The notes: generated from the letters alone by a model not told the origin. DNA of 62,223 bases, filler included, from an uncultured bacterium (GCA_964609495.1; 4 parts of 4 records of this genome joined end to end with filler, not necessarily neighbours in it), one strand, 5' to 3'; positions 1-62,223 are shown, counted from the first letter of the whole stretch. Numbers and translations: made by a program.

Positions 1-540
1 ATAAGGCATTATCTTAGGGATAAAAGTTTATTGATCAAGAAGCCTCGTTGGTTAGAGCAATTGAATCGGATGGTAGGCGAGGCTATTAGCTCTTTATCAC
101 AACAATTGAATAGATATCCAACTGTAGAAGAGATAGCAAATGAGCTAAACATAACCGAGAATAGCGTAATTGAGGTTCTCAAGGCTCAGAGGCTATCTTA
201 TATTTCATCCCTGGATAATGGAGATAACCTCGGATCTCTCAAGGAGAGGATAAGGAGCAAGAAACTTGTAAGTTTTCGCTTGCCCGTAGAGGATCAAGTT
301 CGCTTAGTTGATAATATTGAGAGAAGCTTCCAATTACCAGTTGAAGATAAAATTATCCTAGCTCAAGCGATAGATAATCTAAAGACTTTAGAGAAGAAAG
401 TTATATATTACATATTCTTCAGCGATCTGACCCAGATGGAGGTTGCCAAGAAGGTCGGTATATCCCAAAAACATGTCTCTCGCCTCCTGAATAGTGCCTT
501 AAAGAAATTAAAGAAGGTTCTATCTAAGGAGCTGTGGTAA
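1..540 (+). CDS. SigB/SigF/SigG-family RNA polymerase sigma factor (5' partial)
   Basis: Frame is open from base 1: IRHYLRDKSLLIKKPRW (region 2.4), RYPTVEEIANEL (region 3), LTQMEVAKKVGISQKHVSRLL (region 4 HTH). Confidence 0.9.
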   Translation: MRHYLRDKSLLIKKPRWLEQLNRMVGEAISSLSQQLNRYPTVEEIANELNITENSVIEVLKAQRLSYISSLDNGDNLGSLKERIRSKKLVSFRLPVEDQVRLVDNIERSFQLPVEDKIILAQAIDNLKTLEKKVIYYIFFSDLTQMEVAKKVGISQKHVSRLLNSALKKLKKVLSKELW

Positions 541-550
541 GTTGCTCTAA

Positions 551-578
551 GTCTAATATCGGTCTGTTTTGGGTATAA
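551..578 (+). promoter_or_regulatory. SigB-like promoter GTCTAA-N14-GGGTATAA
   Basis: One mismatch from the Bacillus SigB consensus GTTTAA-N12-14-GGGTAT. The identical motif recurs at 16873-16900 on the minus strand. Confidence 0.6.
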
Positions 579-598
579 ATAGAAGTGAAGACAGGGTT

Positions 599-634
599 GC
601 CCGTTCTTCGAAAAGAGATACGGGCTTTTTATTT
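599..634 (+). terminator. Rho-independent terminator
   Basis: GCCCGT...ACGGGC stem followed by TTTTTATTT, downstream of the sigma gene. Confidence 0.65.
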
Positions 635-643
635 AGGAGGCAG

Positions 644-691
644 AAAGGAAACTTTTTTACCTTGAGTTCTATTTGAAGCAAAAGTTTCCTT
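644..691. repeat. ~48-bp palindromic intergenic repeat (family B)
   Basis: AAAGGAAACTTTT-N~22-AAAAGTTTCCTT; near-identical to 30669-30717. Confidence 0.85.
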
Positions 692-712
692 ATCAAAGGC
701 GGGGGAGGGTAA

Positions 713-1456
713 GTGAAACTATCAGTTATAATACCTGCCTACAATGAAAGAGCGACGATAGCCGAATTAGTTCGACGGGTCAAAGAGGCAGACATACCGA
801 AAGAGATAATAATAGTGGATGATGGTTCCACCGATGGGACGCGAGATATCGTTCAAGGGCTAAAGGATGAAGAGACGAGGATAGTTTATCATCCTTACAA
901 TAGGGGGAAGGGAATGGCTATTCGCACTGGCATAAAGCAGGCGAGGGGAGATATAATAGTCATTCAGGATGCCGATTTAGAATACGATCCCAACGATTAC
1001 CATAAATTAATCGAGCCAATAATCGAGGGCAAAGCGAAAGTAGTCTATGGCTCCCGCTTTCTCGCTTCTTCGCATCAGAGGCGCAGTTGGAGTCATTATC
1101 TGGGAATCAGGGTTCTAACTTGGTTTACCAATTTGCTCTATCGCACTCACCTCACCGATGAGGCTACTTGTTACAAGGCTTTCCGAGCGGATGTTCTCAA
1201 AAGTATCAAGTTGGACTGCCAACGGTTCGAGTTTTGCCCCGAGGTTACCGCCAAGGTTCGAAGAAGAAAGATCGCTATCTTAGAAGTCCCCATATCCTAT
1301 AACCCTCGAACGGTGAAAGAGGGTAAGAAGATAAGGCTGAAGGATGGATTAGTGGCTATTTATACCCTGCTCAGATATAGATTTGGCAGAATTGATAAGG
1401 GAGAAGAGTCCTTAGAAAGCGATGTCTCAGCCATATTACAGCTCAAACGAGATTAA
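713..1456 (+). CDS. GT2 polyprenol-phosphate glycosyltransferase (DPM1-like)
   Basis: LSVIIPAYNE, VDDGSTDGT, NRGKG, QDADLEYDP, YGSRF. Confidence 0.9.
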   Translation: MKLSVIIPAYNERATIAELVRRVKEADIPKEIIIVDDGSTDGTRDIVQGLKDEETRIVYHPYNRGKGMAIRTGIKQARGDIIVIQDADLEYDPNDYHKLIEPIIEGKAKVVYGSRFLASSHQRRSWSHYLGIRVLTWFTNLLYRTHLTDEATCYKAFRADVLKSIKLDCQRFEFCPEVTAKVRRRKIAILEVPISYNPRTVKEGKKIRLKDGLVAIYTLLRYRFGRIDKGEESLESDVSAILQLKRD

Positions 1457-3110
1457 ATTCGTCTCCTTCTGGGCTCTGGTGATCATGGCAATCACTATGA
1501 TCCCTTATCTAATCGGTTATGCCTTGACTCCTCCCGATATGCAATTCAGTTGGGTTATTCCTGTAACTGATATAGATGTTCATCCCTGGCTATCTGAAGT
1601 TCGACAAGCACAGGAGGGACGATTTCTGATCCAACATCAATATTGGATCGAGCCGCATCCCTCCGCTCTTCACCCCTTCTGGGTCAGCGTGGGGCTGATC
1701 TCCGGGGTTTTGGGTCTATCTCCAATAGGCGGTTATCACCTAGCTCGAATGATCGTTGGTTTCATCCTACTCATATCTATCTATCGTCTCATAGCTCTCT
1801 TCGAACAAGATATCTTTGTGAGAAGGTCTGCTTTCTTCTTTCTGATCTTATCCTCCGGTTTCGGTTGGCTTAAAGCTTTAGGGATAAATATGAGCTCCAT
1901 CGATCTGTGGATGCCGGAGGCTATAACCTTCTATTCCATATATGGCTTTCCGCATATCTCCTTCTCCATACTCCTGATGGTTCTAATACTATATTATACT
2001 CTTCTAGCCTTCCGAGAGAGGAAGAGGAAATATATAATCTATTCGGGGGTATCTGCTTTCTTTTTGGGTTTAGTCCATCCTTTTGATCTGATCCCCATTT
2101 ATGCGGCGATAACCGTCTGCCTAGCGGAGGAGTGGAGGAGAGAGCGGCGTTTTCCCCTCGAGGAAGTTAAATCCTTTATTTCGATCCTCATCTTCTCTAT
2201 AATATCACTTGCTTATATCATCTATCTTTATGTTCTATCTCCTACCTCCTCCATAATGACGAAGGAGATGCAATTCAGCTTCCCTAACTCGATTTGGTAT
2301 GTAACAGGTTATGGAATAATATTTATCCTCGCCTCGATAGGAGCGATAAAGATCGCAAAAGCTCAAAGGACAGCTTATTATCCAATCTTGGCTTGGGCGA
2401 TTATGGCTCTCATCTTGGTATATATACCTCTTCGTCTCCCCCATCAGAGGAGATTTATGGAGGGAGCTCATATTCCGTTGAGTATGGTGGCAACAGTAGG
2501 AATATCTCAGCTTTTAACTGAACTTAGGGAATGGTGGAATAGAAAGTTAGCTCTTAGAAAAGATAAGCAAAGATCATATCATTTCTTTGGCAATAAGGAG
2601 GGTTTCAGAAGAGTAGAGATCATCTTTATAGTTCTCCTCATAGCCTTTTCCTCTCTTACTAATGTCTATATTATAACCTCTGATGTTCAGGCCTATAGAG
2701 GCTTCAACTTCGAGGAGTATGTCCGCGATCCTGAGGGAGGAGTTCCTCGCTACATACCCGATGGGATAATCCTGGCTATGGAGTGGTTGGCGAAGAATAC
2801 CGATCCTGAGGGGGTAGTTCTATCCTCAGTAAGGATGGGGGATCTTATACCAGCTTGGGCTCCACATAGGGTTTATCTAGGGCGGTGGTATTCCGTTCCC
2901 GATCTAAAAAGTAAATACAGCGATGTTATGACCTTCTTTAAGGTGAACATCCCTGACTCGCTACGGAACGATTTCCTAAAGAGATACAGTATCAAATACA
3001 TATTCTATGGACCAGTTGAGAGAGCACTGGGGGATTTCAATCCTGACAGAGAGGGATACCTCGTCAAAATCTATGATAACGGGTTAGTCTCCATACATGA
3101 GGTGAAGTAA
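1422..3110 (+). CDS. Multi-TM membrane protein, GT-C-like
   Basis: Many hydrophobic helices and a soluble C-terminal domain; overlaps the GT2 gene. Confidence 0.6.
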   Translation: MSQPYYSSNEIKFVSFWALVIMAITMIPYLIGYALTPPDMQFSWVIPVTDIDVHPWLSEVRQAQEGRFLIQHQYWIEPHPSALHPFWVSVGLISGVLGLSPIGGYHLARMIVGFILLISIYRLIALFEQDIFVRRSAFFFLILSSGFGWLKALGINMSSIDLWMPEAITFYSIYGFPHISFSILLMVLILYYTLLAFRERKRKYIIYSGVSAFFLGLVHPFDLIPIYAAITVCLAEEWRRERRFPLEEVKSFISILIFSIISLAYIIYLYVLSPTSSIMTKEMQFSFPNSIWYVTGYGIIFILASIGAIKIAKAQRTAYYPILAWAIMALILVYIPLRLPHQRRFMEGAHIPLSMVATVGISQLLTELREWWNRKLALRKDKQRSYHFFGNKEGFRRVEIIFIVLLIAFSSLTNVYIITSDVQAYRGFNFEEYVRDPEGGVPRYIPDGIILAMEWLAKNTDPEGVVLSSVRMGDLIPAWAPHRVYLGRWYSVPDLKSKYSDVMTFFKVNIPDSLRNDFLKRYSIKYIFYGPVERALGDFNPDREGYLVKIYDNGLVSIHEVK

Positions 3111-3113
3111 TTG

Positions 3114-3161
3114 AAAGGGAACTTTTGCCGGAAATAGGACTCAAGATAAAAAATTCCCTTT
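3114..3161. repeat. Family B palindromic repeat
   Basis: AAAGGGAACTTTT...AAAAATTCCCTTT; the two arms covary relative to other copies. Confidence 0.8.
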
Positions 3162-3165
3162 ATTT

Positions 3166-3240
3166 AAGGAGAGTTCGAGATCCAACAGGAGAAAAATCTT
3201 CAATAGCCCGATTAATTTAGCAAAAACCAAATAGGAGCTT
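3166..3240. repeat. End fragment of family D MITE-like element
   Basis: Nearly identical to 47440-47508 (aaggagagttcgagatc...aatagcccgattaatttagcaaa). Confidence 0.8.
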
Positions 3241-4707
3241 CTAACTGCTATCTCGGCTAGGAGAGATCTTCATCCCCAACTGCTCTAGCGCATATTCGAC
3301 TCCACTTTGAAGATCGCTTCTAGTAACGATCCCTGTTAAATCCACTCCCAATTGAATTATCGTCTGAGCTACCTCGGGGCTTATACCAACCAATACCACT
3401 TGTGAGCCTAACAACCCGGCCGCCCTCGCTGATTGCAGAAGATGATTGGCTACTCCTGTATCGACCATCGGGACCCCAGTGATATCTATTATTACCACCT
3501 GAGCTTGATACTGGCTGATCCCTTGAAGCAGATTCTCCATTATCTGCTGAGAGCGAGCGGTATCGATAGTGCCAATGAGAGGCATCACGATAAGGTTATT
3601 GGTGATCGGAACTATCGGAGTAGATAGCTCTCGCAAAGCTCTTTTTTGAGCTTCTATCATCTCTTGTTGAAGGCGATCTCGCTCTTCGCTTGCTCTCTGC
3701 AATTCCTTGGTCCTCTCTATCACCTGCTTCTCCAGGGAATCGCGAAGAGAGGTCAACTCCTCAAGCTGTCTCTGGGTATTCTCAAATAATCGGGCATTCT
3801 CGATAGCCACTGCGGCTTGACTGGCGAAGGTCTCCAGGAGTTGCACTTCTTCGGGAGAAACCCTTCTAAGTTCCATCGAAGCCACTTGGAGAGTCCCGAT
3901 AACCTCTTCTCTAGCTTTTAGGGGGAGGATGATCTGAGTTATGATTCCAGATTTCTTTATAGCCTCTTGGTCGCACCTTCCACTAACTCGCGAATCCTCA
4001 ATCACCATAACCTCTCCTGTCCTAGCTACTTCAGCCAAGATATCTGGGCCATCTATAGCTCTCCTAGTCTCCTCCACTATCTTTTCCATGCCTTCTCCTA
4101 CGGCATACTTTGCCACTACAAAATCGCCTTCCACCAGAGATAGCATAGTCTTATCATAACCTGCTTTCTCCAAACTTCTCAAGATGAGTTGGATTGTCTT
4201 TTCTGCTTCAGAATAACTTTGTAGTATAGAAGTGCTTATCTCATAAAGCGATGCTAATCTCTCAGCTTTCTCTTCGGTCTCTTTGGTTTTCTCATCAAAC
4301 TGCTTCTGATAGAGTTGATTTATCTTGACAAAAGCCTTATTGATAATATCATCTGTAAATCTTATACTAGCGATCCCCTCCTTAGAATCGGAAGCAGAAA
4401 CCTCCTCAACCAATTCGAGCATAACAGAACGCGATATGATTAAAATATTCTGTAACTCAATTAAGGGGACTCCTTGAGCTATCATAGAACCCATCGTTTC
4501 ATCTATAAAATTCACAAATGGAGCAGAACTATCCTCCCTTAAGCACTCCTTAAAACTCTCTATCTCTTTTCCTATCACCTCCCTTAGCGGCTCAATCGTC
4601 ATACCAATGTAACCTTTCCCAGTCTCTTTAATCTTATCCACAAGTTTCTCCGTTATTCTCTCCACTTCAGAGTTAAACAGATCTTGAAAATAGGATAACC
4701 TAGGCAT
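3241..4707 (-). CDS. RsbR-like stressosome protein: N-terminal helical domain + GAF + coiled coil + STAS
   Basis: ELSTPIVPI, MPLIGTIDTARSQ, IDITGVPMVDTGVA, GISPEVAQT (STAS); GAF end LLETFASQAAVAIENARLF. Confidence 0.88.
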   Translation of the reverse strand: MPRLSYFQDLFNSEVERITEKLVDKIKETGKGYIGMTIEPLREVIGKEIESFKECLREDSSAPFVNFIDETMGSMIAQGVPLIELQNILIISRSVMLELVEEVSASDSKEGIASIRFTDDIINKAFVKINQLYQKQFDEKTKETEEKAERLASLYEISTSILQSYSEAEKTIQLILRSLEKAGYDKTMLSLVEGDFVVAKYAVGEGMEKIVEETRRAIDGPDILAEVARTGEVMVIEDSRVSGRCDQEAIKKSGIITQIILPLKAREEVIGTLQVASMELRRVSPEEVQLLETFASQAAVAIENARLFENTQRQLEELTSLRDSLEKQVIERTKELQRASEERDRLQQEMIEAQKRALRELSTPIVPITNNLIVMPLIGTIDTARSQQIMENLLQGISQYQAQVVIIDITGVPMVDTGVANHLLQSARAAGLLGSQVVLVGISPEVAQTIIQLGVDLTGIVTRSDLQSGVEYALEQLGMKISPSRDSS

Positions 4708-4727
4708 TATCTCCTTCCCCCATATTT

Positions 4728-6002
4728 CTAATCAGATTTATCTTTTATAAATACAATAATCATCTCTGAATCGAGAACGTATTTGATACGTTCAAAGCTA
4801 AAACCAAAGCTCTCTATGATGCTTATTAGGTTATCTTTAGAATAGTGAGTTATATGTTCATCAGCATATCCACCTGGTATAAGAAATTTGTATAATCGCT
4901 CGATGATCCTCCAGGATAACTTTGCATAATCAGGAGTCCCGAGGATTAACTTTCCCCCTTCTTTCAGAACTCTTTCCATCTCCTGAAAAATCTTGTTTTC
5001 ATAAGGGATATGTTCTATGACCTGAGAGCAGATAATGCAATCGAAACTTTTGCTCTTAAAAGGAAGATCATAAATTGAGGCATTAATTACGGGTTTATCG
5101 TATCTTTTCATATATCGCACCTTATTCATCTGAATATCAATACCAATCGCCTCATTTAGTCCCCTTAGAATTCTGCTTGAGCCACAACCAATATCTAAAA
5201 TCAAGCCATCTCCACCTGCAAACTGAGTGATAATTTTATAGCGGCTTCGCTGCCAATAGCGCTGGAAAGGGATAATACTATCAAAGGCTCGTTCATCATA
5301 GTCAGCTGCCATAATCGAGTTTCGTAATACCCACATTCGTTTAAAGGTTTTTAAATATGAGATCCCAAACTTAAACAATTTAGCTTTAGAACTTCCACTC
5401 TCTCGAGGAGCATAGCAAAAAGAGATCTCCTTAACTCTCCATCCCTGAATATGAGTTTGAATAACTATCTCTTCGAGAATATCAAAATCGGTACTATTAA
5501 GAGTCAAGTTTCTAACTATTGAGGAATTGTAGAGTCGGAATCCACTTGAGATATCTTTCACGGGAATAGAGAGTCCTCGAGCGAAAAAGATATTTAGGAT
5601 TCTACTTAGAACCCTCCTCACCCAGGGCATAATAGCCTCACCTCCTGGAACATAGCGTGAGGCTATTATAATCTCAGCTTTGGTTCTCTCTTCCCAAATA
5701 GCTGAAATAAAATCTGGACTATGTGACAAATCTGCATCTAAGGTCAAAATGTATTTACCTTTGGAATTCTCAAATCCCTCCCTTAAGGCCTCTCCATAAC
5801 CTCTTCTCCTCTGTCTTATCACCCGAGCTTTATTAGCTACTGCAACCCCTCTAGTCTTATCAGTTGATCCACCGTCAACCAGGATAATCTCATAATCAGA
5901 GGTGATTTGAGATACAATCCGATGAACAGCCGGTATTAATTTAGCAATATTTTTCTCCTCATTAATAGCTAATATGAGAATAGTGAGTTGTATATTTATC
6001 AT
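4728..6002 (-). CDS. GT2 glycosyltransferase fused to class I SAM methyltransferase
   Basis: VDGGSTDKT and LDADLSH (GT2); ILDIGCGS and FDCIICSQVIEH (MTase). Confidence 0.88.
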   Translation of the reverse strand: MINIQLTILILAINEEKNIAKLIPAVHRIVSQITSDYEIILVDGGSTDKTRGVAVANKARVIRQRRRGYGEALREGFENSKGKYILTLDADLSHSPDFISAIWEERTKAEIIIASRYVPGGEAIMPWVRRVLSRILNIFFARGLSIPVKDISSGFRLYNSSIVRNLTLNSTDFDILEEIVIQTHIQGWRVKEISFCYAPRESGSSKAKLFKFGISYLKTFKRMWVLRNSIMAADYDERAFDSIIPFQRYWQRSRYKIITQFAGGDGLILDIGCGSSRILRGLNEAIGIDIQMNKVRYMKRYDKPVINASIYDLPFKSKSFDCIICSQVIEHIPYENKIFQEMERVLKEGGKLILGTPDYAKLSWRIIERLYKFLIPGGYADEHITHYSKDNLISIIESFGFSFERIKYVLDSEMIIVFIKDKSD

Positions 6003-6117
6003 CCGTCTTTCTGCATTTGATCAGATGTATTTTCTCAATATAGTTTAAACGATTTTCTTACCTGTCTAGTTCACTCAATTTTCTTATTTGGACTTCAATA
6101 TGTTTTCCAAATTATCC

Positions 6118-6146
6118 TTGACTCCTCAAAATACCTATAGTATAAT
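6118..6146 (+). promoter_or_regulatory. Sigma70 promoter
   Basis: TTGACT-N17-TATAAT. Confidence 0.7.
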
Positions 6147-6200
6147 TACCTAGGGGAGGTAGCAATTTGGCTTTTATGAACTCAAAACTTAGAGCGATAT

Positions 6201-7772
6201 ATGATCCTGTCTAATAAAGCTAGGAAGATAAACTATATTTATCTTGGAGTGTTTCTTTCCCTCCTTCTAGGACTAATGGCTAGGCTGATCTATCTGGGCA
6301 GAGTGAGTCTAGATTTTGATGAAGCTTATACAATAGTAGTAGCGATGAGACCTTTTAAACAGATAATATTAGGGACCGCTGAGGATGGCTACCCTCCTTT
6401 GTATTACCTCTTAATGCACCTCTGGATCAAGTTGGGAATTAAAGATTACTTAGTTAGAAGCTCATCTTTACTCTTTGGGTTGGGAACTATAGCTCTAGTT
6501 TATATAGTGGGAAAAAATATCTTCGAGGAGAGGACAGCTATTTTAGCCGCTCTCTTCACAGCTTTGGCGAATTGTCAGGTGGAATATTCCCAGAAAGCTC
6601 GAATGTATACTATGGTCTCCTTCTTCGCTTGTTTAACTGCCTATCTTGTCCTTAGAGCTTATCAAAGTGGAAATTGGCACTTCTGGTTAGGATATAGTAT
6701 ATCTGCTATAGCTGGATTATATGTTCACAATTACTTCCTGTTCTTACCTATAGCTTTTGGTTTATACGGGCTACTTCAGTTTAAGAGATATCGTTTTTCC
6801 CCGGCGAGATGGCTCATAGCTCAACTCGTAATCATCATCCTATATCTCCCCTGGCTTAAAGTTCTCCTGGGACAGTTTTCTCGAGTAAGAGAGGGCTTCT
6901 GGATACCTGAAGTAGGTCTCTTCAGTCCTATCTACATCTTGGAGTGGTTTGCCGTTGGAGAGTTCATCAGGAACTTAACGCTTAGGATCGTTTCTAATTG
7001 GTTCTTCGGAATACCTCTTGTAATCTCTTTAGGAGTCATGATCGTTCTGTTGTTAGGAAGGTGGAGAGGAGAGGAGATTATAAGGTCTGCGGAGAAGATC
7101 TTACCTAGCCTAACATTTACAAGAGATAACGGCGATGGGATCTTATTGCTATTTTTCTGGTTAGTAATACCTATAGTTCTAGCTTATATCTTATCTCTAA
7201 AACAGTCGATATTCTATAATAGATACTTCCTTCTGATATCACCTGCCTACTATCTCTTAGTCGCTAAAGGGATATTTAACATCAAGATCAGGAAAGTCCC
7301 CCTGTTTTTCGTGGCAGGGATTATAATTATCCAGCTTATTTCTTTAGGTAAATATTACGCGACTGAAGAAGAAGTTCGGATAAAACCTGCGGCTATCCAA
7401 ATTCAAAATAACTTTCGGGAAGGAGATGTCATCGTTCACGCGGGAGATGATGGCTGGGGAAATGAATATGCGGCCTTTACCTTTTTCCCCTCCCTAGTGT
7501 ATCATCAGGGCGAACTTGAGGAGTACTTACTCACTAAGCATAAAATCCCCTATTTTCTAGGGGGAAATGTCCTAAAGCCAGAGCAAGCTATATCCGATAT
7601 GAAAAGGGTATTAGCGGATCACTCAAGGCTATGGTTGATTATGAGGGCTGATAATCCCGATCGTAGTGCAGATAAATTAGTAGGTGATAATTCCCGTAGA
7701 GCATCCCATCGAAGTTTCGGGCAAGTGAACCTTTATCTATATGAGAAAAAAGTTGAAAAAGATTCCCAGTAG
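6201..7772 (+). CDS. GT39/ArnT-like GT-C glycosyltransferase
   Basis: SLDFDEAYT, YPPLYYLLMHLW, YSQKARMY; multi-TM. Confidence 0.8.
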   Translation: MILSNKARKINYIYLGVFLSLLLGLMARLIYLGRVSLDFDEAYTIVVAMRPFKQIILGTAEDGYPPLYYLLMHLWIKLGIKDYLVRSSSLLFGLGTIALVYIVGKNIFEERTAILAALFTALANCQVEYSQKARMYTMVSFFACLTAYLVLRAYQSGNWHFWLGYSISAIAGLYVHNYFLFLPIAFGLYGLLQFKRYRFSPARWLIAQLVIIILYLPWLKVLLGQFSRVREGFWIPEVGLFSPIYILEWFAVGEFIRNLTLRIVSNWFFGIPLVISLGVMIVLLLGRWRGEEIIRSAEKILPSLTFTRDNGDGILLLFFWLVIPIVLAYILSLKQSIFYNRYFLLISPAYYLLVAKGIFNIKIRKVPLFFVAGIIIIQLISLGKYYATEEEVRIKPAAIQIQNNFREGDVIVHAGDDGWGNEYAAFTFFPSLVYHQGELEEYLLTKHKIPYFLGGNVLKPEQAISDMKRVLADHSRLWLIMRADNPDRSADKLVGDNSRRASHRSFGQVNLYLYEKKVEKDSQ

Positions 7773-7812
7773 GGCTATAATTGATTTAGATGAGAAAAAC
7801 GGAGGTGATTTT

Positions 7813-9267
7813 GTGGCGGAATACAAAGCTAACATCGCGTTGGAAGTTCATTGTCATATTACAACTCGAAGTAAGATGTTCTGTTCATGTCAGGCGGATT
7901 ATTATGGGGCTGAACCTAATACCCATACCTGTCCGGTCTGTTTGGGATTACCAGGCTCTCTGCCAGTTATCAATAGAAAGGCGATCGAGAATTGTATCAA
8001 ACTAGCCTTGGCTCTCAACTGCGAGATCGCAGATTATGCTAGATTTCATCGAAAGAACTATTACTATCCTGATCTTCCCAAGAACTATCAAATTTCTCAA
8101 TACGATCTCCCTCTATCCCGAGGAGGATACCTGGATATCCAAACGAATGGCAACATTAGAAGGATAAGGATCAGAAGAGTCCATATAGAGGAGGATACTG
8201 GAAAATCTATTCATCCGGAGAATCTGGATGCCGATTACTCTCTAGTAGATTATAATCGCTGTGGAATACCGCTGGCTGAGGTAGTAACTGAACCAGATAT
8301 CACCACTCCCGAGGAGGCCGCCGCGTTTATGTATAAATTGCGGAGCATCCTCCAGTATCTAGGAGTCAGCAGTGGCGATATGGAGAAAGGAGCTATGCGC
8401 GCCGATGTCAATATCTCCATAAGACCAGCAGATAGCGAGGAGTTGGGGGTCAAGACGGAGATCAAAAATTTGAACTCGGCGAAGGCGGCTCAGAAGGCTC
8501 TGGAAGAGGAGTTCGAGCGTCAAACGAAATTATCGAGGTCTGGAGAGAGGGTGGCTCAGGTGACTCTCGACTGGGACGCAACAACTAATCGGCTTACGGT
8601 GTTGAGGAGCAAGGAATATGCTCATGACTACCGCTACTTTATCGAGCCAGATTTAGTTCCTCTGACCTTAGATTCGGATTGGGTAGAGGAGTTAAGGAAG
8701 AGCTTGCCTGAACTTCCCACAGCCCGTCGAGAACGCTTCATATCTCAATATGGTATTCCCCCGTATGATGCCGAGGTGATAACTGCTTCTAAAGCTTTAG
8801 GAGATTTCTTCGAGAAATGCGCCAGTCAATATAGGGATGCTAAGGCGGTCAGTAACTGGGTTATGGGCGATCTGCTCTATCACCTCAAACAAAACGATAT
8901 GGAGATCGAGGATTGTCGGATAGCTCCAGCCCAGTTAGTGGCGATGCTTAAACTACTCGATGAGGGAGTGATAAACAGCAAGATAGCTAAGATAGTCTTC
9001 GAGGAGATGTTTGATTCTGGCAGAGATCCCCAGGTGATCGTCGAGGAAAAAGGATTGGTGCAGATCTCCGATGAGAAGGCCTTACAGGAGATGGTCGATA
9101 AAGTTGTTGCCGAGAATCCCGAATCGGCAGAGGCCTTCTTAGATGGAAAGAAGCGCGCTCTCAACTACTTAGTAGGTCAAATAATGAAGATGACTAGGGG
9201 AAAAGCGAAACCTGATTTAGCGAGTAAGCTTATCAGGGATGCTATAGAGAAACGATCAGATGGTTAG
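7813..9267 (+). CDS. gatB: Asp/Glu-tRNA amidotransferase subunit B
   Basis: LEVHCH, CPVCLGLPGSLP, RKNYYYPDLPKNYQISQ, EEDTGK, RSKEYAHDYRYF. Start set at GTG 7813 after a GGAGG RBS. Confidence 0.97.
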   Translation: MAEYKANIALEVHCHITTRSKMFCSCQADYYGAEPNTHTCPVCLGLPGSLPVINRKAIENCIKLALALNCEIADYARFHRKNYYYPDLPKNYQISQYDLPLSRGGYLDIQTNGNIRRIRIRRVHIEEDTGKSIHPENLDADYSLVDYNRCGIPLAEVVTEPDITTPEEAAAFMYKLRSILQYLGVSSGDMEKGAMRADVNISIRPADSEELGVKTEIKNLNSAKAAQKALEEEFERQTKLSRSGERVAQVTLDWDATTNRLTVLRSKEYAHDYRYFIEPDLVPLTLDSDWVEELRKSLPELPTARRERFISQYGIPPYDAEVITASKALGDFFEKCASQYRDAKAVSNWVMGDLLYHLKQNDMEIEDCRIAPAQLVAMLKLLDEGVINSKIAKIVFEEMFDSGRDPQVIVEEKGLVQISDEKALQEMVDKVVAENPESAEAFLDGKKRALNYLVGQIMKMTRGKAKPDLASKLIRDAIEKRSDG

Positions 9268-9282
9268 AGAGGGGTAGATAAG

Positions 9283-10050
9283 ATGGCTCTAGGAGAAGAA
9301 CCTGAGCTGGAAGAACATAAAATTGAAGATAAGCAAGAGCCTCCTTGGAGTATAGGGGATGCAGTGATAATACTATTCTGTTGGATATTCTTCTCAAGCC
9401 TTGTCTCAACCTTCATCGACGTGGAGAGGAACATCTTCTCCTTTTTCCTCTTTGGTTTCCTCCAAGCCCTTATTCTAGTTGCTTTGGTAATCATCGTTGC
9501 CACGGGCCTCAGGAGGGGAAGCCTACCGGAGCTAGGACTGCGCTTCGATAACTTTCTAGCCAATTTGGGATTGGGGATTATAGGCTATGCGGTTATCTTC
9601 CTAGCTATAGTGATAGGAGCTACTATTATCATCGCTATTCTAGCGATGATAGGAGGGCTTCTGAAGGTAGATCTTATCGAGATATATCAAAGGATGAATA
9701 CCACTCCTCCCCTCATAAAGGAGATAATCTCCGCTCACTCCTCACCCTTGGATATAGCGATACTCCTGATAGTAACTTCCCTCTTCGCCCCTATCTCCGA
9801 GGAGTTATTCCTTCGAGGAATGGTATATCCTGCTCTCAAGGTTAAGGTGGATAAGAGGATGGCGATGTTCTTAAGCGCTTTGATCTTTGCTGCCATGCAT
9901 CTTAATATATTCGCTTTTATCCCCTTGACGATTCTAGGAATAGGATTAGCTTATCTTTATGAGAGGACTGGTTCTCTCCTATCCCCTATGGTCGTGCATT
10001 CTTTACAGAATATCGTAGCCACTATGTTGATTTTAGGTTCTCAATCTTAA
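9283..10050 (+). CDS. CPBP/CAAX-family intramembrane metalloprotease
   Basis: APISEELFLRG, FAAMH, HSLQN motifs. Confidence 0.9.
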   Translation: MALGEEPELEEHKIEDKQEPPWSIGDAVIILFCWIFFSSLVSTFIDVERNIFSFFLFGFLQALILVALVIIVATGLRRGSLPELGLRFDNFLANLGLGIIGYAVIFLAIVIGATIIIAILAMIGGLLKVDLIEIYQRMNTTPPLIKEIISAHSSPLDIAILLIVTSLFAPISEELFLRGMVYPALKVKVDKRMAMFLSALIFAAMHLNIFAFIPLTILGIGLAYLYERTGSLLSPMVVHSLQNIVATMLILGSQS

Positions 10051-10066
10051 TTCCAATTACTACGAG

Positions 10067-10115
10067 AAAGGAAACTTTTGCCGGCAACAAAATTCTAAGG
10101 TAAAAAGTTTCCTTT
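10067..10115. repeat. Family B palindromic repeat
   Basis: AAAGGAAACTTTT...AAAAGTTTCCTTT just upstream of dnaE. Confidence 0.85.
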
Positions 10116-10132
10116 AGGGGGTTCCCGGAAAA

Positions 10133-13100
10133 ATGAGCAAGATAGATTTTGTTCACCTTCATGTTCATACTCAATATAGTCTCCTGGATGGCGCCTGTCG
10201 TCTGGAGGAGTTGATAGATAAAGCCATAGAATATGAGATGCCCGCCCTGGCTATCACTGATCATGGGGTTATGTATGGAGTCATAGATTTTTATAGTATG
10301 GCTAAGAAGAAGGGAATAAAGCCGATCATCGGCTGTGAGGTATATATTGTGCCGGATAGAAACAAGAGAAAAGGAGGGATGAACGAGAATAGATACCATC
10401 TGGTGCTATTATGCGAGAACGAGATCGGATATCGCAATCTATTGAAGTTGGTGACTAAATCCTCCTTAGAGAGCTTCTACTATAAACCTCGAGTTGACAA
10501 GCAATTATTATCCGAATACAGTGAGGGATTGATCGCCTTGAGCAGTTGTATGCAAGGCGAGGTCCCTCAACTTATTTTGAGCAAGAATATGAAGGGGGCT
10601 AAAAAAGCCGCTTTGGAATATCAAGAGATATATGGGAAGGGGAACTTCTTCCTAGAGCTTCAGGGGAATGGTCTGCCCGAGCAAGCCGATCTGAATCGGA
10701 GGTTGGTAGAGCTAGGAACTAAGCTCTCCATCCCCACGGTTGCAACTAACGATGTTCACTATCTGAGGAGGGAGGATAGCAGGGCGCATGATATCCTCCT
10801 CTGCATTCAGACGGGCAGTCATTTGGATGATCCCAATCGCCTTCGCTTTAAATCCGACCAGTTCTATTTCAAATCTCCTCAAGAGATGTTCGAGATATTT
10901 AAGGATATATCCGAAGGGGCGATCGCTAATACGGTTGAGATCGCGAAAAGGTGCAATTTGAAGATCGATTTCGGTGATATCCGCTTGCCCCGCTTCGATC
11001 CTCCTGAGGGGAAAAATATCAACGAGTATTTTCGAGAGCTGTGTGAGGAAGGCTTAAAGAGGCGATACTCTGAGATAACTCCCCAGATAAAAGAGAGATT
11101 AGAGTATGAGTTAAGTATTATCGGGGATATGGGTTATGTTCCTTACTTCCTGATCGTTTGGGATTTTATCCACTATGCCAGAGAAAAGGATATCCCGGTT
11201 GGTCCCGGGCGAGGCTCGGTAGCGGGAAGCTTGGTCTCTTATGCGCTGGGGATAACGAACATCGATCCTCTCAAATATAACTTGATATTCGAGAGATTCC
11301 TAAACCGAGAGAGGGTCGAGATGCCGGATATAGATACCGATATCTGCTTCGAGCGAAGAGGAGAGATAATCGAATACGTCACTAGAAAGTATGGGACAGA
11401 TCGAGTTGCTCAGATCATCACCTTCGGGACTATGGCGGCTCGCGCGGTGATCCGCGATGTTGGACGAGTGCTCTCTGTCCCCTACAAGGAAGTCGATCGC
11501 ATAGCTAAGTTGATCCCCTTCCGACCAGGAGTTAATATCACCATCAAGGATTCCTTAGATAATATTGCCGAATTAAGGGAGCTATATGAAGCGGATGATC
11601 GATATAGAGATCTCATTGATATCGCAATGGTGCTTGAAGGGTTAACGAGGCACGCCTCCACCCATGCTGCAGGAGTGGTCATCTCCCCCGAACCCTTGAC
11701 TAATTACGTTCCCCTCCAGAGAAGCACGGGAGGAGAGGAGGAGATGATAACCCAGGTAACTCAATGGACTATGGAGCCACTCGCCAAGATAGGGCTTCTG
11801 AAGATGGACTTTTTAGGTCTTAAGACCTTGACGGTTATAGCGAACACCGTCCAGCTTATCGAGAAGATTGAAGGCGAGAAAGTTGATATAGATTCGATCC
11901 CTATGGATGATGAGAAGACATTCCAGATGCTTCAGGAGGCGGAGACGACCGCGGTGTTCCAGCTAGAAAGCCCGAGGATGAGGGATATTGTGAGGAAGTT
12001 GAAGCCCACCAGATTTGAGGATCTCATCGCCTTAGTAGCCCTCTATCGCCCAGGGACGATCGGAAGTGGGATGATCGAGGATTTCATCGATCGCAAGCAC
12101 GGCTTGAAGAAGACCACTTATCAATATGGAGAGCTTGAGCCAGTTCTCGATCCCATCTTGAGGGAAACCTACGGAGTAATGGTCTATCAGGAACAGGTTA
12201 TGCAGATCGCGATAGCAATGGCCGGCTACACTATGGGACAGGCGGATGTCCTCCGGAAGGCGATGGGGAAGAAGATATCGGAGATTATGATGCAAGAGCG
12301 CGAATCGTTTGTTCAAGGGGCTATCCAGAGAGGATTTAAGAAGGAGGCGGCGAATTATATCTTCGATCAGATGGCTTATTTTGCTGGATATGGATTTAAT
12401 AAAGGTCATTCGGCAGTGTATGCCTTAATATCTTATCAGACCGCTTATCTAAAGGCTAACTATCCGGTGGAATATATGTCGGCAGTGCTCACCAACGAAA
12501 TGGGTGGAGCTCGTCTTGCCTCCTACATAAATGAATGCCGTCGTCTAGGGATAGATGTACTTCCCCCCGATGTAAATTCTAGCTTTGCTAATTTTACCGT
12601 TGTAGAGGATACCTCTCCCGTTCAAGGGGAGGAGAGGAAAACCAGTCCTAAGAGGACGATAAGATTTGGTTTAGCCGCAGTGAAGAACGTTGGTTTAGCC
12701 GCAGTGGAGGAGATCGTGAGAGCGCGTAAGGAGGGAGAAAAATTCTCCTCCCTCCTTGATTTCCTAACCCGAGTCGATCTTAGATTAGTAAATCGAAGGG
12801 CCGTGGAGAGCTTAATCAAATGCGGGGCTTTCGATTCTCTAGGAGTATATCGCTCTCAACTTCTGGAGATCCTTAATATCGCCCTACAACGCGCTCAGGC
12901 CAAGCAAAGGGATAAGGAGAAGGGACAAACCTCACTCCTCAGCCTCTTAGCGGAAAATACAGGCTTTGTGGAGAAGATAAAAAAGCCTGACATAGATGAA
13001 TTTCCTAGCCACAAATTATTAGCGATGGAAAAGGAACTAATGGGTTTCTATGTAAGTGGACATCCTCTCTCTCATATAGAGGCGGAGCTCAAGCGATTAG

Positions 13101-13618
13101 AGGCAACTCCAATCGAACAACTGATTGAGAAGGAAGACGGGAATGAAGCTACTATTGCTGGAGTGATCGAGTCTATCCGAACCAATCCGACCAGAAGTGG
13201 TTCGATGATGGCTTACGTTGAACTAGAGGATATGACCTCCTCAACCGAGGTTATACTCTTTCCTAATGCTTATTCTAAATACTCCGATCTACTAGAGAAG
13301 GGCCTAGTGATCTTGATCGCAGGCCATATTCAGAGCAATGAGGAGCGCTTCAGCTTCATAGCTGACGAGATCACAACTTCCGATCGTTTGCCCCAACGTA
13401 TGTTTATCGATATCGATGCGGATAGAACCGACGTAGAAGATCTATGTAAATTAAGGGATATACTACTTGAATATGGCGGTTCGAGTCCTGTATTTCTGAA
13501 TATAAAGGAGAATGATAAAGTAACCACTATATCTCTGAATTCACATCTCAATGTTAGGATATGTAAGGAATTAGAGGAAGAGGTTCAGCGTATCTGTCCG
13601 ATAGAAATTAGAGGATAG
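10133..13618 (+). CDS. dnaE: DNA polymerase III alpha subunit
   Basis: FVHLHVHTQYSLLDG (PHP), GPGRGS, MPDIDTD, LLKMDFLGL, YGFNKGH, C-terminal OB fold. Confidence 0.98.
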   Translation: MSKIDFVHLHVHTQYSLLDGACRLEELIDKAIEYEMPALAITDHGVMYGVIDFYSMAKKKGIKPIIGCEVYIVPDRNKRKGGMNENRYHLVLLCENEIGYRNLLKLVTKSSLESFYYKPRVDKQLLSEYSEGLIALSSCMQGEVPQLILSKNMKGAKKAALEYQEIYGKGNFFLELQGNGLPEQADLNRRLVELGTKLSIPTVATNDVHYLRREDSRAHDILLCIQTGSHLDDPNRLRFKSDQFYFKSPQEMFEIFKDISEGAIANTVEIAKRCNLKIDFGDIRLPRFDPPEGKNINEYFRELCEEGLKRRYSEITPQIKERLEYELSIIGDMGYVPYFLIVWDFIHYAREKDIPVGPGRGSVAGSLVSYALGITNIDPLKYNLIFERFLNRERVEMPDIDTDICFERRGEIIEYVTRKYGTDRVAQIITFGTMAARAVIRDVGRVLSVPYKEVDRIAKLIPFRPGVNITIKDSLDNIAELRELYEADDRYRDLIDIAMVLEGLTRHASTHAAGVVISPEPLTNYVPLQRSTGGEEEMITQVTQWTMEPLAKIGLLKMDFLGLKTLTVIANTVQLIEKIEGEKVDIDSIPMDDEKTFQMLQEAETTAVFQLESPRMRDIVRKLKPTRFEDLIALVALYRPGTIGSGMIEDFIDRKHGLKKTTYQYGELEPVLDPILRETYGVMVYQEQVMQIAIAMAGYTMGQADVLRKAMGKKISEIMMQERESFVQGAIQRGFKKEAANYIFDQMAYFAGYGFNKGHSAVYALISYQTAYLKANYPVEYMSAVLTNEMGGARLASYINECRRLGIDVLPPDVNSSFANFTVVEDTSPVQGEERKTSPKRTIRFGLAAVKNVGLAAVEEIVRARKEGEKFSSLLDFLTRVDLRLVNRRAVESLIKCGAFDSLGVYRSQLLEILNIALQRAQAKQRDKEKGQTSLLSLLAENTGFVEKIKKPDIDEFPSHKLLAMEKELMGFYVSGHPLSHIEAELKRLEATPIEQLIEKEDGNEATIAGVIESIRTNPTRSGSMMAYVELEDMTSSTEVILFPNAYSKYSDLLEKGLVILIAGHIQSNEERFSFIADEITTSDRLPQRMFIDIDADRTDVEDLCKLRDILLEYGGSSPVFLNIKENDKVTTISLNSHLNVRICKELEEEVQRICPIEIRG

Positions 13619-13703
13619 AAATTGAGGTTTTCCGATTACCGAAGTTCCCCCTCCCTTGACGGGAGGGGGATTTAAGATAAGTTTAATAGTAGGAGGTGAT
13701 CTT

Positions 13704-14555
13704 ATGTCTCCGCTCAGAAGAAGCGCGGTAGCAGGAAGATTTTACGCGGGAGATGCAGAATCCTTACGAGGACAATTAGAGGGATGTTTTGAACATCGAA
13801 ATGGACCGGGGAGGTTGCCGAAAGTAAATAAGGATGGACCTCGAAGGATCATAGGTATAGTAAGTCCTCACGCCGGATATATGTACTCGGGAATGGTGGC
13901 TGCTCATGGATTCTACAAGCTGGCTCAAGATGGAGTTCCCCAAGTGGCTGTTATCCTTGGACCTAACCATCAGTGGTTGGGGAGCGAGTTAGCGATCTAT
14001 GCTAAAGGCAGATGGGAAACCCCCCTAGGAGTGGTAAAGATCAATGAGAATATTGCGGCGAAGATCTTGGAGAAGACTAACATAGTCCAAGATGACGAAC
14101 GCGCTCATATTACAGAACATTCGCTGGAGGTTCAGCTTCCCTTCCTCCAATATATGTATGGTAATGATATAACCCTTGTGCCGATCTGTATGAGGCATCA
14201 GGGAGCGCAGGAGTGCTCGGAATTGGGAAAGGCGATAGCCGAGGCTATAGAAGGGGAAAATGCGGTGATCATTGCTAGTAGTGACTTTACTCACTATGAA
14301 ACCCAGGCCTCTGCGGAGAAGAAGGATGGGAGAGCGCTGGAGGAGATATTGAATATGAGGCCAGATGGATTGATAAACGTTGCCGCTAAATTCTCCATGT
14401 CTATGTGTGGAGTAGGACCGGTAGCCACTATGCTCTACTCAGCTAAGGAGTTGTCTGCTACGGGAGCGGAATTTCTGAAGTATGCTACCTCTGGAGATAT
14501 AACTGGAGATAGATATCAGGTGGTGGGATACGCATCAGTGGCTGTTAGCAAGTAG
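13704..14555 (+). CDS. amrB: Memo-family protein (AmmeMemoRadiSam protein B)
   Basis: AVAGRFY, SPHAGYMYSG, GPNH, EHSLEVQLPFLQ, ASSDFTHY, YATSGD. Start at ATG 13704 after AGGAGG. Confidence 0.92.
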   Translation: MSPLRRSAVAGRFYAGDAESLRGQLEGCFEHRNGPGRLPKVNKDGPRRIIGIVSPHAGYMYSGMVAAHGFYKLAQDGVPQVAVILGPNHQWLGSELAIYAKGRWETPLGVVKINENIAAKILEKTNIVQDDERAHITEHSLEVQLPFLQYMYGNDITLVPICMRHQGAQECSELGKAIAEAIEGENAVIIASSDFTHYETQASAEKKDGRALEEILNMRPDGLINVAAKFSMSMCGVGPVATMLYSAKELSATGAEFLKYATSGDITGDRYQVVGYASVAVSK

Positions 14556-14798
14556 CTGTCAACCGTCAACTGATTTAGAGGGGGGATCGAGAAGTCGTTT
14601 AAAGTCCCCTTTAGGGTCATAACACCTTAAAATGGAGAGCTAGAATCGGGATATTCTTCATAATATTTCAAAGTGGGAAATATCCCTGATACATAATAAA
14701 GAGAGAGCAGAAAAGGTATATTGGTCAAACCGCAAAATAGTCTATACTTCGTATTTCGGGCAAAAACTTGTAAGAATATAAAGGATTGATCGAATCTC

Positions 14799-15927
14799 AT
14801 GCTGGATAGATTTATCTCCTCTCTCAGGAATAACAAGAGGGATTGGATATATATCACTATAATAGCCGCTATAACAATTATAGTCTATTATAGGAGTATC
14901 AATATCTTCTTCTGGAGTCTTGACGATTTCAGTTTGATAAAGTTCGGCAGAGGGGGCCTTGCTCAATTCAAACATACCTTCCCTGAGGCTGTGGGAGGTG
15001 TGTTCCGTCCTCTAGTGAATTTATCATTTATATTATTCTACAACTTGTTTAAAGCCAATTATGTTTATTATCATATAGCAAGTATAGTTATGCATATAGC
15101 GAACTGTATTTTGGTATATTGCTTGACCATCAAATTTTATGATGATAAAAAGATCGCATTTTTATCAGGAGTATTGTTCTCTCTCCTCTATACCAGATGG
15201 GAAGCAGTTATCCATATCGCTGCTAATGCAACTTTATTTTTAGCCTTTTTCTATCTTCTATCTTTATTATCCTTCATAAAGTATAAGGAGACGGGTTCGA
15301 TTAAATATTACTATACAACCCTTGGTTTATGCATTATTACTCTTTTTACCAAAGAGACGGGTGTAACTCTAATAGTTATGCTATTTCTATATGAACTATA
15401 TTACTCGCTCAAAAATAGGACTAGGTTTAATATTAAGTTTCTTATTCCCTTAGTTATGCTTTGGACTATTTACCTGTCATTTCAGGGATACATCATGCTA
15501 GCTCAGCAATATGTAGTAAGGGAGAAGATATATGCTTTCGGCTGGCATTTCCTAAGTAATTATGGGAAAGGTATATTTTCAAGATTAATCCTCGGATCTT
15601 TACCATTTGTTTACGTTATTAGGAGATTATTTGATAGTGCTCGGGACAGTGTTAGCGGAATTATCATAGCAATTGCTGTAATCCTTGCTATAGTGGGGTT
15701 AAAAAGCAACTTTATTTCCTTCTTCAGAAAGATGTTCTCCTCTCTAAAGGAACACCTATATGAAACTATATTCTTTATCCTGTTTATGCTTATATACTAT
15801 TTCCCCCTCTCTTTCTTTCTAAGGGAAGGCTGGGCTTATCCATCTAGATATTTATATGGAGCTTCCATAGGATTCTCAATAATCTTAGGTTATATCCTGA
15901 TGGAGGTGTATAACTTCTCTTCTGATA
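14799..15927 (+). CDS. GT-C-like membrane protein (3' truncated by contig end)
   Basis: LDDF, FRPL, YHIASIVMHIAN, TKE motifs; multi-TM; AT-rich. Confidence 0.65.
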
Positions 15928-16027
15928 NNNNNNNNNNNNNNNNNNNNNNNNNNNNNNNNNNNNNNNNNNNNTTAATTAATTAANNNNNNNNNNNNNNNNN
16001 NNNNNNNNNNNNNNNNNNNNNNNNNNN
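15928..16027. other. Artificial contig linker N44-TTAATTAATTAA-N44
   Basis: Six-frame stop linker flanked by Ns. Confidence 0.97.
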
Positions 16028-16701
16028 CGAAGAAGGACATCCAATCCTTTTCTGTGAACTAATCTCCCGCAAAAGATAGCGATCTTACCGGAGGGCAAAT
16101 TCAACTCCCTCCGTATCTCTTCCTTGCGATGAATATTTACCGGCGATAATCTCTTCGTATCTACACTATTGGGGATAGATGCGATTCTGTCTGAGGGAAC
16201 ATTACAGCTCAATAATTCTTCCTTTATCTCCTCACTAATGCTTATAAACATTATATCTTTGAGCAAAAATGACTTTATGTTCTTCAAAACGAAATTATTA
16301 TATTTTTTAATTAAAATTTTTGCCTCTCCAGCAGTAGTAAGTTTAACTAATACCTTTTTCTTCAATATCTTAGCCGCCAAAAGGGATGGTATCCAGTATA
16401 GTCCTACTCCATGAAGATGTATAATATCATACTCTCTTCTCCTCTTTAAAAGCGATATAAATAGGTTAAAAGCAAAGGCTATTTTATAGCTCTTACTTAT
16501 CTTACCTGGAGGACCTAGCCTATATATTCTGATCTTACCCAGGCTATCCTTCGCCTTCCAATCTCGAGAGAATCTTCTTGTCAAGATAAATAAATCTATG
16601 CCTTTGGCAAGCAGATTATCGGAGAGCATCTTCAGTTGTATTTCCGCTCCTCCATAGATCGGATAGAATCTCTCGCTTATCATACATATTCTTGGTTTCA
16701 T
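16028..16701 (-). CDS. GT4 glycosyltransferase (3' truncated)
   Basis: FYPIYGGAE, IPNSVD, GRLVHRKG. Confidence 0.85.
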
Positions 16702-16748
16702 ACTGCTATAGTTTCTTCCACGATTGTTCAACACTACCTAATACTTAG

Positions 16749-16777
16749 ATTATACTGAAATTGAATTTTATAGTCAA
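16749..16777 (-). promoter_or_regulatory. Sigma70 promoter of GT4 gene
   Basis: TTGACT-N17-TATAAT on the minus strand. Confidence 0.7.
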
Positions 16778-16872
16778 GCTACTCGCCTAATAATCTTTTT
16801 CACAGATAAGAAAAGAGCGACAAGATACTTTCCCGTCCCTCTTAGGCTAGAATGACTTCCTCTCGCTCTTTG

Positions 16873-16900
16873 TTATACCCAAGCTTAGGAGATCTTAGAC
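16873..16900 (-). promoter_or_regulatory. SigB-like promoter GTCTAA-N14-GGGTATAA
   Basis: Same boxes and spacing as 551-578. Confidence 0.6.
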
Positions 16901-16958
16901 ACCTACTTTTAAAATTTTTGATTATTCAATTGCGACTAATTATACCCAATATGTTTTT

Positions 16959-18209
16959 TTATGCTCTTTTCTCCTCCCACCTTTTAATCAAATATCCTTT
17001 TTCTTTCTCATAGACTTGAGCTAAATGATCGATAATCTTCTCCGCCTCAGCACTGGACATATCCTTTGTTTGAACGACAAAGGAAGCGGTCCGCCCAAAA
17101 TAGACGGGGATCATAGAATCGACCACCTCATCGGGATTATGATCTCCGAAGTTATATTCTACCGCAAAGTCAAAGACTGTCCTCACCCATAGCTCTGGGG
17201 GTAGAGAAAAGCTATCCTGTGGCGACTCAGCAGATTTGGTCAATCCTGCGAATGTCTCTTCCGATAGAAAATCCTTCCAAAATAGACCGAACTCCTCGAA
17301 TCCCTCTTTGAAACAATCTACTAGAGCCTTTAAGTTGACGTTAACCGGCTCCGGCGGAAGCAGTTTCTCCGGCCCGTATCTTTTCACCACCTCACTTCCC
17401 TTGATATCCCTCCAATTATCCTCGTATATCTTCATCATCCGCCAGACGGATCCTACTACTTGTCTGAACATTGGCCCTAGGGTAGCAGCAGGATCCTTAG
17501 CATCGTGTATCTTAGCTCCCAAGTTAGCTTGACACACTTTGAACCCCTCATTGATCGCCACAGTGGTCATAAATATATCTATCCCAAATCTAGCTACATC
17601 CGTCTCCCAAACGTCCATGTTCAGATAGTGGTCGCACAACTCGGCAGAGAATCCGAAATCCCCTCCTATCGGCTGACGGATCCGCTTGCCATAAAGCGCC
17701 CTAGTCAGAGGGTAGGCGATGCTGTTGGTTATAGTGCCATCATACTTATGGCGAGAATACCAAGGAGTAACATATCCGAAACCCTCTTTGACAATGGGTT
17801 CAGCTAATAGCTTGATCCATTCAGGAGTAATGCTCCTCAGATCGGAATCGACCACTACGCAGACTTTGACTCCCAAAGCTCTGGCGATCTCGAATATCGC
17901 TCTGAAGGAACTACCCTTCCCAGGAATACCCTGATAAACAGTAACTATCTTCTCTACTTCAGGAGAAGTTTTGGTTTCCATAACTACTTCTCTGGTATTA
18001 TCGGAGGATCCCCCATCGGAATTTATCAATATCGGCCTCATCTCCGGAAAGTATTTTATCATCCCTTCCGCCGCTTGTTTCACCACATAACCGATAGTGC
18101 TTTCATTATTGAAGCTGGGGATTCCTACTAGAATATCAGCTTGGCCGATCTCCTCGATTCGTCTCTTAGCCTCATTCGACAATGCGGTTTCGTATCTCAC
18201 CTCTCTCAT
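16959..18209 (-). CDS. Glucosylglycerate/mannosylglycerate synthase-like glycosyltransferase
   Basis: ILVGIPSFNNE, PGKGS, VDSDLRSITPEW, RHKYDGTITN, RIRQPIGGDFG, HDAKDP resemble single-step Ggs/Mgs enzymes. Confidence 0.75.
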   Translation of the reverse strand: MREVRYETALSNEAKRRIEEIGQADILVGIPSFNNESTIGYVVKQAAEGMIKYFPEMRPILINSDGGSSDNTREVVMETKTSPEVEKIVTVYQGIPGKGSSFRAIFEIARALGVKVCVVVDSDLRSITPEWIKLLAEPIVKEGFGYVTPWYSRHKYDGTITNSIAYPLTRALYGKRIRQPIGGDFGFSAELCDHYLNMDVWETDVARFGIDIFMTTVAINEGFKVCQANLGAKIHDAKDPAATLGPMFRQVVGSVWRMMKIYEDNWRDIKGSEVVKRYGPEKLLPPEPVNVNLKALVDCFKEGFEEFGLFWKDFLSEETFAGLTKSAESPQDSFSLPPELWVRTVFDFAVEYNFGDHNPDEVVDSMIPVYFGRTASFVVQTKDMSSAEAEKIIDHLAQVYEKEKGYLIKRWEEKRA

Positions 18210-18232
18210 TATCTTCCTCCAAATCCTTCTGA

Positions 18233-18450
18233 TTGGTTATACTTCAAGTTTTTCACTAAGGGATTCAAGATATGATTTCCCCCTCACCCTAGCCCTCTCC
18301 CACGAGGGGAGAGGGAACATCGAGATGAGCTGATCTCTTCAGTTCCCCCTCCCTTGATGGGAGGGGGTTAGGGGGAGGGTGGTTTAAGGTAGATTCGAGA
18401 TCTAACAGGGGAAGAATCTTCAATAGTCCTATTAATATTTCAAAAACCAA
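18233..18450. mobile_element. Family D MITE-like element with double GC-hairpin core
   Basis: TTGGTT...AACCAA ends; hairpins CCCTCTCCC-acgag-GGGAGAGGG-type and CCCCTCCC-ttgat-GGGAGGGG; homologous to 47190-47508. Confidence 0.7.
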
Positions 18451-18477
18451 AATAAAACGATAAGAATGTGGTAACGA

Positions 18478-19596
18478 CTACCTTCTCAAGATAGCCTTCT
18501 CCGTATCCTTATCGAAGAAATATATATTTTCTGGCTTCATAGTCCATCTCATCTGACTTCCTGGCGATACCTCCGTCTCAGGGTCGATCCTAGCTATGAT
18601 CTCATCATCTCCGCTCTGAAGATATAGGTAGGAGGTATGACCTAGCGGCTCGATAAGATTCACCTTGGCGGAGAAAGAAAGATTGGGATCGATCTCTCCT
18701 CCAGTGCCACCGACATCTATCAAGTCTTCTGGCCTTATGCCTAGAATAACCTCTTGGTCTTGATACATAGCCAAACTGGCTGATAATCTCTCTGGAGGTC
18801 TTAGATCGAAGCCAGAGGTCTTAGAATGCAAACCGTCCCTCCTCATCTCCAAAAGGCACTTCAGGAAGTTCATCGAGGGACTTCCTATAAATCCCGCCAC
18901 GAACTTATTCACGGGATTATCATATACCTCCTGTGGGGTCCCCACCTGTTGGATAGCCCCATCCTTCATAATCGCCAACCTAGTCGCCATCGTCATCGCC
19001 TCGATCTGATCGTGGGTGACATAGATAGTGGTCGCCCCTAATCTCGCCTGTAACTTGCTCAACTCGGCTCTCATATGGACTCTCAACTTAGCATCCAAAT
19101 TGCTCAACGGCTCATCGAAGAGGAAAGCTTTAGGGTCCTTCACAATCGATCTTCCCACCGCAACCCGTTGCCTCTGACCTCCTGATAGCTCTCTCGGCTT
19201 TCTCTCGAGAAGGTTGGCTATATCTAGAATCTCAGTCGCTTCCTTTACTCTCCTCTCTATCTCCTCCTTCGAGAGATCCATCTTTCTTAGAGGAAAGGCT
19301 ATGTTGTTGAAGACATTCATATGAGGATATAACGCATAGCTTTGAAAGACCATAGTTAGACCTCTCCTCTGAGGTTCTACATAGGTCACCTTTTCCTCTC
19401 CGATGTAAATGTCCCCTCTGGTAGGGGACTCCAAACCAGCGATCATCCTCAAAGTAGTGGACTTCCCACATCCCGAAGGACCCACTAAGATGAGGAATTC
19501 GCCAGCCTCGATCTCCAACGTAAGATCATCTACCGCTGGCTTATCACTCCCCCTAAAGATCTTCGTTACATGCTCTAATCTAATGGGGTAGGCCAT
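18478..19596 (-). CDS. Sugar ABC transporter ATPase (MalK/UgpC family)
   Basis: GPSGCGKST, LSGGQRQR, FDEPLSNLDAKLR, TOBE domain. Confidence 0.95.
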   Translation of the reverse strand: MAYPIRLEHVTKIFRGSDKPAVDDLTLEIEAGEFLILVGPSGCGKSTTLRMIAGLESPTRGDIYIGEEKVTYVEPQRRGLTMVFQSYALYPHMNVFNNIAFPLRKMDLSKEEIERRVKEATEILDIANLLERKPRELSGGQRQRVAVGRSIVKDPKAFLFDEPLSNLDAKLRVHMRAELSKLQARLGATTIYVTHDQIEAMTMATRLAIMKDGAIQQVGTPQEVYDNPVNKFVAGFIGSPSMNFLKCLLEMRRDGLHSKTSGFDLRPPERLSASLAMYQDQEVILGIRPEDLIDVGGTGGEIDPNLSFSAKVNLIEPLGHTSYLYLQSGDDEIIARIDPETEVSPGSQMRWTMKPENIYFFDKDTEKAILRR

Positions 19597-19601
19597 CTCT
19601 C

Positions 19602-20459
19602 TTACTCCTTTACCGCGCCAAAGGTTAGACCCTGCACCATAAATTTCTCTAGATAGAGGAAGAGGATTATAACTGGCACTGCGGTCAATAGGGAGGCGGA
19701 CATAATCCTTCCCCAGATATAGTGGCGAGTATGGAAGAGTTCGGACAACCCTCTCGGCAGAGTGAATTTTTCGGGGCTATTCAGGAAGACTAGAGCGAAA
19801 AGGTATTCGTTCCAAGCGATCATAAAGGCATAGATAAAGACCGCAACTATCGCTGGAGCTGAGAGGGGAAGAACTATCTTCCAGATAACCTCGAGGCGAG
19901 AGTAACCGTCCATAATAGCGGCCTCCTCGATCTCCTGGGGAATGCTTCGGAAGTAGTTACCCAACATATAAAGGGAAACAGGAAGGGTGAAGACCAAATA
20001 GGTTATGATGAGGATCATTCGGGTATCGATAAGATTGATCCCCGAGATCCTACGAAAGCCGATCACCATCTGAAAGAAGGGAATGACTAGGAGGATACCA
20101 CCGAACATATATACCAAAAGCACACTCCTTTGGATCAACTCTCGACCGGGATAGCGGAGCCTGGCAAAGCTATAGGCGCCTAAGGTGGCGATCAAGACCG
20201 CGAAGCCCGCCGCACAAAGGGATACGATCATACTATTTATGAAGTATCTAATAAATGGAAATATCTCAGGATCTAAGACCCCTAGATAATGCTCAAAAGT
20301 TATATTCCTCGGGATAATAGTGGGAGGATATAGAGTAGCGACCCCTTCGGGCTTCAAAGATACCGAGAGCATCATAATAAAGGGGAAAAGACAGATGAAG
20401 AGGATGATAATTACCAGGAGGAAAAATAATATTCTGCTTCTTGCTAATCTATCTACCAT
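19602..20459 (-). CDS. Carbohydrate ABC permease (YcjP-like)
   Basis: EEAAIMDG loop; IFPFIRYF and VYMFGGILLVIP recall E. coli YcjP. Confidence 0.9.
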   Translation of the reverse strand: MVDRLARSRILFFLLVIIILFICLFPFIMMLSVSLKPEGVATLYPPTIIPRNITFEHYLGVLDPEIFPFIRYFINSMIVSLCAAGFAVLIATLGAYSFARLRYPGRELIQRSVLLVYMFGGILLVIPFFQMVIGFRRISGINLIDTRMILIITYLVFTLPVSLYMLGNYFRSIPQEIEEAAIMDGYSRLEVIWKIVLPLSAPAIVAVFIYAFMIAWNEYLFALVFLNSPEKFTLPRGLSELFHTRHYIWGRIMSASLLTAVPVIILFLYLEKFMVQGLTFGAVKE

Positions 20460-21343
20460 TTTAACACCTTCCTGACGAATGTAATCACCATAATGACTAG
20501 GAATATAACTAGCATAGTGGAGATAGCCGCAGCTTCTCCCATACGAAAGGTTTGAAAAGCTCTAAGATAGGTGTAGATGGGGATGACCTCCACATTACGA
20601 GATAGGAGCCAGATCTCATCGAACTTGTTGAAATTCCAAATCCAGCGCAAAACGACCGCCGCTCCGATAACGAAGGTCAATTCGGGTAAGGTTATATAGC
20701 GGAACTTAGCCCAAGCACCTGCTCCATCCACCTCCGCGGACTCGTATAGCGATTTTGAGATCGATTGGAGCTTAGCCAAGACCATTAAAAAAGCGAAGGG
20801 GAAGTTACGCCAAATATCGAAGAAGATGACCATCGGCAGGGCATATTTAGGCGATTCTACCCAATCGCGAGGGGAATTAAAGATAGGGATCACATCTACG
20901 AAGAGGTAATTAACATAGCCATAGACGGGGTGAAAGATATATTGCCAAGCAAAGACCAGGGAGATAAGGGGAGCGACATAGGGCAGGAGGATGATGCCCC
21001 GAGCTAACCTCCTCTGGGGAAAGGGATTATTCATCAGTAGGGCTACGATCACTCCCACTACAGTACTTCCTATGACGGTGCATATAGTATAGATCAAAGT
21101 GGTCCAAAAAGCTGACCAGAAGGAGGGATCTTCTAGAATCGTGATATAATTAGCAAATCCTATGAAACGAGCCGCTTTCCCTATGCTTACCTTATTAAAG
21201 CTGAGATAAATATTATAACCCACTGGATAGAATATTACTAAGGAGAGGAGAAGCACACTAGGGAGAATCAAGATATAGCCCAACCTGGCTTCTTTCTGCT
21301 CTATTGTCAACTCCCTCTTTCCCGAGGATATGGTACTCATCAC
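20453..21343 (-). CDS. Carbohydrate ABC permease (YcjO-like)
   Basis: YESAEVDGA loop; ISLVFAWQYIF..YGYVNYL recalls YcjO. Confidence 0.9.
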   Translation of the reverse strand: MMSTISSGKRELTIEQKEARLGYILILPSVLLLSLVIFYPVGYNIYLSFNKVSIGKAARFIGFANYITILEDPSFWSAFWTTLIYTICTVIGSTVVGVIVALLMNNPFPQRRLARGIILLPYVAPLISLVFAWQYIFHPVYGYVNYLFVDVIPIFNSPRDWVESPKYALPMVIFFDIWRNFPFAFLMVLAKLQSISKSLYESAEVDGAGAWAKFRYITLPELTFVIGAAVVLRWIWNFNKFDEIWLLSRNVEVIPIYTYLRAFQTFRMGEAAAISTMLVIFLVIMVITFVRKVLKW

Positions 21344-21380
21344 TCACCAACTGCCTTTCTAAACATAGACAAGCGTATTA

Positions 21381-22421
21381 CTAATCCCCACCTACCTCGA
21401 AAATCTCAACAGCTTCGCGCATCTTACCGATAATATCAACGTCGAAGGGACAGCGCTCCATACACTCACCGCACTCGGTGCACTCCGAAGCCTTAACTCG
21501 AAAACCAGAATATTCTGCCTTCAGTCCCTCGGTGATGCCACCCCGTGCCTGGTCCACATCCCAGATGACCCAACCGATTTCTATGTCCTGCGAACACGGG
21601 AGACAGTGATTGCAATAGACACACTGTCCTGCCAAATAGTTGTGGATGTTGGCAATAGCCTGCTTATAATCCTTTTCCTCCTCGGTCGCTTCCAGGTAGT
21701 GCAGGGTAGCTCGCAACTCCTCTCCGTTCTTGGCGCCTGGCACCGTAGTAGATACCGGTAGGGAAAGCACGTAAGCAAGACACTGGGCAGGTGTTATTCC
21801 TGATGGTTTGCCCTCGGCGAAGAGTAACGTTCCTCCGTGATAAGGTTTCATTGCCACAAGACCCACGTTCTGGTCAACGCAGGCCTGATACAGCGATTTA
21901 TTTTCCTCCTCAGCGTGTCCAAGCATATTGATCGGAAACATAAGGACATCGATTAACCCGCTATTAACAGCTTTTATGGCTGTCGAAGCAGTATGACCGC
22001 TCATTCCGATATAGCCGATGCGTCCCTGTTCCTTGTAGTGCAGCAGGTATTCCAGTGACTCCTGTGCCCATCCATTCCACTGTTCCTCCGTGTCAACCAC
22101 CCTGAGTATCGCAACCTCAGCATAGTCGTTTACGCGCGCAAGGTCGCCTTCAAAGCGACGCTGGGCCTTTTCCATATCGTTGAGGTAGGCAAACGCCCAT
22201 TCAACAGCCAGGATGAGCTTGTCCCGATATGGTCTAATCGCCAGAGCGAAATAGTCCCAAAATTTATCACCACTAGGAAGTATATCGATGTAATTGAGGC
22301 CCGCGTCAACGGCAGTGCGTATGACATCCTCTATCGTCTCCCTTGACACTTCGAGATGCTCCGTGCCCAATCCTATAACACTGACGTCCAATCCTTCTCT
22401 ACCCAGTTTGCGGTAATCCAT
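21381..22421 (-). CDS. Aldo/keto reductase with C-terminal 4Fe-4S dicluster
   Basis: VSVIGLG, IGMSGH, VAMKP; CVYCNHCLPC and CTECGECMERCP. Confidence 0.9.
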   Translation of the reverse strand: MDYRKLGREGLDVSVIGLGTEHLEVSRETIEDVIRTAVDAGLNYIDILPSGDKFWDYFALAIRPYRDKLILAVEWAFAYLNDMEKAQRRFEGDLARVNDYAEVAILRVVDTEEQWNGWAQESLEYLLHYKEQGRIGYIGMSGHTASTAIKAVNSGLIDVLMFPINMLGHAEEENKSLYQACVDQNVGLVAMKPYHGGTLLFAEGKPSGITPAQCLAYVLSLPVSTTVPGAKNGEELRATLHYLEATEEEKDYKQAIANIHNYLAGQCVYCNHCLPCSQDIEIGWVIWDVDQARGGITEGLKAEYSGFRVKASECTECGECMERCPFDVDIIGKMREAVEIFEVGGD

Positions 22422-22468
22422 AGCTATGTTCCTCCATTCTAAATAGTACTACATAGCCCCTTATATAG

Positions 22469-22497
22469 AGAGAGCGGATGTCTATCATCCGCTCTCT
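22469..22497. terminator. Perfect 12-bp stem-loop after SBP gene (mRNA stabiliser/attenuator)
   Basis: AGAGAGCGGATG-tctat-CATCCGCTCTCT. Confidence 0.65.
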
Positions 22498-22516
22498 AAC
22501 GCTCACTATTATAGCT

Positions 22517-23824
22517 TTACTCTTCCCCTGCTCTGGCTACCGTCTTCTCCATCTCCTCTTGAGCCCATTTGGCGACATCTTCAGGGGAAACTCCTTTCTG
22601 CGTCATCCTATTTATCGCATCTCCGGTGATGAATTGGGCGGAGATATCTCCAAATACGGGGAAGATCTGCCCGTAGGCGAAGGCGAAGGTCTTGATATTC
22701 TCCAATCCAGCGGCGATAGTCTTATAGGTCTCGCCCCAAGCTTGTAGGATCTCATTCCCCAGGAACTCCTGAGAGGTAGCGACCGATTTCAGCATAGGAT
22801 TGAATCCACCAGGGGCCATATGCATAACCTTGATGTAATTATCCTTTTCCATCAGGGATTTGATGAACTTCTCAGTGGCCTCTATCTCCTTCGAGCTCTT
22901 GAAGATTCCATAACCGCTCACCGGCCCGTATGAGGATTTAACCTTATGCTCGATATAAGGGGCGAATCCGGTCTTATTAACTAGATCGGGAACGACAGCT
23001 CCTTTGAAACCAGTTACACCTATCCCGATATCATCCATAATGAAGGTGGAGTAGAACATCATCGCCAAAGTTCCGTTCAGATATAGGTCTCGCGCGTCTC
23101 GCCAAGTGGTGGGGCCGGGAGGGGTGAATTTATCGATCTCATTATAGAAGGTGAGAGCCTCTATCATCTGGGGAGTATCGAAGGTGACGTTCCCCTCCTT
23201 ATCGAAGAGAAGAGCCTCGTTGGAAAGGGCGAATTGGGTGAAGACTTGCTCGGCATAGACATCCTTATCCGTTCCGATGACAATCCCATACACCCTGTTG
23301 GGAGCATCGTTAAACTTCTCGGCAGCCGCCTTTATATCCTCCCAAGCGAGAGGAGCCACCAGTCCAGCCTCGGCGAACCAATCCTTTCTATACCAGATAC
23401 CTTGCACCCAACCAGTGTAAGGTACTCCATATAACTCCCCTGCAGGACCGGTCAGATAATTTAAGCCACCCTTATAGAAATCATCTCTTCCCAGATCAGC
23501 CACTATAGATTCTGCCGCCTCTGTGCTTAAAAGCCCAGCTCCTCCGTAACGAAGGACCATCTCCTGGGAGAGGGAGGCTATATCAGGGAATACTCCCGCG
23601 GCCTCAGCGGTTGTCAGGCGGATCCGCATATCGTTCTCCTCTATAGGAACTTGCTTGACCTTGATATCGGGGTTCTCTGCCTCGAACTTCTCGATCAGGC
23701 TGGCGAAGGTCTCGACTCGATTCTGTTCAACCTCGCTGTGCCAGAATTCGAGATCGATTGCACTAGCATTTGCCGCTAGTAGAAGGAACAGGACAAGAAT
23801 TGAAATTATACTGATTCTTTTCAT
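22517..23824 (-). CDS. Sugar ABC solute-binding protein (YcjN-like)
   Basis: Signal peptide, LEFWHSEVEQNR, GWVQGIWYRKDW, MAPGG. Confidence 0.88.
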   Translation of the reverse strand: MKRISIISILVLFLLLAANASAIDLEFWHSEVEQNRVETFASLIEKFEAENPDIKVKQVPIEENDMRIRLTTAEAAGVFPDIASLSQEMVLRYGGAGLLSTEAAESIVADLGRDDFYKGGLNYLTGPAGELYGVPYTGWVQGIWYRKDWFAEAGLVAPLAWEDIKAAAEKFNDAPNRVYGIVIGTDKDVYAEQVFTQFALSNEALLFDKEGNVTFDTPQMIEALTFYNEIDKFTPPGPTTWRDARDLYLNGTLAMMFYSTFIMDDIGIGVTGFKGAVVPDLVNKTGFAPYIEHKVKSSYGPVSGYGIFKSSKEIEATEKFIKSLMEKDNYIKVMHMAPGGFNPMLKSVATSQEFLGNEILQAWGETYKTIAAGLENIKTFAFAYGQIFPVFGDISAQFITGDAINRMTQKGVSPEDVAKWAQEEMEKTVARAGEE

Positions 23825-23928
23825 TGTATTATCATCTCCTTATTGAATTTTAGGAAGTTATAATTTGCCTTCCGAATTTACGAGTCTCTGAAAGATATCA
23901 CCTCCCGATCTTATCTCTCCTATATCTA

Positions 23929-23957
23929 ATTATAGCAAACCTGTCCACCTTTGTCAA
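23929..23957 (-). promoter_or_regulatory. Sigma70 promoter of ABC operon
   Basis: Perfect TTGACA-N17-TATAAT with extended TG. Confidence 0.8.
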
Positions 23958-23972
23958 ATTTTTCGACCCCGA

Positions 23973-24158
23973 CGTAAGCATGTAGAATATTGTGCTAGCG
24001 GTTTGAACTCCCTTAAATCACCCTCCCCTAACCCCTCCCGTCAAGGGAGGGGGAAATAAAGAGAGCAATCTTATCTTAGTGTTCCCTCTCCCCTCGTGGG
24101 AGAGGGATAGGGTGAGGAGGAGAATCATATTCCCCAGCACAAAGTTTTACATGCTTCG
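23973..24158. mobile_element. MITE family A, copy 1 (186 bp)
   Basis: TIR AAGCATGTA...TACATGCTT; flanked by direct repeat GACCCCGA (23965-23972 / 24159-24166). Confidence 0.88.
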
Positions 24159-24234
24159 GACCCCGATGTTCATAATTCCTCTATTTGTTATATAATTATC
24201 TAGCCTTATAAAATATCCGCCAAAGGAAAATATT

Positions 24235-24263
24235 TTGACAAGTTAGTCTCTTTTTGTTACAAT
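24235..24263 (+). promoter_or_regulatory. Sigma70 promoter of uvrC
   Basis: TTGACA-N17-TACAAT. Confidence 0.7.
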
Positions 24264-24359
24264 ATATTATGATGAGAAAAGCTATCAGAATCGTATTCGG
24301 GTGGGGTATATTAACCATCAAGTAAGAGAGTTTCCCTCCTCGATTTAGAGGGTTCACTT

Positions 24360-26156
24360 ATGGATCTCCAAGAGAAATTGGAATTAATCCCTTCTAAGCC
24401 TGGCGTTTACTTGATGAAGGATAGTAGGGGAAAGATATTATATATAGGTAGGTCGGTTTCGCTATCTCATAGAGTTCGCTCATATTTTTCACCGCATAAT
24501 ACAGGTAAGGTAAAGAGGCTAGTATCCAGAATAGCGGATATCGAATTTATAGTTACTGACTCTGAGGTCGAGGCTATCATCCTTGAGGCTAATCTTATAA
24601 AGGAGAATCAGCCTCGCTATAATGTCCTATTAAAGGACGATAAATCCTATCCCTATATTAAACTGACGGTGAAAGACCTCTTCCCCCAAGCTTTTCTAAC
24701 CAGATCTCCCAAGGAAGATGGATCTAAATATTATGGCCCTTATACTAACGTTCGTGCGGCTAGAGAAACTTTGAGGTTGCTTCATAAACTATTTCCTCTG
24801 CGCCATTGCCAGAAGAAATTAAATGGCACGGAGAGGATGAAGCCCTGCCTCAACTATTATATAAAACGTTGTCTGGGACCCTGCACCGGGGAGATCAGCC
24901 CTGATGAATATCAGGAGATGGTCAAGGAAGTTGGGCTCTTCTTAGATGGGAAACGGGAGAAGTTGATTAAGAAACTCAGAAAGAGAATGATGAAAGCGGC
25001 GGAGGATTACGAATTTGAACGAGCGGCAGTTCTAAGGGATCGGATTCGAGATATAGAGAGGATATCGCAGGAGCAGAAGCTGGCTTCCTTCTCCAAAGAT
25101 GATCAGGATATTATAGCGAAAGCTGAGGAGGGGAATGAAGCTTGCGTGATGAACTTCTTCATCAGAGAGGGAAGGATGATCGGAAAGGAACATTTCTTCT
25201 TGACCGGAGTCGAGGAGGAGGCTGAAGGAGAGATATTAACCTCCTTCTTGAAGCAATATTACCTTCACTCCTCCTATATCCCCTCGGAGATAATCATCGA
25301 GCATGAGATCGAGGATAAGGAAGCAATTGAAAAATGGCTCTCGACGAAGCGAGGAAAGAAGGTCAAGATCTCAGTGCCTAAAAGAGGTAAGAAACTGAAA
25401 TTAGTGGAGATGGTGAAGAGAAACGCCCAGATAACTTTTGATAGCTCTCAACAGAAAAAACGAGTGCTTGAGGAGGCTATAGCACTGCTTAAGGATCAGT
25501 TGGGAATAGACAGAGAGCCTCATCTGATAGAGGCTTTTGATATCTCCAATATTCAGGGGAGACAGGCAGTTGGCTCTATGGTTGTATTCGAGGAGGGAGT
25601 TCCTAAGAAATCGGCTTATCGCCGCTTCAAGATCAGGACAGTCGAGGGAGTCGATGATTATGCGATGATGAGAGAGGTGATCGAAAGGCGGTATCGGCGT
25701 CTGCTCAAGGGGGAAGAGGAACCAGATCTTATACTGATCGACGGCGGGAAAGGGCAGTTGAGCGCGGCTCGAGAGATTTTGACTAAGCTAGAGCTAGCTT
25801 ATCTACCGACTATCGGCTTGGCCAAGAAAGAGGAACATATATTTATATCCGCTAAGGAAGAGCCGATCATTCTCCCCCGAAGTTCCCAAGCTCTCCATCT
25901 GCTCCAACGGGTTAGGGATGAGGCTCATCGCTTTGCTCTGAGTTATCATCGCAAGCTTCGGACTAAGAGCGAAAGGGGATCGATCTTCGAGAACATCCCT
26001 GGAATAGGTGAGAAACGGAGAAGGATGTTGCTCGATCATTTCGGAAGCTTGGAGAAGATAAGAGAAGCAACGGTTGAGGAGTTGAAAAAAGTCCCTGGCA
26101 TCAGCGAAAAGCTAGCGGGCAATATAAGGCAGGAACTAGATAAGTTGAGAAAGTAG
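24360..26156 (+). CDS. uvrC: Excinuclease ABC subunit C
   Basis: GIY-YIG (PGVYLM..LYIG), LKDDKSYPY, UVR domain, FDISN, IDGGKGQL, RDEAHRFA, HhH. Confidence 0.98.
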   Translation: MDLQEKLELIPSKPGVYLMKDSRGKILYIGRSVSLSHRVRSYFSPHNTGKVKRLVSRIADIEFIVTDSEVEAIILEANLIKENQPRYNVLLKDDKSYPYIKLTVKDLFPQAFLTRSPKEDGSKYYGPYTNVRAARETLRLLHKLFPLRHCQKKLNGTERMKPCLNYYIKRCLGPCTGEISPDEYQEMVKEVGLFLDGKREKLIKKLRKRMMKAAEDYEFERAAVLRDRIRDIERISQEQKLASFSKDDQDIIAKAEEGNEACVMNFFIREGRMIGKEHFFLTGVEEEAEGEILTSFLKQYYLHSSYIPSEIIIEHEIEDKEAIEKWLSTKRGKKVKISVPKRGKKLKLVEMVKRNAQITFDSSQQKKRVLEEAIALLKDQLGIDREPHLIEAFDISNIQGRQAVGSMVVFEEGVPKKSAYRRFKIRTVEGVDDYAMMREVIERRYRRLLKGEEEPDLILIDGGKGQLSAAREILTKLELAYLPTIGLAKKEEHIFISAKEEPIILPRSSQALHLLQRVRDEAHRFALSYHRKLRTKSERGSIFENIPGIGEKRRRMLLDHFGSLEKIREATVEELKKVPGISEKLAGNIRQELDKLRK

Positions 26157-26219
26157 CGCTCTTTAATTTTTCAGAAGCCCAATCTTATTTATTTTGGCTC
26201 TCTAAACCTTTAAAGCCCC

Positions 26220-26248
26220 TTGTATTTTACCCTAAAATTTGTTATACT
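26220..26248 (+). promoter_or_regulatory. Sigma70 promoter ~265 nt upstream of TPR gene
   Basis: TTGTAT-N17-TATACT with TG extension. Confidence 0.55.
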
Positions 26249-26253
26249 AATAA

Positions 26254-26421
26254 GGGAATTGTAATGTAGTGATATATCACTTAAAAGCCCAACTTTGACG
26301 GATAGGAAAATTGATCGAAGCTGGGAGACCTCAAGCACCTGCGTTTAAGTTGAATAGCCTGTAAAGGTTATTTTTAGTAAAGGTGATACTGTAGTTAACA
26401 GGAGCGATAAGGGGGTTTTTT
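26254..26421 (+). ncRNA. Candidate structured RNA/leader
   Basis: Nested pairings TGTAGT/ACTGTA, ATCACTT/AGGTGAT, CAACTT/AAGTTG, GACG/CGTT, AGG/CCT, TTGA/TCAA form a long rod after a promoter. Confidence 0.3.
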
Positions 26422-26514
26422 GACAAATAGAGGAAGAGCATCAAATCTGCAGTAATTATTCAAGTATAACTTAACTATCAGACTTGAGCTTTCTAAGAGG
26501 AGGATATATCTGAT

Positions 26515-28869
26515 ATGAATAGTAGCAGACGCTTTGTTGTAATCTTCGTTCTTTTGATATTAAATATCGTTTTTTTGCTGAATAAGGTAGAAGCGCTAGG
26601 ACCTCAAGAGCGAGCAGATCGTTCCTTTGAATTCGCCCAGGGCCTCCTCAAGAGGGAGATGTATGAGGAGGCTATTAAGGTCTTTCAAACTATATTGGAT
26701 TCCTATCCTGAAAGTGATAAGACTGATGATGCGCAGTTCTGGTTAGGAGAGTGTTATTATCACCTGGGTGAGTTTGAGGAAGCTATCGATGCTTATAGGA
26801 AAGTTATTCAGAATTATCCAACTAGTGAGCATCTCGACTATGCTCACTACTCTATGGGGTGGAGCTACTATCGCCTGGACGATATCGCCTCCGCTAGAAG
26901 GGAGTTCAAGAATGTTCTCGAATTTCAGGATAGCACCTTATTAGCTGAGGCGATATTTATGTTAGGAGAATCCTACTACAATGAAGGCGATTATGAGCAA
27001 GCCGCCAAGGAGTATAGAAAACTTGTCGATACCTATCCCGAGTCCAAAAGAGAAGAGGATGCATTATTTATGCTGGCGGAGAGTTATTATGCCCAAAAGG
27101 ACTACCAATCTGCTATATACTCCTATCAAGATTTTATACAATCATATCCTCAGGGCAGATATGCTGATGATGCTCAATTCGGATTAGGTTGGTGTTACTA
27201 CAATTTAGGGGATTATTCCCAAGCAATTCGAGAATATAAGAAAGTAATAGATAATTATCCCGATAGCGAGTTTGAGGAGGAGTCACGTTATAAGATAGCT
27301 TGGGGCTTCTATCAGATGAAGGATTATGAACAATCGGCTCTAATGTTTAGGCAATTAACAAAGGATTACCCCGAGGGAAAATTAGCGGCGGAATCCCAAT
27401 TTCTAGCTGGGGAATCGAGCTTCAAGGCTGGCGATTATGACCAGGCGATCCAAGATTATCAACAGGTCCTTTATGTATATCCCGATAGCCAATATGTCGA
27501 TGACGCCCTGTATGGGATCGGTTGGTCATACTTCAAGCAGAGCAATTATGAAAGCGCCAGCGAAGCTTTCTCGCAGTTAGCTATGGATATAAATAGCGAT
27601 CTGGCGCCAGAGGCTCAATATAGAGTGGCGGAGTGTGGCTATAATCTGAAGGATTATCCCCGCGCTCGGGAGGAATACGAGAGGTTAAAGATGAATTATC
27701 CCGAGAGCAAATTCGTGGTTGATGCTCAATATTGGATCGGCTGGACGTATTATAGAGAAGGTGATTACGAGCGAGCTATCGCCGAATATACGAGGCTGAT
27801 GAACGAGTATCCGACAAGCGATCTAGTTGACGACGCTCAATATTGGATCGGCTGGTGTTACTATCGGAGGGAGGATTTCTCCCAAGCGGTGGAGGAATTC
27901 CAGAAGGTGGTAGATTATCCGGGAAGCGATGTTGCCGCCGAGGCCCAATATATGATCGCGGAGAGTTATTATAATCAGAGGGAATATGAGCAAGCGATAG
28001 CTGAATATACAAAGGTTATCAGGCTCTATCCGACTAGCGATCTGGTTGATGATGCTCAATATGGACTTGGTTGGTCATACTTCGTGCAGGGACAATATTA
28101 TCAAGCGATAGTGGAATTCAGGAGGATAGTCGATGAATATTCCGATAGTGATTGGGTGGTCGATTCCCTATATCGTATCGGTGATAGTTTCTTTAAGCAA
28201 GATGATTACCTCCAGGCTATAGAGCAATTCCGTCAGATCTTAAAGGAACATCCGGAACATAGTATAGCTAGCGATGCGCAATATAAGTTGGGAGAGAGTT
28301 ATTACAAACTTAAGCAGTATGGTAAGGCTTGTGAAGAGCTTGAACGTTTACACAGTGGCTATCCTCAGAGCCTTCAGGTGGATGATGCCTTATATCTATT
28401 GGGGGAATCGAACCGCCAGTTGGGCGAGTGGGATAAAGCTTTAGACTATTATAGGGAGTTATTAAGTGTTCATTCGACAAGCGATCTGGCAGACGAAGCT
28501 CATCTAGGAATAGGTCGTTGTTACTTCGAGCAGGGAGATTATCGCCGAGCCTCCCAGGAATTTCAGTGGGCGGTTGATAACTCCGATGATAATGAAGTTA
28601 TAGCCACTGCTCAATACCTGGTCGGGGAGGCCTCTCTCGCTATGGGTGAGTATGAACAAGCGATCATTGATTATCTGAAAGTGGTTATCCTCTATCCCGA
28701 GAGCGAGTTCGCTTGTCTGGCTCAATTTAAAGTTGGAGAGAGCTATGAATTGCTTAATGACCCCCAAGAGGCTCAAAAGGCTTACGAAGAGATAATCTTA
28801 AGCTTTCCGGAGTGCGAGTTAGTTGATAAGGCTAAAGAAAAGATCGATCTGCTCTCGAGCCAAGAGTAA
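26515..28869 (+). CDS. Exported long TPR protein (~20 BamD/CpoB-type ~37-aa repeats)
   Basis: Signal peptide; repeated DDAQYWIGWxYY...YPxS units. Confidence 0.9.
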   Translation: MNSSRRFVVIFVLLILNIVFLLNKVEALGPQERADRSFEFAQGLLKREMYEEAIKVFQTILDSYPESDKTDDAQFWLGECYYHLGEFEEAIDAYRKVIQNYPTSEHLDYAHYSMGWSYYRLDDIASARREFKNVLEFQDSTLLAEAIFMLGESYYNEGDYEQAAKEYRKLVDTYPESKREEDALFMLAESYYAQKDYQSAIYSYQDFIQSYPQGRYADDAQFGLGWCYYNLGDYSQAIREYKKVIDNYPDSEFEEESRYKIAWGFYQMKDYEQSALMFRQLTKDYPEGKLAAESQFLAGESSFKAGDYDQAIQDYQQVLYVYPDSQYVDDALYGIGWSYFKQSNYESASEAFSQLAMDINSDLAPEAQYRVAECGYNLKDYPRAREEYERLKMNYPESKFVVDAQYWIGWTYYREGDYERAIAEYTRLMNEYPTSDLVDDAQYWIGWCYYRREDFSQAVEEFQKVVDYPGSDVAAEAQYMIAESYYNQREYEQAIAEYTKVIRLYPTSDLVDDAQYGLGWSYFVQGQYYQAIVEFRRIVDEYSDSDWVVDSLYRIGDSFFKQDDYLQAIEQFRQILKEHPEHSIASDAQYKLGESYYKLKQYGKACEELERLHSGYPQSLQVDDALYLLGESNRQLGEWDKALDYYRELLSVHSTSDLADEAHLGIGRCYFEQGDYRRASQEFQWAVDNSDDNEVIATAQYLVGEASLAMGEYEQAIIDYLKVVILYPESEFACLAQFKVGESYELLNDPQEAQKAYEEIILSFPECELVDKAKEKIDLLSSQE

Positions 28870-28940
28870 GTAAAGGCAAAAGTTTCCTTTAGAGGCTAAA
28901 AATAAAATAGGAAGGTGGGAGGATTCCTCCCCTATATATA

Positions 28941-30638
28941 GTGAAGAGATTATGCTTGGTTTTGGCAGTGGGAATTATAATATTTACCTCCGATATCACT
29001 TCGGCAATAGATAATATAGGAGGGGTAGAGGAGAGGGAGGAGAAGATACCGGTCTTCGAATTGGGGGAGATCGTGATCAGCGGCGAGGATGTATCGAAGA
29101 CAACTCCTTTGATCGAGAGAAGAGAGCCGGAGATCAAAGATAGCATCCCTTATAGGAAGAAAAGTGAGACCTCTTTCGAGAAATTTCCCCCTGATTTCGT
29201 TCTCTTCCGAGAGGAGTTTTGGAAGACTCTAAGCTTTTCTCAATTGCGTTATGCCCCAATCCCTCTAGCTTCTGACTTTATGATCTCTTATGGAACTTAT
29301 AGCCACTTGGAATATAAATTGAGTCCCACGGTGGGAATGGATGAGAGCGAAGGCAAGCTATGGTTTATTGCGGCTGGAGATATATCGGGTGGACATCGGG
29401 AGAATAGCTGGAATAGTTGGGGGGATTACTCAGGGAAGATGAGCTTCGCCTTTGGTCCTGGATTCGCCCTTAGTCTGACAGGTAAGTATTTCACAAGAAA
29501 TCTAGGTCTGCCCGGAACTGAGAGCCATCCCACTCCCAAAGCCGAGGAAAACGATAGATTCGCCTACTATGATTTGGCAACCAAGATAGTCGTTACTCCC
29601 AACAGCGAATTGGTCCTTAGAGCTTGGGGATATTCTCTTAATTCTCATCAGAAGGATCCCGATACTCCCCTCGAGGATAGCTACGATCTCAGCTTATTCG
29701 GAGGGGAATTGGAATATTCGATAGTATTTGCCCCTGATAGTTACTGGACCGCAGAGGCCCAAGTCTTCCAAGATGAGTTATCCCGTCCGATATCAAATGG
29801 GGAAATGGGAACCCTTACTCAGGAGAATGAGAAATACACTAACACCTCTATTTTCTTAGAGGGTAATATTAATTTAGGTGATAAATTGAGGACCACCGTA
29901 GATCTTGGGGCTGATATCCACTCCGAGTGGGGAACTAAATTGAGTCCTTACGGGACGATATTCTACGGGGAGAAAGAGGGAGAGACCTTTATAGTTTCTG
30001 TAGGGAGGATTTTCTATTTCCCAACTTTCTCAGATATATATACCCCTTGGGAATATTCCACTGCTGAACCTCCCTTTAATCCCCAGACAAGTATCTTTGC
30101 GGAAGCTGGAATTCGATATGCTTTCTCCGAGAGGGTTAGAGCCTGCGGAACTTTCTTTCGGCAAGAGATAGATAATCTCTTCTATTGGGCGGAGGATGAA
30201 GGAGACAAAAAGTGGAAACTCTATAGAGCGGATAATGCGACCTTATCTGGTCTTAAGCTAAAATTGGATAGCAAATTGGGTCGTGATCTCTTCAGCTCAG
30301 TTCGATATATCCTCACTACCTCCTCGATCACTGATAAGGATGGGAGTGGGCAGTTACCTTATCAACCCACCCATAATTTAGAGTTTACACTTTATTATCT
30401 TTCCATAAGCGGGTGGAAGTGGCAACTGGAAGGCAACTATCGAGGTGGAGAAGTTGCCAAAGATGGGAACTCTTTGGAGGGATATTTCTTATTAAATAGT
30501 AGGGCATTTATCCCCGTAACTGATAAAGCCAATATATTTCTAGCGGTGGACAATATAACGAATGCGGACTACCAAATTCCTAAGGGATATCCAGCGGAAG
30601 GGACCTCTTTTACCGCAGGCGCTACCTACTGGTATTGA
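28941..30638 (+). CDS. TonB-dependent receptor-like outer-membrane beta-barrel
   Basis: Signal peptide, TonB-box-like EIVISG, LPYQP, VDNITNADYQ..GYP, C-terminal aromatic residue. Confidence 0.7.
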   Translation: MKRLCLVLAVGIIIFTSDITSAIDNIGGVEEREEKIPVFELGEIVISGEDVSKTTPLIERREPEIKDSIPYRKKSETSFEKFPPDFVLFREEFWKTLSFSQLRYAPIPLASDFMISYGTYSHLEYKLSPTVGMDESEGKLWFIAAGDISGGHRENSWNSWGDYSGKMSFAFGPGFALSLTGKYFTRNLGLPGTESHPTPKAEENDRFAYYDLATKIVVTPNSELVLRAWGYSLNSHQKDPDTPLEDSYDLSLFGGELEYSIVFAPDSYWTAEAQVFQDELSRPISNGEMGTLTQENEKYTNTSIFLEGNINLGDKLRTTVDLGADIHSEWGTKLSPYGTIFYGEKEGETFIVSVGRIFYFPTFSDIYTPWEYSTAEPPFNPQTSIFAEAGIRYAFSERVRACGTFFRQEIDNLFYWAEDEGDKKWKLYRADNATLSGLKLKLDSKLGRDLFSSVRYILTTSSITDKDGSGQLPYQPTHNLEFTLYYLSISGWKWQLEGNYRGGEVAKDGNSLEGYFLLNSRAFIPVTDKANIFLAVDNITNADYQIPKGYPAEGTSFTAGATYWY

Positions 30639-30668
30639 TAATTTTCAGATATAAATTATTGAGGGAGT

Positions 30669-30717
30669 AAAGGAAACTTTTTTACCTTGAGTTTTATTGG
30701 AAGCAAAAGTTTCCTTT
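30669..30717. repeat. Family B palindromic repeat
   Basis: Near-identical to 644-691. Confidence 0.85.
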
Positions 30718-30737
30718 AAAGGGGGGGCGGAAACTCG

Positions 30738-31415
30738 ATGGGAGTAGATAAGAGAGTGGTGTGGATATGGATTCTGATACTTATTGCTTCTCTTGCTTTA
30801 GCCTACGTTCTAAGATCAGTAGAGGTCTTTCGAAGAGGCGGGCTACTAATGTGGCCTATATTAGCCTGCTCGATAATAGCTTTGACTGTCTTCATAGGCA
30901 GAGCTTGGGATCTATGGAAGGCTAAAAGTAACACTCAGAAATTTATGGTCCAAATGGAGAGCATCTTAGAGAAGAAGCAGATAGACTATGCCATCTATAG
31001 CTGTGAAAAGACTCCTAGTCCAGTAGCCAGAGTTCTATGGGCGGGTCTTCAAAAGTATGGGCAGGATAAGGAAGAGATAAAAGAGGCAATCGAGGAAGCC
31101 AGCACCAGGGAGATTCCTCAGTTAGAGAGGGGATTAAGACTTATGGCAATCATAGCCTATATCTCTCCCCTCCTAGGATTATTAGGGACAGTTCTAGGGA
31201 TGATCGAATCCTTCGGAGTGGTTCAGGCAGGAGGCATTGGTCAACCGCGCCTCTTGGCGGGAGGTATTTCTCAGGCCTTGATAACTACTGCGTCAGGATT
31301 GATAGTTGCTATCCCCACTCTCGTAGCTCATTATTATTTAGAGACTCAGGTAGATAGTTTGATAAATGAGATGGAGGAGATCTCTACGGAGTTAATAGAC
31401 ACTATATCCACTTGA
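30738..31415 (+). CDS. MotA/TolQ/ExbB proton channel protein
   Basis: GGLLMWPI, SPLLGLLGTVLGMI, GISQALITTASGL. Confidence 0.93.
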   Translation: MGVDKRVVWIWILILIASLALAYVLRSVEVFRRGGLLMWPILACSIIALTVFIGRAWDLWKAKSNTQKFMVQMESILEKKQIDYAIYSCEKTPSPVARVLWAGLQKYGQDKEEIKEAIEEASTREIPQLERGLRLMAIIAYISPLLGLLGTVLGMIESFGVVQAGGIGQPRLLAGGISQALITTASGLIVAIPTLVAHYYLETQVDSLINEMEEISTELIDTIST

Positions 31416-31449
31416 TAAATAGTAAGATTGATAAGAAAGGAAACCTTTG

Positions 31450-31660
31450 CTAAGCATGTAGAATATCGTGCTAGCAGATTTGAATTTCCTTAAATCACCC
31501 CCCTATCCCCCATCAAAGGGGGAGAAGATAAAAAGGACATCAAAAGAGGGGGAGATAAGAAGGAGTCCGTCAAGGGAGGGAGAACTAAAGAGATCGAGCT
31601 TATTGCGATGTTCCCTCTCCCCTCGTGGGAGAGGGATAGGGTGAGGGGGAGAATCATATT
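31450..31660. mobile_element. MITE family A, copy 3 (diverged, internally expanded, cut by contig end)
   Basis: TAAGCATGTAGAATATCGTGCTAGC left end; follows a family B half-site (aaaggaaacctttg). Confidence 0.8.
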
Positions 31661-31760
31661 NNNNNNNNNNNNNNNNNNNNNNNNNNNNNNNNNNNNNNNN
31701 NNNNTTAATTAATTAANNNNNNNNNNNNNNNNNNNNNNNNNNNNNNNNNNNNNNNNNNNN
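31661..31760. other. Artificial contig linker
   Basis: N44-TTAATTAATTAA-N44. Confidence 0.97.
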
Positions 31761-31762
31761 AT

Positions 31763-32749
31763 AGAAAAGCTCGTTTCCTTAATCGTAAGCGTAAAGAAGG
31801 ATGGTTACCTCCATCGTTGCAGGCCAGAGTAGATCAGACTATCAATTTAGTTAAGAAGTTATTAAAGCTACTACCAATTAAGGAGATAAGCACAGAGCAT
31901 GCTAAATTCGATACTCAACTTATGGAGAATCCTGAGATCAAAGGGATAGAATATCAGCAGGGGGAGCTTTTTGGTTATGAAGTCAGGGAATACCTATTAG
32001 AAAAGTGGGGTAGAAGATGTGCTTATTGTGGAAGGGAAAATGTTCCTCTTGAGGTAGATCATATAATTTCCAAAAGCCGAGGGGGGACAGATAGAATAAG
32101 TAATCTAACAATAGCTTGTAAAGAGTGTAATAGGGAGAAAGGGGACAGGACAGCAGCAGAGTTTGGGTATCCTGAGATACAAAGTTTGGCTAAGAAGCCT
32201 CTTAGAGATGTTGCGATGATGAATGCTACCAGGTGGAGACTTTATGAGGAGCTTTGTTCGTTAGGGTATAGAGTGGAATGTTCGACTGGTGGGAGGACAA
32301 AGAAACAAAGGATAGAAAGGGGATTTCCTAAGACTCACTATTATGATGCTGTGTGTGTTGGTAATATACCAGATAAGATTGATATTAAAACCACTTTTCT
32401 CTGTATATGGAAGGAGATAGGGAGAGGGCATAGAAGAATTGCTAATATAGGTAGATATGGTTTCCCGAGATCTCATAGGGATAGAAGAAAGTTTCACTTC
32501 GGGTTTCAAACTGGGGATCAAGTTTTAGCGATTGTACCAAAAGGTAAATATGAGGGTATATGGAAAGGAAGAGTAGCTGTTAGAAAGAGTGGTTATTTTG
32601 ATCTAAAAGATACTGATGGAAAAAGAATTATTCAAGGTATATCTTGGAAATATATGAGATTAATTCAGAGGATTAATGGTTGGCAGATTCATTATCTTCA
32701 CATTCCTCCCACGACTAAAGATCGTGGGCTTCCTGTGGGGAGATCGTGA
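31763..32749 (+). CDS. iscB: RNA-guided endonuclease IscB (5' truncated)
   Basis: RKARFLNR..GWLPPSL, RuvC-II EHAKFD, YQQGEL, CAYC, HNH EVDHI..SRGGTDRISNL..ACKECN, RuvC-III THYYDA, GFQTGD. Confidence 0.93.
   Translation, partial: RKARFLNRKRKEGWLPPSLQARVDQTINLVKKLLKLLPIKEISTEHAKFDTQLMENPEIKGIEYQQGELFGYEVREYLLEKWGRRCAYCGRENVPLEVDHIISKSRGGTDRISNLTIACKECNREKGDRTAAEFGYPEIQSLAKKPLRDVAMMNATRWRLYEELCSLGYRVECSTGGRTKKQRIERGFPKTHYYDAVCVGNIPDKIDIKTTFLCIWKEIGRGHRRIANIGRYGFPRSHRDRRKFHFGFQTGDQVLAIVPKGKYEGIWKGRVAVRKSGYFDLKDTDGKRIIQGISWKYMRLIQRINGWQIHYLHIPPTTKDRGLPVGRS
32702..32735 (+). mobile_element. IS200/IS605-type right-end hairpin
   Basis: ATTCCT-CCCACGA-ctaaaga-TCGTGGG-CTTCC at the iscB 3' end. Confidence 0.75.
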
Positions 32750-32753
32750 TAAA

Positions 32754-33635
32754 ATGATAGGCGAAATAAGTGCTTTGATTAGTGCTCTTTGTTGGGCTTC
32801 CTCCAGCGTGATGTTGAAGTCGCAAACCAGTAGAGTTAATCCTATATCAATAAATATTCTGCGATGTATCTCGGCTTTAGGTTTTTTGATTCTCTTCCTA
32901 ACCATTTCAGGAAAACTACAATTAGTGAACGAGTTCTCGCTCTATTCGATCATAGGATTGACGTTCTCCGCTTCATTCGGTTTAGGATTGGGCGATACTC
33001 TTAATCTGAGAAGTATGGGGATGATTGGCGTATCGAGAGCTTTTCCCATAACGAGCATCTATCCCATTTTCACCATAATCATAGCTTTTCTCTTCTTAGA
33101 TGAAAATCTGACTTGGTCTATACTTCTCGGCTCTCTCTTAATTTTAGGAGGGGTATATTTGATAGCCAGCCCTTCAAGGAGAAAGCTCTCGATAGATGAG
33201 ATTGAGCCAGCAACATTAAAGAGGGGAATATTAATGGCTTTAGGGGCAGCTCTCTTCTGGTCCTTATCTGTGACAATATTAAAGATATTTATGGAGAATC
33301 TCGATCCACTTGTAACTAATATCGTCAGACTTCCCGCAATTATTCTGCTTCTCTGGATTTTTTATCCCCAACGAAGTGAGGTATTTCGGATAAGGCGATA
33401 TAACCGAAATTCTCTCCTTATTATCGCGGTAGGAGGGATAATAGGTATGGGGATCGGTGGGATATTATTTCTGATTGGGATTAAGAACGCAGGCGCGGCT
33501 AAAACCACAGTTTTGACTTCCCTTTCCCCATTTTTTGCAGTTATCTTCTCCTTGCTTTTCCTTAAGGAGAAGGTAACCCTAAGGATAATTGTCGGCTCTA
33601 TACTATCGATAATAGGAGTGTGGTTTGTGGTGTGA
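32754..33635 (+). CDS. DMT/EamA family transporter
   Basis: Two EamA repeats (~10 TM); FLDENL and FLKEKV repeat ends. Start moved to ATG 32754. Confidence 0.9.
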   Translation: MIGEISALISALCWASSSVMLKSQTSRVNPISINILRCISALGFLILFLTISGKLQLVNEFSLYSIIGLTFSASFGLGLGDTLNLRSMGMIGVSRAFPITSIYPIFTIIIAFLFLDENLTWSILLGSLLILGGVYLIASPSRRKLSIDEIEPATLKRGILMALGAALFWSLSVTILKIFMENLDPLVTNIVRLPAIILLLWIFYPQRSEVFRIRRYNRNSLLIIAVGGIIGMGIGGILFLIGIKNAGAAKTTVLTSLSPFFAVIFSLLFLKEKVTLRIIVGSILSIIGVWFVV

Positions 33636-33655
33636 TCTACACAGGAAGGTGATTT

Positions 33656-33840
33656 CGTAAGCATGTAGAATATTGTGCTAGCGGTTTGAACTCCCTTAAA
33701 TCACCCTCCCCTAACCCCTCCCGTCAAGGGAGGGGTAAATAAAGAGAGCAATCTTATCTGGATGTTCCCTCTCCCCTCGTGGGAGAGGGATAGGGTGAGG
33801 GGGAGAATCACATTCCCCAGGACAAAGTTTACATGCTTGG
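33656..33840. mobile_element. MITE family A, copy 2 (185 bp)
   Basis: Near-identical to 23973-24158; different flanking direct repeat GGTGATTT (33648-33655 / 33841-33848). Confidence 0.9.
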
Positions 33841-33857
33841 GGTGATTTCTCATTCGC

Positions 33858-33885
33858 TTGACAAAAGATCACAATATGATAAAAT
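33858..33885 (+). promoter_or_regulatory. Sigma70 promoter of five-gene operon
   Basis: TTGACA-N16-TAAAAT with TG extension. Confidence 0.6.
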
Positions 33886-33907
33886 TATGTTATATTAGGA
33901 GAAGGGA

Positions 33908-34786
33908 ATGAACCAACCCCCATTGACTTACGAGCAGTTGACAGAAAGATTCGTTGCATGGGCTGAAGATCGTGCTGATATTCGAGCAGCAATCGTTGTA
34001 GGATCTCGGGCTCGGGTTGATCACCCTGTAGATGAATGGTCAGACCTGGATATGTTGATTTTCGCCACCAATCCAGAATACTATCTATTAAGAACTGATT
34101 GGCTGGAAAACATTGGTAATATTTGGATCACCATAATTGGTAGAACTGAGGGAGGTGATCCAGAGCGTCTCGTCTTGTTCGAGGGTGGATTCCAAGTTGA
34201 TTTCGTTATTCTCTCAAACGATATTTTGCCTCGACTTGTGCATGCTGAATCAGTTCCAGATGTCATCAGACGAGGGACGCGCGTTCTTCTCGATAAGGAT
34301 GGACTGGTCGCTCAAATGATTCCATCATCTCTTGAGCCTCCATCCCTTCATCCGCCGACTCAAGACGAATTCATACAGGTTATTAACAGCTTTTGGTTTA
34401 TCGCCGTGTGTACGGCGAAGCAATTACGGCGTGGTGAGCTATGGATGATCAAATTATTACACGATGCCAAGATGAAGGGTTTGTTGCTTCGGATGATGGA
34501 ATGGCACGCTCGCGCTATAAACGGATGGAATTATGATACGTGGCATATGGGACGTTTTCTTAGAGAATGGGCAGATCCTCGCGCCCTGGAAGATCTACGC
34601 GGCACATTTGCCCACTTTGACGAGGATGACAGTTGGAGTGCACTCTTGGCGACAATGGATTTATTTCGTTGGTTGGCTATCGAAACATCGGAGAAGTTGA
34701 GCTATCAATACCCAGCTCTTTCTGATGAGCGGGCAACTGGATTAGTAAGGAAATTTTTTTCGAGTAGGAACTTAAATTCACTCTAA
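33908..34786 (+). CDS. Aminoglycoside 6-adenylyltransferase-like nucleotidyltransferase
   Basis: GSRAR..DEWSDLD NTase motif, LVLFEGG.QVDF, AKQLRRGELW, WHMGRFLREW. Confidence 0.8.
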   Translation: MNQPPLTYEQLTERFVAWAEDRADIRAAIVVGSRARVDHPVDEWSDLDMLIFATNPEYYLLRTDWLENIGNIWITIIGRTEGGDPERLVLFEGGFQVDFVILSNDILPRLVHAESVPDVIRRGTRVLLDKDGLVAQMIPSSLEPPSLHPPTQDEFIQVINSFWFIAVCTAKQLRRGELWMIKLLHDAKMKGLLLRMMEWHARAINGWNYDTWHMGRFLREWADPRALEDLRGTFAHFDEDDSWSALLATMDLFRWLAIETSEKLSYQYPALSDERATGLVRKFFSSRNLNSL

Positions 34787-34798
34787 GAGGTATCACAG

Positions 34799-36064
34799 AT
34801 GGATGAAAAACTAGCGATAAAGGGAGGAACTCCAGCGGTGCAGAGACCTTTCCCTCCGATGTTTCCCGGAGGGATGGAGATCGGCGCCGAGGAGGAGAGA
34901 GCGGTGATCGAGGTTCTTAGATCTAAGCGCCTTTTTCGTTACTATGGACCTTTAGAAACACCCTCTAAGGTAGCGGAATTTGAGGAGAAGTTCGCTGAAC
35001 GCGTGGGCGTTAAGTATGCTTTGGGAGTGACTTCAGGAACAGCCGCCCTCATCGCGGGTCTCGTCGGAATCGGAATTGGCCCTGGAGATGAGGTGATAGT
35101 TCCCGCCTATACCTTCATCGCCTCCGCAACTGCTATTCTCGCGGTCAATGCTATTCCGGTGATCGTAGAGGTGGATGACTCTTTGACCCTCGATCCCGAA
35201 GCCTTCGAGGCGGCTATCACTCCGCAGACTAAAGCGGTTATGCCAGTTCATATGCGAGGTATTCCTGCCCAGATGGACAAAATTATGGATATCGCTCGCA
35301 AGCATAACCTCAAGGTAATTGAAGATGTTGCCCAGTCCGATGGGGGAAGCTTCCGGGGGAGGAGGTTAGGCTCTATAGGAGATGTGGGAGGATTCAGCCT
35401 CCAATACCATAAGATCATCACTACTGGTGAAGGGGGAATAGTCACCACCGATGATGAGGAGGTTATGAACAGAGCCAGGCAATATCATGATGATGCTTGT
35501 GCTTTTAGGGAAACTGGAGAGATGAGCTTAATTCCCATTCCCGGGGTAAATTATCGGATGAACGAGATATCAGGAGCGCTAGGTCTAGTTCAGTTGAAGA
35601 AGCTCGATGGTCTATTGGCAAAGATGTGGAGCTATAAGGCTAAGATCAAAGAGGCGACAAGGGAGTTCTTGGGTATCCAGTTCAGAAGAATCCCTGATGA
35701 AGATGGAGATACTGGAATCTGTTTGATGTTCTTCCTTCCTACGGTTGAGAAGGCTAAGGAGATCGCTACCGCACTTAGAGCGGAGGGAGTAATCGCTGGA
35801 ACTTGGTATAGCAAGGATGTTCCCGACTGGCATGTATATGCTCACTGGAAACATATCCTCCAGAAGAAAGCCACTAACAGAGTTGGCTGCCCTTATACCT
35901 GTCCTTATTACAAGGGTTCGGTGGAATATTCAGAGGACATGTGTCCAAAGACGCTCGACTATCTCGGCAGAGTAATTCATATGAATATCAGTCCTATGCT
36001 CACTAAGGAGGATGTAGAACAGATTATATATGGTATGAGGAAAGTTTTTAAAGCTTTATTATAG
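34799..36064 (+). CDS. DegT/DnrJ/EryC1/StrS PLP sugar aminotransferase
   Basis: TSGTAAL, GDEVIVPAYTF, IEDVAQ, FSLQYHKIITTGEGG (PLP Lys), NYRMNE. Confidence 0.92.
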   Translation: MDEKLAIKGGTPAVQRPFPPMFPGGMEIGAEEERAVIEVLRSKRLFRYYGPLETPSKVAEFEEKFAERVGVKYALGVTSGTAALIAGLVGIGIGPGDEVIVPAYTFIASATAILAVNAIPVIVEVDDSLTLDPEAFEAAITPQTKAVMPVHMRGIPAQMDKIMDIARKHNLKVIEDVAQSDGGSFRGRRLGSIGDVGGFSLQYHKIITTGEGGIVTTDDEEVMNRARQYHDDACAFRETGEMSLIPIPGVNYRMNEISGALGLVQLKKLDGLLAKMWSYKAKIKEATREFLGIQFRRIPDEDGDTGICLMFFLPTVEKAKEIATALRAEGVIAGTWYSKDVPDWHVYAHWKHILQKKATNRVGCPYTCPYYKGSVEYSEDMCPKTLDYLGRVIHMNISPMLTKEDVEQIIYGMRKVFKALL

Positions 36065-36077
36065 CGAGGAGGTTTGA

Positions 36078-36911
36078 ATGGTGGATGATAAGAGGATACC
36101 AACGCTTCTGATCGGTTATGACGTAGAGAGTCCAGAACCAGATATAACCCGTGCTTTTTTGAAGAAGCTTCTTGAAGTCCATACTAAATATGATGTTCCT
36201 TGGACGATGTTTGTAGTAGGAAGAACTTTGGAGGGATCTGTTGATGCTTTTAAGGAGGTAGCCGAATCTCCCCTAGCCGATATCCAACAACATACTTATT
36301 CTCATATGCTATTGAAGACAGTGGTGATAGAGAATGAGGACGGGGTCAACATCTTTCGTAGTGGAACTTTGGAACAGATCGAGGAGGAGGTTAGGAAGAC
36401 TAACGAACTTTTGAAGCTTCACTTGAATATCGATTGTATAGGACTCACCGGTCCTTATTGCTATTACCGGGGATTGGCAGATCGACTCGATATATTGGAG
36501 ATCCTTCACCAAAATGGGATTCGTTTCACTCGCACTTATGGGCGAAATGAACACGATTGGCAACCGGTATCGTTCGATATCCAGCCCTTCTACTATGAAC
36601 CTCAAGGATTTCCCGATATATTGGAATTTCCGATCCAGGGCTGGCAAGATGTGAGCTGGCGAGAGAAATATGGCTGGGATAAGATAGACGAATACATAGC
36701 TTCTCTCAAAGATAATATCGATTATGTGGTTGAGAAAAAATTGACTTATTCCTACGCTACCCATGACTGGAGTAGCATAAGGAATAATCCCGATATGGAT
36801 ATCATCAGAGCGCTGATCGAGTATGCCCAAGAGAGAGGAGTAAGAATAACGAGTTATAAGGAGTATTATGAGGAGATGGAGAGTAGGAGAAATAGCTTGA
36901 TGGATATCTGA
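36078..36911 (+). CDS. Polysaccharide deacetylase (CE4/NodB-like)
   Basis: GYDVES, TMFVVG, QHTYSH, HDW. Confidence 0.8.
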   Translation: MVDDKRIPTLLIGYDVESPEPDITRAFLKKLLEVHTKYDVPWTMFVVGRTLEGSVDAFKEVAESPLADIQQHTYSHMLLKTVVIENEDGVNIFRSGTLEQIEEEVRKTNELLKLHLNIDCIGLTGPYCYYRGLADRLDILEILHQNGIRFTRTYGRNEHDWQPVSFDIQPFYYEPQGFPDILEFPIQGWQDVSWREKYGWDKIDEYIASLKDNIDYVVEKKLTYSYATHDWSSIRNNPDMDIIRALIEYAQERGVRITSYKEYYEEMESRRNSLMDI

Positions 36912-36926
36912 GAAAGGAGGATCGTT

Positions 36927-37838
36927 ATGATTGATAATTTTGGAGAAACCGAGGATGTTAAAATAATCACCTTAATCGATAATTACACTAATCTCATCTT
37001 AGAATCGAAAGGTGAGGTAAAGCGATTAGAGGAAGATTTCGATCCTCCTCTAGCAGAGCATGGGCTATCGATCTATATACAACTGAAATCGGAATCTCAG
37101 ACTGTATTACTTGATACCGGGGTTACCAAGGTATCCCTACTGTATAATATGAAGGCTTTCAAACTGGATCCTAGGGATATAGACAAATTGGTGATCAGTC
37201 ATGGACATTTCGATCACACCGCCTCCGTAGTTGAGGTTATAAGAGCCTCGGGTAAGAGGATGCCAGTGGTAGTTCATCCCCACGTCTTCTTGGAGAGATG
37301 GTTTATCTCCTCCGATGGCAGGAAAGCAGGGCCCCAAATTGTCGAAAGAGAAGAATGGGAGGAGGTTGGAGCGGAGATCGTAGAGATCGAAAAACCGTAT
37401 CAACTAACCTCGGGATGTTGGGCAACTGGTCCCGTTCCCAGGACGAATGACTTTGAATTAGGTATTCCCACGGCATACTATCGAGATAATGGCGAGTTCA
37501 AGCACGATCCGATAACTGACGATCAATCCATAGTGGTGAATATCAAAGGTAAGGGATTAGTGATAATTTCAGGTTGTGCGCATGCTGGAATTATCAATAC
37601 CGTAAATTACGCTCGCGAGATTAGTGGAGTTGAAAAAGTGCATACTGTTATCGGCGGTTTTCACCTAACAGGAGCATCTGAAGAGAAAATAGAAAGAACA
37701 ATCAAGGAGATGAAAGCCTTCAAGCCTAAACTCGTTATTCCCATGCATTGCACTGGCTTCTCTGCCACAAGGGAATTTGCTGAGGAGATGCCCTCTCAAT
37801 TCGTCTTGAACGCAGTGGGGACTTCCATCCACTTTTAA
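36927..37838 (+). CDS. MBL-fold metallo-hydrolase
   Basis: AEHGLS, LLDTG, SHGHFDH, SGCAHAG, GGFHL, PMHCTG. Confidence 0.9.
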   Translation: MIDNFGETEDVKIITLIDNYTNLILESKGEVKRLEEDFDPPLAEHGLSIYIQLKSESQTVLLDTGVTKVSLLYNMKAFKLDPRDIDKLVISHGHFDHTASVVEVIRASGKRMPVVVHPHVFLERWFISSDGRKAGPQIVEREEWEEVGAEIVEIEKPYQLTSGCWATGPVPRTNDFELGIPTAYYRDNGEFKHDPITDDQSIVVNIKGKGLVIISGCAHAGIINTVNYAREISGVEKVHTVIGGFHLTGASEEKIERTIKEMKAFKPKLVIPMHCTGFSATREFAEEMPSQFVLNAVGTSIHF

Positions 37839-37859
37839 AGAAAGATTAGAGGTGTTAAT

Positions 37860-38861
37860 ATGAACTCAAGAGATAGATTTTTAAATTCTTTAAAACGAGA
37901 GAAAGTTGATAGAATCTCCGTGGGAAATGCGGTATCGATCGCTACTTTGGATATGATGGATGCTACGGGTTATTACTTTCCCGAGGTCCACTTAGACGCG
38001 GAGAAGATGGTAGGTCTGGCTAGAGCTGGATATGAGCTTCTAGGCTATGACACGATAGCTCCGATCTTCAGTGTTCAACAAGAGGCTGAAGCGCTGGGAT
38101 GCAAAGTAGATTGGGGAACTATAGATATGATGCCCGATGTTAAGGGACATCTTTGCAAAGAACCAGAGGACATAGTTATTCCCAAGGATTTCCTAGATAA
38201 ACGCTCCACCAGAGTTGTCCTAGACGCTTTGAGATTATTGAAGAATATATTTGATGATGAGGTAGCAATCGTGGGAAAGGTCTTTGGTCCTTGGACATTA
38301 GGATATCATCTCTTCGGAGTGGAGGAGTTCTTGATATCAACCATCTTAGCAGAAGATAAGGTGCGAAAGATATTGAGCATACTGAAGGAGGTTACAGTGA
38401 TCTTCGCCAAAGCTCAGATCGAAGCCGGAGCCGATGTCCTCACCTTAGCCGATCATGCTACTGGAGATCTATGTAGTCCTATGGCCTATAGAGATTTCTT
38501 AATGGACGTCCATAAGGAGTTGAAGGAAAGGATCTCGGTCCCTATAATCCTTCATATCTGCGGAGATACAGCCGATCGCATGGGATATATTGCCCAGACC
38601 GGTATTGACTGCTTTCATTTCGAGTCTAAAGTCGATCCTTTCGTCGCTAAGGAGATAGTTGATGATAGGATCATACTGATGGGAAACATTAATAATCCGG
38701 AGACGTTGCTGTTTGGAACTGTCGAGGATGTCAAAGAGGAGACTAGAAGGGTTATGAGCGCGGGGATAGAGATATTAGCCCCTGAATGTGCAGTGCCTCT
38801 TCAGACTCCTATGAGGAATCTTAAAGCTATAGTAGATGCAGTTGAAGATTCTCAATTCTAA
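37860..38861 (+). CDS. MtaA/CmuA-family (URO-D fold) methylcobamide:thiol methyltransferase-like
   Basis: FPEVH, EAEALG, GPWT, Zn ligands LHICG and APEC, MGNIN. Confidence 0.85.
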   Translation: MNSRDRFLNSLKREKVDRISVGNAVSIATLDMMDATGYYFPEVHLDAEKMVGLARAGYELLGYDTIAPIFSVQQEAEALGCKVDWGTIDMMPDVKGHLCKEPEDIVIPKDFLDKRSTRVVLDALRLLKNIFDDEVAIVGKVFGPWTLGYHLFGVEEFLISTILAEDKVRKILSILKEVTVIFAKAQIEAGADVLTLADHATGDLCSPMAYRDFLMDVHKELKERISVPIILHICGDTADRMGYIAQTGIDCFHFESKVDPFVAKEIVDDRIILMGNINNPETLLFGTVEDVKEETRRVMSAGIEILAPECAVPLQTPMRNLKAIVDAVEDSQF

Positions 38862-38939
38862 TTCCTCATTTTTAATGCGCTACTCGGGATTATATCAACC
38901 GATATTTGAATAAGCTATGAATTTAATAACAAATCTCTC

Positions 38940-38968
38940 TTGCATTTTAACTAATTATATGATATAAT
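38940..38968 (+). promoter_or_regulatory. Sigma70 promoter of BMC operon
   Basis: TTGCAT-N17-TATAAT with TG extension. Confidence 0.7.
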
Positions 38969-39020
38969 CTCTTTTGACTGATACACCCGAAGAGATTGTA
39001 ATAAGAAAGGCGGCGAGGAT

Positions 39021-40040
39021 ATGGGACTAGTTAATATGAACGATGTTCTAATTCAGGCCGATAGGGAGAGATATGCTGTTGGCGCCTTTAATGTTATCAA
39101 TTTAGAATTTCTGGAGGCGATATTGGATGCGGCTATAGCTAAGAAATCTCCAGTGGTACTGAGCGTAGCCGAAGTTCACTTCAAATACGTCACTTTGGAT
39201 AATATAGCCCCTCTTATCTCGGAGCTAGCCCAGAGAGCTCCTGTTCCGGTAGTTATACACCTAGATCATGGGGAGAGCTTCGAGACCGTTATGAGAGCTA
39301 TTAGATGCGGATTCACTTCGGTTATGTTCGATGGCTCGACACTTCCTTTCGAGGAGAACATCGCTAAGACCAGGGAGGTAGTGAAAGCTGCTCACGCTTG
39401 CGGAGTGTCTGTCGAGGCGGAGCTAGGCCAAGTCATGGGTTCTGAAGGAGGGACGGGAGGTTATACCGGCGCGGTCGATGTCTCAGCTTTCACGAGACCC
39501 GAAGATGCCGCGGAGTTCGTAGCTAGGACCAAGGTCGATAACCTAGCGGTAGCTATAGGTTCGGCTCACGGTAGATATTCCCAACCGCCTAAGCTAGATT
39601 TCGATCGTCTGACGGCGATAAAGAGAGCCACTGGGATCCCTTTATCCTTGCATGGAGGAACAGGCATTGCCCCGCAGGATTTCAAAACAGCGATTCAACT
39701 CGGAATAACTAAAGTTAATATCTATACCGCTATGGCTCAAAGAGCTACCGAGATCGTGAGGGAGAGATTGGAGGCAGATCCTGAGACTGTGAACCTGCCC
39801 GGGGTCCTTAAATATGCCAAGGGAGGAGTTACCGAAGTAGTTATGGAGCATATGGATATCTTCGGCAGTAGTGGGATATGCGATGCTCATAATGCCCTCT
39901 GCGCTGTTTGTAACTCCTGTGATAATTGTAAGATACCTGCTGAGAAGACTGGTGCTCCCACCCTGCAAGGTATGGATCAAGAGGAGATGATTCGGCTTAT
40001 AACTCAGATAGTAACTGGAGTTTTAAGGGAAATCGGTTGA
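39021..40040 (+). CDS. Class II fructose/tagatose-bisphosphate aldolase with Cys-rich linker and C-terminal encapsulation peptide
   Basis: YAVGAFN, HLDHG, SVMFDGS, VEAELG, GSAHG, LHGGTG, KVNI; tail CDAHNALCAVCNSCDNC...QEEMIRLITQIVTGVLREIG. Confidence 0.9.
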   Translation: MGLVNMNDVLIQADRERYAVGAFNVINLEFLEAILDAAIAKKSPVVLSVAEVHFKYVTLDNIAPLISELAQRAPVPVVIHLDHGESFETVMRAIRCGFTSVMFDGSTLPFEENIAKTREVVKAAHACGVSVEAELGQVMGSEGGTGGYTGAVDVSAFTRPEDAAEFVARTKVDNLAVAIGSAHGRYSQPPKLDFDRLTAIKRATGIPLSLHGGTGIAPQDFKTAIQLGITKVNIYTAMAQRATEIVRERLEADPETVNLPGVLKYAKGGVTEVVMEHMDIFGSSGICDAHNALCAVCNSCDNCKIPAEKTGAPTLQGMDQEEMIRLITQIVTGVLREIG

Positions 40041-40084
40041 GAAAACTTTAAGAATTTGGTGAAATAAACTAGGAGGTGAATTTG

Positions 40085-40390
40085 ATGGCCGGAGAGGCAT
40101 TGGGAATGATCGAAACTAAGGGATTCGTGGGAATGGTCGAGGCTTCTGATGCTATGGTCAAAGCAGCAAAGGTGCGTCTGGTAAGATATGAGAAGACCGG
40201 GGGTGGATATGTAACTGCTATCGTTAGAGGAGATGTGGGAGCGGTTAAGGCGGCAGTTGAGGCTGGAGCTGCGGCTGCTAAAAGGGTCGGAGAGCTAGTA
40301 TCAGTTCACGTAATTCCCAGTCCTCACTCTGATGTGGATGAAATAATCTTAAGCCAAAGAAAGCCGATCAAGGTTGGAGGAGAGGATTAA
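40085..40390 (+). CDS. BMC-H shell hexamer (EutM/PduA-like)
   Basis: [31 protein letters not shown]. Confidence 0.96.
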
Positions 40391-40459
40391 CAGCTTAACT
40401 TCGGAGATTGGCCATCGCTTAGCTATGAGAGCGACAAGCCGATCACTAAGATCATATCG

Positions 40460-40509
40460 CAGGATTTAAGGATCGTTCTGTCGAATTACGGCTTATTCCT
40501 TAAATCCTG
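40460..40509. other. 13-bp perfect inverted repeat between BMC-H genes
   Basis: CAGGATTTAAGGA ... TCCTTAAATCCTG. Confidence 0.7.
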
Positions 40510-40533
40510 TCGAATCCTTAGAAGGAGGAGATT

Positions 40534-40836
40534 ATGGCAGATTACAGGGAAGCCTTAGGTATGATTGAAACTAGAGGCTTTATAGCTATGGTTGAAGCTT
40601 CTGACGCTATGGTTAAGGCAGCAAATGTTAAGTTAGTTCGATACGAGAAGATCGGTGGAGGGTATATAACTGCCATTGTCAGAGGAGATGTCGCCGCAGT
40701 CCGATCGGCTATTGATGCCGGTAGTGCGGCTGCCAGCAGAGTCGGAGAGGTGATATCTGTTCACGTAATTCCACGTCCTCATACCGATGTTGATAGTGTC
40801 CTTCCTGTCAGCTTGGAGGCTGCTGAAGAAGAATAA
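40534..40836 (+). CDS. BMC-H shell hexamer (EutM/PduA-like)
   Basis: [29 protein letters not shown]. Confidence 0.96.
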
Positions 40837-40869
40837 GCTTTTATCCCCTTTAGGGTAGGGTGAAACTTT

Positions 40870-41157
40870 ATGGATCTATGTAGGGTAGTAGGGACTATCG
40901 TCGCTACGAATAAGGATAAAGGGCTTGTCAGAAGGAAACTTCAAGTGGTGGAGACCGTTGATCTTGAAGGAAGAGGGAAGGGCTCCTTTAGCATCGCAGT
41001 AGACTCCGTAGGAGCAGGACAGGGCGAATACGTATTAGTGGCAAGTGGTAGCTCAGCCAGAGAGACTGAGCTGACTAGAGATAGACCTTGCGACTTGGTT
41101 ATTATGGCTATCGTCGAACTTCTGGAGGTTGAGGGCGAGATAGTTTACCAGAAGTAA
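40870..41157 (+). CDS. BMC-P pentamer (EutN/CcmL)
   Basis: RVVGTIVATNKD, AVDSVGAGQGE, SGSSAR. Confidence 0.95.
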   Translation: MDLCRVVGTIVATNKDKGLVRRKLQVVETVDLEGRGKGSFSIAVDSVGAGQGEYVLVASGSSARETELTRDRPCDLVIMAIVELLEVEGEIVYQK

Positions 41158-41244
41158 TTCTCGAGAAAATAGAAGGGGAGTGGTTACCCCATCCAATTAT
41201 CATTTTCTAATTACTAACTCCCAAATATCAAGAAGGAGGGATTT

Positions 41245-42681
41245 ATGGCTATCGATGAGAAAGTAATAAGTTCGATAGTGCAGAAGGTCGTCTCCCAGCT
41301 AGCTCAAGAGGGTAAGATATCCCCTCCAACTTCCCTTCGGAGAGCTTTTGAGGGAAGGAATGGACTCTTCTCTGACCTGGAGGTGGCAATAGGGGCGGCT
41401 GAGGAAGCGCAGAGAAGGCTCGTTGACAATACCTTGGAGAAGAGGAAGGAGATAATCGCCGCTATTCGCCAAGCGGCTTTAGATAACGCAGATCTTTTGG
41501 GTCAGATGGAATATAACGAGACTAAGATGGGGCGCCTAGAACACAAGACTATGAAGGTTATTCATCCGGCTCAAACGACTCCTGGGATGGAGATTTTAGA
41601 GCCAGTTGTATTTACTGGAGATAATGGGATAGCGATCGAGGATTGGGCCCCCTTTGGAGTGATAGGGGCTATTACTCCTTCTACTAATCCACCCTCTACG
41701 GTTATCAATAATGCGATCGGTATGATATCTGCGGGGGACTCTCTCGTCGTCAATCCTCATCCGGCGGCTAAGAGTGTAACTATGAAGACGATAGAGCTCC
41801 TAAATCAAGCTATCGTTAAGGTGGGAGGTCCTGATAACCTACTAACTTCGGTGACCAATCCTACGATAGATACCGCTCGAGCTTTGATGACTCATCCTAA
41901 GATCGCTATATTAGCGGTTACAGGAGGCCCAGCGGTGGTGAAGGTAGCGATGAGCTCCGGGAAAAAGGTTATTGCGGCTGGACCTGGCAATCCCCCGGTA
42001 GTTGTGGATGAGACCGCTGATATAAGGAAGGCGGCTAGGGATATTGTGGAGGGGGCTTCCTTCGATAATAATATTCAATGTCTATCGGAGAAGGAGATAT
42101 TTGTTGTGAATAGCGTTGCTGATGAACTCAAAGCCTATATGAAGCAGGAGGGAGCTTATGAGATAAGCGTTCAGCAACTCGATGGGGTGATGGGGACTCT
42201 CTTCAAAGAGCTTAATTATCACCGAGAGGAATCTATTCCCAGCCGAGATTTTGTGGGAAGAGATGCCAAGGTTATCCTCCAGCAGATCGGGATCACCGTG
42301 GGAGATGAAGTTAGGCTAGTTATAGTGGAGACTGATATTGAGCATCCTCTCGTCTGGGCTGAGCAGTTGATGCCTGTGGTTCCTATAGTAAGGGTGAGGG
42401 ATGTTGATGAGGGTATCAAATTTGCAGTGGAGGCGGAGAGAGGTTGCTATCACACTGCGATTATGCATTCTCAAAATATCAATAATATAAGTAAGATGGC
42501 TAAGCTCATAAACACCGCCAACTTCGTCACTAATGCTCCCTCCCTCGCGGCAAATGCGGTTGGTGGCGAGGGGTATGGCACTTGGACCTTAACGACTACC
42601 ACTGGAGATGGGGCTTCCACTGCTAGAAACTTCGCCAGGAAGAGGCGTCTAGTGGTAGCCAATAATTTACGATTTGTGTAG
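41245..42681 (+). CDS. CoA-acylating aldehyde dehydrogenase (EutE/PduP) with N-terminal encapsulation peptide
   Basis: IDEKVISSIVQKVVSQL; PFGVIGAITPSTNP, TGGPAVV, AGPGNPP, FDNNIQCLSEKE, EQLMP, HTAIMHS. Confidence 0.95.
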   Translation: MAIDEKVISSIVQKVVSQLAQEGKISPPTSLRRAFEGRNGLFSDLEVAIGAAEEAQRRLVDNTLEKRKEIIAAIRQAALDNADLLGQMEYNETKMGRLEHKTMKVIHPAQTTPGMEILEPVVFTGDNGIAIEDWAPFGVIGAITPSTNPPSTVINNAIGMISAGDSLVVNPHPAAKSVTMKTIELLNQAIVKVGGPDNLLTSVTNPTIDTARALMTHPKIAILAVTGGPAVVKVAMSSGKKVIAAGPGNPPVVVDETADIRKAARDIVEGASFDNNIQCLSEKEIFVVNSVADELKAYMKQEGAYEISVQQLDGVMGTLFKELNYHREESIPSRDFVGRDAKVILQQIGITVGDEVRLVIVETDIEHPLVWAEQLMPVVPIVRVRDVDEGIKFAVEAERGCYHTAIMHSQNINNISKMAKLINTANFVTNAPSLAANAVGGEGYGTWTLTTTTGDGASTARNFARKRRLVVANNLRFV

Positions 42682-42691
42682 AGGTGAGGAG

Positions 42692-43285
42692 ATGGAAGGA
42701 AAAGAGACCGCCATCCTCTTGCTCGAATTCCAGAACGAATTTTGTTCGCCCGATGGATTTTTCTATAACGCGGTTAAAGGCGAACTAGCCAGGCAGAATA
42801 CTATCGAAAACACGATCGATCTCGTCAACAGAGCCCGGGGGAAAGCCCTGATCATCCATGTGCCGATCAGCTTCAGTGGGAATTATAACGAGATCGATAG
42901 GCCAACTGGGATCCTCAAAGGGGTACTGGCAGCAAATGCATTCCGAAAAGGGTCCAGAGGAGCCCAGATAATAGGTGGACTTAGACCTCGGGTTGAGGAC
43001 ATAGTTATCGAGGGGAAGAGGGGATTGGGTGGCTTCAGTAGCACCAATTTGGATTGGGTTCTCCGCAACAAAGGCATCAAAAATGTGGCTATCTGTGGCT
43101 TCCTGACTAATGTCTGTGTTGAGTCCACAGCCCGAACGGCTTATGATAGAGGATATCAGGTAACTGTTATAAAGGATTGCACTGCCGCCACCTCGCCCGA
43201 GGAACAGAAGTTCGCTGAGGAGAAAATCTTTCCTCTTCTGGGGAACGTGATGACATACCGGGAATTTTTGAATCAGTTGGAGTAA
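42692..43285 (+). CDS. Cysteine hydrolase (isochorismatase/RutB-like family)
   Basis: LLEFQNEF, GKRG, GFLTNVCVESTARTAYDRGY, DCTAA. Confidence 0.9.
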   Translation: MEGKETAILLLEFQNEFCSPDGFFYNAVKGELARQNTIENTIDLVNRARGKALIIHVPISFSGNYNEIDRPTGILKGVLAANAFRKGSRGAQIIGGLRPRVEDIVIEGKRGLGGFSSTNLDWVLRNKGIKNVAICGFLTNVCVESTARTAYDRGYQVTVIKDCTAATSPEEQKFAEEKIFPLLGNVMTYREFLNQLE

Positions 43286-43318
43286 ATATCCTTTTCCCAT
43301 TACTCGAGGGGTATATAT

Positions 43319-43648
43319 ATGATTTTAGGTAGAGTTTGCGGAACTGTTGTAGCAACCTGTAAAGATCCTAAATTAACTGGGAGTAAACTCCTAGTTGTGA
43401 AGGAGATAGATATAGCGGGAAAGCCTACCGGGACTTTCTTTGTCGCTATGGATACCGTGGGGGCGGGATATGGGGAGACCGTGATTCTAGTGCGAGGAAG
43501 CTCGGCTCGAATGACCGAGTTTACGAATAAATCTCCTGTTGATACCGCCATCATTGCCATAATTGATATAGTTGAAGTTCATAAGCAAGTCGTATTCAAG
43601 AAGGAAGAGGAGATTTGGAGGGAATTTGCTGAGCCGAGTAAATCTTAA
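43319..43648 (+). CDS. BMC-P pentamer (EutN/CcmL) with short C-terminal extension
   Basis: GRVCGTVVATCKD, DTVGAGYGE, GSSAR, PVDTAIIAIID. Confidence 0.95.
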   Translation: MILGRVCGTVVATCKDPKLTGSKLLVVKEIDIAGKPTGTFFVAMDTVGAGYGETVILVRGSSARMTEFTNKSPVDTAIIAIIDIVEVHKQVVFKKEEEIWREFAEPSKS

Positions 43649-43657
43649 TGAGGTAAA

Positions 43658-44983
43658 ATGATGGAGGAAATAGTAGAGAAGGTAAGGGAAGCTGGTGTCG
43701 TGGGAGCGGGAGGCGCAGGCTTTCCTACTCATATTAAGCTTAAGTCTAAGGTAGAGTATGTGATCGCTAATGGCGCGGAATGTGAACCCTTGCTCAGAGT
43801 CGATCGACAACTGATGGAGACTCAAGCCGATCTTATCGTACGTGGCTTGGAGATAGCAATGAAGACCACCGGTGCTGATAAGGGGATCATAGCTCTGAAG
43901 GGGAAGTATAAGGAAGCGGTCGAAGCTCTGGAGAAGGCTAGCTCCTCTTTTGATGATATAGAGGTTAGATTATTGGGTAATTTCTATCCAGCAGGAGATG
44001 AGCATGTTCTAGTCTATGAGATGACCGGAAGGATAGTCCCTGAGGGAGGAATCCCTTTAGCTGTCGGGGTGGTGGTGAATAACATCTCAACCCTAATAAA
44101 CATCTCCCACGCAGTTGATAGAGATCAGCCAGTTATCCATCGTCATTTAACCATAACCGGAGAAGTTGCCCATCCTAAGACCTTATGTGTTCCTGTAGGG
44201 ACTATTATCGAGGATGTTATCGCTTCGGCTGGAGGAACCACGGTTGAGGACTTCGTAGTTATCGATGGTGGCCCAATGATGGGCAATATCGTCCCATCTA
44301 CTGATAGTGTAAAAAAGACGACTAGCGGTTTGATAATCCTTCCTAGAGAACATACCCTCATTCAACGGAAAACACAAGGAATAAGTTATAGCTTAAAAAG
44401 AGCTCAAGCGATCTGCTGTCAATGTGATGCTTGCACAGAGATGTGTCCTCGTTATCTATTAGGACATCATCTATATCCTAACAAAACTATGGTCTGGGTG
44501 AACTACGAGCTATCCGATCTTGGTGCTCCGATCACCTCCGCTTATCTATGTTGTGAGTGTGGGCTATGCGGATTATTCTCCTGTCCAATGGGGCTTACTC
44601 CGGTGAATATTTATAAAGATATAAAGGTTCTCCTGGAAAAGCAAGGGATTAGGAATCCTCACCAGGAGAAGGATTTAACTCCCAATCCCAAGCGTGAGTA
44701 TCAGCAAGTCCCTGTCCATAGACTGCTCGAACGTCTGCAACTTGGACCCTATGATGTGGAGGCTCCTCTGGAGGATAAGATATATGAGCCAAACTTAGTG
44801 CGAATAGATCTCTCCCAACATTTAGGAGCTCCAGCTATCCCGATAATAAAGGTTGGAGATAGGGTGAAGGCAAGAGATCTGATCGGGGAGATCCCTGAAG
44901 GTTCGCTATCGGCGAGAGTTCACGCCAGTATTTCAGGAGTAGTTAGAGATATAGATACTCGGGTAACGATCGAGGCGGATTAG
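43658..44983 (+). CDS. pduS: PduS-like flavin/Fe-S oxidoreductase (RnfC/SLBB family)
   Basis: AGVVGAGGAGFPTH, NGAECEPLL, YPAGDE, GGPMMG, CCQCDACTEMCP, CCECGLC, QHLGAPA, HASISG. Confidence 0.88.
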   Translation: MMEEIVEKVREAGVVGAGGAGFPTHIKLKSKVEYVIANGAECEPLLRVDRQLMETQADLIVRGLEIAMKTTGADKGIIALKGKYKEAVEALEKASSSFDDIEVRLLGNFYPAGDEHVLVYEMTGRIVPEGGIPLAVGVVVNNISTLINISHAVDRDQPVIHRHLTITGEVAHPKTLCVPVGTIIEDVIASAGGTTVEDFVVIDGGPMMGNIVPSTDSVKKTTSGLIILPREHTLIQRKTQGISYSLKRAQAICCQCDACTEMCPRYLLGHHLYPNKTMVWVNYELSDLGAPITSAYLCCECGLCGLFSCPMGLTPVNIYKDIKVLLEKQGIRNPHQEKDLTPNPKREYQQVPVHRLLERLQLGPYDVEAPLEDKIYEPNLVRIDLSQHLGAPAIPIIKVGDRVKARDLIGEIPEGSLSARVHASISGVVRDIDTRVTIEAD

Positions 44984-45077
44984 ATGAGAAGGAGAAATTG
45001 GGAGGAGGTGAGGCCGAGGGATATATTAATTGTGAGGTTTAGGGTAAAATATATCTTAAAAGGAGGTATAAGTAAAG

Positions 45078-46328
45078 ATGTTCAAAAGATCATTGATTTT
45101 AATGATAGTTTTTGCGATGATGCTTATTTGGGTTGGGGGAGCATTAGCGGCTGAGAATGTTAGAATATCTCGTCCTGCTAATCAGCCTCTAGATGAATGG
45201 AATAAAGGGGCTCTGGATAGATACATGAAGGAGAATCCGGATATCAAGGTCGTCTATGAAACCGCCCCCTACAATGAGTATCTAGCTAAGTTACAGACTA
45301 CCTATGCGGCCGGGGGAGGATCGGACATATTCTTCGTTACGGAGATAGTTCCCTATATCGAGAGCGGAATGTCGGCAGCAGCATCAGAATGGATGGCTGA
45401 GGATATCAGAGCTAATTATACTGATTTTGCTATCGAGGCTGTCTCTTGGGAGGGCAAGGTGTATGGGTATCCTAACGAAGGTGGCCCTCGAGTTATGTTC
45501 TACAACAAGGACCTCTTTGCCGAGGCGGGTATAACCGAACTGCCTGGAGATTGGGAGGAGCTAAGAGAAGTGGCTAAGAAGACCACGAAGTATAAGGGCG
45601 ATATGCTCACCCAGCAAGGTATAGTCACTAGCTGGGGACCTGATGGGATATGTGTCCTAGGTTCTTTCCTCTACTCCAATGGTGGAGAATGGATGAGTGA
45701 GGATCTAACCGAGCCTATGTTCGATCAGCCCGAATCTGTCGAGGCTCTAAAATACTGGACGGAGTTAGTAACCGTTGATAAGGTCTCCTCTCCAGCTTTT
45801 GTTGAGGATTCCTTTGCTCTTGGCAAATCCGCGATGATGGTCACCGGCCCTTGGAACATCCCTCATCTGACTGATGTTGCTCCCGATCTCGACTATGCCG
45901 CTTTCCTGATCCCACCCAAGAACAAGGGAGATAGATTCTACGTGGATGATGCCCCTTGGGTATGGATGGTGAACTCCAACAGCAAGAATCAAGAGGAATC
46001 TTGGAAAGTTCTTGCCTTCCTACATAATAACCAGAATTTAGTTGATTATGCCATAGATGCGGGTGGTATTCCCTTCAAGGAAGAGCCTATCGAGACCCTC
46101 AAGGGTAAGCTCGATACCGCCTTGCCTCCTAAGGAAGCTGAGGTTTGGAAGGTCTTCCTAGAATCCACTAAGTATTCGAAGCTAAGACCCTTCCGCCATT
46201 ATCTTGATATCTGCTTCAAGTTTGGAGCGGAGATGGAGCGAGCTCTGTTAGGAGAGATAACGCCAGAAGAAGCGGCTAAGAATGGGGCAGATAAGATTCG
46301 TCAGACTATCAAGGAGATGGGTAAGTAA
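45078..46328 (+). CDS. Sugar ABC solute-binding protein
   Basis: Signal peptide, ENPDIKV, GKVYGYP, FYNKDLF.EAG, AMMVTGPW. Confidence 0.9.
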   Translation: MFKRSLILMIVFAMMLIWVGGALAAENVRISRPANQPLDEWNKGALDRYMKENPDIKVVYETAPYNEYLAKLQTTYAAGGGSDIFFVTEIVPYIESGMSAAASEWMAEDIRANYTDFAIEAVSWEGKVYGYPNEGGPRVMFYNKDLFAEAGITELPGDWEELREVAKKTTKYKGDMLTQQGIVTSWGPDGICVLGSFLYSNGGEWMSEDLTEPMFDQPESVEALKYWTELVTVDKVSSPAFVEDSFALGKSAMMVTGPWNIPHLTDVAPDLDYAAFLIPPKNKGDRFYVDDAPWVWMVNSNSKNQEESWKVLAFLHNNQNLVDYAIDAGGIPFKEEPIETLKGKLDTALPPKEAEVWKVFLESTKYSKLRPFRHYLDICFKFGAEMERALLGEITPEEAAKNGADKIRQTIKEMGK

Positions 46329-46336
46329 TTGATTCG

Positions 46337-46373
46337 AGGTGACAACTATCTCGGGCTAAGATAGTTGTCACCT
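46337..46373. terminator. Perfect 15-bp stem-loop after SBP gene
   Basis: AGGTGACAACTATCT-cgggcta-AGATAGTTGTCACCT. Confidence 0.7.
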
Positions 46374-46396
46374 ATCCTCAGAGGAGTTGAGTAAAT

Positions 46397-47079
46397 TTGA
46401 CCTCAAGACGTTATCTCTTAAATAAGAAGAATGTTCCTTATGTTTTCATTGTCCCCTCGATCCTCTTCTTCTTAATCTTCGCAGGATTCCCGATTATCTA
46501 CGCCTTCTACCTCAGCTTTCACAACTGGAATGTTCTAAATCCAGAGAAACCATTTGTTGCACTTACTAACTATAAACTTATCTTTCAAGATGATATATTT
46601 GTTCAGACTATAATCAACACCGCCTATTATACAGTTGGAGTAGTAACCCTGGGAACGATATTTTCGATGATCTGCGCGATCTTCGTTAATGCGGTGATAA
46701 AACCCCTGAGGTTAGCGGTTAGAACGATCGCTTTTATTCCGGTGGTAACCTCAATGGTGGCGGCGGCTATAATCTGGAAATGGATATATCAGCCGATGTA
46801 TGGCTTAGCTAATTATTTATTAGAGGGGATCGGCTTAGGGCCATATATGTGGCTGAGAAGCACTACTCAAGCTATGCCCGCAGTGATCATAATGAGCGTT
46901 TGGAAGGGGTTAGGTTTCAGTATGGTTATCTTCCTAGCAGGACTTCAGAATATCCCGGAGATGTATTACGAAGCGGCTAGAATAGATGGAGCGAACCCTT
47001 TTCACCTCTTTAGACATATAACTCTGCCTCTGCTTAGACCTACGATTCTGTACGTAATGGTAACCGGGGAAATTGGCTC
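46397..47079 (+). CDS. Sugar ABC permease (3' truncated)
   Basis: LAGLQNIP..YYEAARIDGA, ITLPLLRP. Confidence 0.9.
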
Positions 47080-47179
47080 NNNNNNNNNNNNNNNNNNNNN
47101 NNNNNNNNNNNNNNNNNNNNNNNTTAATTAATTAANNNNNNNNNNNNNNNNNNNNNNNNNNNNNNNNNNNNNNNNNNNN
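47080..47179. other. Artificial contig linker
   Basis: N44-TTAATTAATTAA-N44. Confidence 0.97.
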
Positions 47180-47189
47180 AAATCTTCTG

Positions 47190-47508
47190 CCTTTTGGTCT
47201 TTGAACTTCTAATCGGAGTACCATATTCTTAGTTTCTCGCTAAGGGGGTTCAAGGTATAATTCTCCCTCACCCTATCCCTCTCCCACGAGGGGAGAGGTA
47301 AAACTGAGATTGAACTAAAGCCTTTTAGTCCCCTCCCTTGATGGAAGGGGGTTAGGAGGAGGGTGATAATTAACAAGATTCTTTGATAGCCTTATTAATT
47401 CAGCAAGAACCAAGATGGGAGGGGTTAGGGGGGTGATCTAAGGAGAGTTCGAGATCTAACAGGAGAAAAATCTTCAATAGCCCGATTAATTTAGCAAAGA
47501 CCAATAGG
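47190..47508. mobile_element. Family D MITE-like element with duplicated right end
   Basis: Imperfect TIR: left CCTTTTGGTCTTTG..TAATCGG, right (reverse complement) CCTATTGGTCTTTG..TAATCGG; same hairpin core as family A. Confidence 0.75.
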
Positions 47509-47519
47509 TAAAAGGTAGT

Positions 47520-48407
47520 TCACATGATCTTCCTCATTACAATTCTGATATCCCGAAAGCCGAGATTTTGCCAGAAACTCCTTCCCGACTCGTTTCTCTC
47601 AGCCACACTTAATTCTACATCCAAAGCCCCTTGATCTCGAAGCCAAACTATCGCACCTTCCACTAATTTTCTTCCAATCCCTTTCCCCCTAACCTCCGGC
47701 AGAACAAAGACATTAGCTATGTAACCTTGCACCCGTTGTTTGAAGATAGGAGGTCTCTCTTTAAGATGAGCGTCAATAAATCCGACGGCCTTATCATCGA
47801 AACTGGCGATAAGTATTATCCCATCTCCCGCTCTTATCCTAGTTGAGTAGTAGTATCGCATTTTCTCTTCAAAATCGGGGAGGAGTTCGAAGTAAGGATC
47901 TAACTCCTCATGATATAGGGCTAAGTATCTGAATAATTCCACTAATTTATCTGTATCTTCTTCTTCAGCCGTTTGGATGACTAATTCGGAGCTTGCTAAT
48001 AAACGCTCTTTTAGAGCCTCAAACAATTCACAAGGAGAGGTGAATCGTTGAGAAAGTTTCTCCATAGGACATATCTGGGTTTTATCTTCATTAAGGATAG
48101 CTGGAACGCTCTTTTCAAATTGACAATTTATTCCAGCCTCTTCGAGAATCGGGGAGGCTGAATTACTAAGGAGAGGTGTATATACTTCCCTTATTCCACC
48201 ATATACTATTAACATAGCCGCGGCCCTTCCGATAATCTTGTCAGCCAAAGAACCACCCTCTATCTTCTCTTTCTTATCCTCTATCACTCTCAACAGAGGA
48301 TGGAGCCCTTTCTCTTTACTCTGAAAGAGGAGCTTGCCATTCCTAATGATTATCAGAGATAGTTCTCTCTCAATCAGTAACTTCTTAGCTAAGGAGATAT
48401 CATCCAT
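47520..48407 (-). CDS. DUF1893 (TM1506-like) domain fused to GNAT acetyltransferase
   Basis: GLHPLL, ADKIIGRAAA, ILNEDKTQICPMEK; FVLPEVRGKGIGRKL, N..GRSFW..LGF. Confidence 0.8.
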   Translation of the reverse strand: MDDISLAKKLLIERELSLIIIRNGKLLFQSKEKGLHPLLRVIEDKKEKIEGGSLADKIIGRAAAMLIVYGGIREVYTPLLSNSASPILEEAGINCQFEKSVPAILNEDKTQICPMEKLSQRFTSPCELFEALKERLLASSELVIQTAEEEDTDKLVELFRYLALYHEELDPYFELLPDFEEKMRYYYSTRIRAGDGIILIASFDDKAVGFIDAHLKERPPIFKQRVQGYIANVFVLPEVRGKGIGRKLVEGAIVWLRDQGALDVELSVAERNESGRSFWQNLGFRDIRIVMRKIM

Positions 48408-48430
48408 AGAATCACCTCATCTGGATAAGA

Positions 48431-49627
48431 TCAAATATCGGTATCTAAATCCTTGTTGAATCTATACATTAGAATGATCCCGATGAAGATCAAACCAAAG
48501 GTTACTAATAAAGCTCCGTTCATTCCCCACATAGCTCGGAATTGGATGGCTAAGAAGGGAGCGGTCATTCCCCTTATTCCCAAATGAGCCTTATGTAAGG
48601 ATACATAGCGAGGGACCTGCCCCTTTTTAGCCAATCTGATCTGCGAATTTAATGAGCCTAGTTGTCCTCCTGACATCGCAAGACCAGAGATGATAAAAGC
48701 AGGGAGTATAAACCATGCATTAGAGAAGAGATTGCAGATGATAAGATATAAGAGAGGCACACTTCCCCATAGGGAGAAGGTGCGAACTAAGACGAAAGTT
48801 GGGAATTTGCGATCTATATATCTTCCCCAGAAATAAAAACCGATTAGCTTCAATACGGAAGCGGCGGAGTTAAGAATACCCACTTGGAAGTTGGAGGCAT
48901 TGAGGATATCAACTAAAGCTAGAGGATATAAGGTTTTACCCATCAAATTTCCTAAGCCATATATGAAAAAGGATATCGTATAGCGCGTGTAGCGGGGATC
49001 CTCAGTGAATATCTTGAGGCTGTCCAGAACATTTTGTTTTCCTATCTTCTCATCAGGTTTTTCCTCTAAGCGATTGAAATAGAGACTGCCGATGATCCCA
49101 AAGATTGCCGCTATGGGAAATATGTAGCGATAATCAGTTGGCTCTACCATCAACTTTCCTGCGATGAGGGTAGAAACTATCATCGCTAGGGCGCTTTCCG
49201 TTTTGGATAACCCCATTGCCCTTCCACGCTTATCATCTGGGTAGATTTTCTTCAGTATCGCGGCTTGAGCTGGGCTAGAGATAGCTACTATTATTTGCGA
49301 TAGGACCGAGATAATGACAAAAGTTTCCAAAGAGCGAGAAAAAAATGCAAGCAAAAACAACCCTTTTCCGACTATATTAGGGATAACAACATAAGGTTTC
49401 TTCCGTTTATTATCCATAAGATCGGCCCAGAAGAGGGTGGAGAAATGCCCGATGAAAGGAGTAGCAGCCATTATCGAGATTGTAAGGGTGCTAGCTCCCA
49501 TTCTCCTAGCCAGTACCAGCAGAAAAGGAGTGGTAAAGCCGAAGAACAAACCTCCAAAGAAGCTAAATCGGGATTCGTAGTAATAGGTTTTCCTTATCTG
49601 TGAGGGAGCTATGCGATCAAAGATCAA
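48431..49627 (-). CDS. MFS transporter
   Basis: About 12 TM; YPDDKRGRAMG and WGRYIDR loops. Confidence 0.85.
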   Translation of the reverse strand: MIFDRIAPSQIRKTYYYESRFSFFGGLFFGFTTPFLLVLARRMGASTLTISIMAATPFIGHFSTLFWADLMDNKRKKPYVVIPNIVGKGLFLLAFFSRSLETFVIISVLSQIIVAISSPAQAAILKKIYPDDKRGRAMGLSKTESALAMIVSTLIAGKLMVEPTDYRYIFPIAAIFGIIGSLYFNRLEEKPDEKIGKQNVLDSLKIFTEDPRYTRYTISFFIYGLGNLMGKTLYPLALVDILNASNFQVGILNSAASVLKLIGFYFWGRYIDRKFPTFVLVRTFSLWGSVPLLYLIICNLFSNAWFILPAFIISGLAMSGGQLGSLNSQIRLAKKGQVPRYVSLHKAHLGIRGMTAPFLAIQFRAMWGMNGALLVTFGLIFIGIILMYRFNKDLDTDI

Positions 49628-49992
49628 ATCTATCCCCTCTATCTAGCTTGTTAGGTAGTTTCAAATAAAAGAGAGGTCCTATCTTAGAGATAAATTAGGT
49701 ATATATAATAAAGGTAGGAACTTTTATGCTTATGATAAAATGATATATGTTCATTCCCTTAATTCGTAACTCACTTTTTGAAATTACTTAAATATCAATT
49801 GGATTGTACTTAGATGAAGCCAAAATTTTAGTGGCTGGTATGCATCCCGATAGCCGAGACGTTTAGCTTCAAGACGATTCTAATATTCCGATTAATAACT
49901 CAAAGATCATATAAGGACAATAAGGTTTATTCTATATTATAACTTAGATAAGTGTGTTTTGCAAATGTTTTGACCTTCATTTCCAACACTTG

Positions 49993-50021
49993 TTGACTTC
50001 AAGGTGAAAATTTGTTATAAT
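49993..50021 (+). promoter_or_regulatory. Sigma70 promoter of minCDE
   Basis: TTGACT-N17-TATAAT with TG extension. Confidence 0.75.
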
Positions 50022-50058
50022 CAACTAATCCCGTTGAGGAGGGAGAGGAAGATCAGTT

Positions 50059-50769
50059 ATGAAAGGAACACTAGTCGCTTTCAGAGGCACTAGGGAGGGG
50101 TTGGTGGTATCTATTAATTATGAATCCTCTTTTCGAGAGATTAAAGATAATTTAGAAGAGAGGTTGAAAGCGACCGGAGAATTTTTCAAGGGAGCTGTAG
50201 CTACTATAGATCTAGGAGGCAAGGATCTGAGTGGAGAGGAATTGGAGGAATTGAAGAAGGTATTAACTGAGGATTATGGGATGGTTCTAACTGGGGTGGT
50301 AAGTTCCTCGCAAAAGACAGTGAATATAGCGGAAGATATAGGCTTGTCCATAATCAACACTAATTCTAAGCCGATTCAGGAGGCTCCAACTGAGAAATAT
50401 GAGACCCCTTGGCAAGAAGTTATTTCGCCAGCTGATACTCTGCTTGTAAAACATATCATCCGAGCTGGACAGTGTGTGGATTTCGATGGTAATGTGGTGA
50501 TTCTAGGAGATATTAATCCGGGGGCCGAGATAATAGCCAGTGGAGATATAATCGTGTTAGGAGCTTTAAGGGGGATGGCTCATGCCGGAGCGACAGGAGA
50601 CCAGGAAGCGATAATAGCGGCTTGGCGTCTGCAACCCATCCAACTTCGCATCGCCGATTATATAGCTCGTCCACCTGACAGTGAGATGATGGAACTAAGA
50701 TCGTTTGAGGTAGCTAGAATAAGAGAGGGAATGATAGTCATCGAAGCCTATGAGCCAGGAAAATTCTAA
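50059..50769 (+). CDS. minC: Septum site-determining protein MinC
   Basis: IRAGQ, LGDINPGAEIIASGDIIVLGALRGMAHAG, QLRIA. Confidence 0.95.
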   Translation: MKGTLVAFRGTREGLVVSINYESSFREIKDNLEERLKATGEFFKGAVATIDLGGKDLSGEELEELKKVLTEDYGMVLTGVVSSSQKTVNIAEDIGLSIINTNSKPIQEAPTEKYETPWQEVISPADTLLVKHIIRAGQCVDFDGNVVILGDINPGAEIIASGDIIVLGALRGMAHAGATGDQEAIIAAWRLQPIQLRIADYIARPPDSEMMELRSFEVARIREGMIVIEAYEPGKF

Positions 50770-50803
50770 GGCTTATTTTGGAATAATCAGGAGGCTCTTT
50801 ATA

Positions 50804-51610
50804 ATGAAACAAGAAGCAAAAGGAAAAGTGATAGTTATCACTTCTGGAAAAGGGGGTGTAGGAAAGACTACAGCCACCGCGAATATCGGCACCGGCTTGG
50901 CAAGTTTAGGGGAGATGGTAGTTGTAATCGATGCCGATATTGGATTACGTAATCTGGACTTAGCGATGGGATTGGAGAACAGGGTCGTATATGATCTTGT
51001 CAATGTAGCTGAGGGAGTCTGTCGTTTGAAGCAAGCTTTGGTAAGGGATAAGAAGTTCGATAATTTATACTTACTTCCTGCCGCCCAAACGCGAAGTAAA
51101 GAGGCGATAAAATCTGAACATATGAGATATATATGTGGACAACTTAAAGAAGTATTCGATTATGTCCTTATAGATTCTCCGGCTGGTATAGAACAAGGAT
51201 TTAAAAATGCTATAATAGCGGCGGATATGGCGATAGTGATCACTACTCCTGAAGTGTCAGCGGTAAGAGATGCCGATAGGGTTATTGGCTTATTAGAGGC
51301 AGATGGGAAAAGAAATCCTAGATTAGTAATTAATCGTTTGAACCTTGATATGGTGCGCAGAAGGGATATGATGTCTATTGAGGATGTAGCTAATATCTTG
51401 GCGGTAAACCTGATCGGAGTGATCCCGGAGGATGAGAACATAATCGTCTCGGTAAATAGAGGGATCCCAACTGTTCTCCTTAACCACTCCTTATCTGGTC
51501 AAGCATTTAAAAATATATCAAGAAGGATAAGGGGAGAAGATGTTCCCTTTATGCAACTAGATTCAAAGGGTGGCTTCTTAACCAAAGTTAAAAGATTTTT
51601 GAGTAGATAA
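50804..51610 (+). CDS. minD: Septum site-determining ATPase MinD
   Basis: TSGKGGVGKTT, DADIGLRNLD, DSPAGIEQGF, RDADR, C-terminal amphipathic helix. Confidence 0.97.
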   Translation: MKQEAKGKVIVITSGKGGVGKTTATANIGTGLASLGEMVVVIDADIGLRNLDLAMGLENRVVYDLVNVAEGVCRLKQALVRDKKFDNLYLLPAAQTRSKEAIKSEHMRYICGQLKEVFDYVLIDSPAGIEQGFKNAIIAADMAIVITTPEVSAVRDADRVIGLLEADGKRNPRLVINRLNLDMVRRRDMMSIEDVANILAVNLIGVIPEDENIIVSVNRGIPTVLLNHSLSGQAFKNISRRIRGEDVPFMQLDSKGGFLTKVKRFLSR

Positions 51611-51649
51611 GATAAATCCATTTATATTTTATAACAAGGAGTGATTACC

Positions 51650-51952
51650 TTGTTGAAATTCTTTTCTAGGCTTTTAAAAAGGGAAAAAGCTAGCAAAGAT
51701 ACCGCAGTTGAGCGGTTGAGACTAATTTTAGTAGCTGATAGAGTAGATATATCACCTCATATCATGGATATGATGAAGGAAGATCTTATAGAGGTGATCA
51801 CTAGGTATGTAGATATAGATCAGAGTAAACTTTCAATGAGCTTGGAGAAAGAAAAAGGGATAGTTGCTCTTACCGCCAGCGTCCCTATCAAGCAGGTTAA
51901 GAGAGAAGCTCTACAGTCACTATCTAACAAAATTGAGAGTGGCGAAATATAG
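51650..51952 (+). CDS. minE: Cell division topological specificity factor MinE
   Basis: SKDTAVERLRLILVADR; follows minD. Confidence 0.93.
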   Translation: MLKFFSRLLKREKASKDTAVERLRLILVADRVDISPHIMDMMKEDLIEVITRYVDIDQSKLSMSLEKEKGIVALTASVPIKQVKREALQSLSNKIESGEI

Positions 51953-52079
51953 ATATTCAGTCTCAGTTGTCCTAACGAGTTTAAGCTCCTCTAAGTTATT
52001 TATACTGCTCTTACCCTTACTAGGGAGATCGGTCTATCTCCCTTCAGACTTTCCATCCTTTTGATTCTATACTAATATC

Positions 52080-52562
52080 CTAATTTATGAAGTCCTCAGG
52101 TCTAATATCCTTGAGGGATTCTTTATGCTTTTGGACTTCCTCTTCATCTATAGGCTTGTCGCTCGACGTTGCTCCCATTAATACCTTCTCAGCAACATAA
52201 ATGGGGACTTTAGTGCGAAGAGCTAAAGCGATAGCATCACTTGGTCTAGCATCGATATCTACCATTCCTGCATTGGTCTCCAAGTTAAGGCGAGCATAAA
52301 AGGTGGAATCCTTGAGATCATCGATATATATGCTGACCATCTTCGCCTTTAGGTTTTGAAGGATATCCTTCATCAGATCGTGAGTCATAGGTCGGGGTGG
52401 TTCCAATCCTTCAATAGCCAGAGCTATAGCATTAGCCTCGAAGAAGCCTATCCAGATCGGAAGGACTCTCTCCTCGAATTCATCTACCAAGATGATGACT
52501 GGCACCATCGACTTCTGATCGAAGGCAATCCCTTTAACTTTCATCTCAATCATTGATTTCAC
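52080..52562 (-). CDS. Bifunctional nuclease family protein (DUF151)
   Basis: LPIWIG..EANAI, PRPMTHDL, DARPSDAIALALR. Confidence 0.93.
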   Translation of the reverse strand: MKSMIEMKVKGIAFDQKSMVPVIILVDEFEERVLPIWIGFFEANAIALAIEGLEPPRPMTHDLMKDILQNLKAKMVSIYIDDLKDSTFYARLNLETNAGMVDIDARPSDAIALALRTKVPIYVAEKVLMGATSSDKPIDEEEVQKHKESLKDIRPEDFIN

Positions 52563-52610
52563 CCCTTGAGGTCTTATTGACCTAATTTACCAGCGAGTAT
52601 CGAGTCGATT

Positions 52611-53321
52611 TCAGTGATAGAAGGTTTTAAGGTAATCTATATCCAACTTGGCCTCCTCAGCCCATTCGCTATCAGGATAATCCCTTATTATACGGCTATA
52701 TACGAATACCGCTCTCATATACTCTCTTACCCGTTGGTAGCAACTTCCTGCCCGATATAAAGCTATGGCCGCTAGCTCGCTATCGGGATAATTATCAGCG
52801 GTCTTCTTATATTTCTCCGCTGCTTTGTAAAGCATCTTTCTTTGCTCATATAATTCTCCCAGTTTGAACTGAGCATCATCAGCGAATTCGCTTTGAGGAT
52901 TTTTTCTCAGTATATCTGTAAAGACGATTAGGGAATTAATGAATTGATTAAGCTCCATATAGTGATTCCCTAAGTTATATTGTATCCTTGGAGCGATATC
53001 ATCCGGAGGATTAAGCTCAAGAATCCTTTCATACTCTATGACTGCTAATTCTCTCCTCCCCAAATTCGAGTAACAATCAGCGATTACATATTGAGTTAAA
53101 AGCGGGACTTCTAACTGGGGGAATTTGTTTATCTCCTCTTCATAAAGAGCTATTGCCTCCTCACACTCTCCGTTGAAAGCTAATTCCGTAACTCTCCCAA
53201 AAGCTGGCTTCTCCTCTACCGTCCCCTGATTCTTTCTCTGGTGGATACATCCAACTATTAAAATTATAAAAACTAGATAAAGAGCTATTACTCCTAAGCA
53301 TATAGATCTTCTCTTAAACAT
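52611..53321 (-). CDS. TPR lipoprotein (BamD/CpoB-like)
   Basis: Lipobox IVGC; TPR units ending YPDS. Confidence 0.8.
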   Translation of the reverse strand: MFKRRSICLGVIALYLVFIILIVGCIHQRKNQGTVEEKPAFGRVTELAFNGECEEAIALYEEEINKFPQLEVPLLTQYVIADCYSNLGRRELAVIEYERILELNPPDDIAPRIQYNLGNHYMELNQFINSLIVFTDILRKNPQSEFADDAQFKLGELYEQRKMLYKAAEKYKKTADNYPDSELAAIALYRAGSCYQRVREYMRAVFVYSRIIRDYPDSEWAEEAKLDIDYLKTFYH

Positions 53322-53414
53322 TCTTCGCTCCTAGATATTAAGTATCTGTTATCCTAATATAATATTACCACATAACAATACAAAAGTCAAATATAATTCT
53401 AGGATGCATATAAA

Positions 53415-53640
53415 ATCTGAGATCTAATTTACTTTGTATTACACCCTCCCCCTATCCCCCTCCCATCGAGGGAGGGGGGAACTAAAGAGATCAGCTCTAT
53501 CTCGATGTCCCCATAAAAGGTAACTTTTTTGCAGTCAATAGAACTCATGGTTAAAAAAAGTTACCTTTTCCCCTCGTGGGAGAGGGTAAGCGGGATTTAT
53601 ATCTTCGACTGATAACCTAAAAACTAATAATAGGAGCTTA
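53415..53640. mobile_element. Degenerate hairpin-core element interrupted by a family B repeat
   Basis: Core hairpins as in families A/D; family B palindrome 53515-53569 splits hairpin 2; ends in ATAGGAGCTT like 3231-3240. Confidence 0.7.
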
Positions 53641-53794
53641 TTTCTTTGAGACTACTTAAAGTAGAGAGAGATCTTAGATCCCCCCCTAGCTCCTCTCCTC
53701 CGAGGAGAATGAGTTAGTATTACGTATCCTCTACGATACGATTGAAGCTTGGTAGAGGCTATTTTAGAGATATCATCTGAGAGAACAAGATCAT

Positions 53795-55168
53795 CTACTT
53801 ACTTATATGAAAGCTGGTAGAATCTTTATTCCACTCGCACGATAGAGACTTGAGCTTATTATTTAGTTTATTTATATAACCCTGTCGATCCCTGCTTACT
53901 ATCGAGAAGCCCTGATCGTATCCCTCGTAAGTGGAAAGAGGATTTTCGGTTAAACGCACGTTTTCTGAGGTGGCAACGGCTATTACCTCCTCCTCACCGG
54001 GAACGCCGCTGATCTCAAATTCTACATTCGATTTTGACCCGGGGATCCGATACTTACCCTTGTGGAGAAAGTTATTAGATAAATAGCGATTAGGTAGAAT
54101 CACTGTAACCTCTCCGCTCGAACTAAGGTCAAAGAGGGTAACAAAGCAATCCCTATTAACCTCAACGATGAACCAAAGCTCATCTCCTTGCCTATAAGTA
54201 GCTCTATCTCCCTTATTAGAAACTACGTCGATCTTCAACTTTCCTGTGGGCAGTGGGCCACTATCATCGGGAGGTTTCTCGGTAGTCCAAGTTATAACTG
54301 GATGTCGTCCTCCTAGCAGGTCTTTATTGGTGGGATGTTGAGACGTCATACCTTTTTCATTCACATAGTATTGAGGGACATTAGCATTTATATAATCTCT
54401 AGCCTCTTGTATAGCGATCTCTCCATCCCCATTTTCGTCAGCTTCCCCGTTTAAGGCTTTTAAGAGGTGATAAGTGAAAACTCCATGGGCTAGCTTAGTG
54501 CTGGCCCAGGAATATTCACTAGGTCTGCTAGCTGTCAAGAGAAAACTTCCTTGTCGATCTAAATCAGCCTCTGTTCCCATTTCCTCTTCAGGAGGAAGAT
54601 CTGGATCTCTATCTGCCCTAGCCATAGTCGCGGAGAGAGCGGCTCCTCCAGAGTGACAGGTATCGAAAAGAATTATGAGATTTTGAGATTTGATTCGCTT
54701 AATCAAATTGCTGAACTCATCATCTATTAGCCCTGTCTCTGGTTTTAGAACATCGGTATCGTAGGTAACGAGCATTTCGTCATAGATATCTTTTCCGCTC
54801 GGATCCCTACTCTTCTCATCCCCATCTTTATCCTCACAGTAATATCCATGCCCAGCGTGGAAGATGATCACTAGATCATCGGGCTTAGATTTGTCAGCCA
54901 GCCAGTTAAGACCAGCTACAATATTTTGCTTAGTGGCTTGATCATCGGTTAATAATCTAATGTGATCTTCTCCGAAGCTACCTTTTTGGATGAGGATATC
55001 TCTTATCCCCTGAGCATCTTTAGAGGTGAATTTAAGCTCATTGACATAATCAGATTGATAGTTACCTATGCCAACGAGTAAAGCCCAACGTTCAGCAGAT
55101 AAGGCCTCAGAAGCAAAACTAAGGATTATCAGGGTGATAAGGATAAATATAATTCTACCTCTCTTCAT
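53795..55168 (-). CDS. Secreted caspase-family (peptidase C14) protease with C-terminal DUF4384-like domain
   Basis: Signal peptide, WALLVGI..Y, HAGHG and DTCHSG dyad, HGVFT; YRQGDEL, ILPN, GVPGEE.VIAVA. Confidence 0.88.
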   Translation of the reverse strand: MKRGRIIFILITLIILSFASEALSAERWALLVGIGNYQSDYVNELKFTSKDAQGIRDILIQKGSFGEDHIRLLTDDQATKQNIVAGLNWLADKSKPDDLVIIFHAGHGYYCEDKDGDEKSRDPSGKDIYDEMLVTYDTDVLKPETGLIDDEFSNLIKRIKSQNLIILFDTCHSGGAALSATMARADRDPDLPPEEEMGTEADLDRQGSFLLTASRPSEYSWASTKLAHGVFTYHLLKALNGEADENGDGEIAIQEARDYINANVPQYYVNEKGMTSQHPTNKDLLGGRHPVITWTTEKPPDDSGPLPTGKLKIDVVSNKGDRATYRQGDELWFIVEVNRDCFVTLFDLSSSGEVTVILPNRYLSNNFLHKGKYRIPGSKSNVEFEISGVPGEEEVIAVATSENVRLTENPLSTYEGYDQGFSIVSRDRQGYINKLNNKLKSLSCEWNKDSTSFHISK

Positions 55169-55527
55169 TTTTAATCACTTCCTTTAATTCATATTTTAAG
55201 TAGGTTCAATTAAACTTGTTTTTAGTTTTCCCATTGTGAATTCAGTCCATAATTTGATATCGAATATCTCAGATAAAATACTAGGAAACTTTTCTGAAGC
55301 TATTTAAACCTTCGAGTCTATAGCGTATATACTTATAATAGTATTATATCATATATCATCCTATCTATCAAATAAAATTATGATATCTATAATACAACAG
55401 GGCATCGATAACAAAGTCGAAGGAGTTGATTTATCAAGCGTCGGTGATCTACCAATATGCCTTGAGATAATTAGAAATGCTCATTTATATTAAATAAGCA
55501 AAATTGGAGGAAAAGTTTCTTGATAAG

Positions 55528-55556
55528 TTGACATCATCTGAAATCTGTGCTATTAT
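55528..55556 (+). promoter_or_regulatory. Sigma70 promoter
   Basis: TTGACA-N17-TATTAT with TG extension. Confidence 0.6.
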
Positions 55557-55723
55557 AATTACAAGATACGGGAGAAATCGATAGATCGGGATCTTTTCAA
55601 GTATTTGCTCAAAGTTATGATCAAGGGAGATCCTATTAACGCATCTCTCCTCTACGTTCTTTATCTATTCAGAAGGGCTTTCGTTAACTTGAGAAGTGGC
55701 TATGTAAAAATGGGGGTGAATGT

Positions 55724-57370
55724 ATGTCTGGTCGGGTAGCTCTAAAGGGTAAAGTTATCTCCAAAAAAGAAGGTATCTCTGAGGTTTGGGTTTGGAATAA
55801 AACTGATGATATCGCAGTTAAGACTGATGGTGAGGGCTTATATTTATTCGAGGAATTAATGCCTGGGGTTAAGGAGATAGTGATTTGGAAGAAGGGATAC
55901 ATATCCACCTTTTTTACCGATTTTCTGTTGTCAGGAGAATATGTTAGAGATGTTATATTGGAGGAGAGAAAAGTTCAAGAAGATGAGATCTCATTTCTTA
56001 CTTATACCTGTCCCATCTCCGATAAAACTTATGCTGGGTATCCTAACTTCGGGCAATTTATAGATTTTAAGACCGATGTTCTGCGCGCTTGTCAGATCAT
56101 TCACGATATCGCGCGGAGAAATGGTCAGCCAGTTACCTGGGTTATAAACGATCAGGAATATACAAACCAACAGGGGTTGCTTCCCTACCTCAAGAAGTGG
56201 CAAGGGGAGGGAGATGCGATAGTAGTGACTTTAGAGCTGATCACTAAACCTCCCGAGGTAGATTTGAGGGATACTAAGCGGATTCTGAGGTGGATAGACA
56301 AGAAGTGCAAGGAAGTGGGATTAGCTATAGATGGGCTGTGGAGCATCAAATTCTATGAGAGCGATCTAAGAGCTATCTTGGAATTACCAGCAGAAGAGTT
56401 CCCTTGGACTAGAAACCTGGCTGGCTCCGCCTGGCATCAATATGGTATAGATGATTCTACCTGGGGAGGTTGCCCTTATCAACCTTATTATCCAGCTTTG
56501 AATAACATTAAGGGAGCTTCTAATCCTTCTGAGAACGGTGATATACTTATGCTGGAGTGGTTGAGTCGTGATATAAATGCTATTTTAAGGGGTGGTAATC
56601 CAGCGGTATTTTCCTTAGATCCTGCTGATCCAAACAGAGTCAAGGCCGGAGGTTTTTGGAATGAGGAGGAAGCTTTGGAATATTCTCTTCGACTTATGGA
56701 GGAATTGGTTAAACAAAAAGGGAGTAATGAGACTAATATCATCGATATAAATGAGGAGGCTAGAGGATGGTTTAGCGAAGGTCACGAAAAGACCTATATG
56801 TTAGGCAATATGTTATCCTATGGCCACCGAGAACTCGCTGAGAAAGTTGTCCAAGCGAGCTATAAAGATATATGGAGGATTTTCAGAGAGAGGCATAAAG
56901 AAACCCCAGAGCGTCTCTATGTTATAGGAAATTTAGATTATAGGCAACTAGACGAGGATAGCATTCTCTTCGAGAATGAGGAAGTTCAGATGTGTTTTCT
57001 GGAATCTAAGGGAATGTTGCCGATCAAACTCTGGGATTATACGAAGAGATATCCAGGAGGAGATAACATTCCCTATCCTCAGGAGGATTTGGGAAATATA
57101 GAGCTTATAGAATATAATGTTGACTATGGAGATGATACTATCATCATCTCAGCACTTATAAATAGCGATTTATCCCTGAAAAATTTTGGGATATCCTTCT
57201 GGGATTTAGATTTACCCGATAGATACGAGGTATTGGATAAGACCGATAATATATATCAGCTAAAGCGAGGATTATATGAGCATGCCTTCTTACATACAAA
57301 GTTAGAGCGGGGAGAAAACGTGTATGAAATCAGATTAGCTCTCTCTGAAGAGGGGGAAGAAATCTTATAA
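55724..57370 (+). CDS. Hypothetical protein: carboxypeptidase-regulatory-like N-domain + possible deacetylase/GH-like barrel
   Basis: GISEVWV..TDGEGLYLFEEL.PG..KKGY; PVTW; WGGCPYQPYYP. Confidence 0.55.
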   Translation: MSGRVALKGKVISKKEGISEVWVWNKTDDIAVKTDGEGLYLFEELMPGVKEIVIWKKGYISTFFTDFLLSGEYVRDVILEERKVQEDEISFLTYTCPISDKTYAGYPNFGQFIDFKTDVLRACQIIHDIARRNGQPVTWVINDQEYTNQQGLLPYLKKWQGEGDAIVVTLELITKPPEVDLRDTKRILRWIDKKCKEVGLAIDGLWSIKFYESDLRAILELPAEEFPWTRNLAGSAWHQYGIDDSTWGGCPYQPYYPALNNIKGASNPSENGDILMLEWLSRDINAILRGGNPAVFSLDPADPNRVKAGGFWNEEEALEYSLRLMEELVKQKGSNETNIIDINEEARGWFSEGHEKTYMLGNMLSYGHRELAEKVVQASYKDIWRIFRERHKETPERLYVIGNLDYRQLDEDSILFENEEVQMCFLESKGMLPIKLWDYTKRYPGGDNIPYPQEDLGNIELIEYNVDYGDDTIIISALINSDLSLKNFGISFWDLDLPDRYEVLDKTDNIYQLKRGLYEHAFLHTKLERGENVYEIRLALSEEGEEIL

Positions 57371-57379
57371 ATATCCGTA

Positions 57380-58375
57380 TCAGATTCCTTCAGTGTTATG
57401 AAATAGGCTCAACTCATCGGCACTATTTGATTTTTTGGTGCTCCTACTCTTTATATCTTTTAAGGTGTTTCTCTCCCAGAAGACACCATCCGAATATCCT
57501 TGAATAGTAGAATCTCCCTCGGCGATTTCCAATCTCTTCTGAGCATAGAGGCAATATTCCTCATCTATCTCCACCATAACGAAATTCCTCTTCGATTTTT
57601 TCGCCACAACCCCGGTAGTTCCTACCCCGGCAAATGGGTCAAAAATAGTGTCTCCTTCCTTAGAACTTGCCAGGATAATTTTCGCTATGAGTTTCTCTGG
57701 CTTTTGCGTAGGGTGAGGGGTGTTCTCTGGCATTGACCAGAAAGGAATGGTTATATCCGTCCAGATGTTTGAGGGGTAGGTTAGTCTAAATTTCCCATCC
57801 TCCTCTTCCCTCCAATCCTTGGGGATACCATTTTCCCGATAGGGAGCGATCACCCTTCTCTTTAATTTTACTGCCTCTGAGTCGAAATAATAATCCTCGG
57901 AAGCTGTGCAGAACCATATATCCTCGGAGTTATTCTTCCAATTACTTTTTGCTCCTCGTCCCTTTTCCCTTTCAAAGGTGATTCTATTTCTGACAATAAA
58001 ATATTTTTCACAGACCAGATGAATTGCTGAAGAAGAACGCCAATCTCCACAGATATATATTGAGGCAGTGGGCTTCAGTAATCTTATCATCTTTCGAAGC
58101 CAAGAATCCATCCACTCCGTATATTGATTCACCGACATCTGCTTAAAAGAGCGAGTATTGAAGGTCTTGGTCAAGTTATAGGGCGGATCGATGAAGAGGA
58201 GGTCAACGAATCTTGAGGGTAGGAAATCCACTACTTCAAGAACATCCTGGTTGATGATCTTATTCAGTATTTGCTCAAGTGAGATAGGACTATCTATCTT
58301 CGATAATTTATGGCGATAATTTTCTCTCTCTTTATCCGATAGCGTTATTGTTCGGTTTCGTGGTGCTCTTGTCAT
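57380..58375 (-). CDS. N4C/N6A DNA methyltransferase, beta class
   Basis: DPPY precedes HPTQKP and DPFAGVGT. Confidence 0.92.
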   Translation of the reverse strand: MTRAPRNRTITLSDKERENYRHKLSKIDSPISLEQILNKIINQDVLEVVDFLPSRFVDLLFIDPPYNLTKTFNTRSFKQMSVNQYTEWMDSWLRKMIRLLKPTASIYICGDWRSSSAIHLVCEKYFIVRNRITFEREKGRGAKSNWKNNSEDIWFCTASEDYYFDSEAVKLKRRVIAPYRENGIPKDWREEEDGKFRLTYPSNIWTDITIPFWSMPENTPHPTQKPEKLIAKIILASSKEGDTIFDPFAGVGTTGVVAKKSKRNFVMVEIDEEYCLYAQKRLEIAEGDSTIQGYSDGVFWERNTLKDIKSRSTKKSNSADELSLFHNTEGI

Positions 58376-58403
58376 CTTGTTTCCTCATTCGGGGTGGTGT
58401 TCA

Positions 58404-58748
58404 TTATCCACTCCGATGTTTTCGCTTAATGATAGGACCGATGATTCGGTAGGCGAGCCTACTCTCCCCTCGACCATACGACATAGGTGAACCAAGATGT
58501 GCCCCACAATGGGGACAGTTTAGCTGAGGCATATCATTTGGACTTTGCCAGTCTGGAGAGACAAACTTGGACATAAAGGGTGAGGCAATAATGCGATCTA
58601 GATACATTCTAAATAGATGCCCAGGTCCATCTTTCTGATAGGTCCAAAGAAACCCTTTACATTCTCCGCAATAGATATCAAGGAACGTAGAGGCGCCTCC
58701 TCTCTTTTTGCGGAATCGATCCCTTTTAGGCTTAAGCCTCTTACTCAT
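58404..58748 (-). CDS. Small basic Zn-binding hypothetical protein
   Basis: CGEC...YQKDGPG.L.RMYLDRI...CPHC. Confidence 0.65.
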   Translation of the reverse strand: MSKRLKPKRDRFRKKRGGASTFLDIYCGECKGFLWTYQKDGPGHLFRMYLDRIIASPFMSKFVSPDWQSPNDMPQLNCPHCGAHLGSPMSYGRGESRLAYRIIGPIIKRKHRSG

Positions 58749-58766
58749 AGCTTATCTCTCCCTGCT

Positions 58767-58866
58767 NNNNNNNNNNNNNNNNNNNNNNNNNNNNNNNNNN
58801 NNNNNNNNNNNNNNNNNNNNNNNNNNNNNNNNNNNNNNNNNNNNNNNNNNNNNNNNNNNNNNNNNN
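58767..58866. other. 100-N scaffold gap without linker
   Basis: Run of Ns only. Confidence 0.95.
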
Positions 58867-58965
58867 CTAGTGCCTTCATCAGAGCGTCCCTTGCTTACTG
58901 AGTATGGATTATATCTGATCACCTCTAAACCTCCCAAAACTGTCGAAGAAGCGCTCGATCTTCGG

Positions 58966-59889
58966 TTATCTTCCTCCTATTAGCACCTCAATGTCATAAC
59001 TTCTCAGATCATCAGCTAACTTCTCCATGTGTTCCTTCTTCGGAGATAATAATCCTTTCAAGGGATATGGTCGTCCTAAACGGCGATATTTATCCTCGGC
59101 TAGACGATGATAGGGGAGTAGCTCTATCTTGGGATCGCCTTTTAGATTCTCGACAAATTCTCCTAATCTTCTTATATCCTCATCCGAGTCATTATAACCA
59201 GGCACTATCGGGGCTCTGAATATTACGGCTTTTCCAATGTCGGTTATAACTTTGGCGTTATTTAAGATCAACTCGTTGGGGACTCCGGTGAATTTCAGAT
59301 GTTTATCGGGGTCTAGGCACTTTAGATCGTAGAGGACTAAATCCACATACTCCAATAGTCCCTTTAGAATACCCTCTCGAACATATCCACTCGTATCAAT
59401 CACCGTATGTAAATCTCCCTCCTTACATTCCTTCAATAGCGCTAGGGAAAACTCCTTCTGATAAGCTGGTTCACCGCCCGATAGGGTAACTCCCCCTCCC
59501 GAGGTCTCATAGAAGGTTCTATCCTTCTCTACTTCAGTTATCACTTCCCCAACGGTCATCCGCTTGCCGACTATGGTTAAAGCCTCGGCATCGCATACCC
59601 TGGCACATCTTCCGCAAACATTACAGAGCGCTCGGTCAATTATATGCTCCCCATTGGATATCTTATGAGCGCCGGTGGCGCAAACTTCGAAACAATTGCC
59701 ACAGTCGATACACCTACTCTCAAAGAAGAAAAGCTCTTGCATCTTCCTAATCGATTCGGGATTATGACACCAAAGGCACCGCAAGGGACAGCCCTTCAAG
59801 AATACAACGGTTCTTATCCCTGGGCCATCGTGAACCGCGAATCTCTCTATATCGAAGATCATTCCTCTTATTTCATCGCTGTCCGACAC
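58966..59889 (-). CDS. Glycyl-radical enzyme activating radical SAM protein with ferredoxin insert
   Basis: HDGPGIRTVVFLKGCPLRCLWCHNPES; two CxxCxxCxxxC motifs; GGVTLSGGEP; ELLPYH. Confidence 0.93.
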   Translation of the reverse strand: MSDSDEIRGMIFDIERFAVHDGPGIRTVVFLKGCPLRCLWCHNPESIRKMQELFFFESRCIDCGNCFEVCATGAHKISNGEHIIDRALCNVCGRCARVCDAEALTIVGKRMTVGEVITEVEKDRTFYETSGGGVTLSGGEPAYQKEFSLALLKECKEGDLHTVIDTSGYVREGILKGLLEYVDLVLYDLKCLDPDKHLKFTGVPNELILNNAKVITDIGKAVIFRAPIVPGYNDSDEDIRRLGEFVENLKGDPKIELLPYHRLAEDKYRRLGRPYPLKGLLSPKKEHMEKLADDLRSYDIEVLIGGR

Positions 59890-59918
59890 TTAGATCACTC
59901 CTAGATAACAATTTAGCC

Positions 59919-59973
59919 AGTTCAAGATATAATTCTCCCTCATCTTGTCCCTCTTCCACAAGGGGAGAGGGAA
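59919..59973. repeat. Single degenerate hairpin-core repeat
   Basis: gttcaagatataattctccctcatc..ccctcttccacaaggggagaggg, matching the start of the family D core. Confidence 0.6.
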
Positions 59974-60006
59974 CGTATATAATCATAGCATATTGAGAGA
60001 GCGAAG

Positions 60007-61209
60007 TCAATTTTTTCTCACCTCGAAGATGAGGAAGATCGGTATCCTCTTTTCCGAATCGAACTCCGGTATGTTCTCAAAGCCTTCGAGCTTCGGTTGA
60101 GGCTCAACTACTTTTCTTATCTCAAAGCCAGCTTCGATCAGGGTATTTATATAGTCCGATAAGGTTCTATGATAAGAGCTTATGGGAGAGGAGAACCAAT
60201 TGTATATTATAAATCTTCCTGTATCGAAATATCTATCTATTATCCGATATAACTTATCCTCGACTCTAGTGCTATCCTCGGGGACCCTTAGCCATCCGCA
60301 TACGGAGGGACTGGCAAAACAGGGATGCAAAATAGAGAAGATCATCCTTCCCCCGGGCTTTAGAACTCGACATAGTTCAGCTAGAGCGCCCTTGTAATCC
60401 CTGACATCTATCAAAACAATATTAGAAATTATAACCTCAAAAGTATCTCCAGGGAATATACTCAGATCGCTTAGACTACCATTGTAATATTCTATACCTA
60501 GAGGATCTTGCCTCTCTCTTTTCCCGGCTATTTCGATGAACTTCGACGAGAGATCTACTCCAATCATCCTTGCTCCTCTTTTGGCTAGCAGTCTGCATAG
60601 GTATCCTGCTCCACAGCCTGCATCGAGGATAACTTTATTTTCAACATCCCCTAGCAAGTCGAATAAGTGGGGATCGATGATATATTGACGATTGACATCT
60701 CCGTATTCATTGTAACGCGAATCAAGATCCTCGGCTACCCTGCTCCACATCTCGTTTATATCCTTATCAGTGGTGGCCTCATCATCTTCAGGGCGAACTA
60801 ATTCTATACAAAAATGGTTTTTATAATCCTGCTTATCACTTAATCCTATTCTTTCCCTCTCCCAATCCGAGTTCGATTGCCAAGGGTGTTCTCCTAAATA
60901 CTCCAGCTTATCTAAAGCAGGATGTTTCCCTCCACATAGCTTGCATCCTAGCTCGTAAGCGTAATCCCATCCCCAAAACGGTTTGTTATCGAATACCCTT
61001 GATTCGGCACATCTATAGCAGATAAATTGTTCTTTCTCTGGACACCAAGTTATACCGTTGAAATGAAACTCTTCACCACAGATCGAACATCTGTATCTCC
61101 AGTGCCAATCGCATCTTGGGTAATTCGAATCGAGATTACGAGTAGCTTCTCTTATCGAATATTCAGGATCGTGGCTATGGATCAATTCACAATACTTACA
61201 ATTTACCAT
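60007..61209 (-). CDS. Class I SAM methyltransferase with Cys-rich N-terminal domain
   Basis: CKYC, CSIC, CYRC, CKLC; ILDAGCGAG, RVLKPGG..FSILHPCF, YHRTLSDY. Start at ATG 61209 after AGGAGG. Confidence 0.85.
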   Translation of the reverse strand: MVNCKYCELIHSHDPEYSIREATRNLDSNYPRCDWHWRYRCSICGEEFHFNGITWCPEKEQFICYRCAESRVFDNKPFWGWDYAYELGCKLCGGKHPALDKLEYLGEHPWQSNSDWERERIGLSDKQDYKNHFCIELVRPEDDEATTDKDINEMWSRVAEDLDSRYNEYGDVNRQYIIDPHLFDLLGDVENKVILDAGCGAGYLCRLLAKRGARMIGVDLSSKFIEIAGKRERQDPLGIEYYNGSLSDLSIFPGDTFEVIISNIVLIDVRDYKGALAELCRVLKPGGRMIFSILHPCFASPSVCGWLRVPEDSTRVEDKLYRIIDRYFDTGRFIIYNWFSSPISSYHRTLSDYINTLIEAGFEIRKVVEPQPKLEGFENIPEFDSEKRIPIFLIFEVRKN

Positions 61210-61244
61210 CAAAGTCCCTCCTGACCATAGTTTTTCGTGCTGTA

Positions 61245-61273
61245 TTGACATATCGCTTATTCTCTGCTATAAT
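61245..61273 (+). promoter_or_regulatory. Sigma70 promoter
   Basis: Perfect TTGACA-N17-TATAAT with TG extension. Confidence 0.8.
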
Positions 61274-61359
61274 TCAACTTGATGTTGTAATCCATATAAG
61301 TTTAGCATATTTACTGGGTGTTTTCAAGTTACAATTTTTGTTTAAGGAGAGTGATTTAC

Positions 61360-62223
61360 TTGTTAAAAACTAACAAGGATAAACTAGTGATGATGTCAGT
61401 GCAAGGAACGGTAGCTAATCCGGAGAGGCGTCAAACGTTCTTGATGGACTATGCGGGACAGCCAAGATTTTTCCCAGGTACTGGAGGAATAAGCTATAAT
61501 GTTAAAGTTGGTGATCCTGCTTTTGGATGGGCGGCAGATCACGTTGAGCCTGGTGTATCTACGACCTTAAACGAGGAGAAGAGATTTGATCCCCCAACTC
61601 GAGCTTATAACATCCTGACTTGTGTGGGGAATGAGGCTAGACTCGTATCTGGCGATGCTAAGGGGAATAAGGGGATCGTTACCGGTTTTCATGGGGGAGC
61701 AGAGCATGTTATGGTCGATTTTCCCGATGAGACTATGGGGAAGATGTCCCATGATGATAAGATCTTAATTAAGACTTATGGGCAAGGGTTAGAGCTTCTC
61801 GATTATCCTGATATAAAAGTTTATAACATCGATCCAGATTTGCTGTTGAAGCTTAGCATCGAGGAAAATGGTGATGGCACTATAACTGTTCCCATAACAG
61901 TTGAGATCCCAGGGAAGCTGATGGGCTCTGGCGTTGGTTCAACCGATGTGGGGAGTGGCGATTATGATATTATGACCGCTGATAAGAGCCTAGTTGAGAA
62001 GCATAACCTCGATAAGATCTGCTTTGGGGATTTTGTAGCTATAATGAATCACGATAACACCTATGGAAGGAGCTATAGAGAAGGAGCAATTACTATCGGG
62101 ATTGTGATTCATAGCGATTGCTGCCTCGCAGGGCATGGTCCTGGAGTAACTACTCTGCTCTCCGCCAGCAAACCCCTGATAAAGCCGAAGATAGATGAGA
62201 ACGCGAATATAGCTAAGATTATG
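61360..62223 (+). CDS. DUF4438 family protein (3' partial; absent from ORF track)
   Basis: Manual translation from TTG after AAGGAG: MLKTNKDKLVMMSVQG...PGTGGISYNVKVGD..GWAADHVEPGVS...GFHGGAEHV...MGSGVG...GDYDI...HSDC..AGHGPG. Confidence 0.85.
   Translation, partial: MLKTNKDKLVMMSVQGTVANPERRQTFLMDYAGQPRFFPGTGGISYNVKVGDPAFGWAADHVEPGVSTTLNEEKRFDPPTRAYNILTCVGNEARLVSGDAKGNKGIVTGFHGGAEHVMVDFPDETMGKMSHDDKILIKTYGQGLELLDYPDIKVYNIDPDLLLKLSIEENGDGTITVPITVEIPGKLMGSGVGSTDVGSGDYDIMTADKSLVEKHNLDKICFGDFVAIMNHDNTYGRSYREGAITIGIVIHSDCCLAGHGPGVTTLLSASKPLIKPKIDENANIAKIM

Follow-up and report, generated by a model that had tools for sequence, protein, structure and literature searches.

The window, that is, the whole 62,223-nucleotide stretch of DNA analysed here, is a concatenation of four contigs (C74, C75, C76 and C79) from a genome fragmented into 349 contigs, and the microcompartment locus is C76. 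The source organism is the sole genome of its phylum in the reference genome set. All genes of the locus lie on the plus strand. The first encodes a class II FBA/GatY-type aldolase of 339 aa with a C-terminal extension (39021..40040; PF01116, 8.8e-95), followed by two BMC-H proteins (40076..40390, PF00936, 1.9e-30; 40534..40836, PF00936, 4.1e-31), a BMC-P (40870..41157; PF03319, 3.9e-27), a CoA-acylating AldDH (41245..42681; PRK15398, 611 bits, cut-off 403), an isochorismatase-family cysteine hydrolase (42692..43285, 197 aa from the ATG, with a TTG at 42674; PF00857, 6.2e-43), a second BMC-P (43319..43648; PF03319, 1.2e-29) and a PduS-like flavin/Fe-S protein (43658..44983; PF01512, PF10531, PF13534, PF13375). 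A sugar-type ABC solute-binding protein with a signal peptide (45078..46328; PF01547, PF13416), which matched the GanS and MalE models only weakly, and an ABC permease (permease 1, 46397..47079; PF00528) complete the contig, which ends within this permease; the N/linker spacer begins at 47080. A CE4-type deacetylase and a DegT aminotransferase are encoded directly upstream of the locus.

The original prediction had listed the aldolase, two BMC-H, two BMC-P, AldDH, hydrolase, PduS-like and sugar transporter genes, and all of them are present; its reading of a metabolosome locus cut off by the contig end was likewise borne out by the shell and enzyme gene content and by the broken permease. It had also assigned one promoter to these genes, for which the consensus scan gave no support (30 sites against 22.3 in shuffles, sd 5.2, no excess). 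One promoter-like site was read by eye at 38940..38968 on the plus strand (TTGCAT, 17 nt, extended -10 TGaTATAAT), in the 160-nt gap upstream of the aldolase and about 52 nt 5' of its start; the scan, which requires 4/6 matches in the first hexamer, did not return it.

Amphipathic helices had been predicted on both the aldolase and the AldDH, and this agreed with our measurements, in which the 99th percentile of the hydrophobic moment among internal 15-mers of four locus proteins (1.69) served as the yardstick. The moment was 2.21 at the aldolase C-terminus and 1.76 in the N-terminal encapsulation-peptide-like helix of the AldDH (residues ~5-22), a type of AldDH of which a single gene copy was found in the genome. 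The PduS-like protein corresponds to MNdh in the 2024 naming (PMC11626177), and its homologues in related loci (43-55% identical) adjoin a BMC-T gene or stand one gene away from it. The gene order in these related loci, from Latescibacterota, Armatimonadia and other phyla, is aldolase, BMC-H, BMC-P, AldDH, PduS and BMC-T.

Missing parts on other contigs

The ends of C76 and C119 overlap by 37 nt, of which 35 are identical (two mismatches), in the same reading frame, and the permease halves at these ends are the only orphan halves among ~45 paralogues; C119 probably continues permease 1 of C76. It carries the probable remainder of permease 1, permease 2, a tandem PduT-like BMC-T of 184 aa (eut_PduT model, 3.6e-36), two BMC-P and a FucA-type aldolase of 268 aa (C119:7755-8561, minus strand; PF00596, 1.3e-49 over residues 9-186). 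The C-terminal tail of this aldolase consists of CETCGLCGGEVC, a linker and a helix with a moment of 1.73, and its best NCBIfam matches, all under their cut-offs, were spread across several activities.

On C66 (17,096 bp), cytidine deaminase, RpiB and DERA genes are consecutive, and the latter two lie between cytidine deaminase and recO. DERA (292 aa; C66:2646-3524, minus strand; deoC TIGR00126, 296.5 bits, cut-off 117.3, residues 72-281) has a 71-aa N-terminal extension made up of a helix and then four cysteines. The RpiB-like protein (261 aa; C66:3528-4313, minus strand) has a domain starting at residue 113, after a 112-aa extension, and Asp replaces its catalytic Cys ('IMIDGVG'), whereas a second RpiB, on C94, keeps the Cys ('ILICGTG'). 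No shell gene was seen in the first 15.5 kb of C66, so it is through their extensions alone that DERA and RpiB are linked to the organelle. PduL, with an N-terminal targeting-type helix (moment 1.69), is encoded on C140, and acetate kinases on C11 and C187.

The original prediction had noted no BMC-T, PduL or RpiB, which is correct for C76 and incorrect for the genome, in which they are found on C119, C140 and C66, respectively. It had separated the locus from the sugar-phosphate-utilising (SPU) and Planctomycetes/Verrucomicrobia (PVM) types on the grounds that neither these parts nor a DeoC-type or FucA-type aldolase could be seen on the contig. This separation does not stand, as a DeoC-type aldolase, RpiB, a FucA-type aldolase, BMC-T and PduL have all been found in the same genome, the enzymes among them with targeting-type extensions.

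The cysteine hydrolase

The hydrolase gene is tightly spaced, 11 nt from the AldDH stop and 33 nt from the next BMC-P gene. The PF00857 match covers residues 12-195 of 203; K109 and C142 are invariant, and Glu replaces the usual Asp in 12/12 aligned subfamily members. Neither the domain span nor the hydrophobic moment revealed a terminal extension or an amphipathic terminus. The original prediction had named absence of this enzyme from homologous loci as grounds for refutation, and such absence is largely what was seen: none of 28 shell-gene regions in 17 related genomes contained a match, and the best homologue anywhere in those genomes was distant (29-40% identity). Its subfamily (52-64% identical) is widespread, occurring in Anaerolineae, Hymenobacter, Dongiaceae and others. 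Of 80 metagenome loci that encode a homologue, 79 showed no microcompartment gene in the vicinity, though just 22 of the 80 reached 8 kb or more. In the single exception, the SPU-like metagenome locus L244, a hydrolase with 52% identity is encoded 320 nt beyond the final BMC-P. The hydrolase looks like a local add-on to the operon.

The FBA-type aldolase and its tail

The best NCBIfam model for the first enzyme of the operon was PRK06801, ketose-1,6-bisphosphate aldolase (345.5 bits), whose cut-off of 406 was not reached. D82, H83, H183 and H211 are invariant among 36 relatives. In the AlphaFold2 model (mean pLDDT 88.7), a linker at residues 301-319 with low confidence (pLDDT 60-66) is followed by a terminal amphipathic helix at residues 320-338 (39978..40034, plus strand), a putative encapsulation peptide according to the model and the hydrophobic moment. 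Ahead of the linker stands a four-cysteine motif, C287-x6-C294-x2-C297-x2-C300 (39879..39920, plus strand), of which C287, C294 and C300 are invariant and C297 is kept in at least 90% of the 36 aligned relatives. The strict motif occurs in 95 of the best 120 database hits, and 116 of the best 120 database clusters exceed the bare aldolase barrel in length. The tail helix resembles those of FucA-type aldolases encoded within related shell loci.

Compared with the PRK06801 clade (NF005284), enterobacterial members are 47-52% identical to this aldolase over its residues 1-285 and have the AEVHFKY motif in common with it. In contrast, L051 from Escherichia sp., the only member whose gene neighbourhood was examined, scores 565.5 bits and is a protein of 286 aa that lacks the tail; its neighbours encode a ribose-type ABC transporter, a lyxose/mannose isomerase and a PfkB kinase.

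Tailed relatives were found in Poribacteria, Sumerlaeota, Latescibacterota and other phyla, and 13 of 16 genomes with a tailed FBA-type aldolase, from several phyla, also have shell genes; the three exceptions are all Poribacteria MAGs without a detected BMC domain. In one phylum sample, shell genes were present with the tailed aldolase in 5/5 cases against 11/96, although the five co-occurring genomes are small and probably form one clade and therefore count as about one event. The tailed aldolase gene was near shell genes in 0/17 loci from other genomes, where it is surrounded by housekeeping genes, among them those for EPSP synthase, MreB and leucyl aminopeptidase. Among the loci examined, only here does it lie in a shell operon, as the first gene, 35 nt 5' of a BMC-H gene. 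Three untailed PF01116 paralogues are also encoded in this genome. Further full-length PF01116 matches accompany the tailed one in G041, G144, G145 and G146, and the extra match in G155 is a 26-residue fragment under the cut-off. PF01116 aldolases are missing from the HMMs tabulated in the 2021 BMC catalogue (PMC8217296, Supplementary Data 6), and we found no paper tying a tailed PF01116 aldolase to catabolic microcompartments.

Discussion

Considering the above results, we regard it as likely that C76 carries the principal shell-and-core operon of an SPU-type metabolosome whose genes are distributed over at least four places in the genome, with the hydrolase and the transporter as local insertions. 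Six enzymes with similar amphipathic targeting-type helices would be packed in the shell: DERA, the RpiB-like protein, the FucA-type and FBA-type aldolases, AldDH and PduL. The aldolases may cleave sugar phosphates to a triose phosphate and a short aldehyde, with DERA yielding acetaldehyde and glyceraldehyde-3-P and the FucA-type enzyme yielding DHAP and an aldehyde. AldDH would then convert the aldehyde to acyl-CoA, yielding NADH; the PduS-like protein would export electrons via the Fe-S pore of the PduT-like BMC-T, a mechanism published for this pair (PMC11626177), and CoA would be recycled by PduL. The FBA-type aldolase would most likely act on triose phosphates, combining DHAP and glyceraldehyde-3-P into a ketose bisphosphate, and less likely cleave a ketose bisphosphate. 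Rather than conserved organelle parts, the hydrolase and the ABC transporter are probably helpers located in the cytosol and the membrane.

It is improbable that the locus represents a new microcompartment subtype, in which an imported N-acylated or carbamoylated sugar would be deacylated by the hydrolase before the FBA-type aldolase, acting as signature enzyme, cleaves it, the aldehyde being oxidised to acyl-CoA. The idea of such a sugar stems from the hydrolase. The close packing of the hydrolase gene between AldDH and BMC-P, the sugar ABC transporter inserted in the same operon, the upstream deacetylase and aminotransferase and the hydrolase of L244 are consistent with a new subtype. However, the hydrolase is devoid of a targeting-type terminus, has no counterpart in the related shell regions and only remote paralogues in the 17 genomes, and belongs to a subfamily named from widely different bacteria, with all but one of the metagenome loci, mostly below 8 kb, again placing it away from microcompartment genes; DERA and the FucA-type aldolase would also be more conventional signature enzymes. 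We consider a PVM-like metabolosome for a fucose- or rhamnose-type deoxy sugar similarly unlikely. There, the FucA-type aldolase would be the signature enzyme, the transporter would import the sugar, and DERA/RpiB and the FBA-type aldolase would be side players. A tailed PF00596 aldolase does adjoin shell genes in nine related genomes (G041, G057, G071, G085, G098, G146, G151, G154 and G156), an Armatimonadia locus additionally encodes PduL, three BMC-P and acetate kinase, like PVM loci, and candidate-phylum loci have been called 'SPU-like' and 'PVM-like' (Axen 2014, PMC4207490). Against this, C76 and C119 encode no DeoR, sugar isomerase or kinase, lactate/malate-type dehydrogenase or acetate kinase, the sub-threshold NCBIfam matches of the FucA-type aldolase point to several activities, and the extended DERA and the RpiB with its SPU-specific substitution favour SPU. 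The PVM-like and SPU readings are compatible, because a single shell could accommodate several aldolases.

The tail of the FBA-type aldolase could alternatively have nothing to do with targeting and serve metal binding, regulation or oligomerisation in a cytosolic glycolytic paralogue that is co-transcribed with shell genes here by chance. Its placement among housekeeping genes, away from shell genes in 17/17 loci from other genomes, and its occurrence in three Poribacteria MAGs with no detected BMC domain would agree with this. Nevertheless, we hold it to be very unlikely: domain, weak linker and terminal amphipathic helix form a textbook layout in the AlphaFold2 model, the helix is like those on five further cargo-type enzymes encoded in this genome, additional PF01116 matches exist in 5/5 genomes tested (only a fragment in G155) beside the three untailed paralogues here, shell genes co-occur in 13/16 genomes, and the gene heads the shell operon in this genome.

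Within the SPU-type reading, the unusual feature of the locus is its FBA-type aldolase with a predicted targeting-type tail. A cysteine motif recurs close to the targeting-type helix in different enzymes, a hint that the loading tag may contain a metal site, which is not discussed in the literature consulted. More speculatively, and with some doubt on our side, four cysteines, a linker and an amphipathic helix may constitute a portable, probably metal-binding loading tag on three unrelated aldolase folds, at the N-terminus of DERA and at the C-terminus of FucA-type and FBA-type aldolases. Under the same tentative proposal, the tailed FBA-type aldolase would be a cargo so far overlooked, mostly encoded at a distance, of the dispersed ('FRAG'-like) and SPU-like microcompartments in Poribacteria, Sumerlaeota, Latescibacterota, Omnitrophota, Armatimonadota and others, and the true fructose-bisphosphate-forming or -cleaving enzyme, a step that published SPU schemes give to the PF00596 aldolase instead. 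The window would then be the sole place so far that ties the tailed FBA-type aldolase gene physically to shell genes. The tailed PF01116 family is large, with members in several little-studied phyla; were it cargo, it would offer a testable enzyme for dispersed microcompartments of unknown content and would also supply SPU organelles with a suitable enzyme for their proposed fructose-bisphosphate step. The case also illustrates how fragmented genomes mislead, since a contig-limited view suggested a new organelle type while the missing SPU hallmarks lay on three other contigs.

Comparison with known microcompartments

Among the catalogue types, an isochorismatase HMM is listed for BUF1 alone (PMC8217296, Supplementary Data 6), and the locus resembles BUF1 in encoding such a hydrolase among shell genes. 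We rejected BUF1, as AldDH is present here whereas BUF types are without it, and xanthine/uracil permease, the adenine deaminase C-terminal domain and UbiD are all absent from the locus (C76 and C119).

The PNAS 2024 paper describes NAD+ recycling by PduS/PduT with a CP(G/S)K motif, and its survey, in the sections consulted, reports 97% of MNdh/BMC-T(SE) pairs as adjacent, with 3 of ~2,170 loci more than two genes apart (PMC11626177). The PduS-like protein here has all four named domains, the BMC-T on C119 carries the CPGK pore motif (VCPGK), and no alcohol dehydrogenase occurs in this locus, as in such pairs; in contrast to them, the solute-binding protein and two permeases separate the two genes, if the contig join is right.

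With PVM and the 'SPU-like' and 'PVM-like' loci, this system has in common AldDH, PduS, PduL, a class II (PF00596) aldolase and several BMC-P. The PF00596 aldolase on C119 with its C-terminal encapsulation-peptide-like tail is of the kind that serves as signature enzyme in PVM loci, but a DeoR regulator, acetate kinase and lactate/malate-type dehydrogenase are absent among the C76 and C119 ORFs (criteria from the consulted part of PMC4207490 and the catalogue table), and DERA and RpiB carry SPU-type extensions.

SPU metabolosomes comprise seven subtypes (Sutter 2021, PMC8217296; Dwyer, Sutter and Kerfeld 2024, PMC11585597), and the definition and enzyme extensions used here follow the consulted sections of the latter. 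This genome differs from them in that its DERA and RpiB genes lie apart from the shell genes, beside cytidine deaminase, that both PF00596 and PF01116 aldolases are tailed, whereas the literature consulted names PF00596 only (accession from PMC12747264), and that the hydrolase and ABC transporter are inserted in the operon. The likeness is nevertheless extensive. DERA (PF01791) has an N-terminal helix-bearing extension, and the RpiB-like protein (PF02502) has an N-terminal helix, a long linker and the Cys-to-Asp replacement stated for the catalytic site of all SPU RPIs (PMC11585597). The AldDH helix is N-terminal, as in every SPU subtype except SPU6 (PMC11585597), and a PduS homologue and a helix-bearing PduL are present, together with at least three BMC-P (two on C76, two on C119) and at least one tandem BMC-T, counting C119 in. 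A C-terminal helix on a 'class II aldolase' is also known from some SPU subtypes. Judged by its genes, the locus fits the published SPU metabolosome, not a new type.

The microcompartment locus and its genomic setting

The four contigs joined here are C74 (positions 1-15927), C75 (16028-31660), C76 (31761-47079) and C79 (from 47180), and they belong to a genome of 3.78 Mb in 349 contigs, with a completeness of 99.45% and a contamination of 4.26%. It is the sole genome of its phylum in the reference set, and the 40 "relatives" offered are kin at the level of the domain, leaving no close kin to compare. Every gene named in the original prediction was found on C76, on the + strand and with short gaps between genes. 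The operon is headed by a class II aldolase with a PF01116 domain match (39021-40040; hereafter the FBA-type aldolase), followed by two copies of the shell protein BMC-H (40076-40390 and 40534-40836), the first BMC-P (40870-41157), an acylating AldDH (41245-42681; PRK15398, 611 bits), an isochorismatase-family cysteine hydrolase (starting at 42674 or 42692 and ending at 43285), the second BMC-P (43319-43648), a PduS-like protein (43658-44983), a solute-binding protein (45078-46328) and an ABC permease gene (46397-47079), within which the contig breaks off, so that it does end inside the locus as had been noted.

The two amphipathic terminal helices expected from the sequence were also recovered, with moments of 2.21 at the aldolase C-terminus and 1.76 at the AldDH N-terminus, both above 1.69, the 99th percentile of the hydrophobic moment of internal 15-mers. 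A single promoter for the whole series had been claimed, and this cannot be shown, because the scan for promoters and terminators gave no signal in excess of shuffled sequences; a promoter-like TTGCAT-17 nt-TGaTATAAT was read by eye at 38940-38968. Directly upstream of the operon (34799-38861) lie four co-directional genes for a DegT-type aminotransferase, a CE4 polysaccharide deacetylase, an MBL-fold hydrolase and an MtaA/CmuA-family methyltransferase. The first gene of C76 (31817-32749) encodes a putative HNH-nuclease-like protein with, by eye, CxxC...HxxxxxxxxxN...CxxC and a basic C-terminal part.

Parts of the system on other contigs

A BMC-domain search of the genome gave further matches on contigs C119, C52 and C12, and one PduL on C140. 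Read in reverse, C119 opens with a C-terminal permease fragment of 83 residues, whose frame agrees with that of the cut permease of C76, and the last 37 nt of C76 align with bases 10-46 of this reversed contig, 35 positions being identical. The genome has about 45 permease paralogues, of which the sole N-terminal-only and C-terminal-only fragments are those at the C76 and C119 ends. From these sequence matches, C76 and C119 are likely to join. These paralogues are CUT1-type sugar ABC permeases, and their number suggests a strongly saccharolytic lifestyle.

Beyond the permease end, C119 carries a second permease, a tandem BMC-T of 184 aa (eut_PduT model, 3.6e-36) containing VCPGK, two BMC-P and a PF00596 (FucA-type) aldolase of 268 aa, whose tail consists of CETCGLCGGEVC, a linker and an amphipathic helix (moment 1.73). 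On contig C66 (L233:2646-4826, - strand), a cytidine deaminase, a tailed RpiB-like protein and a tailed DERA are encoded consecutively, followed by recO; tailed here means bearing a terminal extension with an amphipathic, putative encapsulation helix. Residues 72-281 of the DERA match the deoC equivalog at 296.5 bits (cut-off 117.3), and the 71-residue head before them comprises an amphipathic helix and, after it, C-x6-C-x5-C-x3-C. The RpiB-like protein has a 112-residue head of helix and linker, with Asp at the position of the catalytic Cys, which is retained in a second RpiB on contig C94. In PduL the head is 43 residues long and its helix has a moment of 1.69. Tails were not observed on TPI or alcohol dehydrogenase in this genome, whose sole TPI ORF has 253 aa and whose best Fe-ADH ORF has 376 aa; two acetate kinases are encoded elsewhere. 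A regular expression for the terminal helix, applied to 3,104 ORFs, returned the known cargo and few others, and as it was derived from the same helices this result is not independent of them.

Apart from these genes, C52 (L010:70-3173, - strand) encodes a 173-aa BMC-H with a C-terminal extension, adjoining three 2-oxoacid:ferredoxin oxidoreductase subunits (POR, TPP_enzyme_C and POR_N/PFOR_II). The same oxidoreductase families are listed for BUF3 in the 2021 catalogue of BMC types (PMC8217296), and C52 could hold a second pairing of shell protein and enzyme, as a satellite of the main system.

The tailed FBA-type aldolase and its family

In the AlphaFold2 model of the FBA-type aldolase (36-sequence alignment; mean pLDDT 88.7), the barrel leads into a cysteine-rich stretch that is well modelled, then a linker (pLDDT 60-66) and a helix at 320-338. 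C287, C294 and C300 are invariant in the alignment, and 90% or more of the sequences have C297. The best 120 database matches are 43-59% identical, and 95 of them carry C-x(5-7)-C-x2-C-x(2-3)-C beyond residue 270; four have barrel-only ends (286-288 aa), and most of the others without the strict motif have variant cysteine spacing and a terminal helix. Named sources of these relatives include Poribacteria, Sumerlaeota/BRC1 and Latescibacteria, and a cluster look-up of the ten top matches gave few names, those being Poribacteria and Sumerlaeota.

Protein-pattern scans with the aldolase returned at least 598 stretches, nearly all of them ordinary FBAs, and among the matches listed a single locus, L048, held a tailed relative. 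Relatives were then sought in species-representative genomes by a DNA pattern for the cysteine motif, which gave 37 stretches, namely 17 true relatives in 16 genomes and 20 chance matches. Shell genes, AldDH, PduS and the hydrolase were absent from the flanks of all 17 loci (flanks of at most 10 kb, with several contigs of 3-8 kb), and a genome scan with the best-scoring relative (P0003) as query found shell genes in none of 17 new loci. The neighbours of the tailed aldolase elsewhere are varied and housekeeping-like, with GFO/IDH/MocA oxidoreductases, xylose-isomerase-like proteins, acetate kinase and FGGY kinase recurring. BMC-domain genes are present in 13 of the 16 genomes, the three without them being Poribacteria MAGs whose completeness is not known. 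In a sample of 101 genomes from one phylum, 16 have BMC genes and five the tailed aldolase, all five falling within those 16; these co-occurring genomes are small and probably form one clade. Four of five genomes tested carry the tailed aldolase as an additional paralogue (the second match in the fifth, G155, being a 26-residue fragment), and the studied genome has three untailed PF01116 paralogues.

Among the openly available papers searched, PDF supplements excepted, none linked a bacterial microcompartment, fructose-bisphosphate aldolase and an encapsulation peptide. Papers joining microcompartments with PF01116 or related aldolase names concerned, to judge by their titles, carbon fixation and, in one case, a clinical Klebsiella genome comparison.

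Related shell loci

The 28 regions around BMC genes in 17 related genomes show a recurrent order of FucA-type aldolase, BMC-H, sometimes PduL, BMC-P, AldDH, PduS and BMC-T, scattered over contigs in several genomes. Identity to the studied locus is 41-55% for AldDH and 43-55% for PduS. The hydrolase and the FBA-type aldolase occur in none of the 28 regions. All FucA-type aldolases of these loci have a C-terminal tail with a helix resembling that of the FBA-type aldolase; their tails hold one to four cysteines, so the cysteine motif is less conserved there. DERA matches were found in nine of 20 genomes searched, with a tailed form (matching from residue 27-29, 61-63% identity) only in two BRC1/Sumerlaeota genomes; beyond these two, most of the nine are untailed.

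Between PduS and BMC-T, two Latescibacterota loci (L190 and L210) have a DegT gene 34-36% identical to the DegT gene upstream of the studied operon, and a small-genome clade of another phylum has a radical SAM gene (L134:12588-13601). In L211-L214 the PduS and BMC-T matches are separated by a matching gap of about 1 kb, with radical SAM annotated only in L134. The PduS/BMC-T junction seems to accept differing inserts, namely radical SAM, DegT and, in the studied locus, an ABC transporter. The most complete related locus (L193:4556-16030, in the Armatimonadia genome G146) comprises genes for a xylose-isomerase-like protein, two GFO/IDH/MocA oxidoreductases, a tailed FucA-type aldolase, two BMC-H, PduL, three BMC-P, an unknown 255-aa protein, AldDH, PduS, BMC-T and acetate kinase. 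The tailed FBA-type aldolase of G146 is on another contig (L173), adjoining a second acetate kinase.

The hydrolase

The hydrolase has no terminal extension, its Pfam domain covering residues 12-195 of 203. Lys109 and Cys142 are retained, and Glu stands in 12 of 12 aligned subfamily members at the position of a catalytic residue that is usually Asp in isochorismatase-like hydrolases. The best paralogues in 17 related genomes are 29-40% identical and located elsewhere. The subfamily itself (52-64% identical) is widespread, occurring in Anaerolineae, Chloroflexota, Hymenobacter, Dongiaceae, Hodarchaeota and others, and microcompartment genes lie near a homologue in one of 80 metagenome loci (512 kb in total; 22 loci of at least 8 kb). 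This exception is an SPU6-like metagenome contig (L244:1905-10642), in which a GntR regulator, tailed RpiB, tailed DERA, two BMC-P, an EutH-type AldDH with a C-terminal helix, BMC-H, an EutJ-like protein, two unknowns and two BMC-P are followed, 320 nt past the last BMC-P, by a hydrolase 52% identical to the one studied. Its place at the edge of an SPU-like locus is suggestive, and far from a conserved association.

Discussion

We propose that six helix-bearing enzymes would be packed in one shell. DERA would cleave deoxyribose-5-phosphate to acetaldehyde and glyceraldehyde-3-phosphate, and the adjoining cytidine deaminase would fit a nucleoside or DNA source of the deoxyribose phosphate, while the FucA-type aldolase may convert a ketose-1-phosphate to DHAP and an aldehyde. 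AldDH would then yield acyl-CoA and NADH, electrons could be exported through the PduS-like protein and the CPGK-containing BMC-T, and PduL would free CoA and pass acyl-phosphate to the cytosolic acetate kinases. Import of a carbohydrate is suggested by the ABC transporter and perhaps also by the CE4 deacetylase and DegT genes lying upstream. In published SPU schemes, a class II aldolase is proposed to join two triose phosphates to fructose-1,6-bisphosphate. For this putative reaction the FBA-type aldolase is a far better candidate than the FucA-type enzyme.

In some phyla, GFO/IDH/MocA and xylose-isomerase-like genes adjoin either the aldolase or the shell locus, and for this reason an inositol-type pathway was considered, in which an IolJ-like aldolase would produce malonic semialdehyde. 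This reading was dropped, as these families are very common and none of IolB, IolC and IolD was observed. According to the available part of the description of the sugar-phosphate-utilising (SPU) metabolosome (PMC11585597), every SPU locus has a DERA with an N-terminal helix extension and an AldDH, which bears a helix at its N-terminus in every subtype other than SPU6; RpiB begins with a helix and a linker of ~75 residues and, in all SPU RPIs, has Asp for the catalytic Cys; PduS is missing only from SPU6; PduL bears a helix; and the shell has three or more BMC-P and one or more tandem BMC-T. The studied genome has every enzyme and shell trait so listed, and differs in that its DERA and RpiB are encoded outside the shell locus.

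The same description records an infrequent "class II aldolase", which in SPU5 bears a helix at its C-terminus (PMC11585597, available part), a trait that the studied genome shares; its accession is PF00596 in the portion seen of a preprint on archaeal SPU compartments (PMC12747264). The fold of the FBA-type aldolase is unrelated to the signature aldolases of SPU, PVM and GRM loci (PF01791 and PF00596), and for this reason a tree against such references is not meaningful. The catalogue HMM table does not include PF01116 and has isochorismatase for BUF1 only (PMC8217296, Supplementary Data 6), and the available part of PMC11585597 mentions neither zinc nor a cysteine motif in the extensions. PduS and PduT correspond to MNdh/BMC-T(SE), an NAD+-recycling module with a CP(G/S)K pore motif, whose genes, in the part of the source at hand, lie side by side in 97% of loci, with more than two genes separating them in just three loci (PMC11626177); the studied system differs in having, if C76 and C119 do join, three transporter genes between the PduS-like gene and BMC-T.

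The suggestion of a new BMC subtype holds in part: the tailed PF01116 aldolase is new, but the SPU enzyme and shell traits are all present genome-wide and the hydrolase does not recur in the related regions. Compared with known systems, this is most likely a metabolosome of SPU type whose genes lie in a fragmented assembly, with a tailed PF01116 aldolase bearing the shared cysteine-plus-helix tag as its new feature, and with the hydrolase and the ABC transporter as two local insertions.
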